Shown piece after piece: positions 1 to 64,000 of a stretch of 64,000 nt of DNA. The notes under the pieces are model-generated. The model was given only the letters and a program-made list of their open reading frames with translations. It did not search any database and was not told the DNA's origin. The stretch lies in the NCBI GenBank assembly GCA_963747935.1, contig CAVVGY010000010.1, positions 131,951 to 195,950 on the forward strand. Direction: 5' to 3'. Both the position numbers and the translations under genes were made by a program. Within the stretch, counting starts at the first letter, position 1. Every line of letters starts with the position of its first letter. Origin of the DNA: an uncultured Thermoleophilia bacterium (GTDB taxonomy: Bacteria > Actinomycetota > Thermoleophilia > UBA2241).

Positions 1-117
1 CCGGCGCAGACGTCGCTCCCGCGCGCCGGCGCCGTCCGCCACCGTCTGGAACTGGCGGCGCAGTTCGCCCTCGAAGCTGGTCTCGTTCAGGTCGGAGCTC
101 TGGTCCTGCGGGTCCAT
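1..117 (-). CDS. Possible anti-sigma factor, N-terminal part only; the gene runs off the left edge of the window
   Basis: ATG at 117 sits immediately downstream of, and on the same strand as, the ECF sigma factor gene. The translated N-terminus is MDPQDQSSDLNETSFEGELRRQFQ. The call rests on position only. Confidence 0.3.
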   Translation of the reverse strand, partial: MDPQDQSSDLNETSFEGELRRQFQTVADGAGARERRLRR

Positions 118-126
118 CACGTCACC

Positions 127-690
127 TCATCCATCCAGCTGGGCGGCCAGTCGCTTGAGGCCGCGGCTGACGCGGGCCCGCGCGGTCTGCTCGGTGCAGC
201 CGAGCTCGCGGGCCACGTCGTTGTAGGAGCGCCCTTCGATGACGCGCAGACGCAGAGCCTCGCGCTGGTCGGATCGCAGAGAGTCGAACGCCTGCCGTAC
301 CTCGCGGCCGACGCGCTCGAAGTCGATGAGCGCCTCGATGCGCTCGAGGTCATCGCCGGCGAGTTCGATGCGGTCCATGCCGAGCCGCCTGCGAGCAGCG
401 TCGTCCACGCGCAGGCGGCGAAGGTAGCGACCGAGCTTGCGGGCGGCGATGACGTAGAGCCACGCCGTCGCCGAGCCTTCGCCGCGAGAACGGAAGCGAC
501 GGCGCGAGGCGAACGCCTCCGCGAGCGTCTCCGCCGTCAGGTCGGCGGCGACCTGGGCGTCGAACGTGCGACGCGCGAAGTAGGCGAGCAGACCCGGGAG
601 CACGCGGTCGTAGAAGGTGACGAACAGGTCCGCGCGCCGCGCCGAGACGCTGAGCAGTTCCTCGTCACACACCATCTCCCGACGCTCCAC
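127..690 (-). CDS. ECF (sigma-70 family) RNA polymerase sigma factor
   Basis: 187-aa ORF with region-2 and region-4 features (…RVIEGRSYNDVARELGCTEQTARARVSRGLKRL…). It sits directly upstream of the candidate anti-sigma gene. Confidence 0.85.
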   Translation of the reverse strand: MERREMVCDEELLSVSARRADLFVTFYDRVLPGLLAYFARRTFDAQVAADLTAETLAEAFASRRRFRSRGEGSATAWLYVIAARKLGRYLRRLRVDDAARRRLGMDRIELAGDDLERIEALIDFERVGREVRQAFDSLRSDQREALRLRVIEGRSYNDVARELGCTEQTARARVSRGLKRLAAQLDG

Positions 691-878
691 GCATCACCCC
701 CGGCGACTCCTCTTCCACAAGGTTAATGCCGGAAGGCCGCCCTCTGTGACCGGGTGGGTCGCACGCGGACGCAGCAGCGGGGCGGCGGAGGGCCCCGAAG
801 GGTCTCTCCGCCGCCCCGCGTCAGGTGCGATGCGTCAGGCGTGCGCTCCGGGCCACCTGGACCGGAGCGGCTCTCGGA

Positions 879-3149
879 TCAGGCCGGGACGGGCGCGGGC
901 GCCGGCCAGCACAGGCCGTACTCGTCGAGCTCCGCGTAGGTCACGCCGCCCAAGGACGGGATGAGGAGGGCGATCTCGTCCTCCCACACCGCCTTGGGGT
1001 AGCCGGCCTGCCACTCGTGGCCGAGCCGCTTGGCCACCTCGCGGAACGCCCACCAGCCGGGACGGGCGGCGCCGGCCGGGCGCTGGATCCGGCGCAGGCG
1101 GCTGATGCGCCGCTCGGCGTTGGTGAACGTGCCGTCCTCCTCGCCCCAGGCGACGGACGGCAGCACCACGTCGGCCAGCTCGGCCAGGTCTCCGCGCACG
1201 GCGCCCTGGACGATCACGAAGCCGGCGGCGTCGATGGCCGCGAGCACGTCGGCGGCGTCACCGAACGAAGCCGCCTCGTTGGCCCAGACCCAGGCGGTGG
1301 TGACGGCGCCGTCCTTAAGGCCGGAGAGGATCTCGCCGGTGGCGCGGCCGGGCTCGGCCGGCAGCGTGGCGACGCCCCAGGCGTCGGCCAGGCGCTGCCG
1401 GGCCTCCGCGTCCGCGACCAGGTCGCCGCCGGGCAGCAGGTCGGGCGCCACGCCCATACCCACGAGGCCCTGGACGTTGCCTGCGCCGAGCGGCAGCGCG
1501 ACGCTGCGGGCGCCGGCCAGGTCGTCGAGCAGCGACTGCAGCTTGACGACGGCTGCTCCGGTGCCGGCCAGGTCGTCGGTGGCGCCGAGCGTGGCGCACA
1601 CTACGGCCGGACGCACATCGACGAGCTTGGCGGCGATGGTGCGGATGGTGGCCGCGTCCACGCCGGAGTCCTCGGCGATGCGCTCCGGCAGCACCGCGGC
1701 CAGCATGGCCTCGAGCTCACGCTCGTGCGGCACCACGTCGCCGGCCTCGCGTCGCTCGTGCAACTCGTTGGCGAGCAGCACGGCGATGATGCCGTTGAGC
1801 ACCTCGGGGATCTGCGCCGGCTCGACCGTGACGCGCACCGCGGCGGCGTCGCCGAGGTCGCTGTGGCCGGCGTCGAGCACCATGAGGTGGGCGCCGTCGC
1901 GGACGGCGCGGCGCAGGGCCGTGCCGGCCACCGGGTGGTCGGCCACCTCGCCGTCGCCGACCACGAGGACGGCGCGGGCCTCCTCGAGCACCGTCAGGGC
2001 GCCGGAGGTGTAACACACGCCGGCGCCCGTCCCCGTGCTCGCGAGCGACACGTTCGAGGTCTGGGCGACGCGGTGGTCGATGTCGTTGGTGCCGAGCACG
2101 GCGCGGAAGAACTTCTGCGCCTGGTAGGCCTCCTCGTTGGTGCACACCGGCGCGATGAGGCCGGCCACTTCGCCGGGCGCTGCCGCGCCGAGCTTCTCGG
2201 CGACCAGATCGAGCGCTTCGTCCCAGCTCGCCTTGACGAGCTGCCCGTCCTTGCGCACCAGCGGCTCCTCGAGCCGGGCGCGGTCGTCCGGCTCCAGCAC
2301 CGCGAACCGGCCGCGCTTGCACAGGCGGCCGCGGTTGGGCGGCACGTCGCCGGCGCCGGTGACCTTGACCACCTCGCCGTCCTTGAGATGGACGACCGTC
2401 TGGCAGCCCATGCCGCAGTGCGGGCAGGTGGTGCGGATGCGCTGCAGCTCCCAGCTGCGGGCGATGCCCTTGGCCGTGCGCTCGGTGAGCGCCCCGACGG
2501 GGCAGACGTCCACGCACTGGCCGCAGAGCTCGCACTGCTCGAGGTCCGGCAGCGGGTACCAGTCCTTGCCGCCGGCGCGCTCCGCGCGCCGGCCGGAGGG
2601 ATGCGGCACCACGCCGTTGACCTGGATGGCGGTGCAGGCGGCCCAGCAGCGGCCGCAGAGGATGCACTTGGAGTAGTCGCGGATGACGTAGCTGTCTTCC
2701 GCGAACGGGAAGAGCTCGGCCGCCGGCATCTCCGTGGGCGGCTCGACCTGGTACTCGTAGGCGAGCCGGCTGAGCTCGCACTCGCCCAGGGCGTCACAGG
2801 TGATGCAGGTGTGACGCCCCGAGTTGATGAGCAGCTCGAGCGTGGACCGCCGCGAGTGCCGCACGCGGTCGCTCATGGTCTGGACGTCCATGCCCTCGGT
2901 GGCCGGCGTACTGCAGGCAGGCAGCAGCCTGCCCGCGCCGGCCACCTCGACCACGCAGAGGCGGCACACGTCACGGTGGCCCGCCTCGGGCAGGTAGCAG
3001 AGCGTCGGGATGGCGACGCCGTTGGCGCTCGCCACGTCCAGGATGGTCTGGCCGGGTTCGAAGCTCATGACCCGGCCGTCGACCGTGATCTGCGGCGCGG
3101 CCGTCACAGCTTCACTGTTCTCGGCGGGGGTGGTCGGTACGTCGGTCAT
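879..3149 (-). CDS. NuoG/FdhA-like molybdopterin-oxidoreductase-family Fe-S subunit (N-terminal 2Fe-2S, two 4Fe-4S ferredoxin motifs and a CPHCGMGC cluster motif)
   Basis: 756-aa ORF. Cysteine motifs seen: CYLPEAGHRDVCRLC, CILCGRCWAAC, CELCGQCVDVC and TTCPHCGMGC. Its ATG overlaps the stop codon of the upstream flavoprotein gene (ATGA). Confidence 0.75.
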   Translation of the reverse strand: MTDVPTTPAENSEAVTAAPQITVDGRVMSFEPGQTILDVASANGVAIPTLCYLPEAGHRDVCRLCVVEVAGAGRLLPACSTPATEGMDVQTMSDRVRHSRRSTLELLINSGRHTCITCDALGECELSRLAYEYQVEPPTEMPAAELFPFAEDSYVIRDYSKCILCGRCWAACTAIQVNGVVPHPSGRRAERAGGKDWYPLPDLEQCELCGQCVDVCPVGALTERTAKGIARSWELQRIRTTCPHCGMGCQTVVHLKDGEVVKVTGAGDVPPNRGRLCKRGRFAVLEPDDRARLEEPLVRKDGQLVKASWDEALDLVAEKLGAAAPGEVAGLIAPVCTNEEAYQAQKFFRAVLGTNDIDHRVAQTSNVSLASTGTGAGVCYTSGALTVLEEARAVLVVGDGEVADHPVAGTALRRAVRDGAHLMVLDAGHSDLGDAAAVRVTVEPAQIPEVLNGIIAVLLANELHERREAGDVVPHERELEAMLAAVLPERIAEDSGVDAATIRTIAAKLVDVRPAVVCATLGATDDLAGTGAAVVKLQSLLDDLAGARSVALPLGAGNVQGLVGMGVAPDLLPGGDLVADAEARQRLADAWGVATLPAEPGRATGEILSGLKDGAVTTAWVWANEAASFGDAADVLAAIDAAGFVIVQGAVRGDLAELADVVLPSVAWGEEDGTFTNAERRISRLRRIQRPAGAARPGWWAFREVAKRLGHEWQAGYPKAVWEDEIALLIPSLGGVTYAELDEYGLCWPAPAPVPA

Positions 3150-3150
3150 C

Positions 3151-5037
3151 TCAGACCACCCCTACCGCGATGCGGTAACAGCGCAGGCAGCGCTCGGCCT
3201 CGCGCCGCGCGTCGGCGGCGCTCACCGGCCCTTCGACCTCGTCGAAGCACTGGATGCGCACCTCCGGCGGCACGACCATGGGCCGCAGCTTCTCGGTGTT
3301 GCCGGTGAACGGCAGCGGCTGCTCGGCCTCCTTGCGCACGACCTCGAGCATCGCGTGCTCCAGGCGCACCTCCGGCGACGGGCCGACCGACTCTCCCTTG
3401 AGGAACTCGTTCATGGACTCGGCGGCGCGGCGTCCGGCGCCGAGGGCCGCGACGAGGCTGCTCGGCCCCGTGTAGCAGTCGCCGCCGCCGAACACGCGCG
3501 GGTCGGCGGACTGCATGGTGAGCGGGTCGACCTCCAGGGTCTTCCACTTGCTCACCTCGATGTGGCTCGGCACCAGCTGGTCGACGGAGCACACCTGGCC
3601 GATGGCCGGGACGATGCAGTCGCAGGGGATGACGAACTCGGAACCCTCGACCGGCTCGGGGCGGCGGCGCCCGGAGGCGTCGGGCTCCCCGAGCTGCATG
3701 CGCCTGCACTCGAGGCCCTTGACCACGCCGTCCTCGGCGATGATCTTCGTCGGCGCGACGAGAGTGACCATCTCGACGCCCTCCTCCTTGGCCTCGACGA
3801 TCTCGACCTGGTCGGCCGGCATCTCAGCCTCGGTGCGGCGGTACAGGAGCTTGACGTCGTCGAACCCGATGCGGATCGACGAACGGACGCAGTCCATGGC
3901 CACGTTGCCGCCGCCGATGACGAGCATCGTCTTGCCCTTGAGCGGCACGTTGCCGAAGGCGATCTCGCGCAGGAACTCCACGCCGGGCATGAAGCCCTGG
4001 TACCCGGCGTCCTCGCCCTCGCAGCCCATGCGCGCGGACTGGTGCGCGCCGACGGCGATGAACACGGCCTCGTAGCCCTGCTCGAACAGCTCTTCCATGG
4101 TCACGTCGACGCCGAAGCGGGTGTTGTACCTGATCTCGGCGCCGAGCGCCTGTACCCGGTCGATCTCGGCGCGCAGCACCTGGCGCGGCAGGCGGTAGTC
4201 GGGGATGCCGACGGCAGCCATGCCGCCGCCCTCGGGCAGAGCCTCGAGGATGGTGCTCTTGACGCCCTCGAGGCCGAGGTAGTAGGCGCAGGCCAGGCCG
4301 GCCGGCCCGGCGCCGATGATGGCGACCCGAGGCTTGCCCGGCAGCTCGCGCGGGACGATCTCGGCCTCGCTGTCGGCCACGAAGCGCTTGAGCGTGCGGA
4401 TGGCGACCGGCTCGTCGACGGAGCCGCGGCGGCAGGCGTCCTCGCAGGGACGCACGCACACGCGGCCGATGGTGGCCGGCATGGGGCAGCGCTTGCGCAC
4501 GGCCTCGGACGAGCGCTCGACCTCGTCGATGCGGAGCTGCTCCACATACGCCGGGATGTCCACGCCGGCCGGGCAGGCGGCCATGCACGGCGCCACCACC
4601 GTGCGAGCGTAGGTGCCGCGCGGGATCGGCTTGCGGGCGGCGACGGCGGCCTCGAAGGCCGCGCGGTTCTGCTCGAGCGACTCGAGCACCGCGTACCCGC
4701 CGGAGCGGCCGAGGTCGCAGCGCGAAGCCTCGGCGACGTGCTGCGCGAGCTCGTAGGCGCGCTGGAGGCGCTCCTCCGTGCCCACGCCGTCACAGATCTC
4801 CTCGAGGATGTCGCCGACCTCGTGCATGCCGATGCGACAGGGGAAGCACTGACCGCAGCACTCCTGCACGGTCTGGCGGGCGTACTCGCGGGTGAGGTCG
4901 ACGATGTCGACGGAGTCGTCCCACACGGCCATGCCGCCCCAGCCCATGACGGCACGGAAGGTGCCGTGGAGCTCGGCGGGCAGGAGCGATGGGTCGGTGG
5001 TCCAGGCACCCGCCACGGCGACGGCGGCGTCGGTCAT
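3151..5037 (-). CDS. NADH-binding Fe-S flavoprotein: a NuoF-like C-terminal 4Fe-4S region fused to a GltD-like FAD/NAD(P) oxidoreductase (diaphorase/beta subunit)
   Basis: In-frame ATG at 5037 (MTDAAVAVAG…). Motifs seen: CGQCFPCRIG (NuoF-type 4Fe-4S) and dinucleotide-binding VAIIGAGPAGLACAYYL and MLVIGGGNVAMDC. The longer ORF-track ORF extends upstream into a repeat element and is rejected. Confidence 0.75.
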   Translation of the reverse strand: MTDAAVAVAGAWTTDPSLLPAELHGTFRAVMGWGGMAVWDDSVDIVDLTREYARQTVQECCGQCFPCRIGMHEVGDILEEICDGVGTEERLQRAYELAQHVAEASRCDLGRSGGYAVLESLEQNRAAFEAAVAARKPIPRGTYARTVVAPCMAACPAGVDIPAYVEQLRIDEVERSSEAVRKRCPMPATIGRVCVRPCEDACRRGSVDEPVAIRTLKRFVADSEAEIVPRELPGKPRVAIIGAGPAGLACAYYLGLEGVKSTILEALPEGGGMAAVGIPDYRLPRQVLRAEIDRVQALGAEIRYNTRFGVDVTMEELFEQGYEAVFIAVGAHQSARMGCEGEDAGYQGFMPGVEFLREIAFGNVPLKGKTMLVIGGGNVAMDCVRSSIRIGFDDVKLLYRRTEAEMPADQVEIVEAKEEGVEMVTLVAPTKIIAEDGVVKGLECRRMQLGEPDASGRRRPEPVEGSEFVIPCDCIVPAIGQVCSVDQLVPSHIEVSKWKTLEVDPLTMQSADPRVFGGGDCYTGPSSLVAALGAGRRAAESMNEFLKGESVGPSPEVRLEHAMLEVVRKEAEQPLPFTGNTEKLRPMVVPPEVRIQCFDEVEGPVSAADARREAERCLRCYRIAVGVV

Positions 5038-5267
5038 GCAGCCTCCTCTGCGCCGGTCGGGCACTGGCTCGGCGACTGCCTCCCTCCAGGGCAGAGGTGG
5101 AGGGCCCGGACCGGTCGGTCGTTCCCGGCGCCCCTGCGGGGCGTCTCTCTTCCCCATGATACGTAGGTGTGCCCCGGGCCACAATCGAGGGGGTCCGCCG
5201 CGAGAGTACGCGGAGCAGAGCGGCGAGGGAGCGGGGCTGCCGATGGCGCGGAGACCAAGCGCTCCAT

Positions 5268-5376
5268 GAGGTAGGTGCGTTGACCCTACGTACGTCTGAA
5301 CGTACGTCCAAGCACCCCATGGGGCTTCCGGACGTACGCTTGGACGTACGCATCCGGAACGCACTACCCCTGCCGG
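5268..5376. repeat. Repeat family A copy 1: roughly 110-bp palindrome-rich intergenic element (GGACGTACGTCC … CCCCATGGGG … GGACGTACG)
   Basis: Homologous copies lie at about 19953, 36238 and 40366. All start GAGGTAKGTG/GAGTAGTGTG and contain the CCCCATGGGG and GGACGTACG palindromes. Confidence 0.7.
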
Positions 5377-5412
5377 AACGGCGAGACCCAGGTCGGACGA
5401 CAGGGCCCGGGG

Positions 5413-6084
5413 TCAGGCGCCGGAGAGGCCGCGCCGGACGGCGTCCACCAGAGCCTGTGGCTGCTGGGCGCCGCTCACCGCGAAGCGCCGTCCGAACATG
5501 AACGTCGGGACGGCGCGGATGCCCAGCTTGGCCGCGCGCTGCTCGTCGAGGCGCACGGAAGTGGACGTGAGGTCGTCGTCCAGCGCGGCGACGACGCGCG
5601 CCTCGGGCATGCCGGCGGCGTCGGCGAGGCGCTCGAGCACCTCGCGGTCGCCGACATCCTCGCCGCGAGCCCAGTACGCCGAGAGCAGGCCGAGGCCCAG
5701 GCGGCGCTGGAGCTCCTGGTGGACGAGTTCTCCGCTCTCGTCCTCCCGCTCCTCCAGCGCCCCGGCCAGCAGCCGGTGCGCGAGGAACGTGCTGGGGCGA
5801 TGCTGCAGCTCGCGGAGGTCGAGCAGCGGCAGGCCGTCGGCGGCCGCCGCTCGCCGCAGCCCGTCCGACATGCCGTCGAGCGCGCCGGGTCCGTACTTGG
5901 CCTCGATGTACTCGGTCCAGTCGACGCCCTCCGGCGGCACGGCCGGGTCGAGCTCGAACGCTCCGAAGCGCCAGTTCAACTGCTGCGCTTCGTCGCCGAC
6001 TTCTTCGAGAGCGGTGAGCCAGCGCGACGCGCCGACATAGCACCACGGTCAGACGATGTCGGACCAGATGACGACGTCGATCAT
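5413..6084 (-). CDS. DsbA/FrnE-family thiol-disulfide oxidoreductase with an in-frame TGA at the first Cys of the CxxC motif (codon 6049..6051); either a selenoprotein candidate (U-P-W-C) or a pseudogene
   Basis: ATG at 6084 with the RBS GAGGAGA. Translation is MIDVVIWSDIV-TGA-PWCYVGASRW…, in frame with the 188-aa ORF 5413..5979, which shows the DsbA-like AVPTFMF motif. Confidence 0.55.
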
Positions 6085-6199
6085 GTCCTGTCTCCTCGTG
6101 AGCTGTAGCCGGGTGCCAGCACATCATTTCCCGTGCTGCGCCGGAGTAGTCCGAGGCGTTGGTTCCTGAGAGAATCGGCGCAGCAGCATCACCCCGTGT

Positions 6200-6649
6200 G
6201 TGAAGGAGCAGCGCATGCCGTCAGAGCTCAGCGTCCACGCCGTACAGCAGGGTCCCATGGAGTTCGCGATCAGCGACGGCGATCACGCCGTGACCATCGA
6301 CTATCCGCTCCCCGGGACGCCCGGCGCGGACGGCGAGCTCAAGGGCATGACGCCGTTGCGACTGTTGCTCGCGAGCCTGGCCGGGTGCAGCGGCAGTTCC
6401 GTCGCCGTGCTGCTGCGGCGCGACGGAGAGCCGGTGGAGCGGGTGGAGGTCCGGGCGAGCGGGCGGCGTCGCGACGAGCACCCGACGGTCATCACCGACA
6501 TCGACCTGGAGTTCACCGTGGTCGGCGACGTCGACCCGGCGCGGGTGGAGCACGCGCTGCGGCTCTCCGAGACCACCATCTGCCCGGTGTGGGCGATGGT
6601 GAAGGCGGGTACGCCGGTCAGCAGCAGCTTCACGGTGGTGGCGACGTGA
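6200..6649 (+). CDS. OsmC/Ohr-family peroxiredoxin-like protein
   Basis: 149-aa ORF with the conserved LLLASLAGC and TTICPV motifs typical of OsmC. Confidence 0.75.
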   Translation: MKEQRMPSELSVHAVQQGPMEFAISDGDHAVTIDYPLPGTPGADGELKGMTPLRLLLASLAGCSGSSVAVLLRRDGEPVERVEVRASGRRRDEHPTVITDIDLEFTVVGDVDPARVEHALRLSETTICPVWAMVKAGTPVSSSFTVVAT

Positions 6650-6690
6650 GGGGCGGCGCGGCGACCGGTGGCGAGGCGAGGAGGAGCGCG

Positions 6691-7143
6691 GTGCGCAGGT
6701 GGATCACGCCGTTCGTGCTCACGGTCGCGGCGCTGGCGCTCGTGGCGCTGCCGCTCGCGAGCGCCGGCTGTGGGTCCTCCGGGGGCGACAAGGCCCAGCC
6801 GACGTGGCAGAAGGTGGTGAGCAGCGAGATCTCCGGCAAGGCCCCGGTCAAGCTCAACCTCGGCACGCACCAGCTCGGCACCAAGGTGCGCCTCGCCTGG
6901 GACCTCACCGGTCCACCGTCGCCGCCGGTGATCCTGACGCTCCGCCTCATCAACGCCGACTACGGCACGGGATTCGGCTACTCCGCTGATCCCACCCAGC
7001 AGGGCTTCCAGACCCAGACCGAGAACGCGATGACGATCGGGCCTCTCAAACCGGGGAACTTCACCATCCACTTCAGCCAGCGGTTCCCGCCGGCCGAAGG
7101 CCCCGGCTATGACGGGACGATCACCGTCTACACCCTGAAGTAG
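6691..7143 (+). CDS. Small lipoprotein (signal peptide plus lipobox LASAGC)
   Basis: GTG start preceded by GAGGAGGAG. The N-terminal hydrophobic stretch is VLTVAALALVALPLASAGC. Confidence 0.5.
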   Translation: MRRWITPFVLTVAALALVALPLASAGCGSSGGDKAQPTWQKVVSSEISGKAPVKLNLGTHQLGTKVRLAWDLTGPPSPPVILTLRLINADYGTGFGYSADPTQQGFQTQTENAMTIGPLKPGNFTIHFSQRFPPAEGPGYDGTITVYTLK

Positions 7144-7171
7144 GCGCACGCCGGAGAGAGGAGCGGGGATC

Positions 7172-9560
7172 ATGGGGTTCACGTTCGGGCCGCGACGCGG
7201 CGTCTACATCGACATCTCGGAGGTCATGCCGCCCGAGGGGCCGCTGACGCCGGCCGAGCTCGCCCACTTCGAGGCCTTCGACCTGCTCTACCGCTCGCTC
7301 TGCGCCCTCCTCTTCAACTACGTGCCCACGTCGGGCCACCCCGGCGGCTCGATCTCGTCGGGGCGCGCGGTCGCGGCGGCGCTCTTCGACTCCATGGACT
7401 ACGAGCTCGGCGACCCGGACCGGCCGGACGCCGACCTGATCAGCTACGCGGCCGGCCACAAGGCCATGGGCCTGTACGCGATGTGGGCGCTGCGCGACGA
7501 GGTGGCGGCGGTGGCCGACCCGGCGCTGCTGCCCGGCAAGCAGGAGCAGCGCCTGCGCCTGGAGGACCTCCTCGGGTTCAGGCGCAACCCCATCACGGCG
7601 ACGCCGCTGTTCCGCGAGTTCGGCGCCCGAGCGCTCGACGGGCACCCGACGCCCGCGACCCCGTTCGTCAAGCTCGCGACCGGCGCCTCCGGCGTCGGCG
7701 TGGCCAGCTCGATCGGCCTCGGCATCGGCGCGGCCGACAGGTACGGAGCGGACGCGCCGCGAGTGCACATCATGGAGGGCGAGGGCGGCCTGACCCCCGG
7801 CCGCGTGAGCGAAGCTCTCGCCGCGGCCGGCACCGCCTCCCTCGCCAACGTGATCGTCCACCTCGACTGGAACCAGGCGAGCATCGATTCCGACCGCGTG
7901 TGTCGCGAGGGCGCCATCCCGGGCGACTACGTGCAGTGGGACCCGCTCGAGCTCTTCTACCTGCACGACTGGAACGTGGTGGACGTCCCCGACGGGCACG
8001 ACTTCCAGCAGGTCGTCGCGGCGCAGCGGCACGCGCTCGCGCTGCACACCGGCCAGCCGACGGCCATCGTCTACCACACGCAGAAGGGCTGGCGGTACGG
8101 CGTGGAGGGCAAGGCCAGCCACGGCGCCGGGCACAAGCTGTGCTCCGAGGGCTTCTACGAGGCGATCTCGGAGCTGACGCGCACCACCGGAGCCGAGGTG
8201 GAGTGGCCGACCTGCGACCCGGCGGACCGGGCCTGCGGCGGCCCGGACGGCGCGACCGTCAGGGAGCGCTGCTTCTGGACGGCGCTGCAGGCGGTCCGCG
8301 CGCAGGTGCACCAGGACCGGCCTACGGCGGCCGCGCTGGCGGAGCGGCTCGCGGCCGCACGCGACCGCCTCGAGGCGCGCGACAGGGCCCCCAGGCCCGG
8401 CGCTCCGCGCGTCGACGACGCCTACGAGCTCGCCGAGGCGACGGCGGCCGTCGCGCCGGCGCCGGAGGCCACTCCGGAGGAGCTGAGGCTCGAGCCGGGC
8501 ACCTTCACCACGCTCCGCGGTGAGCTCGGCCACACCCTGCACCACCTGCAGACGGTCAGCGGCGGCGCGTTCCTGGTGGCCGCCGCCGACCTCGCGGGCT
8601 CCACCAGCGTGAACACCGTCGCCGGCGGGTTCCCCGGCGGCTTCTGGAACGCGCACGCCAACATCGACGCGCGCCTGCTCTCGGTCGGAGGCATCTGCGA
8701 GGACGCCATCGCCGGGGTGCTCAGTGGCATCGCCGCCTACGGCCACGACCTCGGGGTCGGCTCGTCCTACGGCGCGTTCATGGCGCCGCTGGGGCACATC
8801 GCCGCGCGCCTGCACGCCATCGGCTCCCAGGCGCGGGCCTCGGTCACCGGCGAACCCTACAAGCCCCTGTTCCTCGTCTGCGCCCACGCCGGGCTCAAGA
8901 CCGGCGAGGACGGGCCGACACACGCCGACCCGCAGCCGCTACAGCTGCTCCAGGAGGACTTCCCCAGGGGCACGGCCGTCTCGCTGGTGCCCTGGGAGCC
9001 GCAGGAGGTCTGGACGCTGACCGCCGCCGCGCTGGCGCAGCGCCCCGCGGTGATCTCCGCGTTCGTCACCCGGCCGAACGAGCAGGTGCTGGACCGGGCC
9101 GGCCCTGGGTCTGGCGCCGGCCGAGGCCGCCGTCTCGGGCGTGTACCGGCTCCGCGACTGCGAGATCCCCGACGTGACCGTCGTCCTGCAGGAGAGCGCC
9201 GTGACCTACGCGTTCGTGCAGGACGCGCTGCCGATCCTGGAGGCAAAGGGTGTGGACGCGCTGGTCTACTACGTCGCCAGCGCCGAGCTCTTCGACCTGC
9301 TGCCCGAGGACGAACGGCGCGCGATCCTGCCGGAGGCGCGCGCCTCCGAAGCCATCGGTGTCACCGGCTTCACCCTGCCGACGCTCTACCGCTGGGTGAC
9401 CAGCGACGCCGGCCGGGCCGCGAGCCTGTTCCCGTTCAAGAAGGGACACTACCTGGGCAGCGGGCCGGGCGAGGTGGTGCTCGCCGAGGCCGGCCTCGAC
9501 GGCGCAAGCCAGGCGGCGGCGATCCTGCGCTACTGCGACGCCCGCGCCGCCGCCCGCTGA
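7172..9560 (+). CDS. Transketolase-like ThDP enzyme with insertions and an apparent +1 frameshift near 9100
   Basis: N-terminal GHPGGSIS ThDP motif. The transketolase C-terminal domain (VYRLRDC…VLQESA…) continues in another frame from about 9105. The 1020-aa ORF-track ORF is a composite with the downstream gene. Confidence 0.6.
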
Positions 9561-9613
9561 GACCGCCGCCGCCCACTGAGACCGCCGCCCGCCGACACAG
9601 CACTGGAGGAGCG

Positions 9614-10234
9614 ATGACCGAACCGAGAGAGATCGCCCCGGCCGCCGAAGAGGTCGTGCCCGGACTGTGGCACTGGCGCATCCACAACAGCAACATCGGC
9701 GGGCACACGTCGAGCTCCCAGGCGTTGCTCACCCGGGATGGACTGGTGCTCGTCGACCCGGTGCGCCTGGACCCCGCGGCGCTCGGCGCTCTGCCGCGGC
9801 CGATGGCGGTCCTGCTGACCGCCCGTTGCCACCAGCGCGCGGCCTGGCGCTACCGCGCCGAGTTCGGCGTCGAGGTCTGGCTCCCCGAGGACGCCGAGGC
9901 GGCAGACCAGGTCCCCGACCGCACCTACGCCGACGGAGACAGGCTGCCGGGCGGGCTGCTGGCCTTCCGCACGCCCGGCCCCGAGTGGCCGCACTACTCG
10001 TTCCTCTCCCAGGACGGCGCCGGCATCGTGTTCTGCTCCGACCTGCTGAACGGCGACGACGAGGGCAGGCTGCACTTCATCAACCCCGCGTTCCACGAAG
10101 ACCCGGCGGCGACGCGCACGAGCGTGGAGAAGCTCCTCGACCTCGAGTTCGGCGTGCTCTGCCTGGACCACGGAGCGCCGGTGACCGACGACCCCAGGGC
10201 CGCCATCCGCGCCCTGCTGGACGAGACCGCCTGA
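9614..10234 (+). CDS. MBL-fold metallo-hydrolase
   Basis: ATG at 9614 preceded by GGAGGA. The 206-aa product has metallo-beta-lactamase-like His/Asp spacing (…HWRIHN…HQRAAW…CLDHGAP). Confidence 0.65.
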   Translation: MTEPREIAPAAEEVVPGLWHWRIHNSNIGGHTSSSQALLTRDGLVLVDPVRLDPAALGALPRPMAVLLTARCHQRAAWRYRAEFGVEVWLPEDAEAADQVPDRTYADGDRLPGGLLAFRTPGPEWPHYSFLSQDGAGIVFCSDLLNGDDEGRLHFINPAFHEDPAATRTSVEKLLDLEFGVLCLDHGAPVTDDPRAAIRALLDETA

Positions 10235-10241
10235 GCGCTCC

Positions 10242-11492
10242 TCAGCGGACCCTGAGCACGCCTTTGCCCGGCCCGGTGTCGGCGTTGCCGGCGGTGTCCC
10301 GCGCCTGCACCGACCAGCGGTAGGTGCCTCGGGGCAGCCAGCAGGTGAAGACGTGCGCCTGCGGCTCGTTGACCGGCACGGCACGGCGCACCCACGTCTT
10401 GAGCGTGTAGCCTGAGGCCGTCTTGACCTGGATGGTGACCGTGCTGGTGGGCCCGCACGGCTCGAGGTCGTCCACCTGGTAGCGCAGCGCGACCTTCCTC
10501 CCGCGCCGCGCGATGGAGTCGCGGAGCGCGCGCGCCGCGGGCCGCACGGTGTCGCGGAAGATCGCGTCGGCCGCGGCGACCGGCGCCCCGCCGTCGACCC
10601 GGTACTCGGTCTCCACCACGTGCTCGCCCTGGTAGTCCTCCAGCCACACGCTGGACTGGGCGCTCCACGGACGCCAGTCGCTCCACTCTCCGGCGGCGTC
10701 GCGCAGGCGTACCTCGACGCGAGTCGAGTACCAGGGCAACTCGCCGAGTACGGGCGCCGTCACCGCGGCCATCACGGCGTTTCCGGCGTTGGTCAGGTGC
10801 AGCTGGTCGGTGAGGTAGAACTGCCCGTCGAGCTCGTCGCCGACGTCGCCGATGCGGGGGTCGCCGGCGATGTCCGCCAGGCCGTCGGCGAACTGGGACC
10901 ACCCGGTGCGCAGCATGGTGTTGAAGGCGAGGCGCGTGGCCTCGAACGTCTCGGGACGATTGGACGGCAGCACGCTGAGCACCACGACGCGGAACCCCGC
11001 CGCCTGCCGCTGCTCGCAGTAGTCCCTGAGCGAGCGGTAGATGGAGGCGGCGGAGGCGCCCATGCGGAAGTCGCCGCCGCCGGCCAGGACCACGCAGACG
11101 TTGAGGTCGGCGTTGGGGTTGTAGTGGACGTCCACCTCGTACGGCGCGTCAGCCAACATGTCGGCGATCTTGGCGCTCGCCGTGGAGGAGACGAAGCTCT
11201 GGCAGGCCCTGGGCACCACGGCGAGGGTCTGGACGGGGTACTCCCAGCCCGGATCGGCGCCATGGCCGGCGACGATGCTGCCGCCGTCCCACACGACCAC
11301 GCCGGGGCGGAAGAACGGCGTCCAGCCGGAGTCACCGGCGCTGACGCGCGTGCCGCGCATGTACTCGGCCCCGCCGTTCACCAGGAACCGGGGGTTGAGC
11401 GCTCGCGCCGCCGCCGGCCAGACCGCGAGCGCGAAGAGCCCCACGGCGAGCACGGCGAGTGCGCCGAGCCGAAGCGAGAGACGACCGGTCAT
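10242..11492 (-). CDS. Secreted SGNH/GDSL-family hydrolase with a C-terminal Ig-like domain
   Basis: Signal peptide (MTGRLSLRLGALAVLAVGLFALA) and GDSL-type features (VVLAGGGDF, DQLHLTNAGN). Confidence 0.6.
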   Translation of the reverse strand: MTGRLSLRLGALAVLAVGLFALAVWPAAARALNPRFLVNGGAEYMRGTRVSAGDSGWTPFFRPGVVVWDGGSIVAGHGADPGWEYPVQTLAVVPRACQSFVSSTASAKIADMLADAPYEVDVHYNPNADLNVCVVLAGGGDFRMGASAASIYRSLRDYCEQRQAAGFRVVVLSVLPSNRPETFEATRLAFNTMLRTGWSQFADGLADIAGDPRIGDVGDELDGQFYLTDQLHLTNAGNAVMAAVTAPVLGELPWYSTRVEVRLRDAAGEWSDWRPWSAQSSVWLEDYQGEHVVETEYRVDGGAPVAAADAIFRDTVRPAARALRDSIARRGRKVALRYQVDDLEPCGPTSTVTIQVKTASGYTLKTWVRRAVPVNEPQAHVFTCWLPRGTYRWSVQARDTAGNADTGPGKGVLRVR

Positions 11493-11588
11493 GCACACCA
11501 CCCCCCTGGTCCCACGGGCGCCCGTCGGCGCCTTGCCCCGTCAAGTCTACACAGCAACGCGGGCGGGGCGGACCCGCCGAGCCGATGA

Positions 11589-11631
11589 GGGGCGGGGCGG
11601 CGGAGCACCTTCGGCCCCGCCGCCCCGCCCG
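11589..11631 (-). terminator. GC-rich hairpin downstream of the NlpC/P60 gene
   Basis: GGGGCGGGGCGGCGG - 11-nt loop - CCGCCGCCCCGCCC, located between the NlpC/P60 gene end (11635) and the GDSL gene start. Confidence 0.35.
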
Positions 11632-11634
11632 CCG

Positions 11635-12248
11635 TCACCCGCCGATCAGGCGGCGCGCCGTGACGGCGCCGCTCAGGCCGTCGTAACTCACGACCTTGCC
11701 GGAGCTCGGCGCCTCGATGATGCGCCCGCGCCCGGCGTACATGGCCACGTGGTAGTAGTAGCCGGAGCCGCCCCAGAACACGAGGTCACCGACCTTGAGG
11801 TGACGCAGCGAGACGCGGGCGCCGCTGCGGGCCTGGTCGGTGGCGCCGTGCGGCAGACCGCGGCCGATGTGGCGGTAGACGTACATCGTGAACCCGGAAC
11901 AGTCGAAGCCGCCGCGCGAGGCGCCGCCCCACACGTAGGGGACGCCGAGCTGCTTGCGGGCGACCCGCAACACCTCGTCGCGGAGCCGCTGCCAGCGGGC
12001 GCGCTGCCGGGCGAGACGCCGCGCACGGATGCGCGCCCGCCTCTGCGCCTTGGTCAGCCTGGGTGCGGCGGGCGTTGCCGTCGGCGGGGCGAGGGCGAGG
12101 GGTTCGGTGAGAGCGTGCCCACCGGGGACGGCGACTGAGCCGGCGACGGCGTCGCCGAAGGCTCGGCGAGGAGCGCGCCGGGGACGAGCAGGAGGGTCAG
12201 GAGGGCTGCAAGGGAGATGAGACCTCCGACCAGGCGAGTGGGGTGCAT
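11635..12248 (-). CDS. Secreted NlpC/P60 (C40) cell-wall peptidase with a signal peptide and Arg-rich coiled-coil; apparent frameshift between the signal peptide and the linker (about 12060-12160)
   Basis: C40 domain VPYVWGGASRGGFDCSGF…H. The upstream in-frame stretch RRARIRARRLARQRARWQRLRDEV is coiled-coil-like. The signal peptide MHPTRLVGGLISLAALLTLLLVPGALLA starts at 12248 but lies in another frame. Confidence 0.65.
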
Positions 12249-12426
12249 ACGTGTGCCTCCTTGATGGCCGGGGACAACAGACCCGGTCTCTCGGTGGGCG
12301 CCGTTATGACGCCGCGGCCGCTGGTCGGCCGTGTCCGCCCATCGGGGGCGGAAGAGGCAGGGTAGGGGCGCCGGAAGGCCGCGGTCAACCCGAAGAAGGT
12401 CGTGTTACCTGGGTGCTTGTACGGGA

Positions 12427-12524
12427 GATCGGAGCCCCATGCGGCGCCGCAACAGGCCCAGATCGGGCTCCCGATGGGGCTCCGGATGAGGCTCCGGATT
12501 GGGCTCCGACCCCCGAGACGACAG
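12427..12524. repeat. Repeat family B copy 1 (terminal core GGGCTCCGACCCCCGAGACGAC)
   Basis: Shares the GGCTCCGGAT units and the GGGCTCCGACCCCCG end with copies at about 14769 and 45240. Confidence 0.55.
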
Positions 12525-12816
12525 ACCTCCGGCCGTCCGGCCCGGCGCCCCTCGAGCGGCCCCGCAGACCCATCCTGATGCTTGCGTGTACAAGCAGTGG
12601 AGGCGCTCGCGGGTTGCGCCATCCGGTGACTTCGGGTTCACTGGAACACGAATCTACGACACGCGGCGCCCGCGGCGCCCTGCCCCCTCTGCAGATTCGT
12701 CTCCCTTTTCCCTGATGACGGTGACGCCGTGCGGTGGCATGCCGCGGCCCGCAGACAGCCTGCGCGGCACAGGCGATCGCCACTGCCGCGCAGGACATCA
12801 CGTGGGAAGGACACTG

Positions 12817-13575
12817 TGCGTCTCAGGACCCTCACCATCGGTATCACCCTCATCGTCCTCGCCTCCGGCCTGCTCGCTGCGCCGGCGTTCGCGAAGGACC
12901 CCTCCGTCTCGACCCTCCGGCAGCGCCTGCAGCACGCTCGCGCCATGAGCCGGCGCGCTCACGATCGCCTGCTCACGGCGACCGCCGACCTGGCCGGCGC
13001 GCGCGAACTCCACGCGGCCACCAGCGCCTTGGGGACCACCCCCGATCCGGGCGCGACCCCCGACCCTGCTGCGACCACTGCCGCCGCTACCCCGGCGATC
13101 CCTCGCGACCATGGATCAGACCCTCGCCGCGACCCTGCTGGCGGACGGCGTCGTCACGGCCGACGAGGTCGCGGCGCTCCAGGTGCGCCTCAACGCCGCG
13201 AAGCGCGTGGCGCACCGCTGGGACGTCAAGGTCGAGCAGTTGAAGAAGCAACTCCGCCAGCTGAAGCAGATCGCCGAGTGGAACCGGCGCGGCCAGTGGA
13301 AGCCGCTCATCGCCATCGCGAGCCAGCGGTACCACGTCAGCGCGGCCGGGCTCACGCACATGATGACGCTCGAGTCGAACGGCCAGCGGCACGTCGACAG
13401 CGGCCCGTACCACGGCCTGTTCCAGTTCATGTACCGCGAGTGGGCGATGAGCTGGAACGAGTGGCGCGACCACAGCATCTACGACGGCTGGTCCCAGATC
13501 CAGCTCGCCGCCAAGTGCATCAGCCGCGGCATGGGGCCGAGCATCTGGCCGCTCACGTACCGCATGTCGTTCTGA
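12817..13575 (+). CDS. Secreted coiled-coil protein with a C-terminal lytic-transglycosylase-like (SLT-type) domain; apparent frameshift near 13090
   Basis: GTG start after GGAAGGA; signal peptide LTIGITLIVLASGLLAAPAFA. SLT-like motif E-S-x9-S-x3-G-x2-H-G-L-F-Q (LESNGQRHVDSGPYHGLFQF) is in the 13111 frame. Confidence 0.5.
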
Positions 13576-13790
13576 CGTCGTACTGCACCTCGTTCTGACG
13601 CAGACCGTCTCCCTCCGGAGCACGGCTCTCTCCCTCGCGCGCCGGCGGTGTGCCCCTGTGGGGGGACGCCGCCGGCGCGCAGGTTCCTCCCGCAGTTGAC
13701 CCCAGGTTCAACCCCGCGGGTGACGACCGCGGCGCGCCGTCGGCCTAGGCTGTCATCAGGTCAACGCACCCCTCGGGGAAAGGAACCAAG

Positions 13791-14816
13791 ATGACACTCG
13801 CAGCTACCACCACCACCGACTACCAGAGACCGCGCCTCGACGTCGGCCTCGCCTTCAAGAAGGGCTGGCACGCCTTCACCTCCGACATCGTGCCGTTCCT
13901 GGTCGGCGCCCTGATCGCCGGCATCCTCTCGGTGATCACGCTCGGCATCCTGGCCGGGCCGCTCACCGCCGGGCTCTACAACATGGCGGTCCGCCGCCTG
14001 CGCGACGGCCGCCGCGCCGAGATCGGCGACGTGTTCTCCTGCTTCGACAGGTTCTGGAGCTACCTCTGGGCCGCGATCGTCCTGGTGGTCCTGATCGGAC
14101 TCGCCTCCCTGACCATCGTCGGCGGCGTGCTGCTGGCGACGATCTGGATCTACGTGTTCCCGTTCATGGTCGACCGCAGGATGGGCCTCGGCGAGGCCAT
14201 GTCCGCCAGCTACCACCGCGTCGTGGACAACGGCTTCTGGGAGCACCTGGCGCTGATCGTGGTCTTCTTCGCCGTCAGTGCGGTCGCCAACGGCTGGGTC
14301 GGGATCATCACCACCCCGTTCACCATCGCCGTGATCGTCGGCGCGTACTTCGCCACTCGCGACTACGAGCGCCAGTACGTCGCGGCGCCGGCGGGCCCCG
14401 CCACGCTGCCGCCGGCTCCTCTGGCCGCTCCCGAGCCCCCGGCGCCGATGCAGACCGCCATCGCCGAGGCGCCCGCCGCGCCGATCACTCCGGCCGCGCC
14501 GACCGCCGAGGTCGAGGAGACCGAGACCGCCGTCGAGACGACGCAGGCGACCGAGGTCGCTCCCGCGGCCGAGGCCGACGAGACGGCTGAGGCGACTGAG
14601 CCGGCCGAAGCAGCCGGAGAAGGCCGACGAGGCCGGCGAGCCGAAGGCCTGACGCCGGCACGGCCGGAGGTCACGGCCACAGAAGCCGGACGGGCCCGGC
14701 GGAGGCACTGCGCCTCCGCCGGGCCCGTCCGCGTATCAGGCCTCCGCGCTCATCCCGGGGAGTATGAGCGCCCCGGGGTGGGCGCCTCTTCCGGAGCCTC
14801 TTCCGGTGCCACATGA
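13791..14816 (+). CDS. Integral membrane protein with an acidic Ala/Pro/Glu-rich C-terminal tail (C-terminus uncertain; alternative stop near 14650)
   Basis: Several hydrophobic helices (LVGALIAGILSVITLGILAGPL…, LIVVFFAVSAV…). Confidence 0.45.
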   Translation: MTLAATTTTDYQRPRLDVGLAFKKGWHAFTSDIVPFLVGALIAGILSVITLGILAGPLTAGLYNMAVRRLRDGRRAEIGDVFSCFDRFWSYLWAAIVLVVLIGLASLTIVGGVLLATIWIYVFPFMVDRRMGLGEAMSASYHRVVDNGFWEHLALIVVFFAVSAVANGWVGIITTPFTIAVIVGAYFATRDYERQYVAAPAGPATLPPAPLAAPEPPAPMQTAIAEAPAAPITPAAPTAEVEETETAVETTQATEVAPAAEADETAEATEPAEAAGEGRRGRRAEGLTPARPEVTATEAGRARRRHCASAGPVRVSGLRAHPGEYERPGVGASSGASSGAT

Positions 14817-14860
14817 GGCTCCGGATCCGGCACCCGATTGGGCTCCGACCCCCGAACGAC
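14769..14860. repeat. Repeat family B copy 2
   Basis: CTCTTCCGGAGCCTCTTCCGGTGCCACATGAGGCTCCGGAT…GGGCTCCGACCCCCGAACGAC. Confidence 0.55.
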
Positions 14861-14930
14861 CCACATGCCCCCCATCCAGGCGGAACACCCAGTCCCGCCG
14901 TGCTCCCGCCGGGGGCGCGGAAGGCCGGAT

Positions 14931-15957
14931 CTAGTAGATACTGCCGCCGGCCTGCGAGGAGTACAGCACGCCACCGATGGCGGAGATGCTGTACGCCGTG
15001 CCGCCCTTGCCGGCCCACTTCGTGAGGTCGAACGTCGCGGCGCCCGAGACCCGGTACACCGAGATGCCCTCGTAGGTGAGCGGCAGGTTCTTGGCGCACA
15101 CCTGCGGCTTGCCGGTGGTACGCGTGAAGTACGCCGCGCCGTCGCCGTACAGCCGGGCCTGGCCGTTCTCGTCCACGGTCACCGTGTTGTCCTCGTCCAC
15201 GGCGATGCCCCTGGCCTGCGTCGCCCACCCGTCGTTGACGATGCGCGCGAGGAAGGTGATGTGACGGCCCATGCGGTCACGCGCCACGAAGTGGCTGTCG
15301 GTGATCACGTTGCCCAGGTACGGGAGCCGCAGGAAGTCGTTGACCAGGGTGACGTGCGAGTGGTACGGGTTCTCGAGCGCCTGGCGGGAGAGGATCGTGC
15401 CCTTCTGCGCCACGTAGGCGAACTGGCCCTGGACGGCGAGGCCGGCGCTGATGCCGCCCACCGGTTTGACCCTGGCGGCCGCGTTGATGATGTCCTCGGC
15501 CGGCGTGTCGACCATGTAGGAGTAGTACAGCCACTGGTTGCCGCCATCGACGTAGATGGCCTCAGCCTTGCTCAGCTTGTCGAGCAGGACCGGGTCGTAG
15601 CTCGCCTTGCGCGTGCCGAGGACGAAGGTCTCGACCGAGTCGACGCCGCCGAGCGTGTACAGGTACGGACGCGTAGTCGTCGACGCCGGAGGCGGCGATG
15701 ACCACGACGTCCCCGCCGCCCGCGCGGCCGAGCCACCACTGCACTGCGGCGTCCTGGTCGGTCGCCCCGCCGGCGAGGATCAGGCCCGGCTGGGTGGTCG
15801 CGACCGCGTCGGCCGGGTCTCCGGTGAGGTAGTAGGTGTAGCCGACGTCCGCGGCCTTCGCCTGCGGAGCCGCGATGCCGAGCGCCAGCAGCGCCAGGCA
15901 CGCGATGAGGGTGATGCCGAGCAGGAGCAGCCTGCCGTCACGTCTGGTGCAGTCCAT
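14931..15957 (-). CDS. Secreted peptidase S51 (cyanophycinase-like) family protein; apparent frameshift near 15655
   Basis: ATG at 15957 with signal peptide LLLLGITLIACLALLALGIAAPQAKA. G-x-S-A-G nucleophile motif (GGISAGLAV) and VDGGNQ. The N- and C-terminal halves are in different frames. Confidence 0.5.
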
Positions 15958-16127
15958 ACGTCTCTCTCCTTGCCTGATGCGGCGCGGACGCCGCGTGCCA
16001 CGTGCGCGCCGCGTTGCCCGCCCGGCGCGATCCAGATGCGCGCCGCGGTGCCAGCCACGACGCGATGTGGCGAGCATCATACCCGCGCGTCCGTAGCCCT
16101 TGCTGGCAACGCACGGGGCCTGACGGG

Positions 16128-16664
16128 TCAGCCGGCTGGTCGGTCAGACCACTCCGGGAGGCGGGCGAGGAAGTTGATGCTCGCGCCCGCGATCCAGACG
16201 CGCTCGCCCTCGAGGCGCTTCACACGCAGGAACCGCGCGCCGAGCAGGTACACCGGGATGGCGAGGGCCATGACCGCCACGCCGAGCCAGAAGAACTCGG
16301 CGCGGACGAGCAGGGCCGCGGCGAGCCAGCACACCATGCCCGCCGCCAGCAGCGCGGCCGTGAGCAGCGAGGAGCGGCGGGCCGCCCGCAGCGCCGCCCG
16401 CGTCACCGGCAGCGTGACGACCACGCGCGTACCCACGGCGCGCGCGACGACCAGATAGACGAGGGGGTTGAGCACCAGCAGCCAGTACACGGCCGGCTGG
16501 TGCCACAGCAGTGACACGTCCACGGTGGTGCCGCCGGCCGGCAGATCCGTCTTGACGCACCGATCCGGCAGCACGGCGTCCGGCGCCATGACGAGCAGAT
16601 CGCCGTCGCGCCAGGCCTCGAGGGCGGCGTCGTCGTCAGGTCCCGATCCGTTGCCTCCCGCCAT
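16128..16664 (-). CDS. Hypothetical membrane protein
   Basis: 178-aa ORF with three predicted transmembrane helices. Confidence 0.4.
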   Translation of the reverse strand: MAGGNGSGPDDDAALEAWRDGDLLVMAPDAVLPDRCVKTDLPAGGTTVDVSLLWHQPAVYWLLVLNPLVYLVVARAVGTRVVVTLPVTRAALRAARRSSLLTAALLAAGMVCWLAAALLVRAEFFWLGVAVMALAIPVYLLGARFLRVKRLEGERVWIAGASINFLARLPEWSDRPAG

Positions 16665-16682
16665 GGCCGCCGTGCTCCGGCC

Positions 16683-17147
16683 TCAGACCGGGTAGACGAC
16701 CTCGAAGCGCTCGCAGACCACCGGCATGTCCGCCTGCGGAGAGCGCTCCGTGCCCTCGAGCTCGCGGGAGAAGGCGGCCCAGTGGGCCTCGCGCCAGAAC
16801 GCGAGCGAGCCGTCACCCTCGCCCTCTGTGGCGGCGAAGTCCTCCGTCACCTCGTCGAAGGGGACGACCTCGACACCGGTGGTGCGGATCACGCAGACCG
16901 CGGCGCCGCCCCAGTCGGTGATGATGCTGAAGTCGCCGGGCTGAGGGAGCGGCTCGTCCTCGGCCTCGTAGGACCAGAGGGCGCCGGCCGTAGCTCGCTT
17001 GCGCCCGGCGAGGACGAGCTGGGCGAGCTCGTCGGCGTCGGCCTGGTTGTCGCAGAAGTGCCAGGCCGCAGCGGGCGGCGTGTCAGGCCCGGCCAGGTCC
17101 GGCCGGGCCTCCAGGAACGCCGCCCACAGCTCCTCGACCGAGGCCAT
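16683..17147 (-). CDS. ASCH-domain (YhfF-like) protein
   Basis: Internal ATG ([12 protein letters not shown]…AWHFCDNQADADELAQLVLAGRKRATAG). Its start overlaps the upstream stop as TGATG. Confidence 0.55.
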   Translation of the reverse strand: MASVEELWAAFLEARPDLAGPDTPPAAAWHFCDNQADADELAQLVLAGRKRATAGALWSYEAEDEPLPQPGDFSIITDWGGAAVCVIRTTGVEVVPFDEVTEDFAATEGEGDGSLAFWREAHWAAFSRELEGTERSPQADMPVVCERFEVVYPV

Positions 17148-17740
17148 CACGACCTCCTGCGGGCGAGGAGCTGTCCCGTCAGGAACGGCACCACGACCGC
17201 ATCGACGCGCTCGTCGTCGCGAGCGCGGTCGAGCATCGGCATCACCTCGTCTTTGAAGTCGGTGACGTTGTCGGCGACCAGCAGCCCGCCGGGCACCAGC
17301 TTGGGCACGACGAGCTCGTACAGCTCGAGGTAGTCCTCCTTCTCCGAGTCGAGGAACGCAAAGGAGACGCCGTCGACGTCCTGGAGCCCCGCGCGTACGT
17401 CGGCGTGCACGAGCTCCACCACGTCCTCGACCTCGGCCACCGCGAACGTCTCGCGCGCGATCTCCACCTTCCACTCGAGGATCTCGAAGGTGGTCACGCG
17501 CGCGCCGGCCTCGCGCGCGGCGAGCGCCAGCCACAGCGTCGAGTAGCCGGCGCTGGTGCCGATCTCGACCCAGCGCCCCTCCGGCGCGCCCGCGGCGAGG
17601 ATCGCGAGGAACTGCCCCACCTCGAGCGGCACCTCACGCAGGCGCTGCATGCGCGGCGTGCCGTCCGCGCGGTCGCGCACGCCGCGCTCCTTGAGCGCGG
17701 CCATCCGTACCTGCACGGGTTCAGGGATGTCGTGGAACAT
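17147..17740 (-). CDS. Class I SAM-dependent O-methyltransferase (family 3, caffeoyl-CoA OMT-like)
   Basis: Motifs [15 protein letters not shown]…[22 protein letters not shown]…GGLLVADNV. Confidence 0.8.
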
Positions 17741-17764
17741 CAGCTCACCTCCGGAACGGCCGGG

Positions 17765-18559
17765 TCAGTCCACCGGCAGGCCAAAGAAGTCGCGCGGCGT
17801 CTGGAAGCACACCTGGTCGATGATCTCCTTGTCCAGGCCGAAGAGCTTCATCGCCAGCTGCACGCGCGGCACCATGAAGTAGTCGTTCCCCATCCCGCCG
17901 AGCTCGGAGTTGATGATGAGGCGGTCGCGCCACTCCGGGTGGTCGATGACGATGTGCGCGGCGGCCTCCGGCGGCATCTTGTCCCAGCAGATGCTGAGAC
18001 CGACCATGCCGCCGGTGCTCATGCGGAACTCCATGGTCTCCTCGCCGGCGTGGTCGAACACGCAGCGCTCCACCGGGAAGCCCTCTTCCTTGATGATCTC
18101 GAACACGCGCGGGGTGATGGTGGGGCCCTGCGGCGCGAGGCGGATGGGCGTGTGCAGGATCACCGGCAGGTCGTGCTCGGCGGCCAGACGCAGGTGCTCG
18201 CGGAACAGCCACTCCTCGAAGTCGGTGCCGGTGTCCAGGCCGATCTCGCCCATGGCCACGACGCGCTCGTTGGCAAGGAACTCGGGCATGCGCTCGAGGC
18301 ACTTCTCGGCGTCGGCCCGGTTGACTCCGAAGAACGGCACCGAGATCGAGGTGAATGCCTCGTAGCCCAGCGTCTTGGCGGTCGTCGTCTCCATGGTGAG
18401 GAAGCGCTCCCACAGGAGCAGCACGGTGTCGGCGTCGTGCGTGCCGACGAACATGTGCGGGCTCGGGATGACGGCCGCCTCCATGCCCATCATCACCAGC
18501 TTCTGCAGCTGGACGTCCTCGATCATGTCGGTGTGCAGGTGGGCGTCGATGAACCTCAT
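17765..18559 (-). CDS. TatD-family metal-dependent hydrolase
   Basis: N-terminal MRFIDAHLHTD and conserved His/Glu/Asp positions along the 264-aa product. Confidence 0.7.
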   Translation of the reverse strand: MRFIDAHLHTDMIEDVQLQKLVMMGMEAAVIPSPHMFVGTHDADTVLLLWERFLTMETTTAKTLGYEAFTSISVPFFGVNRADAEKCLERMPEFLANERVVAMGEIGLDTGTDFEEWLFREHLRLAAEHDLPVILHTPIRLAPQGPTITPRVFEIIKEEGFPVERCVFDHAGEETMEFRMSTGGMVGLSICWDKMPPEAAAHIVIDHPEWRDRLIINSELGGMGNDYFMVPRVQLAMKLFGLDKEIIDQVCFQTPRDFFGLPVD

Positions 18560-18596
18560 GCCTGTCGCCTCCTCAGGTGGCGGATGGATGGGATGA

Positions 18597-19835
18597 TCAA
18601 AGTGGCGGGTCCGCCTGGATGTACGGCTCGCGCTCCGCGACCGGCCGCTGGCGGTCGGTGGCCCAGCGGGTGACGATGGCGAGGCCGAGCAGGCCGCCGA
18701 GCGCGCACGTGCCCGCCCAGCCCCAGCGGTCGTAGGCGAAGGCGGCCGCGGCGGAGCCGGCGGCCGCCCCGACGAAGCAGGACGTCATGTAGAACGCGTT
18801 GATCCGGTTCCTGGCCTCCGGACGCAGCCGGTAGATCTCGCTCTGGCTGCTGATGTGGATGCCCTGCGAGCCCACGTCGAGGATCAGGATGCCGGCGATG
18901 AGAAGCGGCAGGGACGACTGGCCGAACCAGAGCAGGACGAAGGCGACGACCGTGAGCAGGCAGCCGGCGCCGGTGAGCCAGTAGACCCAGCCCCGATCGG
19001 TGTAGTGGCCGACGACGGAGGCGGCCAGCGCCCCGGCCGCGCCGACCAGCCCGAAGAGGCCGATGATCCCGTCGCTGTAGTGGTAGGGGGACCCGGAGAG
19101 CAGGAACGCGAGCGTGGTCCACAGGACGCTGAACGTGGCGAACGAGAACATGCCGTACAGCGAGCGGCGGCGCAGCACCGGCTCGTCGCGCGTGATGCGC
19201 ACGACGGACGCGAGGAGCTTCGGGTACGGCAGGCCCGCCGACTGACGGAAGAGCGGCAGCTTGACGTACAGCAGCACGGCCTGGGCGAGCATGAGCACTG
19301 CGGCGATGACGTAGACGGTGCGCCAGCCGGCAGCCTGCGCGACGAGGCCCGAGAACGTGCGCGCCAGCAGGATGCCGAGCATGAGGCCGCTCATCACGTT
19401 GCCGACCACACGGCCCCGCTCGGCCTGCGGCGCCAGCGTGGCCGCGAACGGCACCAGGAGCTGCGCCATCACGGAGCTCATGCCGATCACCGCGGTGGCG
19501 ACGATGAAGAGGCCGATGGACGGCGCCACCGCGGCGACGGCAAGGCCGGCCACGGTGATCGCGGCCAGCGTGACGATCAGTCGGCGGCGCTCGAAGAGGT
19601 CGCCCAGCGGCAGCAGGAGGATCAGGCCGGCCGCATAGCCCACCTGCGCGGCGGTGACGATGAGCCCCGCCACCCCCTCCGACACGCCGAACAGGCCGCG
19701 CAGCGTCTCGAGCAGCGGCTGCGCCAGGTAGTTGCTGCCTACGGCCTGACCGGTCGCGACGGCGAACAGCAGCACCATGCCGCCGCTGATGCCGCGGCCG
19801 GCGATGGACTGGGAGGTGCGCTGCGGATCACTCAC
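18597..19835 (-). CDS. MFS transporter
   Basis: 412 aa with about 12 predicted transmembrane helices and an MFS-like loop motif. Confidence 0.8.
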   Translation of the reverse strand: MSDPQRTSQSIAGRGISGGMVLLFAVATGQAVGSNYLAQPLLETLRGLFGVSEGVAGLIVTAAQVGYAAGLILLLPLGDLFERRRLIVTLAAITVAGLAVAAVAPSIGLFIVATAVIGMSSVMAQLLVPFAATLAPQAERGRVVGNVMSGLMLGILLARTFSGLVAQAAGWRTVYVIAAVLMLAQAVLLYVKLPLFRQSAGLPYPKLLASVVRITRDEPVLRRRSLYGMFSFATFSVLWTTLAFLLSGSPYHYSDGIIGLFGLVGAAGALAASVVGHYTDRGWVYWLTGAGCLLTVVAFVLLWFGQSSLPLLIAGILILDVGSQGIHISSQSEIYRLRPEARNRINAFYMTSCFVGAAAGSAAAAFAYDRWGWAGTCALGGLLGLAIVTRWATDRQRPVAEREPYIQADPPL

Positions 19836-19952
19836 GAGCTCTGACTACAGGCCAAGGGACCGTCTGTCAAGGAAGTCGTTCCGTTAAGCGGTCGGCTCAT
19901 CCGCATCGTGGAACCCGTCAAGGAGCGCTGCCGCTTCTCTCCGCTCCCCGGC

Positions 19953-20062
19953 GGAGTAGTGTGCATTCGGCTCACGTACCTCTGGACGTACGTCCAAACG
20001 CCCCATGGGGTTTCCGGACGTACGCTTGGGCGTGCACGTGACGCCCAGCGAAGCACCCCGCC
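19953..20062. repeat. Repeat family A copy 2
   Basis: GGAGTAGTGTGCATTCGGCTCACGTACCTCTGGACGTACGTCCAAACGCCCCATGGGGTTTCCGGACGTACGCTTGGGCGTGCACG…. Confidence 0.7.
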
Positions 20063-20073
20063 CGGCCGCCGCT

Positions 20074-20766
20074 TCACTCCTCCTTGCCGGTCCGGTCCGG
20101 AGGCGGGGTGATCGGCACGCGGTGGCGCTCGTCGAACGCCGCCGAGTGCGTGTAGCGGTAGAGCCGCGCGTAGAGCGGCGAGACGAGGCCGTTCAGGAGC
20201 GCCCAGCCGGCGAAGACGACCAGCAGCAGCGCCTGGGCGGCGAGCGGGGCGAGGCCGCCGGCGGCGGACGCAGCGCCTCCGCCGGCCCCTCCCTCGCCGC
20301 CGCCCTGCGCCAGCTGCGCGGCGAGCGCCAGAGCCAGCGAGGCGACGATGGCCATCCAGTAGTCGAGCGGCAGGCGCCAGAGCCAGCGGCCGTGCCACCA
20401 CACGTTGCCCGGCCGGAAGCGGCGCCAGCCGTAGGCCGGGTTGAGCAGGAACCAGAGGAAGTCCCAGATGGCGCTCCACGAGACCCAGGCGGCGAGCAAC
20501 GCCAGTTCCCTCGCCGCCGTCCACGGCGCGCCGAAGGCGAACGGCAGGTGGAAGAAGACCAGCGTCGCCGCGAACATCAGCAGGTTGTAGCCGGTGAGCG
20601 GCTTGCCGGCGAGCACCAGGCCGAAGAGGCGGGCCAGCGGCCCGCTCACCCGGTACGGGGTCGGCAGCTTCTCGGCCCAGCCGTAGGGCCCCTCGATCTC
20701 GATCTCGACGAGCGCGAGCACGAGGGCGAGGACGCAGAGCAGCGGCGCGGCGACGGCGAACGTCAC
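20074..20766 (-). CDS. Hypothetical Trp-rich integral membrane protein, co-directional with the upstream glycosyltransferase
   Basis: GTG start (VTFAVAAPLLCVLALVLALV…). Multiple transmembrane helices and a W-rich loop GWRRFRPGNVWWHGRWLWRLPLDYW. Confidence 0.4.
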   Translation of the reverse strand: MTFAVAAPLLCVLALVLALVEIEIEGPYGWAEKLPTPYRVSGPLARLFGLVLAGKPLTGYNLLMFAATLVFFHLPFAFGAPWTAARELALLAAWVSWSAIWDFLWFLLNPAYGWRRFRPGNVWWHGRWLWRLPLDYWMAIVASLALALAAQLAQGGGEGGAGGGAASAAGGLAPLAAQALLLVVFAGWALLNGLVSPLYARLYRYTHSAAFDERHRVPITPPPDRTGKEE

Positions 20767-20879
20767 GCCGGCGCCCCCGCGGCGGAGCCGGAGTCGCTGC
20801 GCGTGGCCCGGTGCGGCCTGCGCTTGCGCGCCGCTCCGGACTCCACGCGCGCGAGCTGCTCGCGCAGCGCGGCGAGCGC

Positions 20880-21897
20880 CTCGGTGTTGCCGTCCTGGCT
20901 GTAGCCCTCGGAGCCGCCGCTCGTGGTCGGGGATGCGCTCGAGGAAGCGAGGACGGCGTCCTCTGACGGGCGCCTCGGCGTACTCGCCGTACCCGAGGCG
21001 CTCCAGGTACCGCGCGTTGAGCGTCTGCTCGAACTGGCCGGCGACCGGGATCGAGAGCGCCGGCTTGTGCAGGTACACGCACTCGGAGAGCAGCGAGAAC
21101 CCGCCGCCGGCGATCACACCGCGCGCGGTGCGCAGGTCGTCGAGGAACCCGGCCTCGCTGAAGGGCCGGTAGACCAGCCGGCCGTCGACGAGGTCCTCGG
21201 TGAGGTCGCGGCGCACACCGTAGAGCCGGCAGGGCAGCCCGGTCTTGTGCAGCGTGCGGACCAGGGTCTCGCTGCCGGCCGCCGTCTGGTACACGAGCAG
21301 GTGCTCGCCCGGCTCGGACTCGGCGGCGAGCACGGCCTCTCGCAGCACCGGCGCCACCAGCGTGGTGGCCTGGCGCCGCAGCGGCGGGCGGAAGAACGTC
21401 GGCACGATCGCCCAGTGCAGCCCCGCGGCCTTGGTGCGGGCGATCTGCCGCGCCAGCTCGAAGTCCAGGGTGTCGCCGCCGATGATGCCCTCGTCGTGCC
21501 GGCAGCGGTCGAGCATCATGATGTTGTCCACGCTGATGGCCGGCACGCGCTCGCGGTGCGCGACCGTGAGCACGAACGACTCGAAGTCGCTGACCACCAC
21601 ATCGGGCTCGAAGTCGCGCGCCACCTCGTAGAAGCTCCGCACCTGCGCGGGCCACCGGCTCACGGCGCCGCGCAGGTTCTGCGTCACCGTCTCCCAGCGC
21701 CTGATGGCGTTGTCCTCGTAGGCCAGCGAGAACCCGAGGATCTCGCGCACCTCGGGGAAGTGCTGCGCGAGGTAGTCGTGCGCGCGCCCGGAGGCGACGA
21801 CGAGCACGTCGTGCTCGCCGACGAGGTCGGCAAGAAACGCGTGCGAGCGGGTGGCGTGGCCCATGCCCTCACCGGCCACGCCGTACAGGATCCGCAC
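20880..21897 (-). CDS. GT1/GT28-type glycosyltransferase (MGT-like); 3' end uncertain, probably frameshifted
   Basis: GTG start after GAAGGAGGG. N-terminal VRILYGVAGEGMGHATR (the G-x-G-H motif of GT1) and C-terminal GGGFSLLSE…PALSIPVAGQFEQ. Confidence 0.6.
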
Positions 21898-22023
21898 CGG
21901 GCCCTCCTTCTTCGTGCTGTGGAGGCCGGCGGCCACACGCCGGCCGGCCCGTGCAGACTCTACCCGCCCCGGCCCGTTCTCGCGCTGGCCGGGCTCACCG
22001 GTGCAGGGTAGGGTTCGGAGACA

Positions 22024-23295
22024 GTGCAGTACGCGCAGACCCTCAACGACTACAGCCCCGGCCGCCGCACGGCCATCATCGGGACCCTCGGCGCGCTCGG
22101 GACCATCGCGCCGTTCTCCATCGACCTGTACCTCCCCGCGCTCCCGACCCTCGGCAGCGACCTCGGCGCGTCCCAACAGCAGGTCGCCGTCACCGTGACC
22201 ATGTTCCTGCTCGGCCTGGCGGTCGGGCAGCTGCAGGCCGGCGCACTGAGCGACACCCACGGGCGACGCGTGCCGCTGCTGGCCGGCCTGCTCCTCTTCA
22301 CGCTGGCGAGCCTGGCCTGCGCGCTCGCGCCGAACGTCCAGGTGCTGATGGCCGCCCGGTTCCTGCAGGGACTGGGCGGGGCGGCCGGGATGGCCATCTC
22401 GAACGCGTCCGTGACCGACTACGCCCGCGGCCGCGAGGCCGCGCGTCTGCTGAGCCGCCTCGCCATGATCGGCGGCGTCGCGCCCGTCATCGCACCGCTG
22501 ATCGGCGGCCAGCTGCTGCGCGTCGTCTCGTGGCGGGGGCTGTTCTTCGTGCTCACCGGCATCGGGCTCGCGCTGTTCGTCGGCGTGCTCGCCGGGCTGC
22601 CCGAGAGCCTGCCGCGCGAGCGGCGCTCCGCTGCCGGCGCCCGGGCCCTGCTCCGCAGTCTCCTCACGATCTCCCGCGACCTGGGCTTCCTCGGCCTCGC
22701 GCTCGCCGGCGCGTTCAGCTTCGCGGGGTTCTTCGCCTACCTGGCCGGCTCGTCGTTCGTCTACCAGGACGTGTACGGCGTGTCGCCGGCGGCGTTCAGC
22801 GTGCTGTTCGCGATCAACGCGGTGGGCATGCTCGGGGCGAACCAGCTCAACCACCGGCTGCTCGCCCGACACTCGCCGCAGCGGCTCCTCGCCGCCGCCC
22901 TGGTCGTGAACCTCGCCGCCGGCGCGGCCGCCCTCGCCGTGCTCCTCGCCGGCGGTCTCCCGATCTGGGTCCTCGCCGCGCCGCTGTTCGTGCTCGTGGC
23001 CAGCGTAGGGCTCATCATCCCGAACTCCACGGCCCTGGCGCTCTCGCTCCACCCGGACGCCGCGGGGACCGCCTCGGCGTTCCTGGGCACGCTCCGGCTC
23101 GGCCTCGGCGCCCTGGCGACCCCGCTCGTCGGCCTCGGGGGCGGCATGGACGGCGTCTCCATGGGCCTCGTCATCGCGGTGGCCGGCGCGCTGGCGCTCG
23201 CGACGTTCGCGGTCGTCATGTGGCGTGAGCGCAGCCTCAGGGACGCGTCCTGCGAGTACACGCCAGGCACCTGCGCAGACATGACCGTCTGTTGA
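22024..23295 (+). CDS. Bcr/CflA-family MFS drug-efflux transporter
   Basis: 423 aa with 12 predicted transmembrane helices and the DTHGRR and PESLPRER motifs. Confidence 0.8.
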   Translation: MQYAQTLNDYSPGRRTAIIGTLGALGTIAPFSIDLYLPALPTLGSDLGASQQQVAVTVTMFLLGLAVGQLQAGALSDTHGRRVPLLAGLLLFTLASLACALAPNVQVLMAARFLQGLGGAAGMAISNASVTDYARGREAARLLSRLAMIGGVAPVIAPLIGGQLLRVVSWRGLFFVLTGIGLALFVGVLAGLPESLPRERRSAAGARALLRSLLTISRDLGFLGLALAGAFSFAGFFAYLAGSSFVYQDVYGVSPAAFSVLFAINAVGMLGANQLNHRLLARHSPQRLLAAALVVNLAAGAAALAVLLAGGLPIWVLAAPLFVLVASVGLIIPNSTALALSLHPDAAGTASAFLGTLRLGLGALATPLVGLGGGMDGVSMGLVIAVAGALALATFAVVMWRERSLRDASCEYTPGTCADMTVC

Positions 23296-24569
23296 GCCGC
23301 CTGGACGCCACCACGCCGTTCGATCGCTTCACCCCCGGCCGCCGCGCCGGCATCATCCTCATCTTCGGCGGCCTCTGGACCCTGGGGTCGTTCGCGACCG
23401 ACCTCTTCCTGCCGGCGATGCCCGCGGCGGCCAAAGCCCTCGGCGCGTCCGATTCCGCCGTGGCTCTCAGCGTCACCACCTTCCTGATCGGCCTGGGGCT
23501 GGGCCAGCTGATCGCCGGACCGGTCAGCGACGGGCGCGGCCGGCGGCCGACCCTGCTCGTCGGGCTGGCGGTCTTCATCGCCACAGCGGTCGTCTGCATC
23601 GTCGCGCCGTCGGTGGAGCTGCTCATCGCGATGCGCCTGATCCAGGGCATGGCCGCCGCCTTCGGCCTCGCGATCCCCAACGCCATGGTCACCGACTACG
23701 CGCGCGGTCGCGAGGCCGCCCGGCTCTTCTCCTGGATCGTGATCATCGGCGGCGTGGCGCCGCTGGTGGCTTCGCTGGCCGGCGCCCAGATGCTCCGGCT
23801 GCTGGGCTGGCGCGGGCCGTTCGTCGCGCTGACCGCGATCAGCGTCGTCGCCCTCGTGTGCGTCGCCCTCTGGCTGCCGGAGAGCCTGCCGCGCGAGCGA
23901 CGACTCACCGGCGGCCTGCGCACGGCGCTCCGTACCATGGCCGGCCTGACTCGAGACGGCCGCTTCATGGGCTACACCTTCACCGGCGCCTTCATCTACA
24001 TGGCCTTCTTCGCCTACCTGGGCGGCTCCTCGTTCGTCTTCCAGCACCAGTACGGCATCTCACCGACCACCTACAGCATCCTGTTCGCCGTCAACGCGCT
24101 GGGGATGCTGGCTGCGGGCCAGGCGAACCACCGCCTCCTGGCCCGCTTCTCCCCGCGGACGCTGCTCAACGCCGCCCTCATCGCCTTCACGGTCGCCGGC
24201 ATGGCCGTCCTGTTCTCGGCGCTGACCGGCGCGTTCGGCATCTGGGGCCTTGCGGTGCCGTTCTTCGTGATCGTCGCCGGCATGGGCGTCATCCTGCCCG
24301 ACTTGACCGCGCTGGCGCTCTCGCTCCATCCCGAGGTGGCGGGGACGGCGTCCGCCTACTTCGGCGGCCTCCGGCTCGGCCTGGGCGCGCTGGCGATGCC
24401 GCTGATCGGCGTCGGCGGCACAGTCACGGCGACGTCCACGGGGCTCCTGATCGCCGTTTCGGCGCTCGCCGCTCTCGCTCTCTTCTGGGTCACGGCGCGC
24501 CGCGCCCGGGACCAGCAGGTCCTGCTCGACCTCCCCGAGGAGAAGTCGTCGGACGTGCCGGTGGCGTGA
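23292..24569 (+). CDS. Bcr/CflA-family MFS transporter, tandem paralog of the preceding gene
   Basis: TTG start overlapping the upstream stop (TTGA). Same motifs in the same positions (DGRGRR, PESLPRER, DYARGREAARL). Confidence 0.75.
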   Translation: MSRLDATTPFDRFTPGRRAGIILIFGGLWTLGSFATDLFLPAMPAAAKALGASDSAVALSVTTFLIGLGLGQLIAGPVSDGRGRRPTLLVGLAVFIATAVVCIVAPSVELLIAMRLIQGMAAAFGLAIPNAMVTDYARGREAARLFSWIVIIGGVAPLVASLAGAQMLRLLGWRGPFVALTAISVVALVCVALWLPESLPRERRLTGGLRTALRTMAGLTRDGRFMGYTFTGAFIYMAFFAYLGGSSFVFQHQYGISPTTYSILFAVNALGMLAAGQANHRLLARFSPRTLLNAALIAFTVAGMAVLFSALTGAFGIWGLAVPFFVIVAGMGVILPDLTALALSLHPEVAGTASAYFGGLRLGLGALAMPLIGVGGTVTATSTGLLIAVSALAALALFWVTARRARDQQVLLDLPEEKSSDVPVA

Positions 24570-24647
24570 GTCCGAGGGGCGCCGCGGCCGCGCGGCGACG
24601 GCGCGAGGTACACTCTCGCCAACGGCGGACGTCCCAAGGAGCACACC

Positions 24648-24918
24648 ATGTTCTGTGAGATCGCGCGGAAGCTCGACGACCAGGAGCTCGGACAAGATCA
24701 AGACCCTGGAACACGACCTCGGCCTCACCCTCGTGGCCTTCTCCTGCCGGTCGCTGGACGCGGCTCGCGAGGAGCGGCTGCAGAAGATCATGGAGGAGCT
24801 CGGTCCGCAGCTGCAGGCGCAGCCGGCCGAGCCGGACGACGCACAGCTCGGCCGCATCAAGGCGCTGGAGGACGAGCTCGGCCTCGCGCTGATCGCCGTG
24901 GACGAGACGGCGAGCTGA
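24648..24918 (+). CDS. Small hypothetical protein with an internal duplicated motif (IKTLEHDLGLTLVAF / IKALEDELGLALIAV); apparent 1-nt insertion near 24692
   Basis: MFCEIARKLDDQELG is in one frame; KIKTLEHDLGL…AVDETAS* is in the +1 frame. Confidence 0.3.
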
Positions 24919-24962
24919 GGCGGCCGGCCCGCCCGGAAGCGGCAGGCCGGCCGGCCTCGCCC

Positions 24963-25286
24963 TCAGGCCTTCGGGTTCGGCGTCTTGACCACGAGGAACC
25001 GCACCCGGCCCTCGCCCTCGTTGCGGATGGCGTGCACGTGGCCGGCGGCGCTCGGCACGAGCGTGTCCGGCCCGGCCGTCACGAGCTCGCCCTCGATCTC
25101 GACCGACGGCGACCCTTCAAGGACGTAGAAGAACACGTCCACCGGCGCCTTGTGCGGCTTGACGACCTCGCCCGGCTCCAGGGTGATCTGGCTCACCACG
25201 ACGTCCGGCGTGGAGTAGAGGTGACGGACGTCCACGCCGTGTGGGTTCTCGGCGACGGCGGTCTCGTGTGCGGTGATGGTCTGCAT
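24963..25286 (-). CDS. Cupin-domain protein
   Basis: MQTITAHE… with cupin-like G-x5-H-x-H-x3-E and H-x-x-x-N-x-G spacing (HVHAIRNEG). Confidence 0.6.
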   Translation of the reverse strand: MQTITAHETAVAENPHGVDVRHLYSTPDVVVSQITLEPGEVVKPHKAPVDVFFYVLEGSPSVEIEGELVTAGPDTLVPSAAGHVHAIRNEGEGRVRFLVVKTPNPKA

Positions 25287-25441
25287 GGGGACTCCGTTCG
25301 GCTGGCTGTTGCTCTCCCCCTGAGCATGCGCGCGAGCTGAAGCGCTCAACCTTGACGCTGGTCAACGACCGCGTTTGTCCCCCCGCGGTGCGGGAACGCC
25401 ACAGAGGTGACACCCGATCCCCGAAAGGAGGCTGACGTTCC

Positions 25442-26005
25442 ATGTCGGCTGAACTCACAGGCAAGCGCATCGCCATCCTCGCCACCGATGGAGTGGAGGG
25501 CGTCGAGCTCACGAGCCCGCGCGAAGCGCTAGAGCAGGCGGGCGCGACCGTGGAGATCATCGCGCCCAAGGACGGCTCCATCCAGTTGTGGGACCACGAC
25601 GAGAAGAGCACCACGGTCGCGGTCGACCGGCAGGTCTCAGAGGCCGATGCCGGCGACTACGACGGCCTCGTGCTCCCAGGAGGCGTTCGCAACGCCGACC
25701 ACCTGCGCATTGACCAGGAGTCGGTACGCTTCGTCACCGAGGTCACCCGGCGCTCCATCCCGATCGGCGTGATCTGCCACGGGGGCTGGATCCTCATCGA
25801 GGCGTGGGCGGTGAACGGCAAGACGATGACCTCGTACCCCTCGCTCCACACCGACCTGCAGAACGCGGGCGCCAGCTGGGTGGACAAGGAAGTCGTCAAC
25901 GACCACGGACTGGTCTCGAGCCGGCGTCCGTCGGACCTGCCGGCGTTCAACGCGAAGATCGTCGAGGAGTTCTCCGAGGGCGCGCACGAGCGCAAGGCGG
26001 CCTGA
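25442..26005 (+). CDS. DJ-1/PfpI-family protein
   Basis: 187 aa with the nucleophile-elbow motif ICHGGWIL and PGGVRNADHLR. Confidence 0.85.
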   Translation: MSAELTGKRIAILATDGVEGVELTSPREALEQAGATVEIIAPKDGSIQLWDHDEKSTTVAVDRQVSEADAGDYDGLVLPGGVRNADHLRIDQESVRFVTEVTRRSIPIGVICHGGWILIEAWAVNGKTMTSYPSLHTDLQNAGASWVDKEVVNDHGLVSSRRPSDLPAFNAKIVEEFSEGAHERKAA

Positions 26006-26054
26006 CGTCGCCCTTCCGGCGGTCTACGCGCTCACGTACCGTTCAGGCCGTAGG

Positions 26055-27380
26055 TCATCCGTCGGCCTTCCCGCCGCACCAGCGCAGCAGCACGAGGGCC
26101 ACGGCGCAGGCGTGATCGACGAGGTCCCGCACGGGAACGGACTCGTCGATGGTGTGCGCCTTGGCGAGGTCGCCGGGACCGAACGACACGGTCGGTGTGC
26201 TTGCGACTCGCGTGAACACGGCCGCGTCGTGCCACGAGTCGAGCCCGCTGATGCGGCCGGGCCGCCCGACGTCGGCGCCTGCGGCCAGCGCGCTCGTCAC
26301 GATGGGGTCGTCGTCCGGCACCTCCGCCGGCACGATGTCGCAGGGCCACTCCCACTCCGGCGGGTGCTCGGCCAGCCAGTCGTCCTGGTCGGCGGCCTTC
26401 TTCACCCAGGCTTCGACTTCGTCGAACACGTCCTGGCCGCCACGGTCGCCGTCCACCTGGCCCGGCATGTACACCACCGAGAGGGTCGCCTCGCACGACG
26501 ACGGGTACGTGACCATCCACTCCCCGCCCTTGATGACCGTCGGCAACACGTGCGGCTTGTGCAGGTAGGGATGCTCGAACGCAGGGCGGCTCGCCCAGTC
26601 CTCGCGCAGCGCGCGCAGGCTGGCGAGCACGATCTCCATCTTGTCGATGGCGTTGACGGGTCCGCCGTCGCGCCAGTGCGGGTGGTGCATCTCGGCGTGG
26701 CCCGTGCGCCCGACGGTGCGGACCACGGGGTTCACCCCGCCGCGGCAGGCCACCCAGACGTCGAACGCGGTGGGTTCGGCGCAGAGGCCGGCGTCGGCGC
26801 GCACGCCGCGCGCGGCGCACGCGTAGGAGCCGGCGCCGCTCGACTCCTCGTCGGTGTTGGTGCAGAACACGACGTCACCGGCGAGCTTCGCGCCCAGCCG
26901 CGTGACCGTCTCGAGCGCGAACAGCATGCCGGCGATGCCGCCCTTCATGTCGCAGGCGCCGCGCCCGTAGAGCTGGCCGTCGCGCACCTCAGGCTCGAGC
27001 GGATGGCTCGTCCACTGCTCGAGCGGCTCGTAGGACACGGCGTCGATGTGGCCGTTGAGAAGGAGCGAGCGGCCGCCGCCCGCGCCGCGCAGGCGCGCGG
27101 CGAGCTGCGGCCGCCCGGTGAAGTCCAGACCGTCCGGCACGACCCGGTTGCCGGCGCCGGTGGGCTCCGGCTCCCACACGTCGACCTCGGCGCCGAGCGC
27201 GACGAGGCGCCGGCGAAGGTACTCCTGCAGCTCGGCCTCTTGCCGCGCCGGGTCGCCGACGTTGCGCGCCGTCGTGTCGTACCGCACCAGGTCCCGGACG
27301 AGCGCCACGAGCTCCTGCTCACCTTCGCGGACGGCGGCCACCACCTGCTCCTCGAACGCCGATCGAAGGGTCTCGCTCAT
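26055..27380 (-). CDS. M20-family metallopeptidase (ArgE/DapE/CPG2-like)
   Basis: ATG at 27380 after GGAGGAGGA. Motifs LNGHIDAV and GRGACDMKGG. Confidence 0.8.
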   Translation of the reverse strand: MSETLRSAFEEQVVAAVREGEQELVALVRDLVRYDTTARNVGDPARQEAELQEYLRRRLVALGAEVDVWEPEPTGAGNRVVPDGLDFTGRPQLAARLRGAGGGRSLLLNGHIDAVSYEPLEQWTSHPLEPEVRDGQLYGRGACDMKGGIAGMLFALETVTRLGAKLAGDVVFCTNTDEESSGAGSYACAARGVRADAGLCAEPTAFDVWVACRGGVNPVVRTVGRTGHAEMHHPHWRDGGPVNAIDKMEIVLASLRALREDWASRPAFEHPYLHKPHVLPTVIKGGEWMVTYPSSCEATLSVVYMPGQVDGDRGGQDVFDEVEAWVKKAADQDDWLAEHPPEWEWPCDIVPAEVPDDDPIVTSALAAGADVGRPGRISGLDSWHDAAVFTRVASTPTVSFGPGDLAKAHTIDESVPVRDLVDHACAVALVLLRWCGGKADG

Positions 27381-27490
27381 GGTGGGTCCTCCTCCGGGAT
27401 TGGTGTGGTGTGGTGGAGCGGCCGGGCGGGCCATGAGGCCCGCCCGGCCGGGGTCGACATCAGGACGTGACGTCCGATCTCAGCGCAAGC

Positions 27491-29080
27491 TCACTCCGGC
27501 GGCAGCTCGCCGAACGTGATGCTGACGTCGATGCCCTGCTTCTTGCTCCTGGCCTTCCAGACGAAGTACCAGATGATGCCCGCCGCCCACGCGCCGACGA
27601 ACAGGATGACGCTCTTGCCCGTGGTGAGGCGAGTGGTGGGCTCGATGAACGAGTAGTAGAGCATCGCGACGATGAACGCGAGGTACAACACCGCCCCGAT
27701 GCTGATGATGGGCACCCGGCCGATCTTCCAGGTCCTGTACGGCGACGCCTCCCAGATGCCGCGCACGTTCTTGCGGAACGGGAACAGGAAGGCCGCGATG
27801 CCGGTGATGAGGAACACCGAGGCGAACTGCAGCCCACCGCCGACCAGGCCGGCGAGCGACGAGCTGAACCACAGGACCATGGCGATCACGCCGACCCCGA
27901 AGATGACGGCCACCACGACGAGGTTCTTGAACGGCTGCGCGAACTGCGGGCTCACGTCCGTGAACCACTTCGGTCCCATGCGGTCGAGACCCCAGGACAG
28001 CCAGGCGCGGCCGACGATCAGGATGGCGATGGTGATCTCCAGCCAGATGACGGCGATGAACGCCAGCACGATCGCCCAGGCCACGATGCCGTTCTTGCCG
28101 CTGGCGATCCAGGTGAGCGTGAGGTAGTCGGGGCTGTACGGGGCCGTGTAGCCGGGCACGCCCGCGCCGAAGCTCTGTGCGGCCGAGGCGCTCAGGAAGT
28201 TGAACGCCAGGATGCGGTAGAGGCCGACCACGGTGAGGAACCCGAGCACGATCGGCGTCCACACGGCGAGGACGTTGGCGCCGAGGAGAGCCTTGTCCGG
28301 GCGCTTGACCTCGCCGCTGAGGTACGCGATCGCGTAGTTGTAGACGAACAACGCGTAGACGCCGCTGAAGGCGCCGAACGTGCCGCGCCAGTCCCAGCTG
28401 TCCGGCAGCGGACCGGCGGCCTGGATGAACTGGTCGTAGCTGAGCGACTTGTACTGGACGGCGATCGCGTTCCAGTTGTGGATGAAGTCGGCCTTGCTGC
28501 TGAGGAAGAGCGCGATGATCAGCACGATCACGCCGCCGATGGCGGGGATGAGCATGATCTTCTGGATCAGCGCGTAGCTCTTCATGCTGAAGGCGACGGA
28601 GACGAAGCCCACGATGACGGCGATGAGGCCGAGCACCACGAGGCCGGTGTTGGAGGCGCACCAGTCGGCGAAGCTCCACAGGCCCATGTACTGGGCCCAA
28701 AGCTGCAGGGCGGGCACGCCGAGCCACGTGGCGATGTACCAGTTCCAGTAGAAGATGGCGATGATGTTGCAGAACACCGCGCCCAGAGCGATGGCGGGGT
28801 GCAAGATGCGCGAGTTGTAGACGTACTCGCCGCCGGCGCGCGGCATGGAACCGCTGAGGATGCCCCAGACGAGAGGCGCGCCGATACCGGCGGTGACGGC
28901 GCCGATGGCGATCGAGATGAGCAGGTTGCCGGTCGGGTAGAGCGAGAGAGCGATACCCACCATGAGCCACAGCGTGGCGATCGGCTGGCAGGTCATCAGT
29001 CCGGCGCCGAACGCGTCCCACATGTCGAGACCGCGCACGAGACCGCTGGCTTTGCGTGCAAAGACGAGATCTTCGGCCAT
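27491..29080 (-). CDS. APC-family amino-acid permease
   Basis: 529 aa with about 12 predicted transmembrane helices and N-terminal MAEDLVFARKASGL. Confidence 0.8.
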   Translation of the reverse strand: MAEDLVFARKASGLVRGLDMWDAFGAGLMTCQPIATLWLMVGIALSLYPTGNLLISIAIGAVTAGIGAPLVWGILSGSMPRAGGEYVYNSRILHPAIALGAVFCNIIAIFYWNWYIATWLGVPALQLWAQYMGLWSFADWCASNTGLVVLGLIAVIVGFVSVAFSMKSYALIQKIMLIPAIGGVIVLIIALFLSSKADFIHNWNAIAVQYKSLSYDQFIQAAGPLPDSWDWRGTFGAFSGVYALFVYNYAIAYLSGEVKRPDKALLGANVLAVWTPIVLGFLTVVGLYRILAFNFLSASAAQSFGAGVPGYTAPYSPDYLTLTWIASGKNGIVAWAIVLAFIAVIWLEITIAILIVGRAWLSWGLDRMGPKWFTDVSPQFAQPFKNLVVVAVIFGVGVIAMVLWFSSSLAGLVGGGLQFASVFLITGIAAFLFPFRKNVRGIWEASPYRTWKIGRVPIISIGAVLYLAFIVAMLYYSFIEPTTRLTTGKSVILFVGAWAAGIIWYFVWKARSKKQGIDVSITFGELPPE

Positions 29081-29282
29081 ACGTCCCCCTGGAATGACGT
29101 ACGTTGGTCGGTGCTACGAGCCGGCGCCGGATCCCCACCCGCGCGCCGTCCCTCGGCTCACACCATCGACCACCTCCTCCGTGCAGCCCGGCATGGCACC
29201 CAGGGTGCATAAGATGCGGAAGATCTCCTTAGGCGCATGCTACGGCCATGCGTGGACGTGTCAAGGCTGACACGCCATGATC

Positions 29283-30258
29283 TCAGCGGACGCGGAAGGC
29301 CGCCCAGGCGGAGACGGCGCCGGGGACCGAGGCCCGTGCCCGGAACGCGCCGGCCGAGCGCGGCCGGTACGGCCACCCGTAGGCGCCGGTGGCGCCGGTC
29401 GCGCGCAACGAGCTCGCCGCGGTCCTCCAAGCGCCTTTGACGCGGCGCTGCACGACGACCCGCACCTGCGCCGCGGCGCCGGCCGGCGTCAGCCGGCCGG
29501 TGAGCTGCACGCGGCGACCCAGCTTGAGCACGCTCTGCGATGCCGCGAGCGTGACGGCCGGCGGCAGCGGAGGCTCCGGCCGCAGGACGACGAAGCCGGC
29601 GGCGCTCGTGGCCACACCGCCGGCGCTGAGCACCGTCACCGGGCCGGAGACGGCCGCCTCCGGCACGGTCGCGGCGATCACCACGTCTGATACGACGGCG
29701 AAGGAGGCGTTGACGCCGCCGAAGCGGACGATGGCCGCCCACGTGAACTTGGCACCCGTGAGCGTCACGCTCGCCCCGGGGGCCGCGGACGCCGGCGTCA
29801 CCGCGTCCAGGCGTGGAGCCGGCACCGTGTGGTGCGCGCTGCCGGCCGACTCCGCGGCGGACTTCGTGACGGAGTGGCACGTGGTGCAGCCGGAGGGCGC
29901 ACCGGCGTGAGCGGCGTGCCGGAACTCGGCGCCGCCGCGCAGGTGGCACGTCGAGAGGCAGGACGCATCTGAACGCGCCCAGTCCATGTCCTGGCCGGGG
30001 GCGTGGCATGTCCAGCACACCTCCGCCGGTGCGGACGAGCTGGTACCCGGAGTGACAGCTGAAGCAGACTTCGCTGACGGGCGTTCTCTTGGTGTGGGCG
30101 TTCTCGTGGCAGGTCTCGCAGTCGCTGATCCCGCCATGCTGGTAGGCCTCGTAGGCGCCTGCCGCACCGGGCGCCAGCACGAGGACGAAGAGGGCGAGCG
30201 CCGCGAAGACCGCGGCCGGCAGGTACCGGTGCGGCCGGCGCTGCGCTTCGTGTCTCAC
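29283..30258 (-). CDS. Secreted multiheme c-type cytochrome (about 5 CxxCH motifs) with a C-terminal Ig-like domain; apparent frameshift near 30030
   Basis: GTG start after GGAGAGAGAGG; signal peptide AAVFAALALFVLVLAPGAAGA. Motifs CETCH and CFSCH (N-terminal frame); CWTCH, CLSTCH and CTTCH (29283..30167 frame). Confidence 0.6.
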
Positions 30259-30405
30259 GTGAACCTCTCTCTCCTGCCGCTGTGTTCCCCGTACGGTCCG
30301 CGACCTGGGTGTGGTCACAGAGGTGGGGCCGCGGCGGGACGAAGTGTCCGCCGCGGCCCCGGTCCTGCCGGCCGGCGTCAAGTCGCCGGCCGTGTCTGCG
30401 TCAGC

Positions 30406-32646
30406 CTACCGCACGCACTTGATGGTGATCTTGGCGCTGTACAGATCCGTAGCGGCTGAACCGGAACGGACCCACTTCACCTTGTAGTTCTTGTAGGTCT
30501 TGGAGACCTTGAACGTGAAGGCGAAGTTGCCGGTGGCGTCCGAAAGCGTGGTACCGATGACGGTGGAGCCACGCATGAGGACGACCTTGGCGCCGGTCGC
30601 GGCGGACTTGTCGCCGTTGACGATACGGCCGGCCACGTGCCCGTTGTGGTTCTTCTTGACGGGCGACTTGGCGGCGGCGTGCGTGAAGTAGCCGCCGACC
30701 GAGCGAGCTTCCTGCTCGGCCTTGCGCAGGCCGGCCATGATGTACCGCGGGTTGTGGACGCTACCGGAGGCGTCGTTCTCGTACGCCTTGTAGTTCCACG
30801 TCGCGCGGCCGACGAGCACGTAGCCCGGCTTGGAGCTGTCGGTGGCGGAGAACTCGCTCTTGGTCTTGGCCGTGGTGATGGCCGCGACCACAGCGGCAGC
30901 CTGCTCTTCAGCAGCCGTCTGCCACTCGTCGATGTTCGCCTGCAGCTCGTCGCGCGTGCGGCTCGGATGGCAGGTGGAGCAGGAGTCCTGACCGGCCGTG
31001 TACTTGGCCTCGGCCTGCCACTTCTCGGCGTCGCCCGGAAGCATCGGCTTCATGCCGTGCGAGATGCGGGTCTCGGCCTTGTTGGTCTTGGGCATGTGGC
31101 AGTCTTCGCACGCCGCGCCCGGCATGTACTCGTTGCCGTTGGCAACGTCCACATGACGCTGCGGGCGTGCAGGTTCTCGCGCTGCGGGTGGCTCGCGCCG
31201 CCGTGGGCGGAGAGGTCGGCCATCGGCACCGGGTTCGGGGTGGTGCCGAGGACTTCCATCTGCCAGTTGTGGCAGTCCTCGCAGATGCTCTGGTTGGAGA
31301 CGGTGAGGCCCTTGGCGCTGCGCTCGCCGGCCTGGTCGGGCTCGCGGACGACGTCTTCGGAGCCGACTGCGGACGGGTGACCGTTGTGGCAGGTGATGCA
31401 CTCCTGGCCCATCTTGCCGACGTTGTCCTTGGTCAGGACGAAGTCCTGGGCGATCGGGTCGCCCTTGGACTGCAGGTAGCCCTCGCCGGTGTGGCACTTG
31501 TAGCAACCGGGCAGTATTGGCGTCGAACATGTTGTTCGAGTAGTGGCCGTTGCCCGCCGCCTGGAACGCCATCGCGTCCGGGTCGGTCGTCGTGAGGCCG
31601 CGCGGTAGGAGTGCGCGGAGGCCGCCCACTCGTTGTAGTAGTAGTGGTTGCCCTTGGCGTTGCTGCCGTTCGGGATACATCCAGTAGGTCGTCGGTGCGA
31701 GAGCGAACTCGTCCTCCGACGGGATCTTGGTGTACGACTGGCCACCGCTCGACGCCGTTGATGTCGACGAAGTCGCGCATCTTCAGGTTGGTGGTGTAGC
31801 CGTAGATGCCGAGCGTGGTGCCCAGGTTGGTGTAGCTGCCGTGGCACTGGCCGCAGACCTGGGACTGGCCCAGGACGTCGAGGCTGCCGGAGATGTTCAC
31901 GTTGGTGTTGGTGTGGCCGTTCACGGCGTCGTACTGGCCGGTGCCGTGGCACTGCTCGCACTGGATGCCGAGGCCGGGGTACGAGACGGTCGGCGTCGGT
32001 CATGAAGTCGTTGACCGTCTTGGACTCGTCACGCGCCCACTGCACGCGGTGCCCGGCGTCGCCGCGACGGTCGCGGCGGGGTTCGGGACGGACTTGCCGG
32101 TGGCGCCCTTCATGGTCGGTGCCGAGCATGTGGCAGCGCTGGCAGCTGTAGGTCACGTCCCAGAGGCCCGTCGTCGCCGTCGCCGACGACCCACTCGCCG
32201 CTGGGCTCCCAGACGAGACCCTCGACGAGGTTCCACGGCATGACGGTCGGGATCGCTGGACTGCCGTTGAAGAACAGGTACTCGGTGGCGGATTGCCGGA
32301 TCGGCCGCGCCGAGCGTGACCCACGGAAGCTGTTGATGCTGTAGATGCCGCCCTGGGAGTAGACCTGGCCGGTGGCCGTAGGTCCGACCTGCGGGATGTC
32401 GCCGGCCGCGCTGAAGTTCGTCCAGTTGACGGGCGGCGCCGGGTTGACGCCGGCGGTCGCGAACGCGCCGTGGAGGGCGGACGTGACCTTGAGGTCGCCA
32501 GACATCTTGCTGTGGCAGTCGAGGCACTTCGCCTGGCCGGCGAAGTGCATGCCGTATTCGTTTGTGAGAGTCGCGGACGCCAGAGCTGGCAGCACGAGCA
32601 TGCCGATCAGGGCGACCACGAGCAGAATGAAGATCTTCTTCCCCAT
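30406..32646 (-). CDS. Large secreted multiheme c-type cytochrome (at least 8 CxxCH motifs) with a C-terminal carboxypeptidase-regulatory-like beta domain; several apparent frameshifts
   Basis: ATG at 32646 after GAAGAGGAG; signal peptide MGKKIFILLVVALIGMLVLPALASA. CLDCH, CQRCH, CGQCH, CYKCH, CITCH, CEDCH (twice) and CSTCH are spread over three frames. The C-terminus is GNFAFTFKVSKTYKNYKVKWV. Confidence 0.6.
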
Positions 32647-32986
32647 GGCTCCTCTTCGATGGTGAGACTGACGAGTGGTCGGGACGCCGCGCACCTCCTT
32701 GATCGTTCTCAGGGCCAGTGCCGCCGGAACGAGCGGGCGAGAGGCACTCAAACGAAGGCGCGCCGACGGTCGGCCGCGCGGTGCGCGGCCCCGGGCTTTG
32801 CTGTTGTCGAACGGCTCCTCCGAGTGAGGCCGGTCCCCTTGGAAGTCCCTACCGGCGACGCTCGTGCGTATCCTAGGGTGAAAGCCTTAGTGACGCAAGA
32901 CACAAGACCGGAGGGCGGACTAGGGTGTCCACCTGATGGGAACGCAGCACCGCGGTGGGGTCAGGGGCGGCGGCGCGGCGGCGACG

Positions 32987-33493
32987 TCAGACGGCCCGCC
33001 GCTCCAGTTCGCGCGCGAGCTGCTCTCCCCAGGCTCGCGCGCGTTCCGCCTCACCCTTCTTGAGGGGGCCCTGAGAGCCCTTGACGACGAACCCCTCCGG
33101 CTCGGCGATACCGACGTAGCCCTTGGTCTCGAGCAGCGACTGGATCTCGGGGGCGCCCTTGCCGAACGGACCGCGCACCTGGGTGTCGAACGCGGCCGCG
33201 CAGGCGCTGCCCGCCGGCAACGACGCCAGCCAGGTGCGCAGCAGCGGGCAGGAGAGGTCCGGGGCCGGGCCTCTGCCCGGGCTCTGGCGGATGCCCTCGC
33301 GCATCTTCTCCGACGACAGCTTGAAGCCGAACACGGGCGCGCCGGCGACGATGAGGCCGGCGCCCTCCACGTCCGCGGCCGTGACCTCGTCGGCGCGCAG
33401 GGCGCGGGCGCCCGGACCGAGCCCCTCGGCCACCGCCCGGGCCACCTCGGCCGTGTTGCCCCACAACGACTCGTACACCACGATCGCGTCCAT
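32987..33493 (-). CDS. Flavodoxin-like fold protein
   Basis: MDAIVVYESLWGNTAEVARAVAEGL… is a flavodoxin-type N-terminus. Confidence 0.6.
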   Translation of the reverse strand: MDAIVVYESLWGNTAEVARAVAEGLGPGARALRADEVTAADVEGAGLIVAGAPVFGFKLSSEKMREGIRQSPGRGPAPDLSCPLLRTWLASLPAGSACAAAFDTQVRGPFGKGAPEIQSLLETKGYVGIAEPEGFVVKGSQGPLKKGEAERARAWGEQLARELERRAV

Positions 33494-33635
33494 CTGCTCA
33501 CCCTCCCGGCTCCCGCGCGCCGCGCGGGCGGCCGACTCGCCCATCCCTGCGCCGATGGTACGACGCCGACGTCGCTTCGCGGTCGCGCGACAGGGGTAGT
33601 ACGACAGGCGAGACGATGATTCGCAAGGAGGGCAC

Positions 33636-36149
33636 GTGAGGGCGGATGAGGAGCGGCTGCGCGACGCGTCCTACGGCGCTGTGGACGTCGACCCTGCCGC
33701 GGCCGAGGGACTGCCCGCGCGTGCGCGGGCGGTCGTCGTCGGCGGCGGCATCATCGGCGCGTCGGTAGCGTTCCACCTCGCGCGGATGGGCTGGACCGAC
33801 ACCGTCCTGCTCGAGCGCAGCCGCGCCGGCAGCGGCACCAGCTGGCACGCCGCGGGCCTCATGACCCGCACCCGCGGCACTCACATGCAGACGGAGCTGG
33901 CGAGCTACAGCCGCGACTTCTACCGTGACCTCGCGGCGCTCTCCGGCGTCGACGTCGGGTACTACCCCAACGGCTCCCTCTCGGTCGCCCGCACGTCCGA
34001 GCGCCTGACGGAACTGCGGTACTCGCTGACGCTCGCGCGCCACCACGGCCTCCCGGCGCGCGAGCTCTCGCCCGACGAGATCGCCGCCGTCTCACCGCTT
34101 CTCAGGGTGGACGACCTGACGGGCGGCGTGCTCTTCGAGGAGGACGCCACGGTGAACCCAGGCTGGGCGGCCTGGGCGACGGCCAAGGCCGCCTCGGCCC
34201 ACGGCGTGCGCGTCGTCGAGGGCGTGCGAGTGACCGGCTTCCGGCTGCAGACCACGCCGTCCGGCCCCGCACGCGTGACCGCGGTCCAGACCGACCACGG
34301 CGACGTGGAGTGCGAGGTGGTCGTCCTCGCCGCCGGGCTGTGGACGCGCGAGCTCGCGCTGCTCGCCGGCGCGCGCGTCCCCCTGCACCCGTCGGAGCAC
34401 TACTGGGCGCAGACGGAGCCGATCGAAGGAGCCACGCGCGACCTGCCCATCATCCGCGACCTGGACGGATCCATCTACGTGCGGCACTACCGCGGCGGCC
34501 TGCTCGTCGGTGCGTTCGAGCCCGACGGGCGTCCCCGCCCGGCCGCATCGATCCCGGAGGACTTCTCGTTCGGCGAGTTCGAGCCGGACCTGGAGCACTT
34601 CGGCCGGCCGCTGGCCGCCGCCACCCGGCGCGTGCCGGCGCTCGCCGAGGCGCGCTTCGCACACTACCTGTGCGCGCCCGAGAGCTTCACGCCGGACGGC
34701 GGCTTCGTCCTCGGCGAGACCGGCGAGGTGGCGGGACTGTTCGTCGCGGCCGGCATGAACTCGCAGGGCATCATCCTCGGTCCCGGGGTCGGCCTCGCAC
34801 TGGCGCGCTGGATCGACGAGGGCGCGCCGTCCATCGACGCCGCCGAGGTGGACGTGCGCCGCTTCTCCCCCGCCCAGGCCAACGCCGGCTACTTGTTCGA
34901 ACGCACGCGTGAGTCGCTCGGCCGCCTCTACGCCATGCACTGGCCGTTCCGGCAGCCCGATTCGGCCAGAGGACTGCGCCGCGTACCGCTCTACGACCGC
35001 CTCGCCGCGGCCGACGCCGTGTTCGGCGAGGCGGCCGGCTGGGAGCGCGCCGACTGGTACGCGCGCCCGGGGGACCGCCCGGACTACGAGTACTCCTACG
35101 GCCGCCAGAACTGGTTCGACGCCGTCGCCGAGGAGCACCGCGCCGCCCGCGAGGGCGTAGCGCTGTTCGACCTCTCCTCGTTCGCCAAGCTGCGCGTGGA
35201 GGGACCCGCCGCGCTGGCCTCCCTGCAGCGCGTCTTCACCGCCGACCTGGACCGCCCGCCGGGGGCCGTGGTGTACACGTCCCTGCTCAACGCGCGCGGC
35301 GGCGTGGAACTGGACGCGACCGTCACGCGACTGGACGAGGGCGCGTTCCTCGTGGTCACGTCGGCGGCGGCGCAGGCCAAGGCGTTCCACTGGCTGCGCC
35401 GCTACGCCGGGCCGGCGGTCGTCACCGACGTCACCTCCGGCCTGGCCGTGCTCTCGGTGGCCGGCCCGCGCTCGCGCGAGCTGCTCGCGGGCCTCACGGA
35501 CGCCTCGCTCGCCGACGCGGACTTCCCCTTCGGCCGGGCGCGGACCATGGACGTCGGCTGGGCGACCGTGCTCGCCCTCCGCGTGTCGTTCACCGGCGAG
35601 CTCGGCTGGGAGTTGTACGCGCCGGTGGAGTCGGCGCCCGCCCTCTACGACCAGCTGGTCGAGGCCGGGCGGGCCCACGGGCTGCGCCACGCCGGCTACC
35701 TCGCCCTTGACGGCCTGCGCGCGGAGAAGGGCTACATCCACTGGGGCGCCGACGCCGGACCGGCCGACACGCCGGACGAGGCCGGCCTCTCGGCGACGGT
35801 CGCCCTGGACAAGCCCGGTGGGTTCATCGGCCGCGAGGCGCTGGCCGCCGCCGGGCCTCCGCGCCGCCACCTCGTGCCGGTGCTGCTCGACGACCCGGAG
35901 CCGCTCCTCTACCACGGCGAGACCGTGCTGCAGGGCGGCCGTATCGTCGGCCGCGTCACATCCGGCGCCTACGGTCACACGCTCGGCGCCGCCGTCGGTC
36001 TTGCGGCCTTGGACGGCGAGCCGGCCGCTGTGGACGAGATCGTCGCAGGCGGCGCGGTGGAGGTCGAGATCGCCGCCCGTCGCTACCCCGCCCGCCTGAG
36101 CGGCCGTCCGTTCTACGACCCGGACGGCCGCCGCCTCCGCGGCCACTGA
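33636..36149 (+). CDS. Dimethylglycine/sarcosine dehydrogenase-family enzyme (FAD-dependent oxidase domain plus GcvT-like folate-binding aminomethyltransferase C-terminus)
   Basis: 837 aa. FAD motif VVVGGGIIGASVAFHLA at the N-terminus and a GcvT-like C-terminal half. Confidence 0.8.
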   Translation: MRADEERLRDASYGAVDVDPAAAEGLPARARAVVVGGGIIGASVAFHLARMGWTDTVLLERSRAGSGTSWHAAGLMTRTRGTHMQTELASYSRDFYRDLAALSGVDVGYYPNGSLSVARTSERLTELRYSLTLARHHGLPARELSPDEIAAVSPLLRVDDLTGGVLFEEDATVNPGWAAWATAKAASAHGVRVVEGVRVTGFRLQTTPSGPARVTAVQTDHGDVECEVVVLAAGLWTRELALLAGARVPLHPSEHYWAQTEPIEGATRDLPIIRDLDGSIYVRHYRGGLLVGAFEPDGRPRPAASIPEDFSFGEFEPDLEHFGRPLAAATRRVPALAEARFAHYLCAPESFTPDGGFVLGETGEVAGLFVAAGMNSQGIILGPGVGLALARWIDEGAPSIDAAEVDVRRFSPAQANAGYLFERTRESLGRLYAMHWPFRQPDSARGLRRVPLYDRLAAADAVFGEAAGWERADWYARPGDRPDYEYSYGRQNWFDAVAEEHRAAREGVALFDLSSFAKLRVEGPAALASLQRVFTADLDRPPGAVVYTSLLNARGGVELDATVTRLDEGAFLVVTSAAAQAKAFHWLRRYAGPAVVTDVTSGLAVLSVAGPRSRELLAGLTDASLADADFPFGRARTMDVGWATVLALRVSFTGELGWELYAPVESAPALYDQLVEAGRAHGLRHAGYLALDGLRAEKGYIHWGADAGPADTPDEAGLSATVALDKPGGFIGREALAAAGPPRRHLVPVLLDDPEPLLYHGETVLQGGRIVGRVTSGAYGHTLGAAVGLAALDGEPAAVDEIVAGGAVEVEIAARRYPARLSGRPFYDPDGRRLRGH

Positions 36150-36237
36150 GCGCGGAGCGCCAGGGCAGAGCGCGGCGGCGCCTGAGCGCGGCGCAGCGGC
36201 GACATCCATCCGCGAGTGGGTCCGGCCCCGGGGGATT

Positions 36238-36348
36238 GAGGTATGTGCGATGCGGTCACGTACCTCCAGGCGTACGTGCAGGAGCCCCATGGGACGTCCG
36301 GACGTACGCCTGGACGTACTCCGCCCCGACGCACTACCTTCTCGCCGG
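36238..36348. repeat. Repeat family A copy 3
   Basis: GAGGTATGTGCGATGCGGTCACGTACCTCCAGGCGTACGTGCAGGAGCCCCATGGGACGTCCGGACGTACGCCTGGACGTAC…ACGCACTACCTTCTCGCCGG. Confidence 0.7.
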
Positions 36349-36425
36349 CAGAGGCGAGGCGCATCGTCTCGACGCCCTATCCCTTCCCTCAGGCGGTTCT
36401 CAGGCATTCGTCATAGGATGACCGC

Positions 36426-37607
36426 GTGCGGCAGAGACTCTTCAAGCTGTGGGCCTCGCGCCGGGCGGCAGTGGTCCCGGCGGCGTGCGTCGCTCTGGGG
36501 GCGGCGTGCCTGCTCGTGGCCGCCGTCACCGGCGCCGGGGACCTCGCGAGCGCGCTGGCGCAGACATCCACCGTGTCACCGTCGCCGTCGCCGTCGCCGT
36601 CCGCCTCTCCTGGCGTCAGCGAGACGCTCACCACCACAGTGCTGGGTGCGGTCAGCGTGCACAGCGGGCAGACGGCGCGCGTCCGCTACCGCGCCGACGA
36701 CACGGCCGGTGGCGACGTGACGGTGGACCTGCTCGTGACCACAAGGACCGGAGAGACCCGGCGCCGGCTGGTCAGCGGACGGGTCGTCCGGGCGGGGACG
36801 GAGCAGGTCTGGCGCGGCCGGCTGCGCCTGCGGCCCGGCCGCTACCTGCTGGTCGCGCATGCCACCGACGCGGCGGGCCGAGCAGAGGCGAGCGCGCAGA
36901 CGGCCGGGCTGCGCGTGCTGCAGCCCCTGCCGCCGCTCATCCCCACCGCCCGGGCTCGGCGCGCCGCGTTCGCCTGGGCGGCCGGCCGGTCCGGCGAGGT
37001 GGGCGTCGCAGTGGTCGACAGCCGCGGCCGACTGTACGGATATCACGCCACGCAGCCGTTCATCACGGCGAGCACCGTCAAGGCCATGCTCCTGGTCGCG
37101 TACCTGCGCCGCCACAGCACGGTCTCCGACGGCATGCGCGCGACGCTGACGCGCATGATCACGGTGTCCGACAACGCCTCGGCCGACGCGGTCTACGCGA
37201 GCGTCGGCCGCGACGGCCTCAAGCGCCTTGCCCGTCACGCGCGCATGTCGAGCTTCCGCACGAGCAGCGGCTGGATCCTTTGCCACGTGAGCGCCGCCGA
37301 CATGGCCCGGTTCTTCCGCGATATGGAGCGGTACGTCCCGCGCGGCCATCGCCGCTTCGCCAACCACCTGCTCTCGTCGATCGTGTCGTACCAGTCGTGG
37401 GGCATCCCCGCCGTCGCCCGGCCGCTCGGGTACCACGTGTACTTCAAGGCCGGCTGGCTCGGCGCCTGGACGCTGGCGAGCGAGGCGGCGCGCCTGGAGA
37501 AGGGACGCGTGCGCATCGGCGTCGCCGTGTTCACCGACCACAATGCGCCCGGCGACTACGGCAAGGAGACGGTGGCCGGCGTCGCGGCGCGGCTGCTCCG
37601 CCGCTGA
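36426..37607 (+). CDS. Secreted class A beta-lactamase-like serine hydrolase with an N-terminal Ser/Pro linker and an Ig-like domain
   Basis: Signal peptide. Motifs S-T-V-K (ITASTVKAML), S-D-N (VSDNASA) and KAG in class-A spacing. Confidence 0.6.
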   Translation: MRQRLFKLWASRRAAVVPAACVALGAACLLVAAVTGAGDLASALAQTSTVSPSPSPSPSASPGVSETLTTTVLGAVSVHSGQTARVRYRADDTAGGDVTVDLLVTTRTGETRRRLVSGRVVRAGTEQVWRGRLRLRPGRYLLVAHATDAAGRAEASAQTAGLRVLQPLPPLIPTARARRAAFAWAAGRSGEVGVAVVDSRGRLYGYHATQPFITASTVKAMLLVAYLRRHSTVSDGMRATLTRMITVSDNASADAVYASVGRDGLKRLARHARMSSFRTSSGWILCHVSAADMARFFRDMERYVPRGHRRFANHLLSSIVSYQSWGIPAVARPLGYHVYFKAGWLGAWTLASEAARLEKGRVRIGVAVFTDHNAPGDYGKETVAGVAARLLRR

Positions 37608-37670
37608 GGGTACGGCCGGCCCGGCGGCGGCCGGTGAACGGCCGATCCGGGCCAGGCCTGGCCGTCAGGT

Positions 37671-38711
37671 TCAGGCGGCGAGGCCGCGGTGGCCGTTGCG
37701 CTCGTCGGAGCGGGCGCGGACCTCGTTGGGCGAGCGCCGGTCCTGAGCGAAGTCGCTCACGTTGCCGAGGGTGGTGCGGGCGATCTGCTCGAGCGCCTCG
37801 CGCGTGAAGAACCCCTGGTGGCTGGTGACGATGACGTTGGGGAACGTCAGCAGCCGCGAGAGCTCGTCGTCGTCGATCAGGCGGCTGGAGTAGTCCTCGT
37901 AGAAGTACCGGGCCTCCTCCTCGTACACGTCCAGACCGAGGTGGCCGATCTGCCCGGACTTGAGCCCGTCGATGACGGCGCCGGTGTCGATGAGCCCGCC
38001 TCTGCTCGTGTTGATGAGCATGACGCCGGGCTTCATGCCGGCGACGCTGCCACGGTCGATGAGGTGGTGCGTCTCCGGCGTGAGCGGGCAGTGGAGACTC
38101 ACGAGGTCCGACGACCGGAAGAGCTCGTCCAGGCCCACGTACTCGACCCCCAGGTGCTCGAGGCGCTCGCTGGGGAACAGGTCGTGGGCCAGCACGCGGC
38201 AGCCGAACCCGCGGAGGAGCGTCTCGGCGACGATGCCACCGATCTTGCCGGTGCCGACGATCCCGGCCGTCTTGCCGTGGAGGTCGAACCCGAGGAGGCC
38301 CTGGAGCGAGAAGTTGCCCTCGCGCACGTGGGTGTACGCGCGCGAGAGGTGACGGTTGAGCGCCAGGGCCAGGGCGATGGTGAACTCCGCCACGGCGTAC
38401 GGCGAGTAGTCGGGCACGTGCATCACGGTGAGGCCGAGTTCGGCGGCGGCGCCGAGGTCGACGTTGTTGAACCCGGCGGACCGGAGCGCGATGAGGCGCG
38501 TGCCGTGGGCGGCCAGTTCGGACAGCACGGGCCGCCCGAGGTCGTCGTTGACGAACGCGCAGACCGCCGGAGAGCCGTGCGCCAGCGGCGCCGTGGCCGG
38601 CTCGAGCCGCGCGTCGAAGAAGACGAGCTCATGGCCCTGGCCCGGCTCGTCGTTGACGCGCTCGAGGAAGTGGCGGTCGTAGGGCTTGGTGCTGAAGACC
38701 GAGACTCTCAC
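37671..38711 (-). CDS. D-isomer-specific 2-hydroxyacid dehydrogenase (D-lactate dehydrogenase-like)
   Basis: GTG start (VRVSVFSTKPYDRHFLE). NAD-binding GIVGTGKIGG and the catalytic RGGLIDT…H region. Confidence 0.75.
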   Translation of the reverse strand: MRVSVFSTKPYDRHFLERVNDEPGQGHELVFFDARLEPATAPLAHGSPAVCAFVNDDLGRPVLSELAAHGTRLIALRSAGFNNVDLGAAAELGLTVMHVPDYSPYAVAEFTIALALALNRHLSRAYTHVREGNFSLQGLLGFDLHGKTAGIVGTGKIGGIVAETLLRGFGCRVLAHDLFPSERLEHLGVEYVGLDELFRSSDLVSLHCPLTPETHHLIDRGSVAGMKPGVMLINTSRGGLIDTGAVIDGLKSGQIGHLGLDVYEEEARYFYEDYSSRLIDDDELSRLLTFPNVIVTSHQGFFTREALEQIARTTLGNVSDFAQDRRSPNEVRARSDERNGHRGLAA

Positions 38712-38903
38712 TGCTGTTGACGTTCCCCGCCGGGAGGAGGGCGGAACCAGCCTCCATCGCCGCCCCTCAGGCGCGATCTCAGCGGACGCGAAGAACTTGC
38801 CCGACCCCGACAAATGTTCTGGAGACTGTCACCGGGTGGTTGCCGATACTGGGAGTAGAGAAGACCCGGCGCGAGGGGCGCCGGCAGACATCGGGAGACT
38901 GGC

Positions 38904-39161
38904 ATGGCCGCCGATCGACAGACGTACAGCAGGTACCAGATCCTCTGCGCTGAGCGGGAGGCGTGGAACGACGGCGAGGCCGGCAGCGAGGGCTTCTACT
39001 ACGACGGCATCAGCTTCTGGCGGCGCGACGCCAAGGGCAAGGAGCGGCTGCTGCCCTCGTGGCGCACCCCGGCGCACGGCTGGCGCCACAGCGAGGGCTG
39101 CGACTGCGACCTCTGCACGGCGCACCGCCCGGCCGAGGTGCGGCCGCTCTCCGTGGCCTGA
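38904..39161 (+). CDS. Hypothetical small protein
   Basis: 85-aa ORF with a CDCDLC motif. No family recognised. Confidence 0.25.
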   Translation: MAADRQTYSRYQILCAEREAWNDGEAGSEGFYYDGISFWRRDAKGKERLLPSWRTPAHGWRHSEGCDCDLCTAHRPAEVRPLSVA

Positions 39162-39196
39162 GAAGCTGCAGCGGAGGACGCCCCTCGTCCTGAGAG

Positions 39197-40120
39197 CTAC
39201 TCGAGACGGACGCCGGCGCGCAGGCCGCTCTCCGCGGCCCACGCGCCGGCGTCCGTCTTCTTGCCTCCGGCCGGCTTGACGCGGGTCACCCGTAGGCGGC
39301 CGTCGGCGCACACCACGCTGAACCCGTCGCCGCCGACCTCCACGACCTCACCCATCGCGCCGCCGACCCCCGCGACGTCGCGCGCGTGCAGCGGCTCCGC
39401 GGCGAAGACCTGCAGCGTCTCGCCGCCGAGCGTCGTCCAGGCGCCCGGCGCCGGATCGCAGCCGCGCACCAGATCGTGGAGCTGCCGGCACGGCTTGCCC
39501 CAGTCGAGCCGCGCGTTGACCTTCTCGCACGGCGCCTCGTAGGTGGCCAGCGACTCGTCCTGAGGCACCCGCGGCGCCGTCCCGGCCTTGACCAGGTCCA
39601 CCGCTTCGACGACCGCTTCCACTCCCATCGGGAACAGGCGGTCGAAGTACACGGAGCCGAGCGTGTCGTTCGCGCCGATCGGCGTGCGCTTCTGCAGCAG
39701 GACGTCGCCGGTGTCGATGCCGCCGTCCGGCCAGAAGACGGTGAGGCCGGTCTCGGTCTCGCCCATGATGACCGGCCAGTTGATGGCGCTGCGCCCGCGG
39801 TGCCGCGGCAGGAGCGACGGGTGGTACTGGATGGTCCCGTGCGTGGGCGCCGCCAGGATCTCGGCCGGGACGATGAGCGTGACGAACGCCATCACCTGCA
39901 GGTCGGGGGCGAAGCCGCGGAACTCCTCGAGCACGGCGGGATCCTTGAACGAGGCCGGGCGGACGAGGGGGAGCCCGGCCTCCCCGGCGGCCTCGGCCAG
40001 CGGGTCCGGGCGGCCGGCCTCCGGCGGGGCGTACACGGCCACCACGTCCTCGCCCCGCTCGAGCAGCGCCTCGAGCACGGCCTTGCCGAAGGCCTGCTGG
40101 CCGTGCAGCACGATCCGCAT
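39197..40120 (-). CDS. Formyltransferase (Fmt-like)
   Basis: ATG at 40120 after GGAGGGA. MRIVLHGQQAFGKAVLEALL is Fmt-like, and the conserved HPSLLPRHRG motif is present. Confidence 0.65.
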   Translation of the reverse strand: MRIVLHGQQAFGKAVLEALLERGEDVVAVYAPPEAGRPDPLAEAAGEAGLPLVRPASFKDPAVLEEFRGFAPDLQVMAFVTLIVPAEILAAPTHGTIQYHPSLLPRHRGRSAINWPVIMGETETGLTVFWPDGGIDTGDVLLQKRTPIGANDTLGSVYFDRLFPMGVEAVVEAVDLVKAGTAPRVPQDESLATYEAPCEKVNARLDWGKPCRQLHDLVRGCDPAPGAWTTLGGETLQVFAAEPLHARDVAGVGGAMGEVVEVGGDGFSVVCADGRLRVTRVKPAGGKKTDAGAWAAESGLRAGVRLE

Positions 40121-40295
40121 GCGTCCCTCCTCGCCGGTCACGTCGGCCGCAAGGGCGGCGCCCGGCGGCAGGCAGCATGCTACCGCATCGCCTCCTCCCG
40201 TTGCCCCAGGCCGCCCTTCCCTGTTGCCAACTGCCATCGGCGCCCCGCCCCTCTCCACGTACGCCGCCGCTGCGGCGCCGCGGGAGGGGTACGCG

Positions 40296-40385
40296 CCTCC
40301 GGCGTGAGGCATGCACCTCCGGCGTTGGGTCCGCGCCGTCCAGCGTGAGTGCGCCCTCTCGGCGTGAGGTATGTCCCTCCCGCCT
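40296..40385. repeat. Imperfect 20-40-bp direct repeats (CCTCYSGGCGTGAGGYATG), three or four copies, abutting repeat A copy 4
   Basis: GCGCCTCCGGCGTGAGGCATGCA / CCTCCGGCGTTGGGTCC…CCAGCGTGAGTGCGC / CCTCTCGGCGTGAGGTATGTC. Confidence 0.45.
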
Positions 40386-40470
40386 GCGTACGTGCAAGCG
40401 TACGTCCAAACACCCCATGGGGCTTCTGGACGTACGCTTGGACGTACGTGTCCGAACAGGACATATGACC
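40366..40470. repeat. Repeat family A copy 4
   Basis: GAGGTATGTCCCTCCCGCCTGCGTACGTGCAAGCGTACGTCCAAACACCCCATGGGGCTTCTGGACGTACGCTTGGACGTACGTG. Confidence 0.7.
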
Positions 40471-40557
40471 GCGGGCGCCGTCGGCGCCGTGCGGGCCCCG
40501 GCGCGAGCCGGTACGGCGGAAGCCGGGGACGCGCGAACCGGGGCGGCCGGCGAAGCT

Positions 40558-41667
40558 CTAGAAGCGGCCGCCGATCCAGGCGCCGCTGATGGAGCCGTAC
40601 TGCACCACGGTGCCGGTGTGCGGCGCGTGGATCATGCTGCCGCCGCCGACGTAGATGCCGACGTGGTGGCTGTAGCTCGCATTGCCGAAGAACACGAGGT
40701 CACCGGGCTGCAGCGCGTTCAGCGGGACGGGCTTGCTGGCGCGCTGCTGGTCGGTGGCGCCATGCGAGAGGCCGATGCCGATCTGCGCGTAGCAGTACAT
40801 GGTGAGGCCGCTGCAGTCGAAGCCGCTCGGGCTGGCGCCGCCCCACACGTAGGGCACGCCGAGGTAGCGCTGGGCGATGGCCACGACGGCCGAGTGGCCG
40901 GAGCCGCCCGGGTCGACGACGGTGCCGCCGCCCCCGCCGCCGCCGGAACTCGACGACGAGCTGGAACCGCCGGAAGAGGAGGAGCCGGAGGAGGACGAGT
41001 TGTCCGCCACGGCGGCGGCTCTGGCGGCCTCCGCCTTGGCCTTGGCGGCCGCGGCGGCCTTGGCCTCCAGGTCCGCGATCTCACTCTTGAGCCCACCCGC
41101 GGTGCCCTCGAGCTGGGCCTGGAGCGAGAGCACCTGCTCCTTGCTCTTCTCGCGCTCGGCGACCAGCTTGGCCGCGGACTTGCGGTCGGCCTCCAGCGCG
41201 ATGCGCCGGTCGTCGATCTCCTGGCGGTACACGTCCGCGACGCGCGCGGTCCTGGCGTCGTTCTCCGTCATGCGCTGCATCACGTCGAGCTGGGTGAGCA
41301 GGTCGTCGAAGGTGCGGGAAGCGAAGATCACGTCGAGGATGCCGGCGCTGTCGGCCTTGTAGACCTGCTTGGCGCGCGCCGTGAGGTGGTCGTTGGCCAC
41401 CTCGAGCTTGTACTCGGCCACCTTGAGCAGGTGACTGGTGCGTACCGATGCGGTCCTGCACATCCTTGAGCCGCGAGGCGGCCGCGTTGTAGCGCTCCAC
41501 GGCCATGTCGGACTGCTCGTAGACCTTGCTGAGCTGCGCCTGCACGGCCGCCAGCCTGGCCTTCTTCGCGGCGATGGGTCCCGCCGACGCGACGGCGGAG
41601 CAGACGAGGAGCAGCGTGAGCGCTATGAGTACGGCGAACGTCGCCTTGCGGATGGGGGTCAAGCGGA
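40558..41667 (-). CDS. RipA-like secreted NlpC/P60 peptidase with a long coiled-coil and a Ser/Gly linker; apparent 1-nt indel near 41445
   Basis: TTG start after GAAGGAGG; signal peptide FAVLIALTLLLVCSAVASA; coiled-coil. C40 domain VPYVWGGASPSGFDCSGL…H. The N-terminal segment (41463..41667) is in another frame. Confidence 0.65.
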
Positions 41668-41813
41668 TCGCCTCCTTCGCGCCGGGTGACTCAGGGTCCT
41701 GGGCCCGGCGCCGGGCTTGAGCTTGCGACGGTAGCATCCGCCCGCCTCACCCGCAAACCGGTGAGCGTCAGGACCCTGCCGATCGTGCGTGGGGCGGGCG
41801 AGCATCGGCGTTG

Positions 41814-42212
41814 TCAGACCCGGTTGTAGAAGCCGGGCGTGCGCACGTCACTCTCCTCGTCGCCGGAGACCGCCACGTGGCTCGGCGTGAGCAGGATCAC
41901 GTCGCCGCCGACGTGCTGCAGGCTGCCACCGATCGCGTAGACGAGGCCGCTGGCGAAGTCCGTCAGGCGGCCGACGAGCGCGCGGTCGCAGCCCCCGAAG
42001 TCGATGAGCATGGAGGCGCCGTCGCGCATGCGGTCGGCGATGCGCTGCGCGACCTCGAAGTCCTCGGGCCGGATCAGCTCGAACGCCAGCGGCGCCGGCC
42101 GCACCAGCGCGAGCGACCGCGGCCCGGTGTCTTCGCGCCACCGCGGCTCCGCGTCGGCGTACGGCTCGTCATCGTCGTACCAGTCGTCGTAGGCGTCGCG
42201 CGCTGAGACCAT
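41814..42212 (-). CDS. sepF: Cell-division protein SepF
   Basis: ATG at 42212 after GGAGGAAG. The C-terminus has the SepF signature LIRPEDFEVAQRIADRMRDGASMLIDF…ILLTPSHVAV. Confidence 0.75.
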   Translation of the reverse strand: MVSARDAYDDWYDDDEPYADAEPRWREDTGPRSLALVRPAPLAFELIRPEDFEVAQRIADRMRDGASMLIDFGGCDRALVGRLTDFASGLVYAIGGSLQHVGGDVILLTPSHVAVSGDEESDVRTPGFYNRV

Positions 42213-42414
42213 GCTTCCTCCGGCTCTCGTCGGTCCTTCATCCCCTTTGCTTCGATGCGGCGGCGGCGTTCGCCTGCCTCGCCGCCGATGATGAGCAGGG
42301 AAGCCCAGCCCGGGTGGGGCGACGACGGCATCGCCCCGCGTACCAACGCCGACCACCGCCCAAGCCGCCGCCGAGGCGGGTACCCTGCGGACAGGCGAAC
42401 ACGAGGAGGCAGCC

Positions 42415-42828
42415 ATGACCGTCATCCCGCAGGAGCTCCACGACCTTCTGGCCGGGGGCCACAACGTCTGGGTCGCGACCGTCGGCCCCGACGGCACCCC
42501 CAACGTCTCGATCAAGGGCAGCGGCGCCCTCCTCGACGACGAGCACCTCTACTTCGCGGACATGTTCAGTCACAAGACGCGCGAGAACCTGGAGCACGAC
42601 CCCCGCGTGGCCGTCGGCATCCACGACCCGGAGCGCAAGGTCGCGATGCAGGTCAAGGGCCAGGCGGAGCTGATCGACCACGGTGAGGTGTTCGACCAGG
42701 TGAACGACAAGCTCAAGGCGATCAGCGAGCAGCTGCACCTGCCGCCGATGAAGTACGTGGTGAGGATCACCGTGGAATCGGTGTGGGACATGGGCCCCGG
42801 GCCGCACGCGGGAGAGCAGCTGGACTGA
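42415..42828 (+). CDS. Pyridoxamine-5'-phosphate-oxidase-like (split-barrel flavin-binding) protein
   Basis: 137 aa; WVATVGPDGTPNVSIKG…YFADMFSHKTRENL. Confidence 0.7.
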   Translation: MTVIPQELHDLLAGGHNVWVATVGPDGTPNVSIKGSGALLDDEHLYFADMFSHKTRENLEHDPRVAVGIHDPERKVAMQVKGQAELIDHGEVFDQVNDKLKAISEQLHLPPMKYVVRITVESVWDMGPGPHAGEQLD

Positions 42829-42847
42829 CCACCCTGCGGCACGCTGT

Positions 42848-43420
42848 CTACTGCTGCAGCCGCTCCACGATCGTCCTGGCGACCTCTTCCAGCTGGGCGT
42901 CGCTGAGCTGCGGCTTCTCCCACAGGAACCCGGTGCTGATCAGGTAGGCGTTGTCGCCGACCTTCACGGCGATGCCCTTCTGCATGTCGGTCCAGTCCCA
43001 CCAGAACGCGTCGTCGCCGAGCCCTGCGATGGTCTGCGGCGCCATGTTCGACGCCTGCCGCTGTTCCTCGAACATCCCGGCGTTCCCTACGCGGATCCAG
43101 AGCGCCTCAGGCGACTTCTCGCTCTGGTAAATGGCGAAGTACTTCGAGGTGCCCTCGCGCTGATGCCAATCCGACTCGGGCATCGGCGTCGCGTCCTTGA
43201 TGCCGGTGATGGCGCGCACGTCGTCCTGCGTGAGCAGGGCGGCGTAGTCCACCGCGGCGGCCGGCGACGCTGCCGCCGCCCCGCCGTCCCCGCCCGACCC
43301 GTCGCCCCCCGACCCCGAGGACGTGGCGGCCTCTCCCGAGCCACCGCAGGCGGCGAGCGCGAGCACCGCCCAGGCGGCCACGATCAGCATCGCCGCCAGG
43401 CCCCTTCGGCCCCTGCGCAT
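42848..43420 (-). CDS. Lipoprotein of unknown function
   Basis: Internal ATG; signal peptide plus lipobox LALAACGGS followed by a Gly/Ser-rich linker. Confidence 0.45.
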   Translation of the reverse strand: MRRGRRGLAAMLIVAAWAVLALAACGGSGEAATSSGSGGDGSGGDGGAAAASPAAAVDYAALLTQDDVRAITGIKDATPMPESDWHQREGTSKYFAIYQSEKSPEALWIRVGNAGMFEEQRQASNMAPQTIAGLGDDAFWWDWTDMQKGIAVKVGDNAYLISTGFLWEKPQLSDAQLEEVARTIVERLQQ

Positions 43421-43603
43421 CCTGGTCGACGATCCTTCCGAGCACAGCATGGCGTCCCCCTCTCCCAAGCTCCCCGGTCGGACGCCAAACGTGCACGGCG
43501 TCACAAGTCCATGAAACTGACGCAGGCGGCGCGTCGTCAAGCGTTAGGGACGCGCCCAGCAGACTCTCATGCGACTCTCAGGAAGAGCGGCTACGATGCC
43601 CCC

Positions 43604-45148
43604 ATGACGACCTCCGCCCGCACATCCACCTGCGCCGCCGAACCCTCAGCCGCCTCTGCGGAACCCCTCGCCGCCGCTGCCGGACTTTCAGCCGGCCGGT
43701 CACGACCCTGGTCCAAGGGCGGGATCCGGGCGATCTCGAGGACCGCCTGGATCGAGATCGCCGTCGCCCTCATCTGCTTCGCCGTGCTGTGCGGCGCGGC
43801 GCTCACGCGCACGGTCACGCTGCTCGAGCCGGATGACTACGCCTATCGCGCCTCCATCGTGGCGCTCACCGAGGGCCACGTGATCCTCAGCGACGCGCAG
43901 TACCAGGACCTCGCGGAGCGCCTGCAGCAGCAGGACTCCGCGAGCGGGCTCAGCGGCAGCCGGGGGATCGCGCAGTGGACGCAACTTGACGACGGGAACT
44001 GGGTGAGCGAGAAGAACCCCGGCTACCCGTTCCTGGTCGCGCCGTTCGCGCTCGTTGGGCTGGAGCGGCTGGCGCCGCTGTTCTACGGCGGCCTCGGCTG
44101 CGTCGCGCTGTTCTTCGGCGGACGGCGCTGGCTGGGCGCCTGGGGCGGCACGTTCGCCGTCGGATTGTTCTGCTCGTCGGGCGCGGCGCTCGCGTTCGCG
44201 TGGCGCGCCTGGATGCCCACCTTCACCGGCGCCGCGCTCATCGCGGCCGGCGCCGGCGCCCTGCTCTGGGCGTTGCTCGCCGTCGACCGGCGGCCGCGGC
44301 TGCGGACGGCCGTCGGCCTGCTCGGGTTCCTCGCCCTCGAGGGCGCGATGCTCGTCCGCTACACGGACGCGATCGCGCTCGCCGTCGCCGCTGTGGCCGT
44401 GCTGGCCGTGTGGCGCTTCGTCCCCGGCCGGCTGCCCAAACGGGCGCTGATCTGGTGGCTCGGCTCGGCCGTGCTCGCCGGCGGGCTGGTGCTCGGCTGG
44501 GACGCGCTGGTCTACGGTTCAGTGACGGCGACCGGCTACGCGAGCGGCGTCATCACCTTCGGGCTCGGAGCGATCGGCGGCAACCTGGACCACATGCCCC
44601 TGCTGCTGGTGCAGACCATGCCGGCGTGCCTGCTCGCCCTCGCCGGCCTCGTCTGGCTGGTCGGGCGCAGCGTCTGGCTGCGGCGCACGGCGCCCGAGGA
44701 CGAAGTGCGCCCCTCCCGCGCCGCTGCCCACCGCGACCTCGCGGTCGCCGCGGCGCTCACCGCCGTCTGGTGGGGCACGTGGGCGCTCTACTTCACCTAC
44801 TACTGGACGGCGCAGATGAGCACCGGGCCGGGCGGCGCCGGCGGGCCCGGCGGCGGCGGGGCCGGCCCTGCCGGCGCGGACAACGCCATCCACCTCATCA
44901 GGTTCTTCGTCCCCGCGCTGGCGCCGATCGCCCTGCTGGGCGCCTGGGCGCTGGTGCGCGTGCCGCGCTGGGCAGCGCTCGCCGCCGTGGCCGGCTTCTT
45001 CGGCCTCGGGTTCTGGTCCTACGCGGACATGGCCTCTGCCGACCCTCGCGGAGGCATCATGGGCGGAATGCCCGGCGCGCCCGGCGGCACCCCACCCACC
45101 GGCATGCCGGTCCCGCAGGGGATGCCGACGCCGCCCGCTATGCAGTAG
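43604..45148 (+). CDS. Polytopic membrane protein (possible GT39/ArnT-like glycosyltransferase fold) with a Gly/Pro-rich C-terminus
   Basis: ATG at 43604. At least 10 predicted transmembrane helices and a DDYAYRASIVAL loop near the N-terminus. Confidence 0.4.
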   Translation: MTTSARTSTCAAEPSAASAEPLAAAAGLSAGRSRPWSKGGIRAISRTAWIEIAVALICFAVLCGAALTRTVTLLEPDDYAYRASIVALTEGHVILSDAQYQDLAERLQQQDSASGLSGSRGIAQWTQLDDGNWVSEKNPGYPFLVAPFALVGLERLAPLFYGGLGCVALFFGGRRWLGAWGGTFAVGLFCSSGAALAFAWRAWMPTFTGAALIAAGAGALLWALLAVDRRPRLRTAVGLLGFLALEGAMLVRYTDAIALAVAAVAVLAVWRFVPGRLPKRALIWWLGSAVLAGGLVLGWDALVYGSVTATGYASGVITFGLGAIGGNLDHMPLLLVQTMPACLLALAGLVWLVGRSVWLRRTAPEDEVRPSRAAAHRDLAVAAALTAVWWGTWALYFTYYWTAQMSTGPGGAGGPGGGGAGPAGADNAIHLIRFFVPALAPIALLGAWALVRVPRWAALAAVAGFFGLGFWSYADMASADPRGGIMGGMPGAPGGTPPTGMPVPQGMPTPPAMQ

Positions 45149-45239
45149 ACAGACGCCGCCGGCGGCGCTGGAAACCGGCGTGCGCCCCGGCCCTCTGTGG
45201 CTGGGGCAGGACCAGGAGGCGCAGGGGTGTATGCCGTCC

Positions 45240-45435
45240 GGGGGTCGGAGCCTTATCCGGAGCCTCTTGCGGCACCCCATGCGGTGCCACTTCCGGAGCC
45301 CCTTGTGGCACTCTATCCGGAGGCTTGTCCGGTGCCTCTTGTGGCACCACATGCGGCGCCACTTCCGGAGCCTCTTGCGACACCACATCCGGCGCCGCAG
45401 AGGGCTCCGGTTCGGGCTCCGACCCCCGGACACAC
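45240..45435. repeat. Repeat family B copy 3: MITE-like element with terminal inverted repeats (GGGGGTCGGAGCC … GGCTCCGACCCCC) and five internal tandem repeats of about 30 bp
   Basis: Internal unit CTTCCGGAGCCTCTTGYGGCACCMCATGCGGYGCCA repeated. The ends are reverse complements of each other. Confidence 0.65.
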
Positions 45436-45542
45436 ACCACCCCGCGGGCCGAGCGGCGCCAACGTCACCCAGGCGCGAGGGAGCAGGCGCCGGACAGCGT
45501 CACCCCAGCGCGCGAGGGAGCCGGCGGCGGACCGCTACGGCC

Positions 45543-46655
45543 TCAGGCGCAGCGCACCACGCCGCGCGCCCAGAGGCAGTCGCCGCAGGTGGGGTGCGGG
45601 TTGCCGAGACAGTCCTCTTCGTTGGTCTCGGCCAGTTCGCACCCGCAGTCGGTGCAGGGCGGGAAGTCGAAGCGCCGGACCCGGTCGCGGAACGCGACGT
45701 ACTCCGGCCCGGCCCAGACGGCGGCCAGAGACTCGGCCGGGAGCCTGCCCACCTCCCAGCGCACGATGCGCTTCTCGCGCCCGCGCACGTAGCAGGTGTA
45801 CGTGTGCAGCAGGGGCGGGCACGGGCTCACGCCGCCGTGCCAGGCCACCGCGCAGGCGTCCGCGTGCACGAACGGGCAGCGGGCGCGCGTGTCCTCCGGG
45901 TCGGCGCCGTGGAACGAGACCGGACCCGAGCGGGTCAGCGCCTTGCCCAGCGAGGCTCCGAGCTCCTCGTCCCAGTCGAACGCCGGCAGCTGCCAGCGGG
46001 CGCCGGCGGTGGTGTGGGCGCCGCTGGACGTGGACCCCTGGCGGTCGTAGAGCGTCTGGTCGAGCAGGTCCTCGGTGTAGGCGAGCACGTTGCTGACGAT
46101 GATGAACGTCGCGCCCAGTTGCGCGGCGAGCCGGCGCAGGCCGGGCAGCTCGCCGATGTTGGAGCGCATCGCCACGAACTCGACCCCGATGCGCACCGCG
46201 GAGCTGTAGTTGGGTCCGCGGTGGTCGTGCAGGCGGCGCACGTTCTCCACCACACGGGCCAGTGAGGCGCCGGAACGGACGCGGCCGAAGGCCTCGGCGG
46301 AGGCGCCGTCGATGCTCACGACGAGCTGGTCGAGCCCCGCCTCGAGCAGCGCTGCCGCCATCGCGTCGTCCAGCAGCAGCGCGTTGGTCGTGACCTCGGT
46401 CCGCAGCCCGCGCTCCTTGGCGAGCCGCACCATGTCCGGGAACCTGGGGTGCAGCAGCGGCTCCCCCAGCCCCATGAACGCGACCGTGCCGGGCCCGCCT
46501 TCGTCCGCCGGCCCGGCCACTCCGGCCACCACGGCCTCGAACGTCGCCCACTCCATGAAGCCCTCGGGCTCGTCCCACGCGTGGCGGATGCAGGTGGCGC
46601 AGGCGAGGTTGCAGGCGTTCGTCGGCTCGACGTAGACCTTGGCCGGCGCGGTCAC
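45543..46655 (-). CDS. Radical SAM enzyme with a C-terminal Cys-rich SPASM/twitch-like auxiliary-cluster domain
   Basis: CNLACATC (CxxxCxxC) at residues 15-22. The C-terminal cysteines are CPFVHADACAVAWHGGVSPC…CYVRG…CTDCGC…CGDCLWARGVVRC. Last gene of the arsP operon. Confidence 0.8.
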   Translation of the reverse strand: MTAPAKVYVEPTNACNLACATCIRHAWDEPEGFMEWATFEAVVAGVAGPADEGGPGTVAFMGLGEPLLHPRFPDMVRLAKERGLRTEVTTNALLLDDAMAAALLEAGLDQLVVSIDGASAEAFGRVRSGASLARVVENVRRLHDHRGPNYSSAVRIGVEFVAMRSNIGELPGLRRLAAQLGATFIIVSNVLAYTEDLLDQTLYDRQGSTSSGAHTTAGARWQLPAFDWDEELGASLGKALTRSGPVSFHGADPEDTRARCPFVHADACAVAWHGGVSPCPPLLHTYTCYVRGREKRIVRWEVGRLPAESLAAVWAGPEYVAFRDRVRRFDFPPCTDCGCELAETNEEDCLGNPHPTCGDCLWARGVVRCA

Positions 46656-47461
46656 AGGCCCATACCTGCGCAGATCGCGAGAAGCGCTTCGCGGAGGTCC
46701 TCACGGCCTCCCCCGAAGACCGGCGCGCAGTCTTGTGGATCCGCGTCACCGCGCCAGACGGCCCAGGCGAAAGCGTTGCAGGTCGCCTCGCCGCACTCCC
46801 CGCAGTTGCTGCCCGGCAGCCGCTTGAGGATCTCGAGCGCCGGCGGCCGCCGGCGCGCCTCGAACGAGGGCTCGATCTGCTCACGCCGCGCCCAGACCTC
46901 GTTCACCTGGCTGCGCAGCCGCTCGAGGCTGGCCCAGGCGTCGACGATGTCGTCGGCCTTGGCGATGCCCACCCTGTCGCGGAACAGCGACACCATCCGG
47001 TGGCCGTCCATGTAGGTGAGCACGGGGAGCTTGGCGGTGTACGACGCCTGGTGCAGCTCGGCGTTCAGATAGGGGAGCGCCTCGGCCGCGTCCCCCTCGA
47101 GGTGGGCGATGAGCCGCAGCTTCTCGGGGTCTGCCACGCAGGGCGCAAGGACGACGATGGCCATGCCGGGGATGAGCTCTTCCGGCGCGGGGATGAGCCC
47201 GTCCGCCGCGGAGGCGGGCGACTGCTCCGGCACGCTCCGCCGGGATGGTCTGTGCTCCACCCAGCCCGCGCCGACGAGCCCCGCGCCGCCGTTGTCCAGA
47301 TACTCGGCGCGCGCCTCCGCCGTCAGGACGAGGGCCGGGCACCCGACGCGCTCGTAGCCGGGGTCTGGAGAGACGACTTCGTACCCGATGCCGAGGCGGT
47401 CGAGAAGCTGCTGCGCCTTGGCCAGCTCACGCCGGTCCGTGAATGTCGTCAGCCAGTCCAC
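46652..47461 (-). CDS. Two-domain protein: N-terminal DUF3343-like domain (putative S/Se-carrier-like) plus a C-terminal CFeSP-type Fe-S cluster domain (LPGSNCGECGEATCNAFA)
   Basis: N-terminus FTDRRELAKAQQLLDRLGIGYEVVSPDPGYERVGCPALVL; C-terminus …RLPGSNCGECGEATCNAFAWAV…. Confidence 0.45.
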   Translation of the reverse strand: MDWLTTFTDRRELAKAQQLLDRLGIGYEVVSPDPGYERVGCPALVLTAEARAEYLDNGGAGLVGAGWVEHRPSRRSVPEQSPASAADGLIPAPEELIPGMAIVVLAPCVADPEKLRLIAHLEGDAAEALPYLNAELHQASYTAKLPVLTYMDGHRMVSLFRDRVGIAKADDIVDAWASLERLRSQVNEVWARREQIEPSFEARRRPPALEILKRLPGSNCGECGEATCNAFAWAVWRGDADPQDCAPVFGGGREDLREALLAICAGMGL

Positions 47462-47464
47462 GGC

Positions 47465-47701
47465 TCAGCTCGACGCCTGCGCCCTCATCCGGCGATAGTC
47501 CTCGAGCGACGGGAAGCTGATCGCCCCCTTCTCACAGAGGCCGGCGCAGTGCGAGCAGCCGGCGATGCAGGCGTCCTGGTGGACCACCTCGACCCTGTCG
47601 CCGGAGAAGCCGTACACGCCTTGCTGGCAGAACTCGAGGCAGGTGCGACAGCCGTCGCACAGCTCACTCTCGATCGTCGGGCCCCACACGAGCGTGCTCA
47701 T
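47465..47701 (-). CDS. Small 4Fe-4S dicluster ferredoxin-like protein
   Basis: 78 aa; CDGCRTCLEFC and CIAGCSHCAGLC. Confidence 0.6.
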   Translation of the reverse strand: MSTLVWGPTIESELCDGCRTCLEFCQQGVYGFSGDRVEVVHQDACIAGCSHCAGLCEKGAISFPSLEDYRRMRAQASS

Positions 47702-47716
47702 CGGAATCCCCCTCCT

Positions 47717-48343
47717 CTAGCAGCAGCAGGCGCCTGCCGCCGGGCGCTTGTTGGCGAAGTAGCGCGCCAGGTTCTCGGGCAACTCGACGAGCGGCTCCGG
47801 AGTGACGGGCGGCCGCTCGTCGACCTTGAGCAGCGCGTCCATGAGCGCCTCGACGAGAAGCGGTAGCGGCGCGGCGCTGTAGACCTCGCCCCGGTAGTGC
47901 CACTCGCGGCAGTCGACGCTCACGTCGCCGTCGGTCAGGTCGCCGCAAGACTCGCACTCGGACTCACGGATGTCCTGGTCGATGTCACGGCCGTTGACGC
48001 GGATGGTGGGCGAGGAGAGCAGCGCGCGCGCCTTGGCCTCGTCCGCGCTCTGGACGACCGTCTCGCGGTACGTGAGGCCGACGTCGAGAGCCTCGGCCGC
48101 CGCGGCGACGATCTCGATGGCCTCACGCAACTGCTCGCCGGTGGGCACGCAGCGCGCGCACGTGTCGAGGTCGATGACGAGCAACTCGATGTTGAGCCGC
48201 CGCCTCTGCGCGCTCGTACGCGCGGAGGGGGCGGCCGCGGCCTCAGCCGCGGGGGCGCCGCAGCAGCACGGCGAGGCGGAGGCGGACTGGTCGCCGCAGC
48301 AGGAGGACGCTGCGGGGCCGGAGGTCGTCGGGGCGTCAGTCAT
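47717..48343 (-). CDS. DUF2703-like thioredoxin-fold protein with Cys-cluster termini (N-terminal SSCCGDQSASASPCCCG, C-terminal AGACCC); candidate metalloid-binding protein
   Basis: Core LNIELLVIDLDTCARCVPTGEQL. There are 10 Cys in vicinal pairs or triplets at the two termini. Confidence 0.45.
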   Translation of the reverse strand: MTDAPTTSGPAASSCCGDQSASASPCCCGAPAAEAAAAPSARTSAQRRRLNIELLVIDLDTCARCVPTGEQLREAIEIVAAAAEALDVGLTYRETVVQSADEAKARALLSSPTIRVNGRDIDQDIRESECESCGDLTDGDVSVDCREWHYRGEVYSAAPLPLLVEALMDALLKVDERPPVTPEPLVELPENLARYFANKRPAAGACCC

Positions 48344-48393
48344 GCTGGTTCAGGCTCCTTCGGGTGGATGGAGATTGTGATCGGTAGCAGCGC

Positions 48394-49409
48394 TCAGCCG
48401 AGCACCAGGTTGAAGAGGTAGCCGACGAACACGATGCCGAGGCCCACGACGCCGAGGAACGTGAAGATGAGCGGCCACTTCAGCACCTTCTTGAGGATGA
48501 TCGTCTCGGGCAGCGAGAGAGCGATGACCGCCATCATGAAGGCGAGCACGGTGCCGAGGGCGGCGCCCTTCTCCAGCAGCGCCTCCACGATGGGGATGAT
48601 GCCCGCGGCGTTCGAGTACATGGGGATGCCGAGCAGGACCGCGAGCGGCACGCTCCACCAGGTGCCGGCGCCCATGATGCCGGCCATGAAGTCCTGCGGC
48701 ACGTAACCGTGGATGACGGCGCCGACGGCGATGCCCGCGAGCACCCAGGGCCAGACCCTGCCGACGATGTCCTTGACCGCCTGCCAAGCGTACTCACGCG
48801 GGCCGCCCAGGAGAGCTGCTCGCTCGCGGCGGCGGCCTCGCCCATCCTGATCTCGAGTACCCAGTCCTCGATGTAGCGCTCCATCTTCAGGCGCCCGATC
48901 ACCCAGCCGGCCACCATGGCGATGAGGAGGCCGGTCACGAGGTAGAGGGCGGCGACCTCCCAGCCGAAGAGCCCGTAGAGCAGCACCAGGGCGATCTCGT
49001 TGACCATGGGCGCGGCGATGAGGAACGAGAAGGTCACGCCGAGCGGGATGCCGGCCTCCACGAAGCCGATGAAGAGGGGGACCGCCGAGCAACTGCAGAA
49101 CGGTGTCACGATGCCGAGGCTCGCGGCCATCACGTTGCCGGTGGCCTCGCGCCGGCCGTGCAGGAGGGCGCGGGTGCGCTCCGGGCTGAAGAACGAGCGC
49201 ACCACACCGACGCCGAAGACCACCAGGGTGAGCAGAAGGAGCACCTTCACGCTGTCGTAGACGAAGAACTCGAGGGCGGATGCCCAACGGGTGTCCGGCA
49301 GCTGCAGGACGCCGTGGAACAGCCACACCGTGAAGGGCAGCCAGAAGTGGTAGACGACCGCCCAGAGGCCGACCCCGAGGACCAGGCGCAGCCACAGCGG
49401 CAGGCCCAT
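48394..49409 (-). CDS. arsP: ArsP-type (DUF318) permease, putative organoarsenical efflux; apparent frameshift near 48810
   Basis: The TPFCSCSAVP motif matches ArsP. The N-terminal half is in the 48534..49409 frame and the C-terminal half in the 48394..49587 frame. Confidence 0.65.
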
Positions 49410-49656
49410 CCAGAGGCGGACCGCGGCGGGCGCCAGCCGCGGCGGCGGCCTCGTCCGCGGGGGCGACGGGCGCGCCGGTCGAGCAGGCGCAGGCGGGCAG
49501 GGTCGACGTTGCTCTCCCTGCAGTCGCCGGCTCCCCCACTTCAGTGCTGGGGGCGACCTCGATGACCTGCTCGCTCATGTTGCTCAACTCCCCGCGCTCG
49601 TCGGACCCGCGAAGCCCGTGATCAGGGGTGTTGCAGCCAGCTCACGCTGCAGTCGC

Positions 49657-50343
49657 TCATAGTCGTAGGGGACGCGCACGAACTCGACGAAGTCCGGTGT
49701 CGCCGAGCCGCGCCGGGTCGACGACGGCGTAGCAGACGCGCCAGTCGCCGTCCTTGGGGCGGCCGCCGCTGCCGACGTTGACGAAGACCGTCTCGCCGAC
49801 CGGGCGCGCGTAGGGCACGTGCGTGTGCCCGAAGAAGATGGCCGGGTAGGGGTACTCATCGGCCATGCGCGCCATGGCCTTCTCCGGCCGGTCCTCGAAG
49901 AGGTACTCGTTGATGCGCCGTGGGCTGCCGTGGACGGCGAGCAGGTCGCCTGCGGGCGTGGCGAGCGTGAAGTGGTCCTCGAGCGTGCGCAGATACGCCT
50001 TGACCTCGGCGGTCACCACCTCCTGCGTCCACTCCAACGACACGGCCCCCTCGGCGCGCTGCTCGTCGGTCTTGTAGACGCAGCCGCAGTCGCCGGTCTC
50101 GAAGCCGATGCCCTGGTCGTAGTTGCCCATGAGGCTGGGGATGCCGCGGTCGCGGACGAGCAGTGCGACCTCGTTGGGCGAAGGGCCGTAGCCGACCAGA
50201 TCGCCTAGAGAGATCGTCTGCGGCACGCTTCGTTGTTCGATGTCGGCGAGGATGGCCTCGAGCCCGGGCAGGTTGCCGTGCACGTCGCTGAAGAGGGCGA
50301 ACGGGGTCTCGAGCGTGAGCGTCCTCAACTGCGGTCCTTTCAT
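49657..50343 (-). CDS. Calcineurin-like metallophosphoesterase
   Basis: FSDVHGN, GDLVGYG and GNYD motifs. Confidence 0.8.
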   Translation of the reverse strand: MKGPQLRTLTLETPFALFSDVHGNLPGLEAILADIEQRSVPQTISLGDLVGYGPSPNEVALLVRDRGIPSLMGNYDQGIGFETGDCGCVYKTDEQRAEGAVSLEWTQEVVTAEVKAYLRTLEDHFTLATPAGDLLAVHGSPRRINEYLFEDRPEKAMARMADEYPYPAIFFGHTHVPYARPVGETVFVNVGSGGRPKDGDWRVCYAVVDPARLGDTGLRRVRARPLRL

Positions 50344-50364
50344 CGACTGCCGTTTATATCAATA

Positions 50365-50402
50365 CTCTTGACCATAAACCTACGTCGATGTAAGGTCAAG
50401 AG
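50365..50402. promoter_or_regulatory. Perfect 9-bp inverted repeat CTCTTGACC-N20-GGTCAAGAG in the AT-rich divergent promoter region upstream of acr3; candidate ArsR operator
   Basis: It lies between the divergently transcribed metallophosphoesterase gene (start 50343) and acr3 (start 50442). It contains a TTGACC -35-like hexamer. Confidence 0.4.
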
Positions 50403-50441
50403 GCGCCGCTGTGAACCCCCGTCGACTTAGGAGAATCGAGC

Positions 50442-51566
50442 ATGGCTGAAGGCACGATGAGGAGATTGTCCTTCCTCGACCGCTACCTCACCCTCTGGAT
50501 CTTCCTCGCCATGGCCGTCGGCGTGGCCGTCGGCTGGGCGTTCGTCAGCGTGCCGGAGTTCATCGACAGGTGGACGGTGGGCACGACCAACATCCCCATC
50601 GCCATCGGCCTCATCATCATGATGTATCCGCCGCTGGCGAAGGTGCGCTACGAGGAGCTCGGCGACGTCTTCAAGGACTACAGGATCCTCGGCCTCAGCC
50701 TCGTGCAGAACTGGCTCATCGGCCCATTCGTGATGTTCTTCCTGGCGATCATCTTCCTGCACAACTACCCGGAGTACATGGTCGGGCTCATCATGATGGG
50801 CCTCGCGCGCTGCATCGCCATGGTGATCGTCTGGAACCAGCTGGCGAAGGGCGACACCGAGTACGCCGCAGGCCTCGTCGCCTTCAACAGCATCTTCCAG
50901 GTGCTGTTCTACAGCGTGTTCGCCTGGATCTTCGTCACCAAGCTGCCGCCGCTCTTCGGGCTCGAGGGCGCGACGGTGGACGTCTCCATCGGCCAGATCG
51001 CCAAGAGCGTCGCCATCTACCTCGGCATCCCGTTCGTGGCCGGCATGATCACGCGCTACGTCGGCCTGAAGGTCAAAGGGCGGGAGTGGTACGAGCAGAA
51101 GTTCATCCCGCGCATCAGCCCGCTCACGCTCATCGCCCTGCTGTTCACGATCTTCGTGATGTTCAGCCTCAAGGGCGACCTCATCGTGCAGTTGCCGCTC
51201 GACGTCGTGCGCATCGCCATCCCGCTCGCCATCTACTTCGCGATCATGTTCTTCGTGAGCTTCTACATGGGCCGGCGCATCGGCGCCGACTACTCCAAGA
51301 CCGCGACCCTGAGCTTCACCGCGGCGAGCAACAACTTCGAGCTGGCCATCGCGGTCGCCATCGCCACCTTCGGCCTGAACTCGGGCGAGGCGTTCGCCAC
51401 CGTGATCGGCCCGCTGGTCGAGGTGCCGGTGCTGATCGGCCTCGTGAGCGTCTCCCTGTGGTTCGGGCGCAAGTACTGGGGCGTCACGGATGAACCGGTG
51501 CCGGCCGCCGTGGCGGCGGGGTGCGACGAGGTGGGCTGCGACCCGATTCGCGGAAGGGAGACCTGA
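50442..51566 (+). CDS. acr3: Arsenite efflux transporter ACR3
   Basis: 374 aa with conserved Acr3 architecture and motifs ([13 protein letters not shown]…, [11 protein letters not shown]). Confidence 0.9.
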
Positions 51567-51943
51567 TGGCGATGCAAGCTGTCCGCAAGGGGACCATCGA
51601 AGACTACGTGCCGCTGTTCAAGGCACTGTGCAACTCCACCAGGGCGCAGATCATGGAGTTCCTTCTCAGCGGCGAACGCTGCGTGTGCGAGATGACCGGT
51701 CCGCTGGACCTGAGCCAGCCGCTGGTCTCGCACCACCTGGGCCTGCTCCGCGACGCCGGGCTGGTGAACATGCGCGACGAGGGCGCCCGCACGTACTACT
51801 CGATCAACGAGGAGCGGTTCGACGCGGATCTCCAGGGGTTCGTCGCCCATGTGGATCGTCTGCGCAACACGCCGCGGCCGGCGCTCGACCCGGCGTCGGC
51901 CTGCGCCACACCGGTCGTCAGGCCCGGCAAGAAGTCCGCCTAG
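51566..51943 (+). CDS. arsR: ArsR/SmtB-family metalloregulator
   Basis: The ATG overlaps the acr3 stop (TGATG). Metal-binding ERCVCEM motif and HTH LSQPLVSHHLGLLRDAGLV. Confidence 0.8.
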   Translation: MAMQAVRKGTIEDYVPLFKALCNSTRAQIMEFLLSGERCVCEMTGPLDLSQPLVSHHLGLLRDAGLVNMRDEGARTYYSINEERFDADLQGFVAHVDRLRNTPRPALDPASACATPVVRPGKKSA

Positions 51944-51969
51944 CAAATCCGCGTCACAAGGAGACATCA

Positions 51970-52224
51970 ATGAAGCTCGAGATCCTCGGCTCCGGCTGCG
52001 CCAACTGCAAGAAGCTTGAGGCGATCACGAACGAGGCGGTCGCCGACCTCGCCATCGGCGACGTAGAGGTCGTGAAGGTCACCGACATGAAGGACATCAT
52101 GGGGTACGGCATCATGTCGACGCCGGGCCTCGTCATCGACGGCAAGGTCGTCTCCAGCGGTCGCGTGCCGTCCAAGGCCGAGGTAGCCTCGATGATCACG
52201 ACCGAGCTGGCCGCCCGGGGATGA
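51970..52224 (+). CDS. Small thioredoxin-fold redox-active disulfide protein (TM0996/MTH895-like, GCANC motif)
   Basis: 84 aa; MKLEILGSGCANCKKLE…. Confidence 0.6.
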   Translation: MKLEILGSGCANCKKLEAITNEAVADLAIGDVEVVKVTDMKDIMGYGIMSTPGLVIDGKVVSSGRVPSKAEVASMITTELAARG

Positions 52225-52232
52225 TCTGCGGA

Positions 52233-52662
52233 ATGCCGCAGAGCGGGCTCTTCTGTTTGGCTCTCACCGCCGTGCTGATCGCGGCGGCCAGCCTTGGCGG
52301 GCTGCGGCGGATCGAGCGCCGAGAGCGGCTCGGCGGCTGCACCGGCTGTGGGCGACAGTCCCGCAGCCAAGCCCAAGGTGACGTTTATCGAGCTCGGCGC
52401 CGACAGTTGCGTCCCCTGCAAAGAGATGAAGCCCGTCATGAAGGGCATCGAGCTGGCGTTCGGCGACCAGGTCGAGGTGATCTTCTACGACGTCTGGGAG
52501 GACCCGGCGCCGGCCAACGAGTACGGCATCCAGATGATCCCCACGCAGATCTTCCTCGACGAGAAGGGCGAAGAGTTCCACCGGCACACGGGCTTCTACC
52601 CTCAGGCCGACATCGAGGCGCTCCTGGTGGAGCAGGGCCTCACCAAGGCCACCACGCAGTAG
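52233..52662 (+). CDS. TlpA/ResA-like thioredoxin lipoprotein (CVPC active site); apparent frameshift near 52285
   Basis: Signal peptide and lipobox (…IAAAS/LAGCGG). Thioredoxin motif SCVPC. Confidence 0.55.
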
Positions 52663-52668
52663 CGCGCG

Positions 52669-53361
52669 GTGCTCGAGCAGATCCTCACCAGCCTGAGCAA
52701 CGGCCTCGACCAGTCGCTCGGCTGGGCGCTGCTGGCGGCGTTCGCGTGGGGCGTCGTGAGCATCGTCTTCAGCCCCTGCCACCTGGCCAGCGTGCCGCTC
52801 ATCGTCGGCTTCATCTCCACCCAGGAAGACGCCTCGACCAGGCGCGCGTTCCGGCTCTCGCTCCTGTTCGCGCTGGGCGTGCTCGCCTCCATCGCGGTGA
52901 TCGGCGTGGTCACCTGGTCGATCGGCAGGCTGCTCGGCGACCTCGGGTCTGTCGGGAACATTGCGGTCGCCGTCGTCTTCTTCGTCTTCGGCCTCTACCT
53001 CATGGGGCTGCTGCCGCTCAACTGGAACGTCTTCCCCAAGACGACGAGGCGGCGCGGCGCTCCTGCGGCGGTGGGACTCGGGCTCGCGTTCGGCGTCGGC
53101 CTCGGCCCCTGCTCGTTCGCCTTCCTGGCGCCGCTCCTCATGATCGTCTTCGGCAGCGCGAGCACCCACTACCTGTTGGCGGTCGGCCTCCTGGCGGCCT
53201 TCGCAGCGGGGCACTGCGGCGTCATCGTAGCCGCCGGCACCGCTGCGCAGAAGGTGCAGGACTGGGCGGTGTGGGGCGATCGCTCGGGCGTGACGCGGTG
53301 GGTGCGGCGCGTCAGCGGAGCGCTGGTCGTGCTCGCCGGCGTCTATCTGCTCGCGACGTAG
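52669..53361 (+). CDS. ccdA: CcdA/DsbD-family transmembrane thiol-disulfide exchanger
   Basis: GTG start. Six predicted transmembrane helices with conserved Cys in helices 1 and 4 (SPCHLASVP, GLGPCSFAF). Confidence 0.75.
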   Translation: MLEQILTSLSNGLDQSLGWALLAAFAWGVVSIVFSPCHLASVPLIVGFISTQEDASTRRAFRLSLLFALGVLASIAVIGVVTWSIGRLLGDLGSVGNIAVAVVFFVFGLYLMGLLPLNWNVFPKTTRRRGAPAAVGLGLAFGVGLGPCSFAFLAPLLMIVFGSASTHYLLAVGLLAAFAAGHCGVIVAAGTAAQKVQDWAVWGDRSGVTRWVRRVSGALVVLAGVYLLAT

Positions 53362-53369
53362 CTGGGTGA

Positions 53370-53814
53370 TCAGCCGGCGGAGTCGGGCGGTACGTTGATG
53401 ATCACGCCGAAGGCGCGCAGCGTGTCCGCCACCTCGCTGTTCACCGAGTAGAACGTCCATTTGCCGCGGGTCTCCTCGACGACCAGACCCGCGTCCTTGA
53501 GCACGCGCAGGTGGTACGACGCCTTGGACTGCGCGAGCCCGAACTGCTCCTGGAACTCGCAGACGCAGAGCCCCGAGGGGTCGCCCGCGCCGGGCACACC
53601 CGCGCTCCGCGGGGTCGATGAGGCCGCAGCAGCCGCGGCCCTGCGTCATGACGTCCAGCATGCCGAGGCGGATGGGGTCGGAGAGCGCCTTCGCGACCCT
53701 GGCGAGGCGCGCCAGGGTCTCGGGGTCCGTGCGCGTGCAGCAGACGGCCTCCGCCACCGGCGGCGCGCACGCCGCACTCTTCTTGTCCGTTCTTGGTGGC
53801 CATGACCGGACCAT
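53370..53814 (-). CDS. Second ArsR-family regulator with extra N-terminal Cys pairs (…CC…, CCG…, LCVCEF); apparent frameshift near 53600
   Basis: ATG at 53814 (MVRSWPP…AVCCTRTDPETLARLARVAKALSDPIRLGMLDV…CCGLIDP). The C-terminal half, in another frame, is LCVCEFQEQFGLAQSKASYHLRVLKDAGLV. Confidence 0.6.
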
Positions 53815-53830
53815 AGCACAAGAAATCTTG

Positions 53831-53878
53831 ATTTGGTATTGACAAGGCCGCTGGCAGCGCCTACATTGATACCAACAA
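53831..53878. promoter_or_regulatory. AT-rich divergent arsR2/arsM promoter region with imperfect inverted repeat TTGGTATTGACAA-N18-TTGATACCAACAA and two TTGACA -35-like hexamers
   Basis: A local GC drop (about 40% against a 70%+ background) in the intergenic region 53815..53913. Confidence 0.4.
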
Positions 53879-53913
53879 AAGTTGATTTGACATCGTCGAC
53901 CAGGGAGCCCGTG

Positions 53914-54761
53914 ATGAGTGAGACCAAGGACCAGGAACTCAAAGGTCAGATCCGCGACCACTACGCCGAGCGCGCCGTGGCGGCCAAGGACGCCACGGCG
54001 CCGGTGAGCTGCTGCGGTCCGTCGAGCACGAGCAGTTGCTGCGGCGGCCAGGCCGTCGAGGCGCAGGACGAGTTCGCGCGCGGCCTCTACGACGTCTCCG
54101 AGACCGGCGACCTCCCCGACGGCGCCGTGCTCGCCAGCCTCGGTTGCGGCAACCCGACGGCGCTCGCCGACCTGCAGCGCCGGCGAGGTCGTGCTCGACC
54201 TCGGCAGCGGCGGCGGCATCGACGTCCTGCTGTCCGCCAGGCGCGTCGGCCCCACCGGCAAGGCCTACGGCCTCGACATGACCGACGAGATGCTCGCCCT
54301 GGCCCGCGAGAACCAGGCCAAGGCCGGCGTGACCAACGTCGAGTTCCTCAAGGGTGAGATCGAGGACATCCCGCTGCCGGACGACTCGGTGGACGTGATC
54401 ATCAGCAACTGCGTCATCAACCTGTCGGTCGACAAGGACAAGGTGCTGGCGGAGGCCTATCGGGTGCTCAAGCCCGGCGGGCGGTTCGCGGTCTCGGACA
54501 TCGTGTTCCAGGGCGACGTGAGCCTCATCCCCGAGCACATCTTGCGCAGCATCGAGTCGTGGTCCGGCTGCGTCGCCGGAGCGCTCGAGGAGCAGGACTA
54601 CCTGGACAAGCTGCGGCGCGCCGGCTTCGCCGACGCCGCGATCGAGGTGACGCAGGTGTACGACGAGCGTGCCGGACGGATGCGGCGTCGACCTGAGCGA
54701 GATCCCGGACGGCATCCGCGTGGTGAGCGGGTTCGTGCGCGCGACCAAGCCGGCGAGCTGA
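53914..54761 (+). CDS. arsM: Arsenite S-adenosylmethionine methyltransferase ArsM; two apparent frameshifts (about 54180 and 54665)
   Basis: N-terminal [15 protein letters not shown] Cys pairs; SAM-binding [12 protein letters not shown]; C-terminus …[28 protein letters not shown]. It spans three frames. Confidence 0.7.
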
Positions 54762-55067
54762 CCGGACGCGCAGCGGAGGAACGTGGAGTCCTGAGCGGAC
54801 TGGAGGAGTCATGGAACGCATCATCGGCATGGAGCATCAGGGCGGCTGGGTCCGCGACGAGCAGATGAAGGCGGAGCGGCTGCGCCACCGCCGGGCGGCG
54901 GACGAGCGCTGCGAGCGCGCCGGGCTGCTGCGGCAGTGCCGGCCGGTCGAGCCCGGCCGGGAGAGCCGCCGGACGGCCTGACGGCGAGCGCAGTCCGGAG
55001 CGGACGCAGGACGGGGGGCGGGACCGAGCGAGCAGGGTCCCGCCCCCCGTTTGCGTCGTCGGAGCCG

Positions 55068-56747
55068 TCAGCCTCCGGCCAGGGCGGCGCGCGCGTCCTC
55101 GGGCTCGCGCCGCCCGGGCGCGAAGCTGACGGCCAGCAGTTGCATGTCGTCCCGGAGGTCGGGCGCGAACCGCTCGACGGCCTCCTTGAGCGCCGCCGTC
55201 GCCGCCTGCGGGCTCTCCGGCGCCGCGTCGCTGAGCGTACGCAGCACCCTGTCCTCGCCGAACAGCGTGCCGTCCGCGGCGCGCGCCTCCGTCAGGCCGT
55301 CGGTGTAGAGCAGCAGCACCTCGTCGGGGTGGAACGACGAGACGGCCTCCTCGTACTCGTACGCGAACGTGCCCAGAGGCGGCCCGTAGACGGGCTCGAC
55401 GATCCGCGCCCCGCGCCGGCCGGCGAGGAACGGCGGCGGGTGGCCGGCGCTGGCCACCGTCACCTCATTGGTGCGCGTGTCCAGGCGCAGCAGGAGCACG
55501 GTGACGAACTGCAGCGTCCCCTCGTCGATGAGCACGCGGTTGAGGTGCCCGAGCACGAACGCCGGCGACGCCTTGAGGCTGGCGACGGCGCGGATGCCGC
55601 TGCGCACCGTCTCGGCCAGGGCCGACGCGCCCACGCCCTTGCCCTCCACGTCGCCGATCACGATGTCCACGTAGTCGCCGCTGCGAAACACGTCGGCGAA
55701 GTCGCCGCCCACAAGCTGGGGGCTGTAGGCCACGCGGCGGTAGAGGTCCACGGAGAGACCCTCGACCTCCGGCACCGCGCGGGCCAGGCTGGCCTGCAGC
55801 GTCACGGCTACGTCGCTGAGGCGCTCGTAGAGCCTGGCGTTCTCGAGCGCCTGCCCAAGCCGCGACGCCGCGCGCACGGCGAACATCCGCTCGATCTCGC
55901 TGAACTCGTGGACCTCGTCGAGGAAGCAGAAGATGAGCACGCCCTCGCGCACGCCGCGTACCGTGAGGGGGGTGATGAGCGACGAGACCAGGCCGAGCTC
56001 GGCCTGGATCAGGCTGCGTCCCTCGGGCCGGCCGGGGTCGTCGACCACCTGCACCGGCCGGCCCTCGCGGAACGCCTGCTCGAGGAACGGAGCGTCGCCG
56101 ACCGGGAACGAGCGGCCCATCACGGTCGCCGGCATGCTCCAGGTGACGAGCGGCCGCCACTCGTCGTCCTGGCGCAGCACGATGGCCGTGCCGTCGCAGG
56201 GGAGCTCTTCCGCTGCCAGGCGCACGGCCCGGTCGAGGATCTCGTCGCTGTCCAGGCTCGAGGTCAGCAGCGCTCCCATGACGTTCAGGCTCTGCTCGAG
56301 CCGTTGACGCAGCGCGAGGCGCTCCTCGCGCCGGCGCACCTGCTCGCGCAGCGACCGCGAGACGAGCCCGGCGAAGAGCGCGGCGAGGATCCAGAGCGCC
56401 ACGGAGGCGGCCGTGCCCCACGCGGTCGAACCCTGGCTCACGAAGAGGATGAACGCGGCGCTGCCGACGGCCGCGACGGCGACGCCACCCAGCGGTCCGG
56501 TGAGCGCGCCGGCGATCACGGACAGCAGGACGGCGATGGCGCCCGGCAGCCCCAGCGCCTCCTCCGGGGAGCCCGGCAGGTCGCCGAGCAGGAGCATGGC
56601 GGTCACCTGCAGCACCATGGTGACCAGGAGGACGGCCCACACCGGCGGCTGGTGCTCCAGGAGCCGGCGGTGTTTGCGCCGCTCCTCTTCCGGCGGGCGG
56701 CGCATGCGCGACCTCCCGCCGCGTCCGCCGGGGGTGCGCGTCACCAT
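55068..56747 (-). CDS. Membrane-anchored GAF plus PP2C (SpoIIE/RsbU-type) serine phosphatase
   Basis: Transmembrane helices; a GAF-like middle region; PP2C motifs GGDFADV, GDVEGKGVGASALA and LLLYTDGLTEA. Confidence 0.7.
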   Translation of the reverse strand: MVTRTPGGRGGRSRMRRPPEEERRKHRRLLEHQPPVWAVLLVTMVLQVTAMLLLGDLPGSPEEALGLPGAIAVLLSVIAGALTGPLGGVAVAAVGSAAFILFVSQGSTAWGTAASVALWILAALFAGLVSRSLREQVRRREERLALRQRLEQSLNVMGALLTSSLDSDEILDRAVRLAAEELPCDGTAIVLRQDDEWRPLVTWSMPATVMGRSFPVGDAPFLEQAFREGRPVQVVDDPGRPEGRSLIQAELGLVSSLITPLTVRGVREGVLIFCFLDEVHEFSEIERMFAVRAASRLGQALENARLYERLSDVAVTLQASLARAVPEVEGLSVDLYRRVAYSPQLVGGDFADVFRSGDYVDIVIGDVEGKGVGASALAETVRSGIRAVASLKASPAFVLGHLNRVLIDEGTLQFVTVLLLRLDTRTNEVTVASAGHPPPFLAGRRGARIVEPVYGPPLGTFAYEYEEAVSSFHPDEVLLLYTDGLTEARAADGTLFGEDRVLRTLSDAAPESPQAATAALKEAVERFAPDLRDDMQLLAVSFAPGRREPEDARAALAGG

Positions 56748-56855
56748 GCGCGCCGTGCCGGCGCGCCGGCCCGCATCCCCTGCTGCTCCTCTCGGCGTGG
56801 CGTCCACCCCTAGTGCTTGCCCGCCGCGCCGGGCCTCACGCCGTCGACCCTCGGG

Positions 56856-57554
56856 TCAGGCCGCGTCCCGGTCCTTCGCCGGCGACGAGTGGTCGCTCTC
56901 GGCTTCCGCCCGCTCGAACAGGCGCTTCTCGGCCCGGCGCACGAACAGGAACGCCACGACGACGAACACCACCATCGCGGCGACGCCCACGTAGCCCACC
57001 ACTCCGTTGATGGTGCTCACGCTGGCCCAGAAGAAGTAGCCCAGGAGCCCGATGCTGGCGGCCCACGCGACGGAGCCGAGCGCGTTCCAGAACGCGAACC
57101 TGCCCCAGGGCATGCGGGAGGCGCCGGCGAACAGGGCGGCCCCCACGCGGAGCAGCGCGATCCAGCGGCCGAAGAACACCGTCTTGGCGCCGTGCCGCGC
57201 GAAGAAGTAGTCGAGCACGCGCAGTTGGCGCTCGCGGATGTGCACCACCCTGCCGTAGCGCTCGAGCAGCGGCCGGCCGGCTCGGCGGCCGACCCAGTAG
57301 CCGATGTTGTCGCCGGTGATGGCGGCGATCGCGGCGACGGCGATCACCCAGTACAGGACGAGCACACCGCGCTGTGCCTCGACTGCTCCGGCGAGCAGGC
57401 TGGTCTCGCCGGGGAGCGGCAGCCCGGCGCTCTCTCCGCCGATCAGCACGGCCATGATCAGGTAGCCGTGCTGGGCGAAGACGGACTCGATCCAGCGCAC
57501 GACGTCGCCGATCAGGCCGGCCAAGAGGAAGTTCATGGCCGCGAGAAGGGTCAT
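56856..57554 (-). CDS. DedA-family membrane protein
   Basis: Internal ATG (MTLLAAMNFLLAGLIGDV…) and the conserved DedA G-x3-G-x5-P region (GESAGLPLPGETSLL). Confidence 0.7.
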   Translation of the reverse strand: MTLLAAMNFLLAGLIGDVVRWIESVFAQHGYLIMAVLIGGESAGLPLPGETSLLAGAVEAQRGVLVLYWVIAVAAIAAITGDNIGYWVGRRAGRPLLERYGRVVHIRERQLRVLDYFFARHGAKTVFFGRWIALLRVGAALFAGASRMPWGRFAFWNALGSVAWAASIGLLGYFFWASVSTINGVVGYVGVAAMVVFVVVAFLFVRRAEKRLFERAEAESDHSSPAKDRDAA

Positions 57555-57732
57555 GGCCGCGAGGCGGGCTTCGGCCGAGGCGAGCAGGTCATACAGGAGG
57601 TGTGCCCGCCCCCCGCCACATTTCAGCGCAGACGTGTGTAGTCCCACTGCACCTCGCGGTGCGGAAGACAGTCCGTCGACGGACATTGAGTCCGAACGTG
57701 GCCGCAAAAGGGGACGAGAGTCGCGAGACAGG

Positions 57733-58368
57733 ATGTATGACCGCGATGGACAGAGAGACCGTCTCCCGCTGCGGGTGCACGGCGACCCGTGGCTCTACGC
57801 GATCGCCCGGCTCCTGCTGGCGCCGCTCGTGGGCTTGTACGGCGCGCGCATCGCGGGCGCAGCGCACGTGCCCGCGCACGGCCCGGCGATCGTCGTCGCC
57901 AACCACCCGAGCGACGTGGACCCGATACTCGTGGCGATCGCCGTGCCGCGGCCGCTCCGGTTCATGGCCGACGAGGTCCAGTTCCGCCGCCGGTTCGTCG
58001 GCCCGGTGATCCGGCGGCTGCGGGCGTTCCCCGTGCGTCTGGACGAGCCCGACGTTGGCGCGCTGCGCCGGGCGCTCCAGCTGTTACGCGCCGGCGAAGC
58101 CGTCGCCTTGTTCCCCGAGGGCGACGTGCTGCGGCGCGCCGAACCCGGTGAGTTCCACGGCGGCGTGGCGCTGCTCGCGGCCCGTAGCGGCGCCCCCGTG
58201 GTGCCCGTCGCCATCGTCGGCGCCGAACGGCTCTGGGTCGGCGGACGCCCGAATCGGCCGCCGATCGAAGTCAGGTTCGGCGCGCCCGTAGCCCTCGACG
58301 GGCTTCGGGCGTCCGAGGCCGGCGACGCCTGCTCCCCGGCCGCCCGGCGCGCAGCCCTGGGCGGCTGA
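57733..58368 (+). CDS. 1-acyl-sn-glycerol-3-phosphate acyltransferase (PlsC family)
   Basis: H-x4-D motif (NHPSDVDPIL) and FPEG motif. Confidence 0.7.
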   Translation: MYDRDGQRDRLPLRVHGDPWLYAIARLLLAPLVGLYGARIAGAAHVPAHGPAIVVANHPSDVDPILVAIAVPRPLRFMADEVQFRRRFVGPVIRRLRAFPVRLDEPDVGALRRALQLLRAGEAVALFPEGDVLRRAEPGEFHGGVALLAARSGAPVVPVAIVGAERLWVGGRPNRPPIEVRFGAPVALDGLRASEAGDACSPAARRAALGG

Positions 58369-58440
58369 GGCGGCCGTACGCGCGAAGGCCGCGGGAGACG
58401 CCAGGCGCCGACCCGCGGCCTTCCTCACGGGCGGGAGCGG

Positions 58441-58728
58441 CTACGCCGCCCGCGCCCGATAGAACTCCTCGAGCCTCTGCCGGTCGTCCACAGTCATGTG
58501 GTCCGGATCCACCTCGGGCGCGTCGTCCAGGTACGACTTGGTGCGCTGGATCTCGAGCCGTCCGCCGATCTCGTGGAGTTCGTCCATGGGGACCAGCAGG
58601 TCGTCGGAGAGAGGCCGGTCGACGATCACGAACTCAGCGTCGCCGGTCACTCCCTTGACCTCACCGATCTTCATGTCGTCGCGCGCGTACACGTCGCGCC
58701 CGACCAGGATGTGACGGTCGATAGGCAT
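58441..58728 (-). CDS. PRC-barrel domain protein
   Basis: 95 aa; LVGRDVYARDDMKIGEVKGV…. Confidence 0.55.
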   Translation of the reverse strand: MPIDRHILVGRDVYARDDMKIGEVKGVTGDAEFVIVDRPLSDDLLVPMDELHEIGGRLEIQRTKSYLDDAPEVDPDHMTVDDRQRLEEFYRARAA

Positions 58729-58870
58729 CCTCTCCTCCTTCTGGCGCCTACGTTGGCTGTTCCCGCTCAGTCGCCAGAGATGCGTCGCTCCGACGACGCC
58801 CGTTGGTCCGCGGGCCGGTCGGCGGGCTGGCCGCGCTCGGTGGATGTGGGGAGACGCACCTCTGAAGACG

Positions 58871-58976
58871 TGTCTACATCGGCTCTACATCTGGAGCCTC
58901 GGCGCGCCCGAATGACCGAGATGTAGCTACATCGTGTCTACGTTCTCGGAGTCACCCGCGAAGAGTCACCCGCGAG
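58871..58976. promoter_or_regulatory. Cluster of TCTACATC motifs (three direct copies plus the perfect palindrome GATGTAGCTACATC) followed by a 12-bp direct repeat AGTCACCCGCGA (twice), upstream of the PRC-barrel gene
   Basis: The sequence is …gTGTCTACATCggcTCTACATCtgg…gaGATGTAGCTACATCgtgTCTACg…gAGTCACCCGCGAagAGTCACCCGCGAgg. Confidence 0.4.
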
Positions 58977-59007
58977 GACGACCGGGCGGCGGGGCCGTCG
59001 GCCGGCG

Positions 59008-59508
59008 TCAGCGCGTGGTGAAGTGGATGAGCACGCCGGCCGACCAGACGGCGGCGGCGGCGCAGAGGAGCACGAACTCCACAAGCACGCCCTTGCCCAT
59101 CGCCTTGAGCGTCTCGATGCTGTAGTGCACCGCCCGGCCGAGGTCCTGGTGGCGGATCGCCTCACTGACCAGCAGCCCGACCGCGAAGCCGACGAAGATA
59201 CCCACCACGGGGATGAAGATCATGCCCACGATGCCGGCCACAGCCGCGACGGCGACGGACCACCACGGCACCTCGAGCTGCTTAAGCCGCCGCCCGGTCA
59301 ACACGTAGCTCGCCGACCAGCCCGCGGCGCACAGCAGCGAGCCGATGACCGCGGCGACCCAGGCGGGCCACGATCCGACCACGGCCGCCCACACGAGCAG
59401 CGTCCCGATGGCGATGGGACTGCCGGGGAGCACCGGGTACAGCACCCCGGCGGCGGCGACCACCAGCAGGATGGCGGCGATGATGGTGGCGAGGATGTCG
59501 ACGTCCAT
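59008..59508 (-). CDS. DUF456-like small membrane protein
   Basis: MDVDILATIIAAILLVV… with four predicted transmembrane helices. Confidence 0.45.
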   Translation of the reverse strand: MDVDILATIIAAILLVVAAAGVLYPVLPGSPIAIGTLLVWAAVVGSWPAWVAAVIGSLLCAAGWSASYVLTGRRLKQLEVPWWSVAVAAVAGIVGMIFIPVVGIFVGFAVGLLVSEAIRHQDLGRAVHYSIETLKAMGKGVLVEFVLLCAAAAVWSAGVLIHFTTR

Positions 59509-59631
59509 ACGCGTATCGTGCCACGCCGGACTCGCCAACCGCCTCCCGGCCGATGCGACTGACGGCGGCGTGCCTCGTCCGCCAGCGGCCGGGAACCATG
59601 CGGGATGTGGCGACAGCAAGGGAGGGTACCC

Positions 59632-59700
59632 ATGTACATAGGCATAGGCGCCGTCATCGCCATCATCCTCATCATCATCCTGCTGGCCTGGATCTTCTAA
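59632..59700 (+). CDS. Candidate 22-aa hydrophobic single-transmembrane micropeptide (MYIGIGAVIAIILIIILLAWIF)
   Basis: AGGGAGGG RBS 5 nt upstream of the ATG, and a TAA stop. Absent from the ORF track because it is shorter than 60 aa. Confidence 0.3.
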   Translation: MYIGIGAVIAIILIIILLAWIF

Positions 59701-59803
59701 GGGCCGCAGAACGGCGAGACGGGCGGGCCGGTCGGTGTGACCGGCCCGCCCGTCCGGCGTTTGGAGCCGAGGGACCTGCCCGGGGGTACACAGCAGGTGG
59801 GAG

Positions 59804-60598
59804 GTGCGCATGCGACTCATCGGACGGTTGCTCGTCGCCGCGTTCAGCGTCGCCGTGCTGGCGGCCGCGGTGTACGGCGGCGTGCGCGCGGTGGAGTGGC
59901 TGGGCAGCCGCGACGCGTTCGGGCTGCTCGCCCGGCAACCGATGGAGCCGGTGCGCATCCGGACCCTCGACCCCTACACGAGAAAGGTCGCCGGCAAGCA
60001 GTGGTTCGGCGACTACTTCGTCACTATGGTGTTCTCGCAGACCGCGTCGGCCGGGTCACCGCGCATCGTCACCAAGTGGCAGCAGCGCACGGTGACGATC
60101 AAGCTGCTCAACAGCGACGGGCCCGAGGTGGAGAGCTATCTGGGCCGGCTCGTGAGCCGGCTCAATCGCCTGCAGGACCAGGTGGACTTCAGGCTCGGTG
60201 GCCCGCACCCGCTCATCACCGTCCAGTTCCTGGGGCACGAGTCCTACGTGGCGCAGAACGGAACGGGTAGCGTGGGCAACACGCGCACCCGCTACTTCCA
60301 GGGGCCGCCGGGGCTGATCAGGGCCCGGATCTCGGTGGACGTCGGGGTCCAGGACACCTCCGCCGAGGTCGAGTCCACGCTCATCCACGAACTGACGCAC
60401 GCCATCGGCGCCAGCGGCCACTTCACCGCCCCCAGCGACCGGCGGCGCAGCGTGATGTACGAGGCCAACACGCTCACCACCTGGAGTCAGAACGACGCCG
60501 CCGTGATCCGCATCCTGTACTCGCCGTTCGTCCGTCCGGGCATGACGCAGGCGGGAGCGCGCGCGGGGCTGCACCGCTTCGCGCGCGCCGCGCGCTGA
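59804..60598 (+). CDS. Secreted/anchored putative zinc metalloprotease-like protein (HExxH: HELTHAIG)
   Basis: N-terminal signal/anchor sequence and a single HExxH motif. Confidence 0.45.
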   Translation: MRMRLIGRLLVAAFSVAVLAAAVYGGVRAVEWLGSRDAFGLLARQPMEPVRIRTLDPYTRKVAGKQWFGDYFVTMVFSQTASAGSPRIVTKWQQRTVTIKLLNSDGPEVESYLGRLVSRLNRLQDQVDFRLGGPHPLITVQFLGHESYVAQNGTGSVGNTRTRYFQGPPGLIRARISVDVGVQDTSAEVESTLIHELTHAIGASGHFTAPSDRRRSVMYEANTLTTWSQNDAAVIRILYSPFVRPGMTQAGARAGLHRFARAAR

Positions 60599-60636
60599 CG
60601 AGCGCGGCCGGCGGCGCCGTAGCAGGAGCGCCGGGT

Positions 60637-61107
60637 CTAGGCGCGCTCCCAGCTCACGCGCGTGGTGACCAGCCGGCCGCCGGAGAGCACCGGAGCGGGC
60701 GTGCTCAGCACCAGCCGGTCGCCGTCGAGCTCCGCCGCCCGCACCTGGCTGCCTCCCACCCAGCCCGGGAAGAGCGCGAGATCCACGTGGTGCGTCACCG
60801 TGCCGGCGGCCTCGTCGACGTCGAACGTGCCGGCGTAGGCGAAGTACGTCTCGGCCTCCGCCGCGTGCTCCTCCGGCGTGAGCGCGGTCCAGTCGGCGGT
60901 CGCGATCGGCGTCCGCTCGCGCTCCATGATCTGCACGGACATGTGCCCGCTCGGGGAGTACAGGATCAGCCCCTGCGGTCGCTCGCCGTGCGGGCGGCGG
61001 ACCGGCGAGCCGTCGAGCGGCTCCTCCACGACGTCGAGGAGCCGCCAGGCGCCCAGCAGGCGGGCGCGCAGGCCGTCGGGCATCGCGGGCATGGTCTCAG
61101 GCATCGC
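60637..61107 (-). CDS. Lipocalin-like domain protein
   Basis: Internal ATG (MPETMPAMPDGLRARLLGAWRLLDV…). The LLGAWRL…EE hotdog/lipocalin-like start motif is present. Confidence 0.4.
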   Translation of the reverse strand, partial: AMPETMPAMPDGLRARLLGAWRLLDVVEEPLDGSPVRRPHGERPQGLILYSPSGHMSVQIMERERTPIATADWTALTPEEHAAEAETYFAYAGTFDVDEAAGTVTHHVDLALFPGWVGGSQVRAAELDGDRLVLSTPAPVLSGGRLVTTRVSWERA

Positions 61108-61864
61108 CCGCGGGCGGGCCGTCAGAGTCGCTCGCCCGCCGCCGGATGAGCGCGTCCACACCGTCGAGCAGGACGCGCAGGTCGAACTGCAGATCGGGGA
61201 ACGGCCGGTCCGGAGTGAATGCCCCGCCGGCCACCGCCTCGAGCAGTGCCGGGAACGCGTCGGCCCCGGCGACCTGCCGCAGCAGGCCGGCGAAGGCGGG
61301 AGCCTCGTCGCCGGCCTCGAAGTAGCCGCGCTGCGCGCCGTCGACCGCCGTGGCCGAGAGGCGCGCATACGCGAAGGTGTAGCCGCTGAGCAGCAGCAGG
61401 ATCTCGATCTTCTCGGACTCGCTCAGCGGCGTGCCCGACAGGGCCCGCAGGCCCAGCTCCATCCACATGAGCTGACTGGGCGTGCCCGCTCTCTCGATGT
61501 GCCGCACCTGCTCAAGCCAAGGGTGGCGCGCCAGGATCGCGACCTGCTCGCGCGTCCAGATCTCGAGCCCTGCGCGCCAGTCCCCGGACGCGATGTCGAA
61601 GCCGTGCTCGGGCCGCCAGCACGTGTCGTGCATCAGCAGCAGCAACTCGTCCTTGCTCGCGACGTACCGGTAGAGCGACATGGTCGTGAAGCCGAGGCGC
61701 TCGGCCACACGCTTCATGGAGACGGCGGCGAGCCCGTCCTGATCGGCGAGCTCCACGCCGCTCTCGACGATCCGCTCGAGGCTCAGACCGAGCCGAGCCT
61801 GCCGCTCCTGTCCGACGGCCGCGCCCCAGAGACGCTCCAGTGGTGAGGGTGTCACATCGCTCAT
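61097..61864 (-). CDS. TetR-family transcriptional regulator
   Basis: HTH LAAVSMKRVAERLGFTTMSLYRYVASKDELL. Confidence 0.8.
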   Translation of the reverse strand: MSDVTPSPLERLWGAAVGQERQARLGLSLERIVESGVELADQDGLAAVSMKRVAERLGFTTMSLYRYVASKDELLLLMHDTCWRPEHGFDIASGDWRAGLEIWTREQVAILARHPWLEQVRHIERAGTPSQLMWMELGLRALSGTPLSESEKIEILLLLSGYTFAYARLSATAVDGAQRGYFEAGDEAPAFAGLLRQVAGADAFPALLEAVAGGAFTPDRPFPDLQFDLRVLLDGVDALIRRRASDSDGPPAGDA

Positions 61865-61977
61865 CTCGTGCTCCTAACGGCGAACGCTTGCAGTGTACAC
61901 CATGTGTAGTGCATACTGTTCGTGTACATGCATACACAGAAGAGTACCTGTTACACAAGACGTGTGAGGTGAGGGAA

Positions 61978-62889
61978 ATGACGACAGCGATCTCGGCGGA
62001 CGGACTGGTCAAGAGGTTCGGTCGCCACAAGGCTCTCGACGGCCTCGACCTGCGAGTGCGGGCCGGCGAGGTCCACGGCTTCCTCGGTCCCAACGGCGCC
62101 GGTAAGACCACCACGCTGCGCGTGTTGCTCGGGCTGCTCCACACGGACGCCGGCGCGGCGTCGGTCCTCGGCATGGACCCCTGGCGCGACGCCGCCGCGC
62201 TGCACCGCCGGCTGGCGTTCGTGCCCGGCGACGTGAGCCTGTGGCCGAACCTCACCGGCGGTGAGGTGATCGACCTGCTCGGCGCCCTGCGCGGGGGCCT
62301 GGACCCCGCGCGCCGCGCCGAGCTCATCGAGCGCTTCCAGCTCGACCCCGGCAAGAAGTGCCGCGCCTACTCCAAGGGCAACCGCCAGAAGGTCGCGCTG
62401 GTGGCCGCCTTCGCCTCGCCCGTGGAGCTCTACCTGCTCGACGAACCGACGTCGGGCCTCGACCCGCTGATGATGGCCGTGTTCCAGGACGTCGTGCGCG
62501 AGGCCAACGCCCGCGGCGCCACCGTGCTGCTCTCCAGCCACATCCTCTCGGAGGTCGAGGCACTGTGCGACCGGCTCACGATCGTCCGCGACGGGCGCAC
62601 GGCGGACACCGGTTCGTTCGAGGAGCTCCGGCACCTCACGCGCACGACCGTCGCCGTCGACACGGCTGCGCCCGTCGACGGCATCGCGCTGCTCCCCGGC
62701 GTGCACGACGCCGTCGTGGACGGCACGCACGCCGAGTTCTCCGTGGACCACGCCGACCTGGGCCGGGCGCTCGAGCACCTGGTCGGCCTCGGCGTGCTCG
62801 CCCTGCAGACCACCCCGCCCACGCTGGAGGAGCTGTTCCTGCGGCACTACTCAGACGAGTCCCTCGCCCAGATGGAGGTCGTGCGATGA
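61978..62889 (+). CDS. ABC transporter ATP-binding protein
   Basis: Walker A GPNGAGKTT, ABC signature LSKGNRQKV and Walker B LYLLDEPTSGLD. Confidence 0.85.
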   Translation: MTTAISADGLVKRFGRHKALDGLDLRVRAGEVHGFLGPNGAGKTTTLRVLLGLLHTDAGAASVLGMDPWRDAAALHRRLAFVPGDVSLWPNLTGGEVIDLLGALRGGLDPARRAELIERFQLDPGKKCRAYSKGNRQKVALVAAFASPVELYLLDEPTSGLDPLMMAVFQDVVREANARGATVLLSSHILSEVEALCDRLTIVRDGRTADTGSFEELRHLTRTTVAVDTAAPVDGIALLPGVHDAVVDGTHAEFSVDHADLGRALEHLVGLGVLALQTTPPTLEELFLRHYSDESLAQMEVVR

Positions 62890-64000
62890 ACGCCTTCTCC
62901 GGCACCGCCACCCTGATCCGCCTCGCCCTGCGCCGCGACCGCCTGGTGCTCGGCGCGTGGATCGTCACCCTCGCCGGCCTGCTGATGGCCTTCACCTTCG
63001 CGTTCGCCAAGGACCTGCCGACCCAGGCGGACATCCTCCGGGAGACCCGGCTCATGGCCGGCAACGCCGGGTTCCGCATGCTCAGCCTCTCCCCCGGGGC
63101 GAGCGTCGGCGGCTACACGATCAACCGCGGGTTCATCACACTGGCGCTGCTGGCCGCGGTCATGAGCATCCTGTGCGTGGTGCGCCACACGCGGCAGAAC
63201 GAAGAGACCGGGCGCGGCGAACTGCTCGGCGCCGGCGTGATCGGACCCGTCGCGCCGCTGGCCGCCGCCGTCACCGTGGCGCTCGGCGCGAACCTGCTGC
63301 TCGCGCCGCTCGCGGGGCTCGGCATGATCGTCGCCGGCCAGCCGGCGGCGGGGTCGCTGGCCGCCGGCGCGGCCCTTGCCCTGGTGGGCGTGGCGTTCAC
63401 CGGCGTGGCCGCCGTCACGGCGCAGCTCTCGCGCTCGTCGCGGGGGGCGAGCGGCCTGGCGGTCGCCGCGCTCGCCGTCTCCTTCATCGTCAGCGGGCTC
63501 GGCAACATGCTGGGCCACGTGGACGCCACCGGCACGGTGGCGTACAGCGCGTGGCCCGGCTGGCTCACCCCCGTGGGCTGGGGCTACCAGCTGCGGCCGT
63601 TCGGCGACGAGCAGTGGTGGATCCTGGCGCTCGTCGCCGCGTTCACCGCGGTGCTGCTGGCCGCGGCCGGCCGCCTCGCCGCGCGGCGGGACCTCGGCGC
63701 CGGCGTACTCCCGGAGCGCGCCGGCAGGGAGCACGCGTCCGCCCTGCTGCGGCGGCCGTCAGGCTTCGGCCTGGCCTGGCGTCTGCAGCGCACGGCGTTC
63801 CTGGCGTGGCTCACGGTGCTCGTGGGCTTCGGCCTCATCTTCGGCTCGGTCAGCGAGAGCGCCGGCAAGACCGTAGGGAGCCTCGGCAAGGCACAGGCGC
63901 TCGACGCCTGGTTCACCTCGGTGGTCCTGATGGGCGGGGTGGCCGCCGCCATCTACGTCGTTCAGGTCCTGCTGCGGATGCGGGACGAGGAGGCGCGCGG
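62886..64000 (+). CDS. ABC-2-type exporter permease, partial; it runs off the right edge of the window
   Basis: The ATG overlaps the ATPase stop (ATGA). Multiple transmembrane helices, and the frame stays open to the window end. Confidence 0.65.
   Translation, partial: MNAFSGTATLIRLALRRDRLVLGAWIVTLAGLLMAFTFAFAKDLPTQADILRETRLMAGNAGFRMLSLSPGASVGGYTINRGFITLALLAAVMSILCVVRHTRQNEETGRGELLGAGVIGPVAPLAAAVTVALGANLLLAPLAGLGMIVAGQPAAGSLAAGAALALVGVAFTGVAAVTAQLSRSSRGASGLAVAALAVSFIVSGLGNMLGHVDATGTVAYSAWPGWLTPVGWGYQLRPFGDEQWWILALVAAFTAVLLAAAGRLAARRDLGAGVLPERAGREHASALLRRPSGFGLAWRLQRTAFLAWLTVLVGFGLIFGSVSESAGKTVGSLGKAQALDAWFTSVVLMGGVAAAIYVVQVLLRMRDEEAR

Follow-up and report, generated by a model that had tools for sequence, protein, structure and literature searches.

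Which reaction is served by a radical SAM/SPASM enzyme encoded among arsenic-resistance (ars) genes? We considered this question for a 64,000-nt stretch of DNA (hereafter, the window; contig CAVVGY010000010.1, all features being given in window coordinates) from an uncultured Thermoleophilia soil actinobacterium, where the region under study is an accessory arm of the arsenic-resistance island. The best reading, which we favour tentatively, is an ArsR-controlled, ferredoxin-driven radical enzyme that acts on a trivalent arsenical.

Domains were called by Pfam and NCBIfam profile searches, with cut-offs of 380 bits for TIGR04317 and 400 bits for TIGR04311, and broken genes were traced by tblastn with the intact L001 proteins. 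Clades of the radical SAM enzyme were taken from a neighbour-joining (NJ) tree. Synteny was counted over 37 non-redundant Thermoleophilia loci with a radius of 10 kb for ars genes; since synteny within Thermoleophilia is largely inherited, these counts are not independent evidence.

The operon and its arsenic island

Six genes follow one another on the minus strand, in the order metallophosphoesterase, PF03773 permease, DUF2703 protein, ferredoxin, PF04060 Fe-S protein and radical SAM enzyme. The last five, reported in a preliminary description as co-directional neighbours, are indeed tightly packed, with gaps of 50 bp (permease/DUF2703), 15 bp (DUF2703/ferredoxin), 3 bp (ferredoxin/Fe-S) and -4 bp (Fe-S/radical SAM), the last being a GTGA start/stop overlap of 4 bp. 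The metallophosphoesterase had been described as lying beside the module; its stop is 5 nt 5′ of the permease ATG, so that the operon begins with it. The region between this operon and acr3 (50344..50441) is a divergent promoter/operator region with a sigma-70-like site on the minus strand (50399-50371), the sole one found within 45-51 kb, and a palindrome with 19-nt arms (50365-50402) that may be an ArsR operator. We counted the packing and the sole promoter-like site, upstream of the metallophosphoesterase, for the one-operon reading.

The rest of the flank (acr3, arsR, Trx3/Trx2/CcdA, arsR2 and arsM) is present as first described. On the plus strand, acr3 (50442-51566; TIGR00832 at 462 bits) is followed by arsR1 (51566-51943), Trx3 (51970-52224), a TlpA-like Trx gene (52294-52662) and CcdA/DsbD (52669-53361), these four being located by tblastn against L001 proteins; the whole block 50442..53361 has 70-86% identity to the L001 proteins. 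Then come arsR2 on the minus strand (53370..53814; frameshift ~53598, with tblastn matches split over two frames) and arsM on the plus strand (53914..54761; frameshifts ~54180 and ~54670, placed by tblastn and three-frame translation against L001 ArsM). The six-gene order is unbroken in the close relative L085 (93.6% identical in nucleotides), and the order DUF2703-ferredoxin-Fe-S-radical SAM recurs on a JGI contig. Because in L085 the permease, metallophosphoesterase, arsR2 and arsM genes are intact and acr3 is broken instead, the frameshifts of the window are probably long-read assembly errors.

The metallophosphoesterase (49584..50343, minus strand; PF12850/PF00149), a candidate Car1-type arsenate reductase, has a frameshift ~49700, both of its reading frames matching the protein of a relative, and carries a CxC pair at C86/C88. 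The permease gene (48394..49578, minus strand) has two single-base frameshifts, near 49421 and near 48793, at which tblastn with the intact L001 permease switches frame in the window; PF03773 matches both fragments (147 and 117.5 bits). The designation of this gene as an ArsP-type permease stands as to the family and the TPFCSCS motif; its boundaries do not, the ORF 48534-49409 being only the middle part of the gene, nor does the motif as proof of ArsP. In fact, the CSC motif is found throughout PF03773, SO_0444 and SaoE included (bioRxiv 10.1101/2022.07.06.499078), hence neither ArsP identity nor the substrate can be read from it.

As the preliminary description had proposed, the next gene (47717..48343, minus strand) encodes a thioredoxin-fold DUF2703 protein (PF10865, 76 bits) with Cys clusters at both termini, SSCCGDQSASASPCCCG at the N-terminus and GACCC at the C-terminus, besides internal CxxC motifs; the L007 and L019 orthologues keep both terminal clusters. 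The ferredoxin call also held (47465..47701, minus strand; 78 aa): eight Cys lie in two cluster motifs, CxxCxxCxxxC ... CxxxCxxCxxxC, with weak Fer4-family Pfam matches and an HgcB-like similarity of 36 bits. The Fe-S protein (46652..47461, minus strand) has three domains, of which the C-terminal PF04060 [4Fe-4S] domain (residues 215-247, 51 bits) was correctly noted. A DUF3343-like domain had been proposed as its fusion partner and was rejected, PF11823 giving no match even at E ≤ 1; the AF2 model has an N-terminal ferredoxin-like domain followed by a TBP-like middle domain.

Linkage of the ferredoxin-radical SAM pair to ars genes

Within 10 kb of the radical SAM gene, ars genes are found in 32 of the 37 Thermoleophilia loci. 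The five genes had been regarded as a set; what is conserved is the ferredoxin-radical SAM core (29/37), in which the ferredoxin orthologues, of 83-87 aa, are directly upstream of the radical SAM gene, while the other three genes shuffle. Both arsM and a PF03773 permease occur in 20/37 loci each, and DUF2703 in only 3/37, and never in the other phyla. The commonest layout is arsR-ferredoxin-radical SAM, divergent from arsM; the layouts include arsM divergent from arsR2-ferredoxin-radical SAM, metallophosphoesterase-acr3-ferredoxin-radical SAM, arsP-DUF2703-ferredoxin-radical SAM and metallophosphoesterase-FeS-radical SAM.

The co-occurrence with ars loci on which the first interpretation had been made to depend extends to orthologues in Syntrophaceae, Anaerolineae, Chloroflexia and one spirochaete, and speaks for a tie to arsenic. 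In the NJ tree the window enzyme forms a clade with those of Syntrophaceae (L033/L066) and Anaerolineae (L030), all ars-linked. One Syntrophaceae operon (L066) reads arsR-Trx-TauE-DGC/Trx-CcdA-arsC-acr3-Trx-PF03773 permease-radical SAM, and a PF03773 permease adjoins the radical SAM gene in four lineages (Thermoleophilia, Anaerolineae, Syntrophaceae and the spirochaete). In L035 (Anaerolineae, a second phylum with an arsM link), tblastn matches to arsR and arsM lie ≤0.7 kb downstream of the radical SAM gene, with no clean ORF called. The Syntrophaceae and spirochaete operons have neither ferredoxin nor metallophosphoesterase. As relatives of the enzyme stand inside ars operons of several phyla, its chemistry is probably arsenic chemistry.

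The pair could also have no dedicated arsenic function and simply be a resident at the border of a hot spot that accumulates ars genes. In many Thermoleophilia loci it does occupy a fixed chromosomal place near bPH_2/DUF429/hisG, and in L010 and L032 it is kept at that place with no ars gene in flanks to 10 kb. L024 also keeps the pair, with no ars gene in its flanks of only ~6 kb, and these three loci count against an arsenic role. However, the window and L085 have the pair elsewhere, within the permease operon and with the 4-bp overlap; it is kept among ars genes in at least four operon layouts, and in the four lineages outside Thermoleophilia the enzyme belongs to ars operons independently, so that we consider this explanation improbable.

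SPASM enzymes often cross-link Cys-rich peptides, and the radical SAM enzyme might mature an adjacent Cys-rich protein, either DUF2703 or the 8-Cys "ferredoxin", by RiPP-like cross-linking into an arsenic-binding product. Both genes are upstream of it in the window, and no neighbour but the small 8-Cys protein is constant; the Fer4 Pfam scores of that protein are borderline. Yet the maturation of the DUF2703 protein, one of the two roles first suggested, does not survive the co-occurrence counts given above, and the Cys of the small protein are spaced as in a two-cluster ferredoxin; it also matches HgcB/PorD ferredoxin models and is missing from the Syntrophaceae and spirochaete operons. We regard such cross-linking as very improbable.

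Family placement of the radical SAM enzyme

The gene at 45543..46655 (minus strand) encodes 370 aa and is, as had been proposed, a radical SAM enzyme with a SPASM-like C-terminus (PF04055 at 69 bits, PF13186 at 37.8 bits). Its CX3CX2C motif is at C15/C19/C22 and nine conserved Cys are at the C-terminus; the AF2 model (pLDDT 52) was too poor for use. By profile score, the enzyme falls outside the nearest curated families, TIGR04317 ("tungsten cofactor oxidoreductase radical SAM maturase") and TIGR04311 ("putative metalloenzyme maturase"), with 287 and 254 bits, respectively. Orthology to a housekeeping maturase, which would have counted against the first interpretation, was thus not found, while a genuine AOR-linked member (L055) passes the TIGR04317 cut-off at 422 bits. 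Homology to both families is full-length and includes all twelve cluster Cys; on the other hand, AOR and Mo/W genes are absent near the window enzyme, which also has no AbrB/MazE-like N-terminal extension, unlike many relatives. Both families were named by prediction.

Somewhat less plausibly, the enzyme might mature or repair a protein or cofactor, making or restoring, under arsenic stress, a metal or thiol centre poisoned by arsenite; candidate targets are a molybdopterin dithiolene, an Fe-S site and ars proteins that depend on Cys, the CxC metallophosphoesterase for instance. Proteins and peptides are common substrates of SPASM enzymes, and the best NCBIfam matches are predicted metalloenzyme maturases. 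Of the more distant AbrB-fused paralogues, some are encoded next to Mo/W enzymes and cofactor genes, and others lack conserved neighbours. The former keep the maturase reading alive. L055 has AOR-MoaD-radical SAM, L042 has FeS-Fdx-XdhC-SufC-SufBD-radical SAM-FeS...radical SAM, and in L035 two xanthine-dehydrogenase-family genes and a MogA-like gene are directly upstream of the radical SAM gene. Moreover, all nine C-terminal Cys are present in a non-ars TIGR04317 member, only C288 being clade-restricted, and no diagnostic arsenic-binding residue was found. Nevertheless, no Mo/W enzyme or cofactor gene occurs in the island of the window or in the Thermoleophilia loci searched, the NJ tree sets the window clade apart from the Mo/W-linked clades, and only the ferredoxin is constant as a protein partner. 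We hold a maturase to be the main rival of the arsenical reading.

Proposed reactions and comparison with known systems

Gene content, the packing of the operon, domain identities and the conserved tie of the ferredoxin-radical SAM pair to ars genes are observed. For radical chemistry on a trivalent arsenical, we infer ArsR control and the electron path and, most of all, substrate and reaction. The Car1-like metallophosphoesterase would reduce arsenate to arsenite; the DUF2703 protein could act as an arsenic-thiolate carrier in the place that ArsD takes among relatives. The dedicated 2x[4Fe-4S] ferredoxin would reduce the radical SAM cluster, and the PF04060 protein may serve in electron delivery and possibly in sensing. 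With three clusters, the radical SAM/SPASM enzyme would then transform the trivalent arsenical by a SAM-derived radical, independently of oxygen, with a C-As bond either made, as by ArsS and ArsL, or broken; organoarsenical biosynthesis or transformation, the other role first suggested, would fit such chemistry. The permease would export a trivalent arsenical and may move the substrate or product of the enzyme.

The metallochaperone ArsD has vicinal Cys in a thioredoxin-like fold. The DUF2703 protein resembles it in both respects and fills the slot after the permease that ArsD takes in L004, but it belongs to PF10865 rather than PF06953 and no ArsA ATPase is present; its chaperone role is putative. 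The permease shares PF03773, the CSC motif and the ars-operon context with ArsP, the MAs(III) efflux permease of Campylobacter, whereas its scores, from a gene frameshifted in the assembly, are under the SaoE, SO_0444 and "arsenic_eff" cut-offs. In family, ars-operon context and CxC motif, the metallophosphoesterase is like Car1 of Rufibacter tibetensis, whose Cys74 and Cys76 are reported as essential (PMC12124457).

A precedent is given by ArsS and ArsL, radical SAM enzymes encoded next to arsM that cooperate with ArsM to make organoarsenicals (shown for ArsL in PMC8552651 and summarised there for ArsS). The window enzyme was rejected as ArsS- or ArsL-like on domains, Cys content and motif position. 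ArsS of Synechocystis (arsenosugar; TIGR04167, radical SAM plus DUF3641) uses a trivalent arsenical made by ArsM, as summarised in PMC8552651; the window enzyme, instead, has a SPASM C-terminus, no DUF3641 Pfam match and a dedicated ferredoxin, and TIGR04167 is absent from the best 25 of its 53 NCBIfam matches, the lowest of these 25 being at ~35 bits. ArsL of Burkholderia gladioli (arsinothricin), encoded in an ars operon with arsM and a permease, forms a C-As bond with As(III) (PMC8552651). It has 428 aa, the CX3CX2C motif at 194-201 and only three conserved Cys, hence a single cluster, against 370 aa, a motif at 15-22 and nine further conserved Cys here; its operon has the GntP-like ArsQ where the window has a PF03773 permease. 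In the literature searched that names both radical SAM and arsM, mostly titles and abstracts, no enzyme like that of the window is described.

Gene organisation and reading frames

On the minus strand of the window (G+C 71%), five co-directional and tightly packed genes, as the preliminary description had stated, are present; they occupy positions 45543-49578. These are, in order of coordinates, the genes for a radical SAM/SPASM enzyme (rSAM; 45543-46655, with PF04055 and PF13186 in Pfam/NCBIfam), an Fe-S protein of 269 aa (46652-47461, with PF04060 at residues 215-247), which ends in a 4-bp overlap with the rSAM start, an 8-Cys ferredoxin of 78 aa (47465-47701, weak Fer4-family matches), a DUF2703 protein of 208 aa (47717-48343, PF10865) and a PF03773 permease (start ATG at 49578, end at 48394). 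The metallophosphoesterase had been considered a neighbour of this module; the adjacency holds, but the gene is not a separate unit. Precisely, because its stop lies 5 nt before the permease start and a promoter-like site, the only one in 45-51 kb, is found upstream of it, the operon consists of six genes, metallophosphoesterase included. This promoter-like site is overlapped by a near-perfect palindrome at 50365-50402 (CTCTTGACCATAAACCTAC / GTCGATGTAAGGTCAAGAG), which we consider a candidate ArsR operator; it lies in the AT-rich stretch from which acr3 and the metallophosphoesterase operon diverge.

The permease had been read as an ORF at 48534-49409. This ORF does belong to a PF03773 permease, but it covers no more than the central part of the gene. 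Both ends are in another frame: the N-terminus, which starts at ATG 49578 and has the PxCxC motif seen in relatives, and the C-terminus, which extends to 48394. Two single-base shifts, near 49421 and 48793, interrupt the reading frame. The two fragments gave PF03773 bit scores of 147 and 117.5, and the TPFCSCS sequence (CSC motif) is present. In total, six single-base frameshifts were found within ~6 kb of the ars island, at 48793, 49421, 49700, 53598, 54180 and 54670, of which two fall in the permease, one each in the metallophosphoesterase and arsR2, and two in arsM; acr3 and the remaining four genes of the module have none. The nearest relatives of the window are uncultured Thermoleophilia MAGs, many of them from the long-read MFD series, and fragmented genes are also present at several other MFD loci. 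In the close relative L085 (93.6% nucleotide identity, same gene order) the genes frameshifted in the window are intact and acr3 is broken instead. For these reasons the frameshifts are probably assembly indels rather than decay. Decay of the permease and arsM into true pseudogenes was rejected, since their shifts are not common to L085.

Some further features of the stretch were recorded. The region 50001-54000 (acr3-arsR-Trx-CcdA) has a G+C of 0.64-0.68 versus 0.70-0.75 in the flanks, which would fit a horizontal acquisition of this portion of the island. A plasmid search using the module gave no match, and neither Rfam nor tRNA scans of the window found any element. The intergenic region that directly follows the rSAM stop, between convergent genes, contains two tandem repeat arrays, at 45246-45396 (36 nt x 3.9, or 72 nt x 2.1) and at 45448-45532 (37 nt x 2.4). 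A minus-strand ORF at 45138-45440, overlapping the repeats, would encode a repetitive Pro/Glu/Ala-rich peptide; it was discarded as an rSAM substrate, its GC3 being 0.67 versus 0.90-0.96 in the module genes and the ORF not being seen at other loci. Beyond the rSAM end of the island, L085 carries at 16052-20789 genes for PNPOx-like, SepF, NlpC/P60, formyltransferase and 2-hydroxyacid dehydrogenase proteins, and the window ORFs at 37671-42828 resemble this set by eye; if so, the island has the same chromosomal location in the two genomes.

Conservation of the ferredoxin-rSAM pair

Gene content, packing and conserved linkage could be observed directly. We gathered 84 loci around rSAM homologues and mapped the island genes by tblastn; all counts refer to 37 non-redundant Thermoleophilia-type loci (62-91% identity) and to a range of 10 kb from rSAM. 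Any ars gene was present in this range in 32/37 loci, so the expected co-occurrence with ars loci in relatives was found. The ferredoxin gene (fdx) was directly upstream of rSAM in 29/37 loci, and the 83-87-aa proteins encoded there in the relatives are clear orthologues of the window ferredoxin. arsM was found in 20 of the 37 loci, the PF03773 permease likewise in 20, the Fe-S protein in 13 and DUF2703 in 3, plus the near relatives of the window. The commonest layout was arsR2-fdx-rSAM divergent from arsM; others were MPPE-acr3-fdx-rSAM (MPPE, metallophosphoesterase), arsP-DUF2703-fdx-rSAM, MPPE-FeS-rSAM and CcdA-rSAM. The exact gene order of the window was found again only in near relatives, i.e. 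L085 and a 3.2-kb JGI contig. Therefore the conserved unit is ferredoxin-rSAM inside an ars island, and not the five-gene set first proposed as a module.

These counts also bear on the proposal that rSAM matures the DUF2703 Cys-cluster protein in a RiPP-like manner. The Cys clusters described at both ends of this protein are kept in its orthologues, but the constant co-occurrence of maturase and substrate was not found (DUF2703 at 3/37 loci). A role of rSAM in a system for the maturation of Cys-rich proteins, weakened by the same counts, is the least probable of the alternatives.

At three Thermoleophilia loci, the ferredoxin-rSAM pair is kept with no ars genes in the flanks, within 10 kb for L010 and L032 and within only ~6 kb for L024; in L010 and L032 the pair is at a conserved site near hisG. 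A fortuitous linkage of the pair to ars genes is another alternative; it is weakened by the operons found across phyla, and we regard it as improbable. In a rough NJ tree the window protein clades with proteins from Syntrophaceae (L033, L066) and Anaerolineae (L030), which have no N-terminal extension and are all in ars contexts. L066 is a single co-directional operon comprising arsR, Trx, TauE, DGC/Trx, CcdA and LMW-PTP arsC, followed by acr3, a Trx-domain membrane protein, a PF03773 permease (266 bits) and rSAM. A spirochaete locus (L057) reads arsR | PF03773 permease, Trx, arsC, rSAM, and the Anaerolineae loci L030 and L046 have rSAM-permease and rSAM-Trx-permease, respectively; in L035, also from Anaerolineae, arsR and arsM tblastn matches are just downstream of rSAM. 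Of the hints that the substrate or product of rSAM crosses the membrane via the permease, the strongest is the adjacency of the two genes in four lineages.

Distant homologues carry an N-terminal AbrB/MazE-like (SpoVT) domain of ~50 residues, as in L046 (9836-11095; PF04014, 24.4 bits), L035, L038, L042, L048-L054 and L057; the domain is absent from the window's clade. In the Anaerolineales ars locus L046, a GcvH-like lipoyl-carrier protein and two DGC-domain proteins (7762-9382) precede rSAM; lipoyl dithiols are classic arsenite targets. Such distant paralogues fused to AbrB/MazE are also found next to genes for Mo/W enzymes and cofactors: in L035, a MogA-like gene and two genes of the xanthine-dehydrogenase family lie upstream of rSAM, and the Anaerolineae locus L042 reads FeS-Fdx-XdhC-SufC-SufBD-rSAM-FeS...rSAM. 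In L042 (219-11095), XdhC, SufC-like, SufBD-like and Trx-domain genes are interspersed with those for two rSAM/SPASM paralogues, two PF04060 Fe-S proteins and one ferredoxin-domain protein, and a downstream twin-arginine-type ORF resembles a molybdoenzyme by eye; the locus looks like a metallocofactor maturation cluster. The fused paralogues of L047-L054 are without recognisable neighbours.

Accessory proteins and a possible pathway

The Fe-S protein had been described as a fusion of a DUF3343-like domain to an Fe-S domain. The second part was confirmed: PF04060 (CFeSP / RnfB N-terminal type) matched with 51 bits and a Cx2Cx4Cx16C pattern, in which C220, C223, C228 and C245 are invariant. For the first part, no Pfam match to DUF3343 (PF11823) was obtained even at E<=1; residues 1-70 have a ferredoxin-like fold that is compatible with DUF3343 and not diagnostic of it. 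The AF2 model (pLDDT 78.7; >90 over residues 1-80 and 100-200) has this N-terminal ferredoxin-like domain, with the C-terminal Fe-S domain poorly modelled. JGI labels the family as 'ArsR family metal-binding transcriptional regulator'.

The DUF2703 assignment (PF10865) proved correct, with 76 bits versus a cut-off of 23.6. In the literature searched, DUF2703 is mentioned only as a gene that arsenate induces in an ars cluster of Rhodococcus. The metallophosphoesterase matches PF12850/PF00149 and has a CxC pair at C86/C88. Such a pair is reported as essential in the Car1 class, the metallophosphoesterase arsenate reductases of ars operons (PMC12124457); having both the fold and the CxC pair, the window protein is a putative reductase of this type. 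ArsR2 (window 53370-53814; L001, a homologous locus, 7348-7776) has N-terminal CC pairs and an insertion of ~20 residues (…GRxCCGLxDPxERGVPG…) immediately ahead of the classical CVC motif that binds arsenite; ArsR1 has neither. We rejected ArsR2 as methylarsenite-selective, since the classical CVC motif is retained.

For regulation, electron path, substrate and reaction, we infer, tentatively and with somewhat less than even confidence, an ArsR-controlled operon in which a ferredoxin-fed rSAM transforms a trivalent arsenical without oxygen. The Car1-like enzyme would yield As(III), and the Cys-cluster protein DUF2703, a positional substitute for ArsD, would carry arsenic thiolates. The ferredoxin, perhaps together with the Fe-S protein, would supply electrons to rSAM, which would convert the trivalent arsenical with no need of oxygen; the PF03773 permease would then move either the substrate or the product. 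It is only the ars context that argues for an arsenical as permease substrate, as the CSC motif of ArsP / PF03773 permeases is found also in Cu/Zn and SaoE transporters. The SAO organometallic system was rejected as the same thing, since it shares the permease family alone and is without an rSAM component.

The rSAM family and known arsenic systems

The radical SAM/SPASM membership of the 370-aa enzyme, claimed in the preliminary description, stands with both PF04055 (69 bits, cut-off 29.5) and PF13186 (37.8 bits, cut-off 21.5). The CX3CX2C motif at C15/C19/C22 and nine C-terminal Cys are invariant. All conserved Cys are also present in the non-ars family, and therefore there is no arsenic-binding signature to point to; C288 is the sole Cys confined to the clade of the window and its sister. 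With 275 representatives (E<=1e-30) in a set of 1.84 billion proteins, the superfamily is small. Among solved structures, a profile search returned distant radical SAM matches only (BlsE, Tes, DesII, BtrN, PqqE, anSME), and the AF2 model (pLDDT 52) was too poor for a structure search.

The nearest curated families, both of predicted maturases, are TIGR04317 (W-cofactor oxidoreductase rSAM maturase) and TIGR04311 (rSAM/SPASM putative metalloenzyme maturase), and rSAM is below the curated cut-off of either (287 bits versus 380 and 254 bits versus 400, respectively). As a calibration of TIGR04317, we used the rSAM of the AOR-linked control L055, which passes with 422 bits and is preceded by a putative AOR C-terminus ORF (by eye) and a ThiS/MoaD-like gene (Pfam-confirmed); eight other homologues tested, ars-linked or not, scored 280-367. 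No aldehyde:ferredoxin oxidoreductase-family gene was found in the island at 45.5-54.8 kb. That rSAM is instead a maturase or repair enzyme for a metallo- or thiol-protein seems to us rather unlikely, although the AbrB/MazE-fused paralogues next to Mo/W genes speak against the arsenical reading; if it were, it would point to an arsenic-specific repair or maturation step not described before.

The known methylarsenite-detoxifying enzymes, ArsI and ArsH, require oxygen. The transformation of a trivalent arsenical by rSAM touches the question of how methylated arsenic is cleaved or further transformed by anaerobes and soil bacteria, which bears on rice straighthead disease and on arsenic mobility in flooded soils. 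Being in ars operons of several phyla, rSAM is a concrete candidate, open to testing, for carbon-arsenic chemistry that needs no oxygen, and would give the first functional handle on a small SPASM subfamily. Two functions can be pictured for a SPASM-type arsenic rSAM: it could be what corresponds, in anaerobic metabolism, to ArsI, the O2-dependent C-As lyase, or it could open a route to an exported organoarsenical that does not depend on ArsM.

Ars islands that carry an accessory radical SAM enzyme are a known kind, of which the present one would be a variant, interesting mainly for the candidate C-As chemistry. In the literature searched, ArsS and ArsL were the only radical SAM enzymes described for arsenic clusters. 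In ArsS the rSAM domain is fused to a Cys-rich DUF3641 domain, whereas the window enzyme has PF04055 and PF13186 only (Pfam, E<=0.01), and the ArsS model is not among the best 25 of its 53 NCBIfam matches; by these domain models it is predicted to be not ArsS-like. ArsL is a protein of 428 aa with a mid-protein CX3CX2C (residues 194-201) and three conserved Cys only, encoded in an arsQML cluster (PMC8552651). Against this description, the window enzyme, which has 370 aa, carries the motif at residues 15-22, keeps twelve conserved Cys and is not accompanied by an arsQ of the GntP type, appears not ArsL-like. It is possible, though less likely than not, that the window's clade is a third, SPASM-type class of arsenic-dedicated rSAM after ArsS and ArsL, with its own ferredoxin, which would make or break C-As bonds without oxygen.

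Follow-up and report, generated by a model that had tools for sequence, protein, structure and literature searches.

The stretch of DNA analysed here (64 kb in all, and referred to below as the window) derives from an uncultured Thermoleophilia bacterium and carries, on its minus strand, a tightly packed operon whose genes follow one another in the order metallophosphoesterase, arsP, DUF2703, ferredoxin (fdx), iron-sulfur (FeS) protein and radical SAM (rSAM) enzyme. This operon is divergent from a group of genes with the order acr3-arsR-trx3, and an arsM gene lies nearby. The gene of principal interest, DUF2703 (47717..48343, minus strand; ORF call and Pfam), starts with ATG, is preceded by a GAAGGAG ribosome-binding site, closes with a stop codon at 47717-47719, and encodes a protein of 208 residues with 13 cysteines that lacks a signal peptide and is thus cytoplasmic.

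The operon begins with a metallophosphoesterase gene (49657..50343, minus strand; Pfam Metallophos_2), which is kept 5' of ArsP_1 at related loci (L001, L004-L008 and L084-L086). Directly upstream of DUF2703 lies the gene for an ArsP_1-family permease with the motif TPFCSCS (48394..49587, minus strand), in which the Pfam ArsP_1 matches fall on two half ORFs; tblastn with the intact 405-residue orthologue from L001, together with translations of the junctions, placed breaks in its reading frame near 48792 and near 49435. Downstream, a gene for a 78-residue ferredoxin with two [4Fe-4S] sites (47465..47701, minus strand; Fer4 families and a weak HgcB-like match) begins 15 nucleotides past the DUF2703 stop codon, and is followed by one for a 269-residue protein (46652..47461, minus strand) in which profile matches identify a C-terminal PF04060 Fe-S domain, in which the N-terminal 200 residues gave no family match, and of which a homologue is found in the same cassette at L085 and L007. 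The downstream radical SAM/SPASM gene noted in an earlier reading of the letters alone (the sequence-only reading) is present as the last gene of the operon (45543..46655, minus strand; Pfam Radical_SAM and SPASM), with two genes between it and DUF2703; its product scores 287 bits against TIGR04317 (cut-off 380) and 254 bits against TIGR04311 (cut-off 400).

A repeat search of the divergent intergenic region found an inverted repeat of 19+19 nucleotides (50365..50402, assigned to no strand). A promoter scan identified, at the level of the consensus, a promoter-like site that would serve the minus-strand operon, and the repeat, a candidate repressor operator, overlaps its -35 element. Beyond the repeat, on the plus strand, lie acr3 (50442-51566; TIGR00832, 462 bits), an arsR whose product bears a CVC motif (51521-51943; HTH_metalloreg, 86 bits), a Thioredoxin_3 gene of the MTH895/ArsE type (51970-52224; TIGR00412, 99.6 bits), and an ArsM-type methyltransferase gene (53914..54868) that is frameshifted near 54185 and whose product has, at its N-terminus, twin CC motifs of the kind found in the DUF2703 arm. 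Single-base indels cause the frame breaks in arsP, arsM and a second arsR, homopolymers of six or more bases being absent from the 45.5-55 kb region, and split genes also occur at related MAG loci; these lesions may be assembly errors or real pseudogenes. Searches of the 64-kb window with tblastn found no ArsA, ArsD or LMW-PTP ArsC, and HgcA, which was also sought there, gave no match.

Family, cysteines and fold

The DUF2703-like core proposed in the sequence-only reading was borne out by the HMM search that it had suggested, in which PF10865 (DUF2703) matched residues 51-166 over profile positions 2-119 of 120, at 76.1 bits against a cut-off of 23.6; the strings that it had quoted were exact, SSCCGDQSASASPCCCG corresponding to residues 13-29, LVIDLDTCARCVPTG to residues 55-69 and AGACCC to residues 203-208. 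A total of 703 homologues of the window protein were found, and the family, which comprises 413 clusters (at E <=1e-10) among 1.84 billion representatives, spans at least eight phyla, mostly of anaerobic bacteria. The model NF049942 (DF family (seleno)protein) aligned with residues 71-129 only and scored 41.6 bits, below its cut-off of 70. A wrong start codon, and hence a spurious N-terminal tail, was ruled out, because the N-terminus (MSDPQTT...SSCCGDQ) is kept in homologues in both length and sequence.

The protein consists of a thioredoxin-like core flanked by two cysteine-bearing arms, all features being given here on the minus strand. The N-terminal arm (residues 1-47; 48203..48343), which is disordered in the AF2 model (pLDDT ~50), contains the pair C15-C16 (48296-48301) and the run C26-C27-C28 (48260-48268). 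The core (residues 48-197; 47753..48202), as delimited by AF2, conservation and hhalign, contains C62-A-R-C65 (the CxRC motif; 48149-48160), C130-E-S-C133 (47945-47956) and C145 (47909-47911), and ends in a helix at residues 190-197 (ENLARYF). The C-terminal arm (residues 198-208, NKRPAAGACCC; 47720..47752), assigned from conservation, ends in C206-C207-C208 (47720-47728). The CC and CCC runs at both termini are thus as previously described, with a corrected count: they hold eight cysteines rather than ten, and the other five belong to the core.

Loss of the terminal clusters in orthologues had been named beforehand as an observation that would speak against an arsenic role; across 26 homologues that are 68% or more identical the CC pairs are conserved at 96-100% (C15, C16, C26, C27 and C208 at 100%, C207 at 96%), and the non-cysteine residues of the N-terminal tail average 45% identity in the same set. 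C28, the third cysteine of the N-terminal CCC, is present in only 8% of them. In a broader sample, the 150 representatives obtained by clustering the family at 50% identity, tails could be parsed in 90, and 83 of these have vicinal cysteines (CC or CxC) in the N-terminal tail, the C-terminal tail or both; the consensus of the C-terminal tail across 120 homologues reads ...NLxRYFxNKK....CC(C/S/G). The N-terminal arm is wholly absent from roughly 10-15% of close homologues, and the C-terminal CC is missing in many distant ones, so that no single arm is essential.

The five core cysteines (CxRC, CxxC and C145) are invariant in 84 sequences reaching down to ~35% identity, as are S111-P112-T113, R115, D120, E127, R146 and W148, and N117 and G118 are invariant or nearly so in the same set. 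The family motifs SSPTIRxNG, CxxCGD and DCR.W, along with the conserved CxxC, are present in the window protein; two of the family motifs served to find the loci, and the CxxC motifs did not. In principle the five invariant cysteines (Cx2C...Cx2C...C) could ligate a cluster or zinc, and we infer from the topology that they would lie clustered together; Pfam and profile searches returned no Fe-S family match for the protein. These five residues, the ferredoxin link and the frameshifts in the adjacent arsP are features that the sequence-only reading did not mention.

The AF2 model of the protein (pLDDT 83 overall and above 90 in the core, with disordered tails) displays a b-a-b-a-b-b order with an inserted hairpin, has the CxxC where helix 1 begins, and fits a thioredoxin-like topology (b-a-b-a-b-b-a) in which the SPT motif (S111-P112-T113) occupies the usual cis-Pro position. 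The thioredoxin-fold matches returned by Foldseek were only weak, 3hz4 leading with a probability of 0.91 and none reaching E <=1e-3, and a PDB profile search found no useful match, the MJ0307 thioredoxin coming first at E 0.6. When profiles were used on both sides, hhalign aligned DUF2703 with the MTH895/ArsE family at a probability of 90% and E 1.6e-6, with the CxxC and SPT motifs in register; a single-sequence comparison with the window's own Trx3 was insignificant, and the Thioredoxin_3 and TIGR00412 family models did not match the protein. Judged by this profile comparison, DUF2703 is remotely related to the thioredoxin-like MTH895/ArsE family (PF13192 Thioredoxin_3, TIGR00412), whose members, like DUF2703, are habitual neighbours of ArsP_1 permeases and ArsR, and of which a copy resides in this island. 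In contrast to those proteins, which are ~80 residues long and possess only the CxxC, DUF2703 is twice the length and has, besides the cysteine arms, an insertion of 30 residues that bears cysteines and a C-terminal helix (PENLxRYF) that is conserved. The family was placed in the thioredoxin-like clan CL0172, with 1ilo as the top HHpred match, in an earlier description (PMC3091736), and its fold and its fusion to ArsD have been on record since 2010.

These properties of the core bear on what we regard as the main rival to an arsenic carrier, a reading that is a real possibility and yet on balance unlikely: that the protein is a ferredoxin-driven thiol redox relay, in which electrons from the small ferredoxin would pass through the core CxxC (and maybe an Fe-S cluster on C130, C133 and C145) to the vicinal cysteines of the C-terminal tail and from there to a substrate, the tail shuttling redox equivalents much as the SCCS tail does in insect thioredoxin reductase. 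Such a relay could regenerate disulfides in ArsC or ArsM, or could reduce As(V) or organoarsenicals in the pentavalent state to a trivalent product for export by ArsP_1 or ACR3. A CxxC at the canonical thioredoxin position, the invariant SPT and the remote homology to MTH895/ArsE with the CxxC in register are all in keeping with such a function, as are the invariant arginines R64, R115 and R146, which could hold an oxyanion; repeated CC motifs at either terminus, in turn, resemble ligand capture more than a single redox shuttle. An oxidoreductase or thioredoxin role for DUF2703 has also been proposed previously (PMC3091736, PMC6514093).

Neighbourhoods and fusions in relatives

Gene neighbourhoods were examined at 83 DUF2703 loci, 48 of which are well flanked (at least 3 kb on both flanks). 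An ars-related gene lies within 3 kb at 69% of the well-flanked loci, and ArsP_1 is near at 48% and directly adjacent on the same strand at 31%, in agreement with the co-occurrence with arsP for which the sequence-only reading had proposed to look. ACR3, ArsC or ArsM is found near 40% of these loci and ArsC alone near only 15%, which ties DUF2703 to transport rather than to arsenate reduction; relatives in many phyla adjoin ArsP_1, ACR3, ArsR, ArsC or ArsM. The excess of ArsP_1 over ArsC neighbours also counts against the redox relay, to which the absence of arsC from the window and from the Thermoleophilia relatives examined lends some support.

Fusions connect the family to much the same set of functions and, taken with the neighbourhoods, make for a strong link to arsenic. 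Three of the 150 representatives are fusions of ArsD and DUF2703, with both domain orders represented, and others join DUF2703 to an ArsR helix-turn-helix (P0283), to a methyltransferase, to ferredoxin (P0344 and P0311), to the putative redox domain C_GCAxxG_C_C and, at L050, to a PadR-like N-terminus. A fusion of the form Fdx-DUF2703-ArsD, represented by six sequences from several samples, fills the arsD slot of an operon otherwise composed of arsR-acr3 on one side and arsA-arsC on the other. The N-terminal arms display a further connection, in that an HMM of ArsM N-termini matches N-terminal tails of homologues of DUF2703 with scores as high as 41.8 bits, against a maximum of 10.6 among 516 shuffles; the tail of the window protein itself did not match that model (1.9 bits).

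For the redox relay, the adjacency of a ferredoxin gene here and in relatives, the ferredoxin fusions (the window ferredoxin is 39% identical, at E 2e-11, to the domain fused in P0344) and the fusion to C_GCAxxG_C_C are favourable. That adjacency, however, is confined to the Thermoleophilia, the ferredoxin fusions are rare (2-3 of 150), and the window ferredoxin may instead serve the rSAM enzyme, as at L084 and L085, where DUF2703 is lacking.

In place of ars genes, some relatives have CDF transporters, SO_0444-like Cu/Zn transporters or SigZ as neighbours, and the ligand may for that reason not always be arsenic. The broader proposition that the protein is a general buffer or chaperone for soft metals (Cu, Zn, Cd or Hg), with no specificity for arsenic, nevertheless appears improbable. 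In its favour, the ArsP_1 family includes the SO_0444 Cu/Zn exporters and SaoE (the window permease falling below the cut-offs of those models), CDF transporters lie within ~4.5 kb at 9 of the 83 loci, and CC tails are typical of the mercury proteins HgcA and HgcB, which are encoded in the relative L001. Set against this are the proximity of the arsenic-specific ACR3, ArsC and ArsM, the CVC As(III) motif of the local arsR product, and a range of fusion partners that comprises ArsD and ArsM-type modules and not HMA or MerP-type domains.

The SigZ association also raises the prospect of a sensor or regulatory partner, a cysteine-rich protein that would perceive thiophilic stress and modulate SigZ, ArsR, PadR or XRE regulators. 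SigZ (scoring above its cut-off) is found directly upstream on the same strand at 25% of the well-flanked loci, several loci have an ArsR or XRE gene directly upstream, and the ArsR and PadR-like fusions would suit such a role. This reading is nonetheless highly doubtful: the window gene sits inside an operon of transporter and enzymes with no regulator adjacent to it, a regulated effector would be expected beside a regulator gene just as readily, and some of the SigZ-linked members have what look by eye like lipoprotein-type signal peptides, which misfit a cytoplasmic anti-sigma factor.

The sequence-only reading had further suggested that the protein might be the substrate of the downstream radical SAM/SPASM enzyme, acting as a maturase that would cross-link or otherwise modify the cysteine tails in the manner of QhpD acting on QhpC. 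SPASM enzymes often act on cysteine-rich peptides, and the two genes share an operon here and lie close together on the same strand at L001, L004, L006 and L007. Those are the only 4 of the 83 loci at which the enzyme is found near DUF2703, however, and all belong to close relatives within the Thermoleophilia, whereas the same cysteine arms are conserved in lineages that lack it; moreover, orthologues of the enzyme at 63-76% identity occur in ars islands without DUF2703 (L084, L085 and L086). This distribution makes the substrate role very unlikely, and the suggestion was not upheld. A literature search on radical SAM enzymes in ars operons returned nothing relevant.

A possible arsenic carrier and its counterparts

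Vicinal cysteines are used by ArsD and ArsR, and the arsenic context and the weight given to the cysteine arms in the sequence-only reading are supported by the conservation of the arms, the ArsP_1 operon, the ars neighbours and the ars fusions. The interpretation that we favour, tentatively and as one that falls somewhat short of probable, is that the DUF2703 protein is a part of the ars regulon that handles arsenic in the cytoplasm by means of thiols, and specifically a redox-gated carrier of arsenic thiolates for the exporter. The flexible CC arms would take up trivalent arsenic (As(III) or methylarsenite) as thiolates, and would either release it to the clustered cysteines of the core or keep it bound there. 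The next recipient would be the ArsP_1 exporter encoded alongside, at its CSC motif, or, in other organisms, ArsD/ArsA; the CxxC of thioredoxin type, supplied by the adjacent ferredoxin, would keep the arms reduced or set off release. Such a scheme would follow the logic of the metallochaperone ArsD, transferred to another family of the thioredoxin fold and provided with swinging arms like those of MerA.

Several observations run against this carrier, among them the homologues in which one arm is missing, the failure of the window protein's N-terminal tail to match the ArsM model, and the relatives whose neighbours are not ars genes. In addition, an invariant proline at the cis-Pro position beside the CxxC is typical of redox sites rather than of metal sites, and the partner arsP is frameshifted in the window. 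The ferredoxin link, for its part, fits electron transfer at least as well as it fits a carrier role.

The closest functional precedent for the proposed carrier is ArsD (PF06953 / NF033727), which carries dispensable vicinal cysteine pairs in its C-terminal tail (GCCGGNTSCC). The two proteins share a thioredoxin fold with cysteine at the b1-a1 junction, vicinal cysteine pairs in the C-terminal tail, and a location in ars operons beside the exporter that is served, and they are found fused to one another. They differ in that DUF2703 has CxRC in place of CCxxGxC, three extra invariant cysteines in the inserted hairpin and an N-terminal arm, and in that its neighbour is an ArsP_1 permease rather than ArsA and it is linked to a ferredoxin. 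ArsD has been found to bind As(III) and to deliver it to ArsA, and ArsP to export MAs(III) (PMC6205960); a literature search on an ArsP chaperone gave nothing relevant.

Membership of the ArsD family itself was considered and rejected on grounds of profile similarity, motif and context. The ArsD HMM did not match the DUF2703 protein even at E up to 10, and hhalign against ArsD gave probabilities of 2% (one sequence) and 0.3% (a four-sequence profile). The ArsD As(III) motif CCxTGxCG (Cys12-Cys13-Cys18) is absent, the window protein reading TCARCVPTG at that position, while the fusions P0340, P0344 and P0345 do have it in their ArsD portions; nor is there an adjacent arsA in the 64 kb.

Anaerobic detoxification of arsenic matters in paddy soils, aquifers and the gut, and relies on exporters such as ArsP_1, for which, to our knowledge, no accessory proteins are known. 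DUF2703 is a strong candidate for such an accessory, in that its neighbourhoods and natural fusions tie it to ArsP_1, ArsD, ArsR, ArsM-type modules and ferredoxin. Should it prove to carry or reduce arsenic, the ars pathway would gain a chaperone or redox step, the frequent occurrence of small thioredoxin-like genes beside arsP would be explained, and three small genes that can be expressed in E. coli would make a system easy to test; if it does neither, the protein stays a well-conserved member of an uncharacterised family.

A more far-reaching version of the carrier, which we consider improbable as it stands, is that DUF2703 represents a second, ArsD-independent class of arsenic metallochaperone, powered by ferredoxin and serving secondary permeases (ArsP_1 and ACR3) in anaerobes. 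The arms of such a protein would bind the metalloid and bring it to a five-cysteine redox centre, at which a pentavalent or thiol-bound species would be reduced, and the trivalent product would be passed to the exporter, in a MerA-like sequence of capture, reduction and release. The class could include a methylarsenate reductase, an activity for which we know of no enzyme identified so far.

A member of the same Pfam family has been described in an ars cluster of Rhodococcus aetherivorans BCP1, which has the order arsR-acr3-arsC2-arsC3-DUF2703-arsO; that gene was induced less than 10-fold by As(V), and its product was proposed to be a thioredoxin, with only a CXXC motif described (PMC6514093). 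The likeness to the window gene, which is drawn from the description only, extends to the family and the ars cluster, and differs in that cysteine arms, ArsP_1 and a ferredoxin go unmentioned in that report. A literature search on PF10865 itself returned no match.

Terminal vicinal cysteines of mercury proteins (MerA with its C-terminal pair, HgcB with its CC-COOH, HgcA with its N-terminal CC/CU, and SaoC) are disordered and have been read as arms for the capture and hand-off of thiophilic metals (10.1101/2022.07.06.499078). DUF2703 resembles these proteins in its disordered terminal motifs, and differs from them in its catalytic or core domain and in a context of arsenic genes rather than mer or hgc; in the relative L001, HgcA displays five CC repeats in the same style as the DUF2703 arms.

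Cysteine arms and a thioredoxin-like core

The open reading frame at 47717-48343 (minus strand) encodes 208 residues, from an ATG preceded by a GAAGGAG ribosome-binding site (read from the sequence). Residues 51-166 match Pfam DUF2703 (PF10865) with 76.1 bits against a cut-off of 23.6, which bears out the DUF2703-like core noticed in the sequence-only reading, whose quoted sequence strings are also exact. That reading had placed 10 cysteines in terminal CC/CCC runs; the runs hold eight (C15, C16, C26, C27 and C28 at the N-terminus; C206, C207 and C208 at the C-terminus), and the other five of the thirteen (C62, C65, C130, C133 and C145) lie in the core.

A search of 5.8 billion proteins recovered 703 homologues; among the best 120 of these, nearly all end in ...NLxRYFxNKK....CC(C/S/G), and in most the N-terminus is extended by a stretch containing CC, CGC or CGCGC motifs. 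The sequence-only reading had made its candidate arsenic carrier depend on the persistence of the terminal clusters in orthologues, and among the 26 homologues nearest to the protein (68% identity or more) the CC pairs are 96-100% conserved: both N-terminal pairs at 100%, C207 at 96% and C208 at 100%, with the other N-tail residues averaging only 45% identity and the third cysteine of the 'CCC' kept in only 8%. When 1.84 billion representatives were searched exhaustively with an HMM, 648 clusters matched at E <=1e-3 and 413 at <=1e-10, and vicinal cysteine motifs were present in one or both tails of 83 of the 90 parseable top family representatives. The arms are positionally plastic: the N-terminal arm is absent in about a tenth of close homologues, many distant members lack the C-terminal CC and repeat CC/CCC two to four times in the N-terminal arm, and still others extend the C-terminus into a long tail, for example CCEPSEKxxCCG...CGC. 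Because of this variation, the selected feature is the presence of vicinal-cysteine arms rather than a fixed motif. Five Planctomycetota homologues (L061, L065, L076, L078 and L080) end in long tails like CCEPSxKxxCCG...CGC and begin with apparent lipoprotein signal peptides (by inspection; for example MRSLIVLTLFSLGGCAAPP), so that some family members may be exported.

In an AlphaFold2 model of the protein (mean pLDDT 83), core residues 48-200 mostly exceed a pLDDT of 90, while the tails, at about 50, are disordered. The order of predicted secondary-structure elements is thioredoxin-like. Strand 1 (residues 48-56) leads into helix 1 (65-85), which carries the C62-x-x-C65 motif at its N-terminus; strand 2 and helix 2 come next, then an invariant Ser-Pro-Thr where the cis-Pro usually sits, strand 3 and strand 4 (125-130). 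After these come an inserted element (C130-x-x-C133 and a hairpin beginning at C145), helix 3, and a last helix with the conserved ENLxRYF (190-197) just ahead of the CC tail. The five core cysteines are invariant across 84 sequences, down to about 35% identity, as are S111-P112-T113, R115, N117, G118, D120, E127, R146, W148 and P159; the loci were searched for with two of the conserved motifs, the CxxC motifs not being among them. The topology of the thioredoxin fold puts strand 4, at its end, and the inserted hairpin, where it begins, on the sheet edge that holds the CxxC, so the five cysteines are probably clustered in space. The protein is firmly supported as a conserved, cytoplasmic DUF2703 member, with both the arms and the five-cysteine core under selection.

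A sequence search of solved structures found none related to the protein, and Foldseek returned only weak thioredoxin-fold matches. At the profile level, comparison with the MTH895/ArsE family of small thioredoxin-like proteins (probability 90%, E 1.6e-6, both the CxxC and the proline being aligned) shows the core to be a remote relative of that family. Direct profile comparison with ArsD gave no match; a Trx3 profile, built from 23 MTH895/ArsE-type sequences from the loci, matched a small ArsD profile over the C-terminal half with 96.6% probability (E 6e-10). These pairwise matches thus connect ArsD, ArsE/MTH895 and DUF2703, all thioredoxin-fold ars accessory families, in a chain of remote homology. 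DUF2703 resembles ArsD as a thioredoxin-fold accessory of ars operons with similar logic, but does not belong to the ArsD family.

The arsenic island and its relatives

The gene lies within a tightly packed minus-strand operon that comprises a metallophosphoesterase (49657-50343), an ArsP_1 permease (48394-49587), the DUF2703 gene, a 78-residue two-cluster ferredoxin 15 nt further downstream (47465-47701), a 269-residue protein carrying the PF04060 Fe-S domain (46652-47461) and, finally, a radical SAM/SPASM enzyme (45543-46655). Divergent from it, on the plus strand, are acr3, an arsR with a CVC motif, an MTH895/ArsE-type thioredoxin (51970-52224), a thioredoxin and ccdA, beyond which lie an ArsM-type methyltransferase and a second arsR; no arsA, arsD or LMW-PTP arsC was found in the 64-kb window. 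A 19+19-nt inverted repeat (CTCTTGACCATAAACCTAC / GTCGATGTAAGGTCAAGAG; 50365-50402) fills the divergent intergenic region between acr3 and the metallophosphoesterase, overlaps the -35-like TTGACC of a promoter-like site, and is a candidate ArsR operator.

Three ars genes within 6.5 kb carry indels, the remaining ten genes of the island being intact. The ArsP_1 gene is broken twice by a single-base frameshift (near 48792 and 49435), and the intact 405-residue orthologue from the Thermoleophilia locus L001 aligns to it over three frames; the ArsM-type gene (53914-54868, plus strand) is frameshifted near 54185, and the second arsR (53370-53800, minus strand) is split between frames near 53600. 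No homopolymer runs of at least 6 bases were found in 45.5-55 kb, and the broken arsP may reflect either true pseudogenisation or a mistake in the assembly.

Across 185,579 species genomes, relatives were located in 172 stretches, and 80 loci were retained. The nearest (75-81% identity) are from Thermoleophilia MAGs, which makes it probable that the window comes from the same class, and the remainder are from Desulfobacterales, Syntrophales, Spirochaetota, Synergistaceae, Moorella, Pelotomaculum, Planctomycetota and others. Neighbourhoods were described by mapping the window's proteins onto the loci and by de novo clustering of neighbouring ORFs, and shares were computed on the 48 loci flanked on both sides by 3 kb or more, a gene being counted if within 3 kb. 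The co-occurrence with arsP that the sequence-only reading had proposed to look for was evident, ArsP_1 being present in 48% of these loci (directly adjacent on the same strand in 31%). Any ars-related gene was found in 69%, ACR3, ArsC or ArsM in 40%, ArsR in 40%, an MTH895/ArsE-type thioredoxin in 29% and ArsC in 15%; we estimate that a gene present in one or two copies would fall within 3 kb by chance in well under 1% of cases. A functional tie between the family and arsenic-resistance systems, ArsP_1 permeases most of all, is firmly supported, and a role with soft metals other than arsenic appears less likely.

In about a quarter of loci (L012, L018, L038, L056, L057, L060, L061, L064, L065, L068, L070-L072, L074, L076-L078 and L080-L082), mostly those of more distant homologues, a SigZ-family sigma factor gene lies immediately upstream of DUF2703, often overlapping it. 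These SigZ proteins score above NCBIfam cut-offs and have a C-terminal cysteine motif of their own. Such linkage, together with links to ArsR and PadR, would fit a sensor or regulatory role, which we consider less likely than arsenic carriage.

In a Deltaproteobacteria MAG (L029), the ArsP_1 permease directly upstream of DUF2703 (6854-7921, plus strand) shows a CC pair three times in the central loop (EASCCAA...AACCSSG...SSCCSVN), echoing the arms of its neighbour. The L001 island encodes, at 2596-4109 (minus strand), HgcA (404 bits, cut-off 275; NVWCAAGK cap helix; five CC pairs in its N-terminal tail) and HgcB (111 bits, cut-off 99), which directly adjoin its trx3-arsR-acr3; no HgcA was found in the window itself.

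Fusions, shared modules and proposed function

A Pfam survey of 150 DUF2703 representatives revealed three fusions to ArsD, in both domain orders (P0340, P0344 and P0345), two to an ArsR helix-turn-helix (P0283 among them), two to three to ferredoxin, single fusions to a class I methyltransferase (P0341), a putative redox domain, C_GCAxxG_C_C (P0251), and others, and tandem DUF2703 domains; at locus L050 (1465-2415, plus strand) DUF2703 is fused to a PadR-like N-terminus. P0344 is a ferredoxin-DUF2703-ArsD triple fusion, represented by six sequences from several samples, and stands in the position of arsD within a conjugative element's arsR-acr3-[fusion]-arsA-arsC operon; its ArsD part scores 114.7 against an NCBIfam equivalog cut-off of 90, and its ferredoxin part is 39% identical to the window's 78-residue ferredoxin (E 2e-11). 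An HMM built from five ArsM N-termini matched the N-tails of DUF2703 homologues with up to 41.8 bits (best of 516 shuffled tails, 10.6), with 26 of 103 tails above 11 bits; the window protein's own tail gave no match (1.9 bits). A twin ...SCCG...PCCG... style is common to that tail, the ArsM 6 kb away and the L001 HgcA.

We infer, as the best mechanistic reading, that the protein is a redox-gated carrier of arsenic: the arms would capture trivalent arsenic species, the core would hold or exchange them, and the exporter would take the arsenic from the protein, with the thioredoxin-type CxxC, supplied with electrons by ferredoxin, keeping the thiols reduced or triggering release. The main rival is a thiol redox relay driven by ferredoxin, which may serve to regenerate ArsC or ArsM or to reduce pentavalent arsenicals. 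In its favour are three invariant arginines, the link to ferredoxin, and the canonical CxxC together with its proline; in favour of the carrier are the occurrence of CC motifs in multiple repeats and the tighter linkage to permeases than to ArsC (48% versus 15%).

The family, its thioredoxin fold, an ArsD fusion and arsenate induction in Rhodococcus are already known: Pawlowski et al. (2010; PMC3091736) assigned DUF2703 to the thioredoxin clan, its best match being 1ilo (MTH895), and noted a fusion to ArsD, and arsenate-induced expression of a Rhodococcus member was described in 2019 (PMC6514093). The searchable literature yielded no account of cysteine arms as characteristic of the family, the invariance of five core cysteines, a systematic pairing with ArsP_1, the ferredoxin link by adjacency and fusion, the N-terminal module shared with ArsM, or the pairing with SigZ. 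The system is small, and its proposed function directly testable.

The radical SAM/SPASM cassette

The radical SAM/SPASM enzyme and ferredoxin are found downstream of DUF2703 only in close Thermoleophilia relatives (L001, L004, L006 and L007; the ferredoxin also in L008). Orthologues of the enzyme (63-76% identical) also occur in three ars islands that lack DUF2703 (L084, L085 and L086) and that contain the metallophosphoesterase, ArsP_1, a small ferredoxin and acr3-arsR-trx3. The conserved Thermoleophilia cassette therefore consists of the metallophosphoesterase, ArsP_1, an optional Fe-S protein, the ferredoxin and the radical SAM enzyme, with DUF2703 as an optional insert; with or without it, the cassette is present in the window (45543-50343, minus strand), L001, L004, L006-L008 and L084-L086. 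This argues against DUF2703 as an obligatory substrate of the enzyme, and the substrate role suggested from the sequence is accordingly unlikely.

The sole model match of the 269-residue Fe-S protein is its C-terminal 33-residue PF04060 cluster domain; its N-terminal 200 residues match no Pfam or NCBIfam model, and a homologue of that part occupies the same position in L085. The closest models to the radical SAM enzyme are 'tungsten cofactor oxidoreductase maturase' and 'Geobacter metalloenzyme maturase', with scores below both cut-offs, and this uncharacterised enzyme within arsenic islands may merit separate study.
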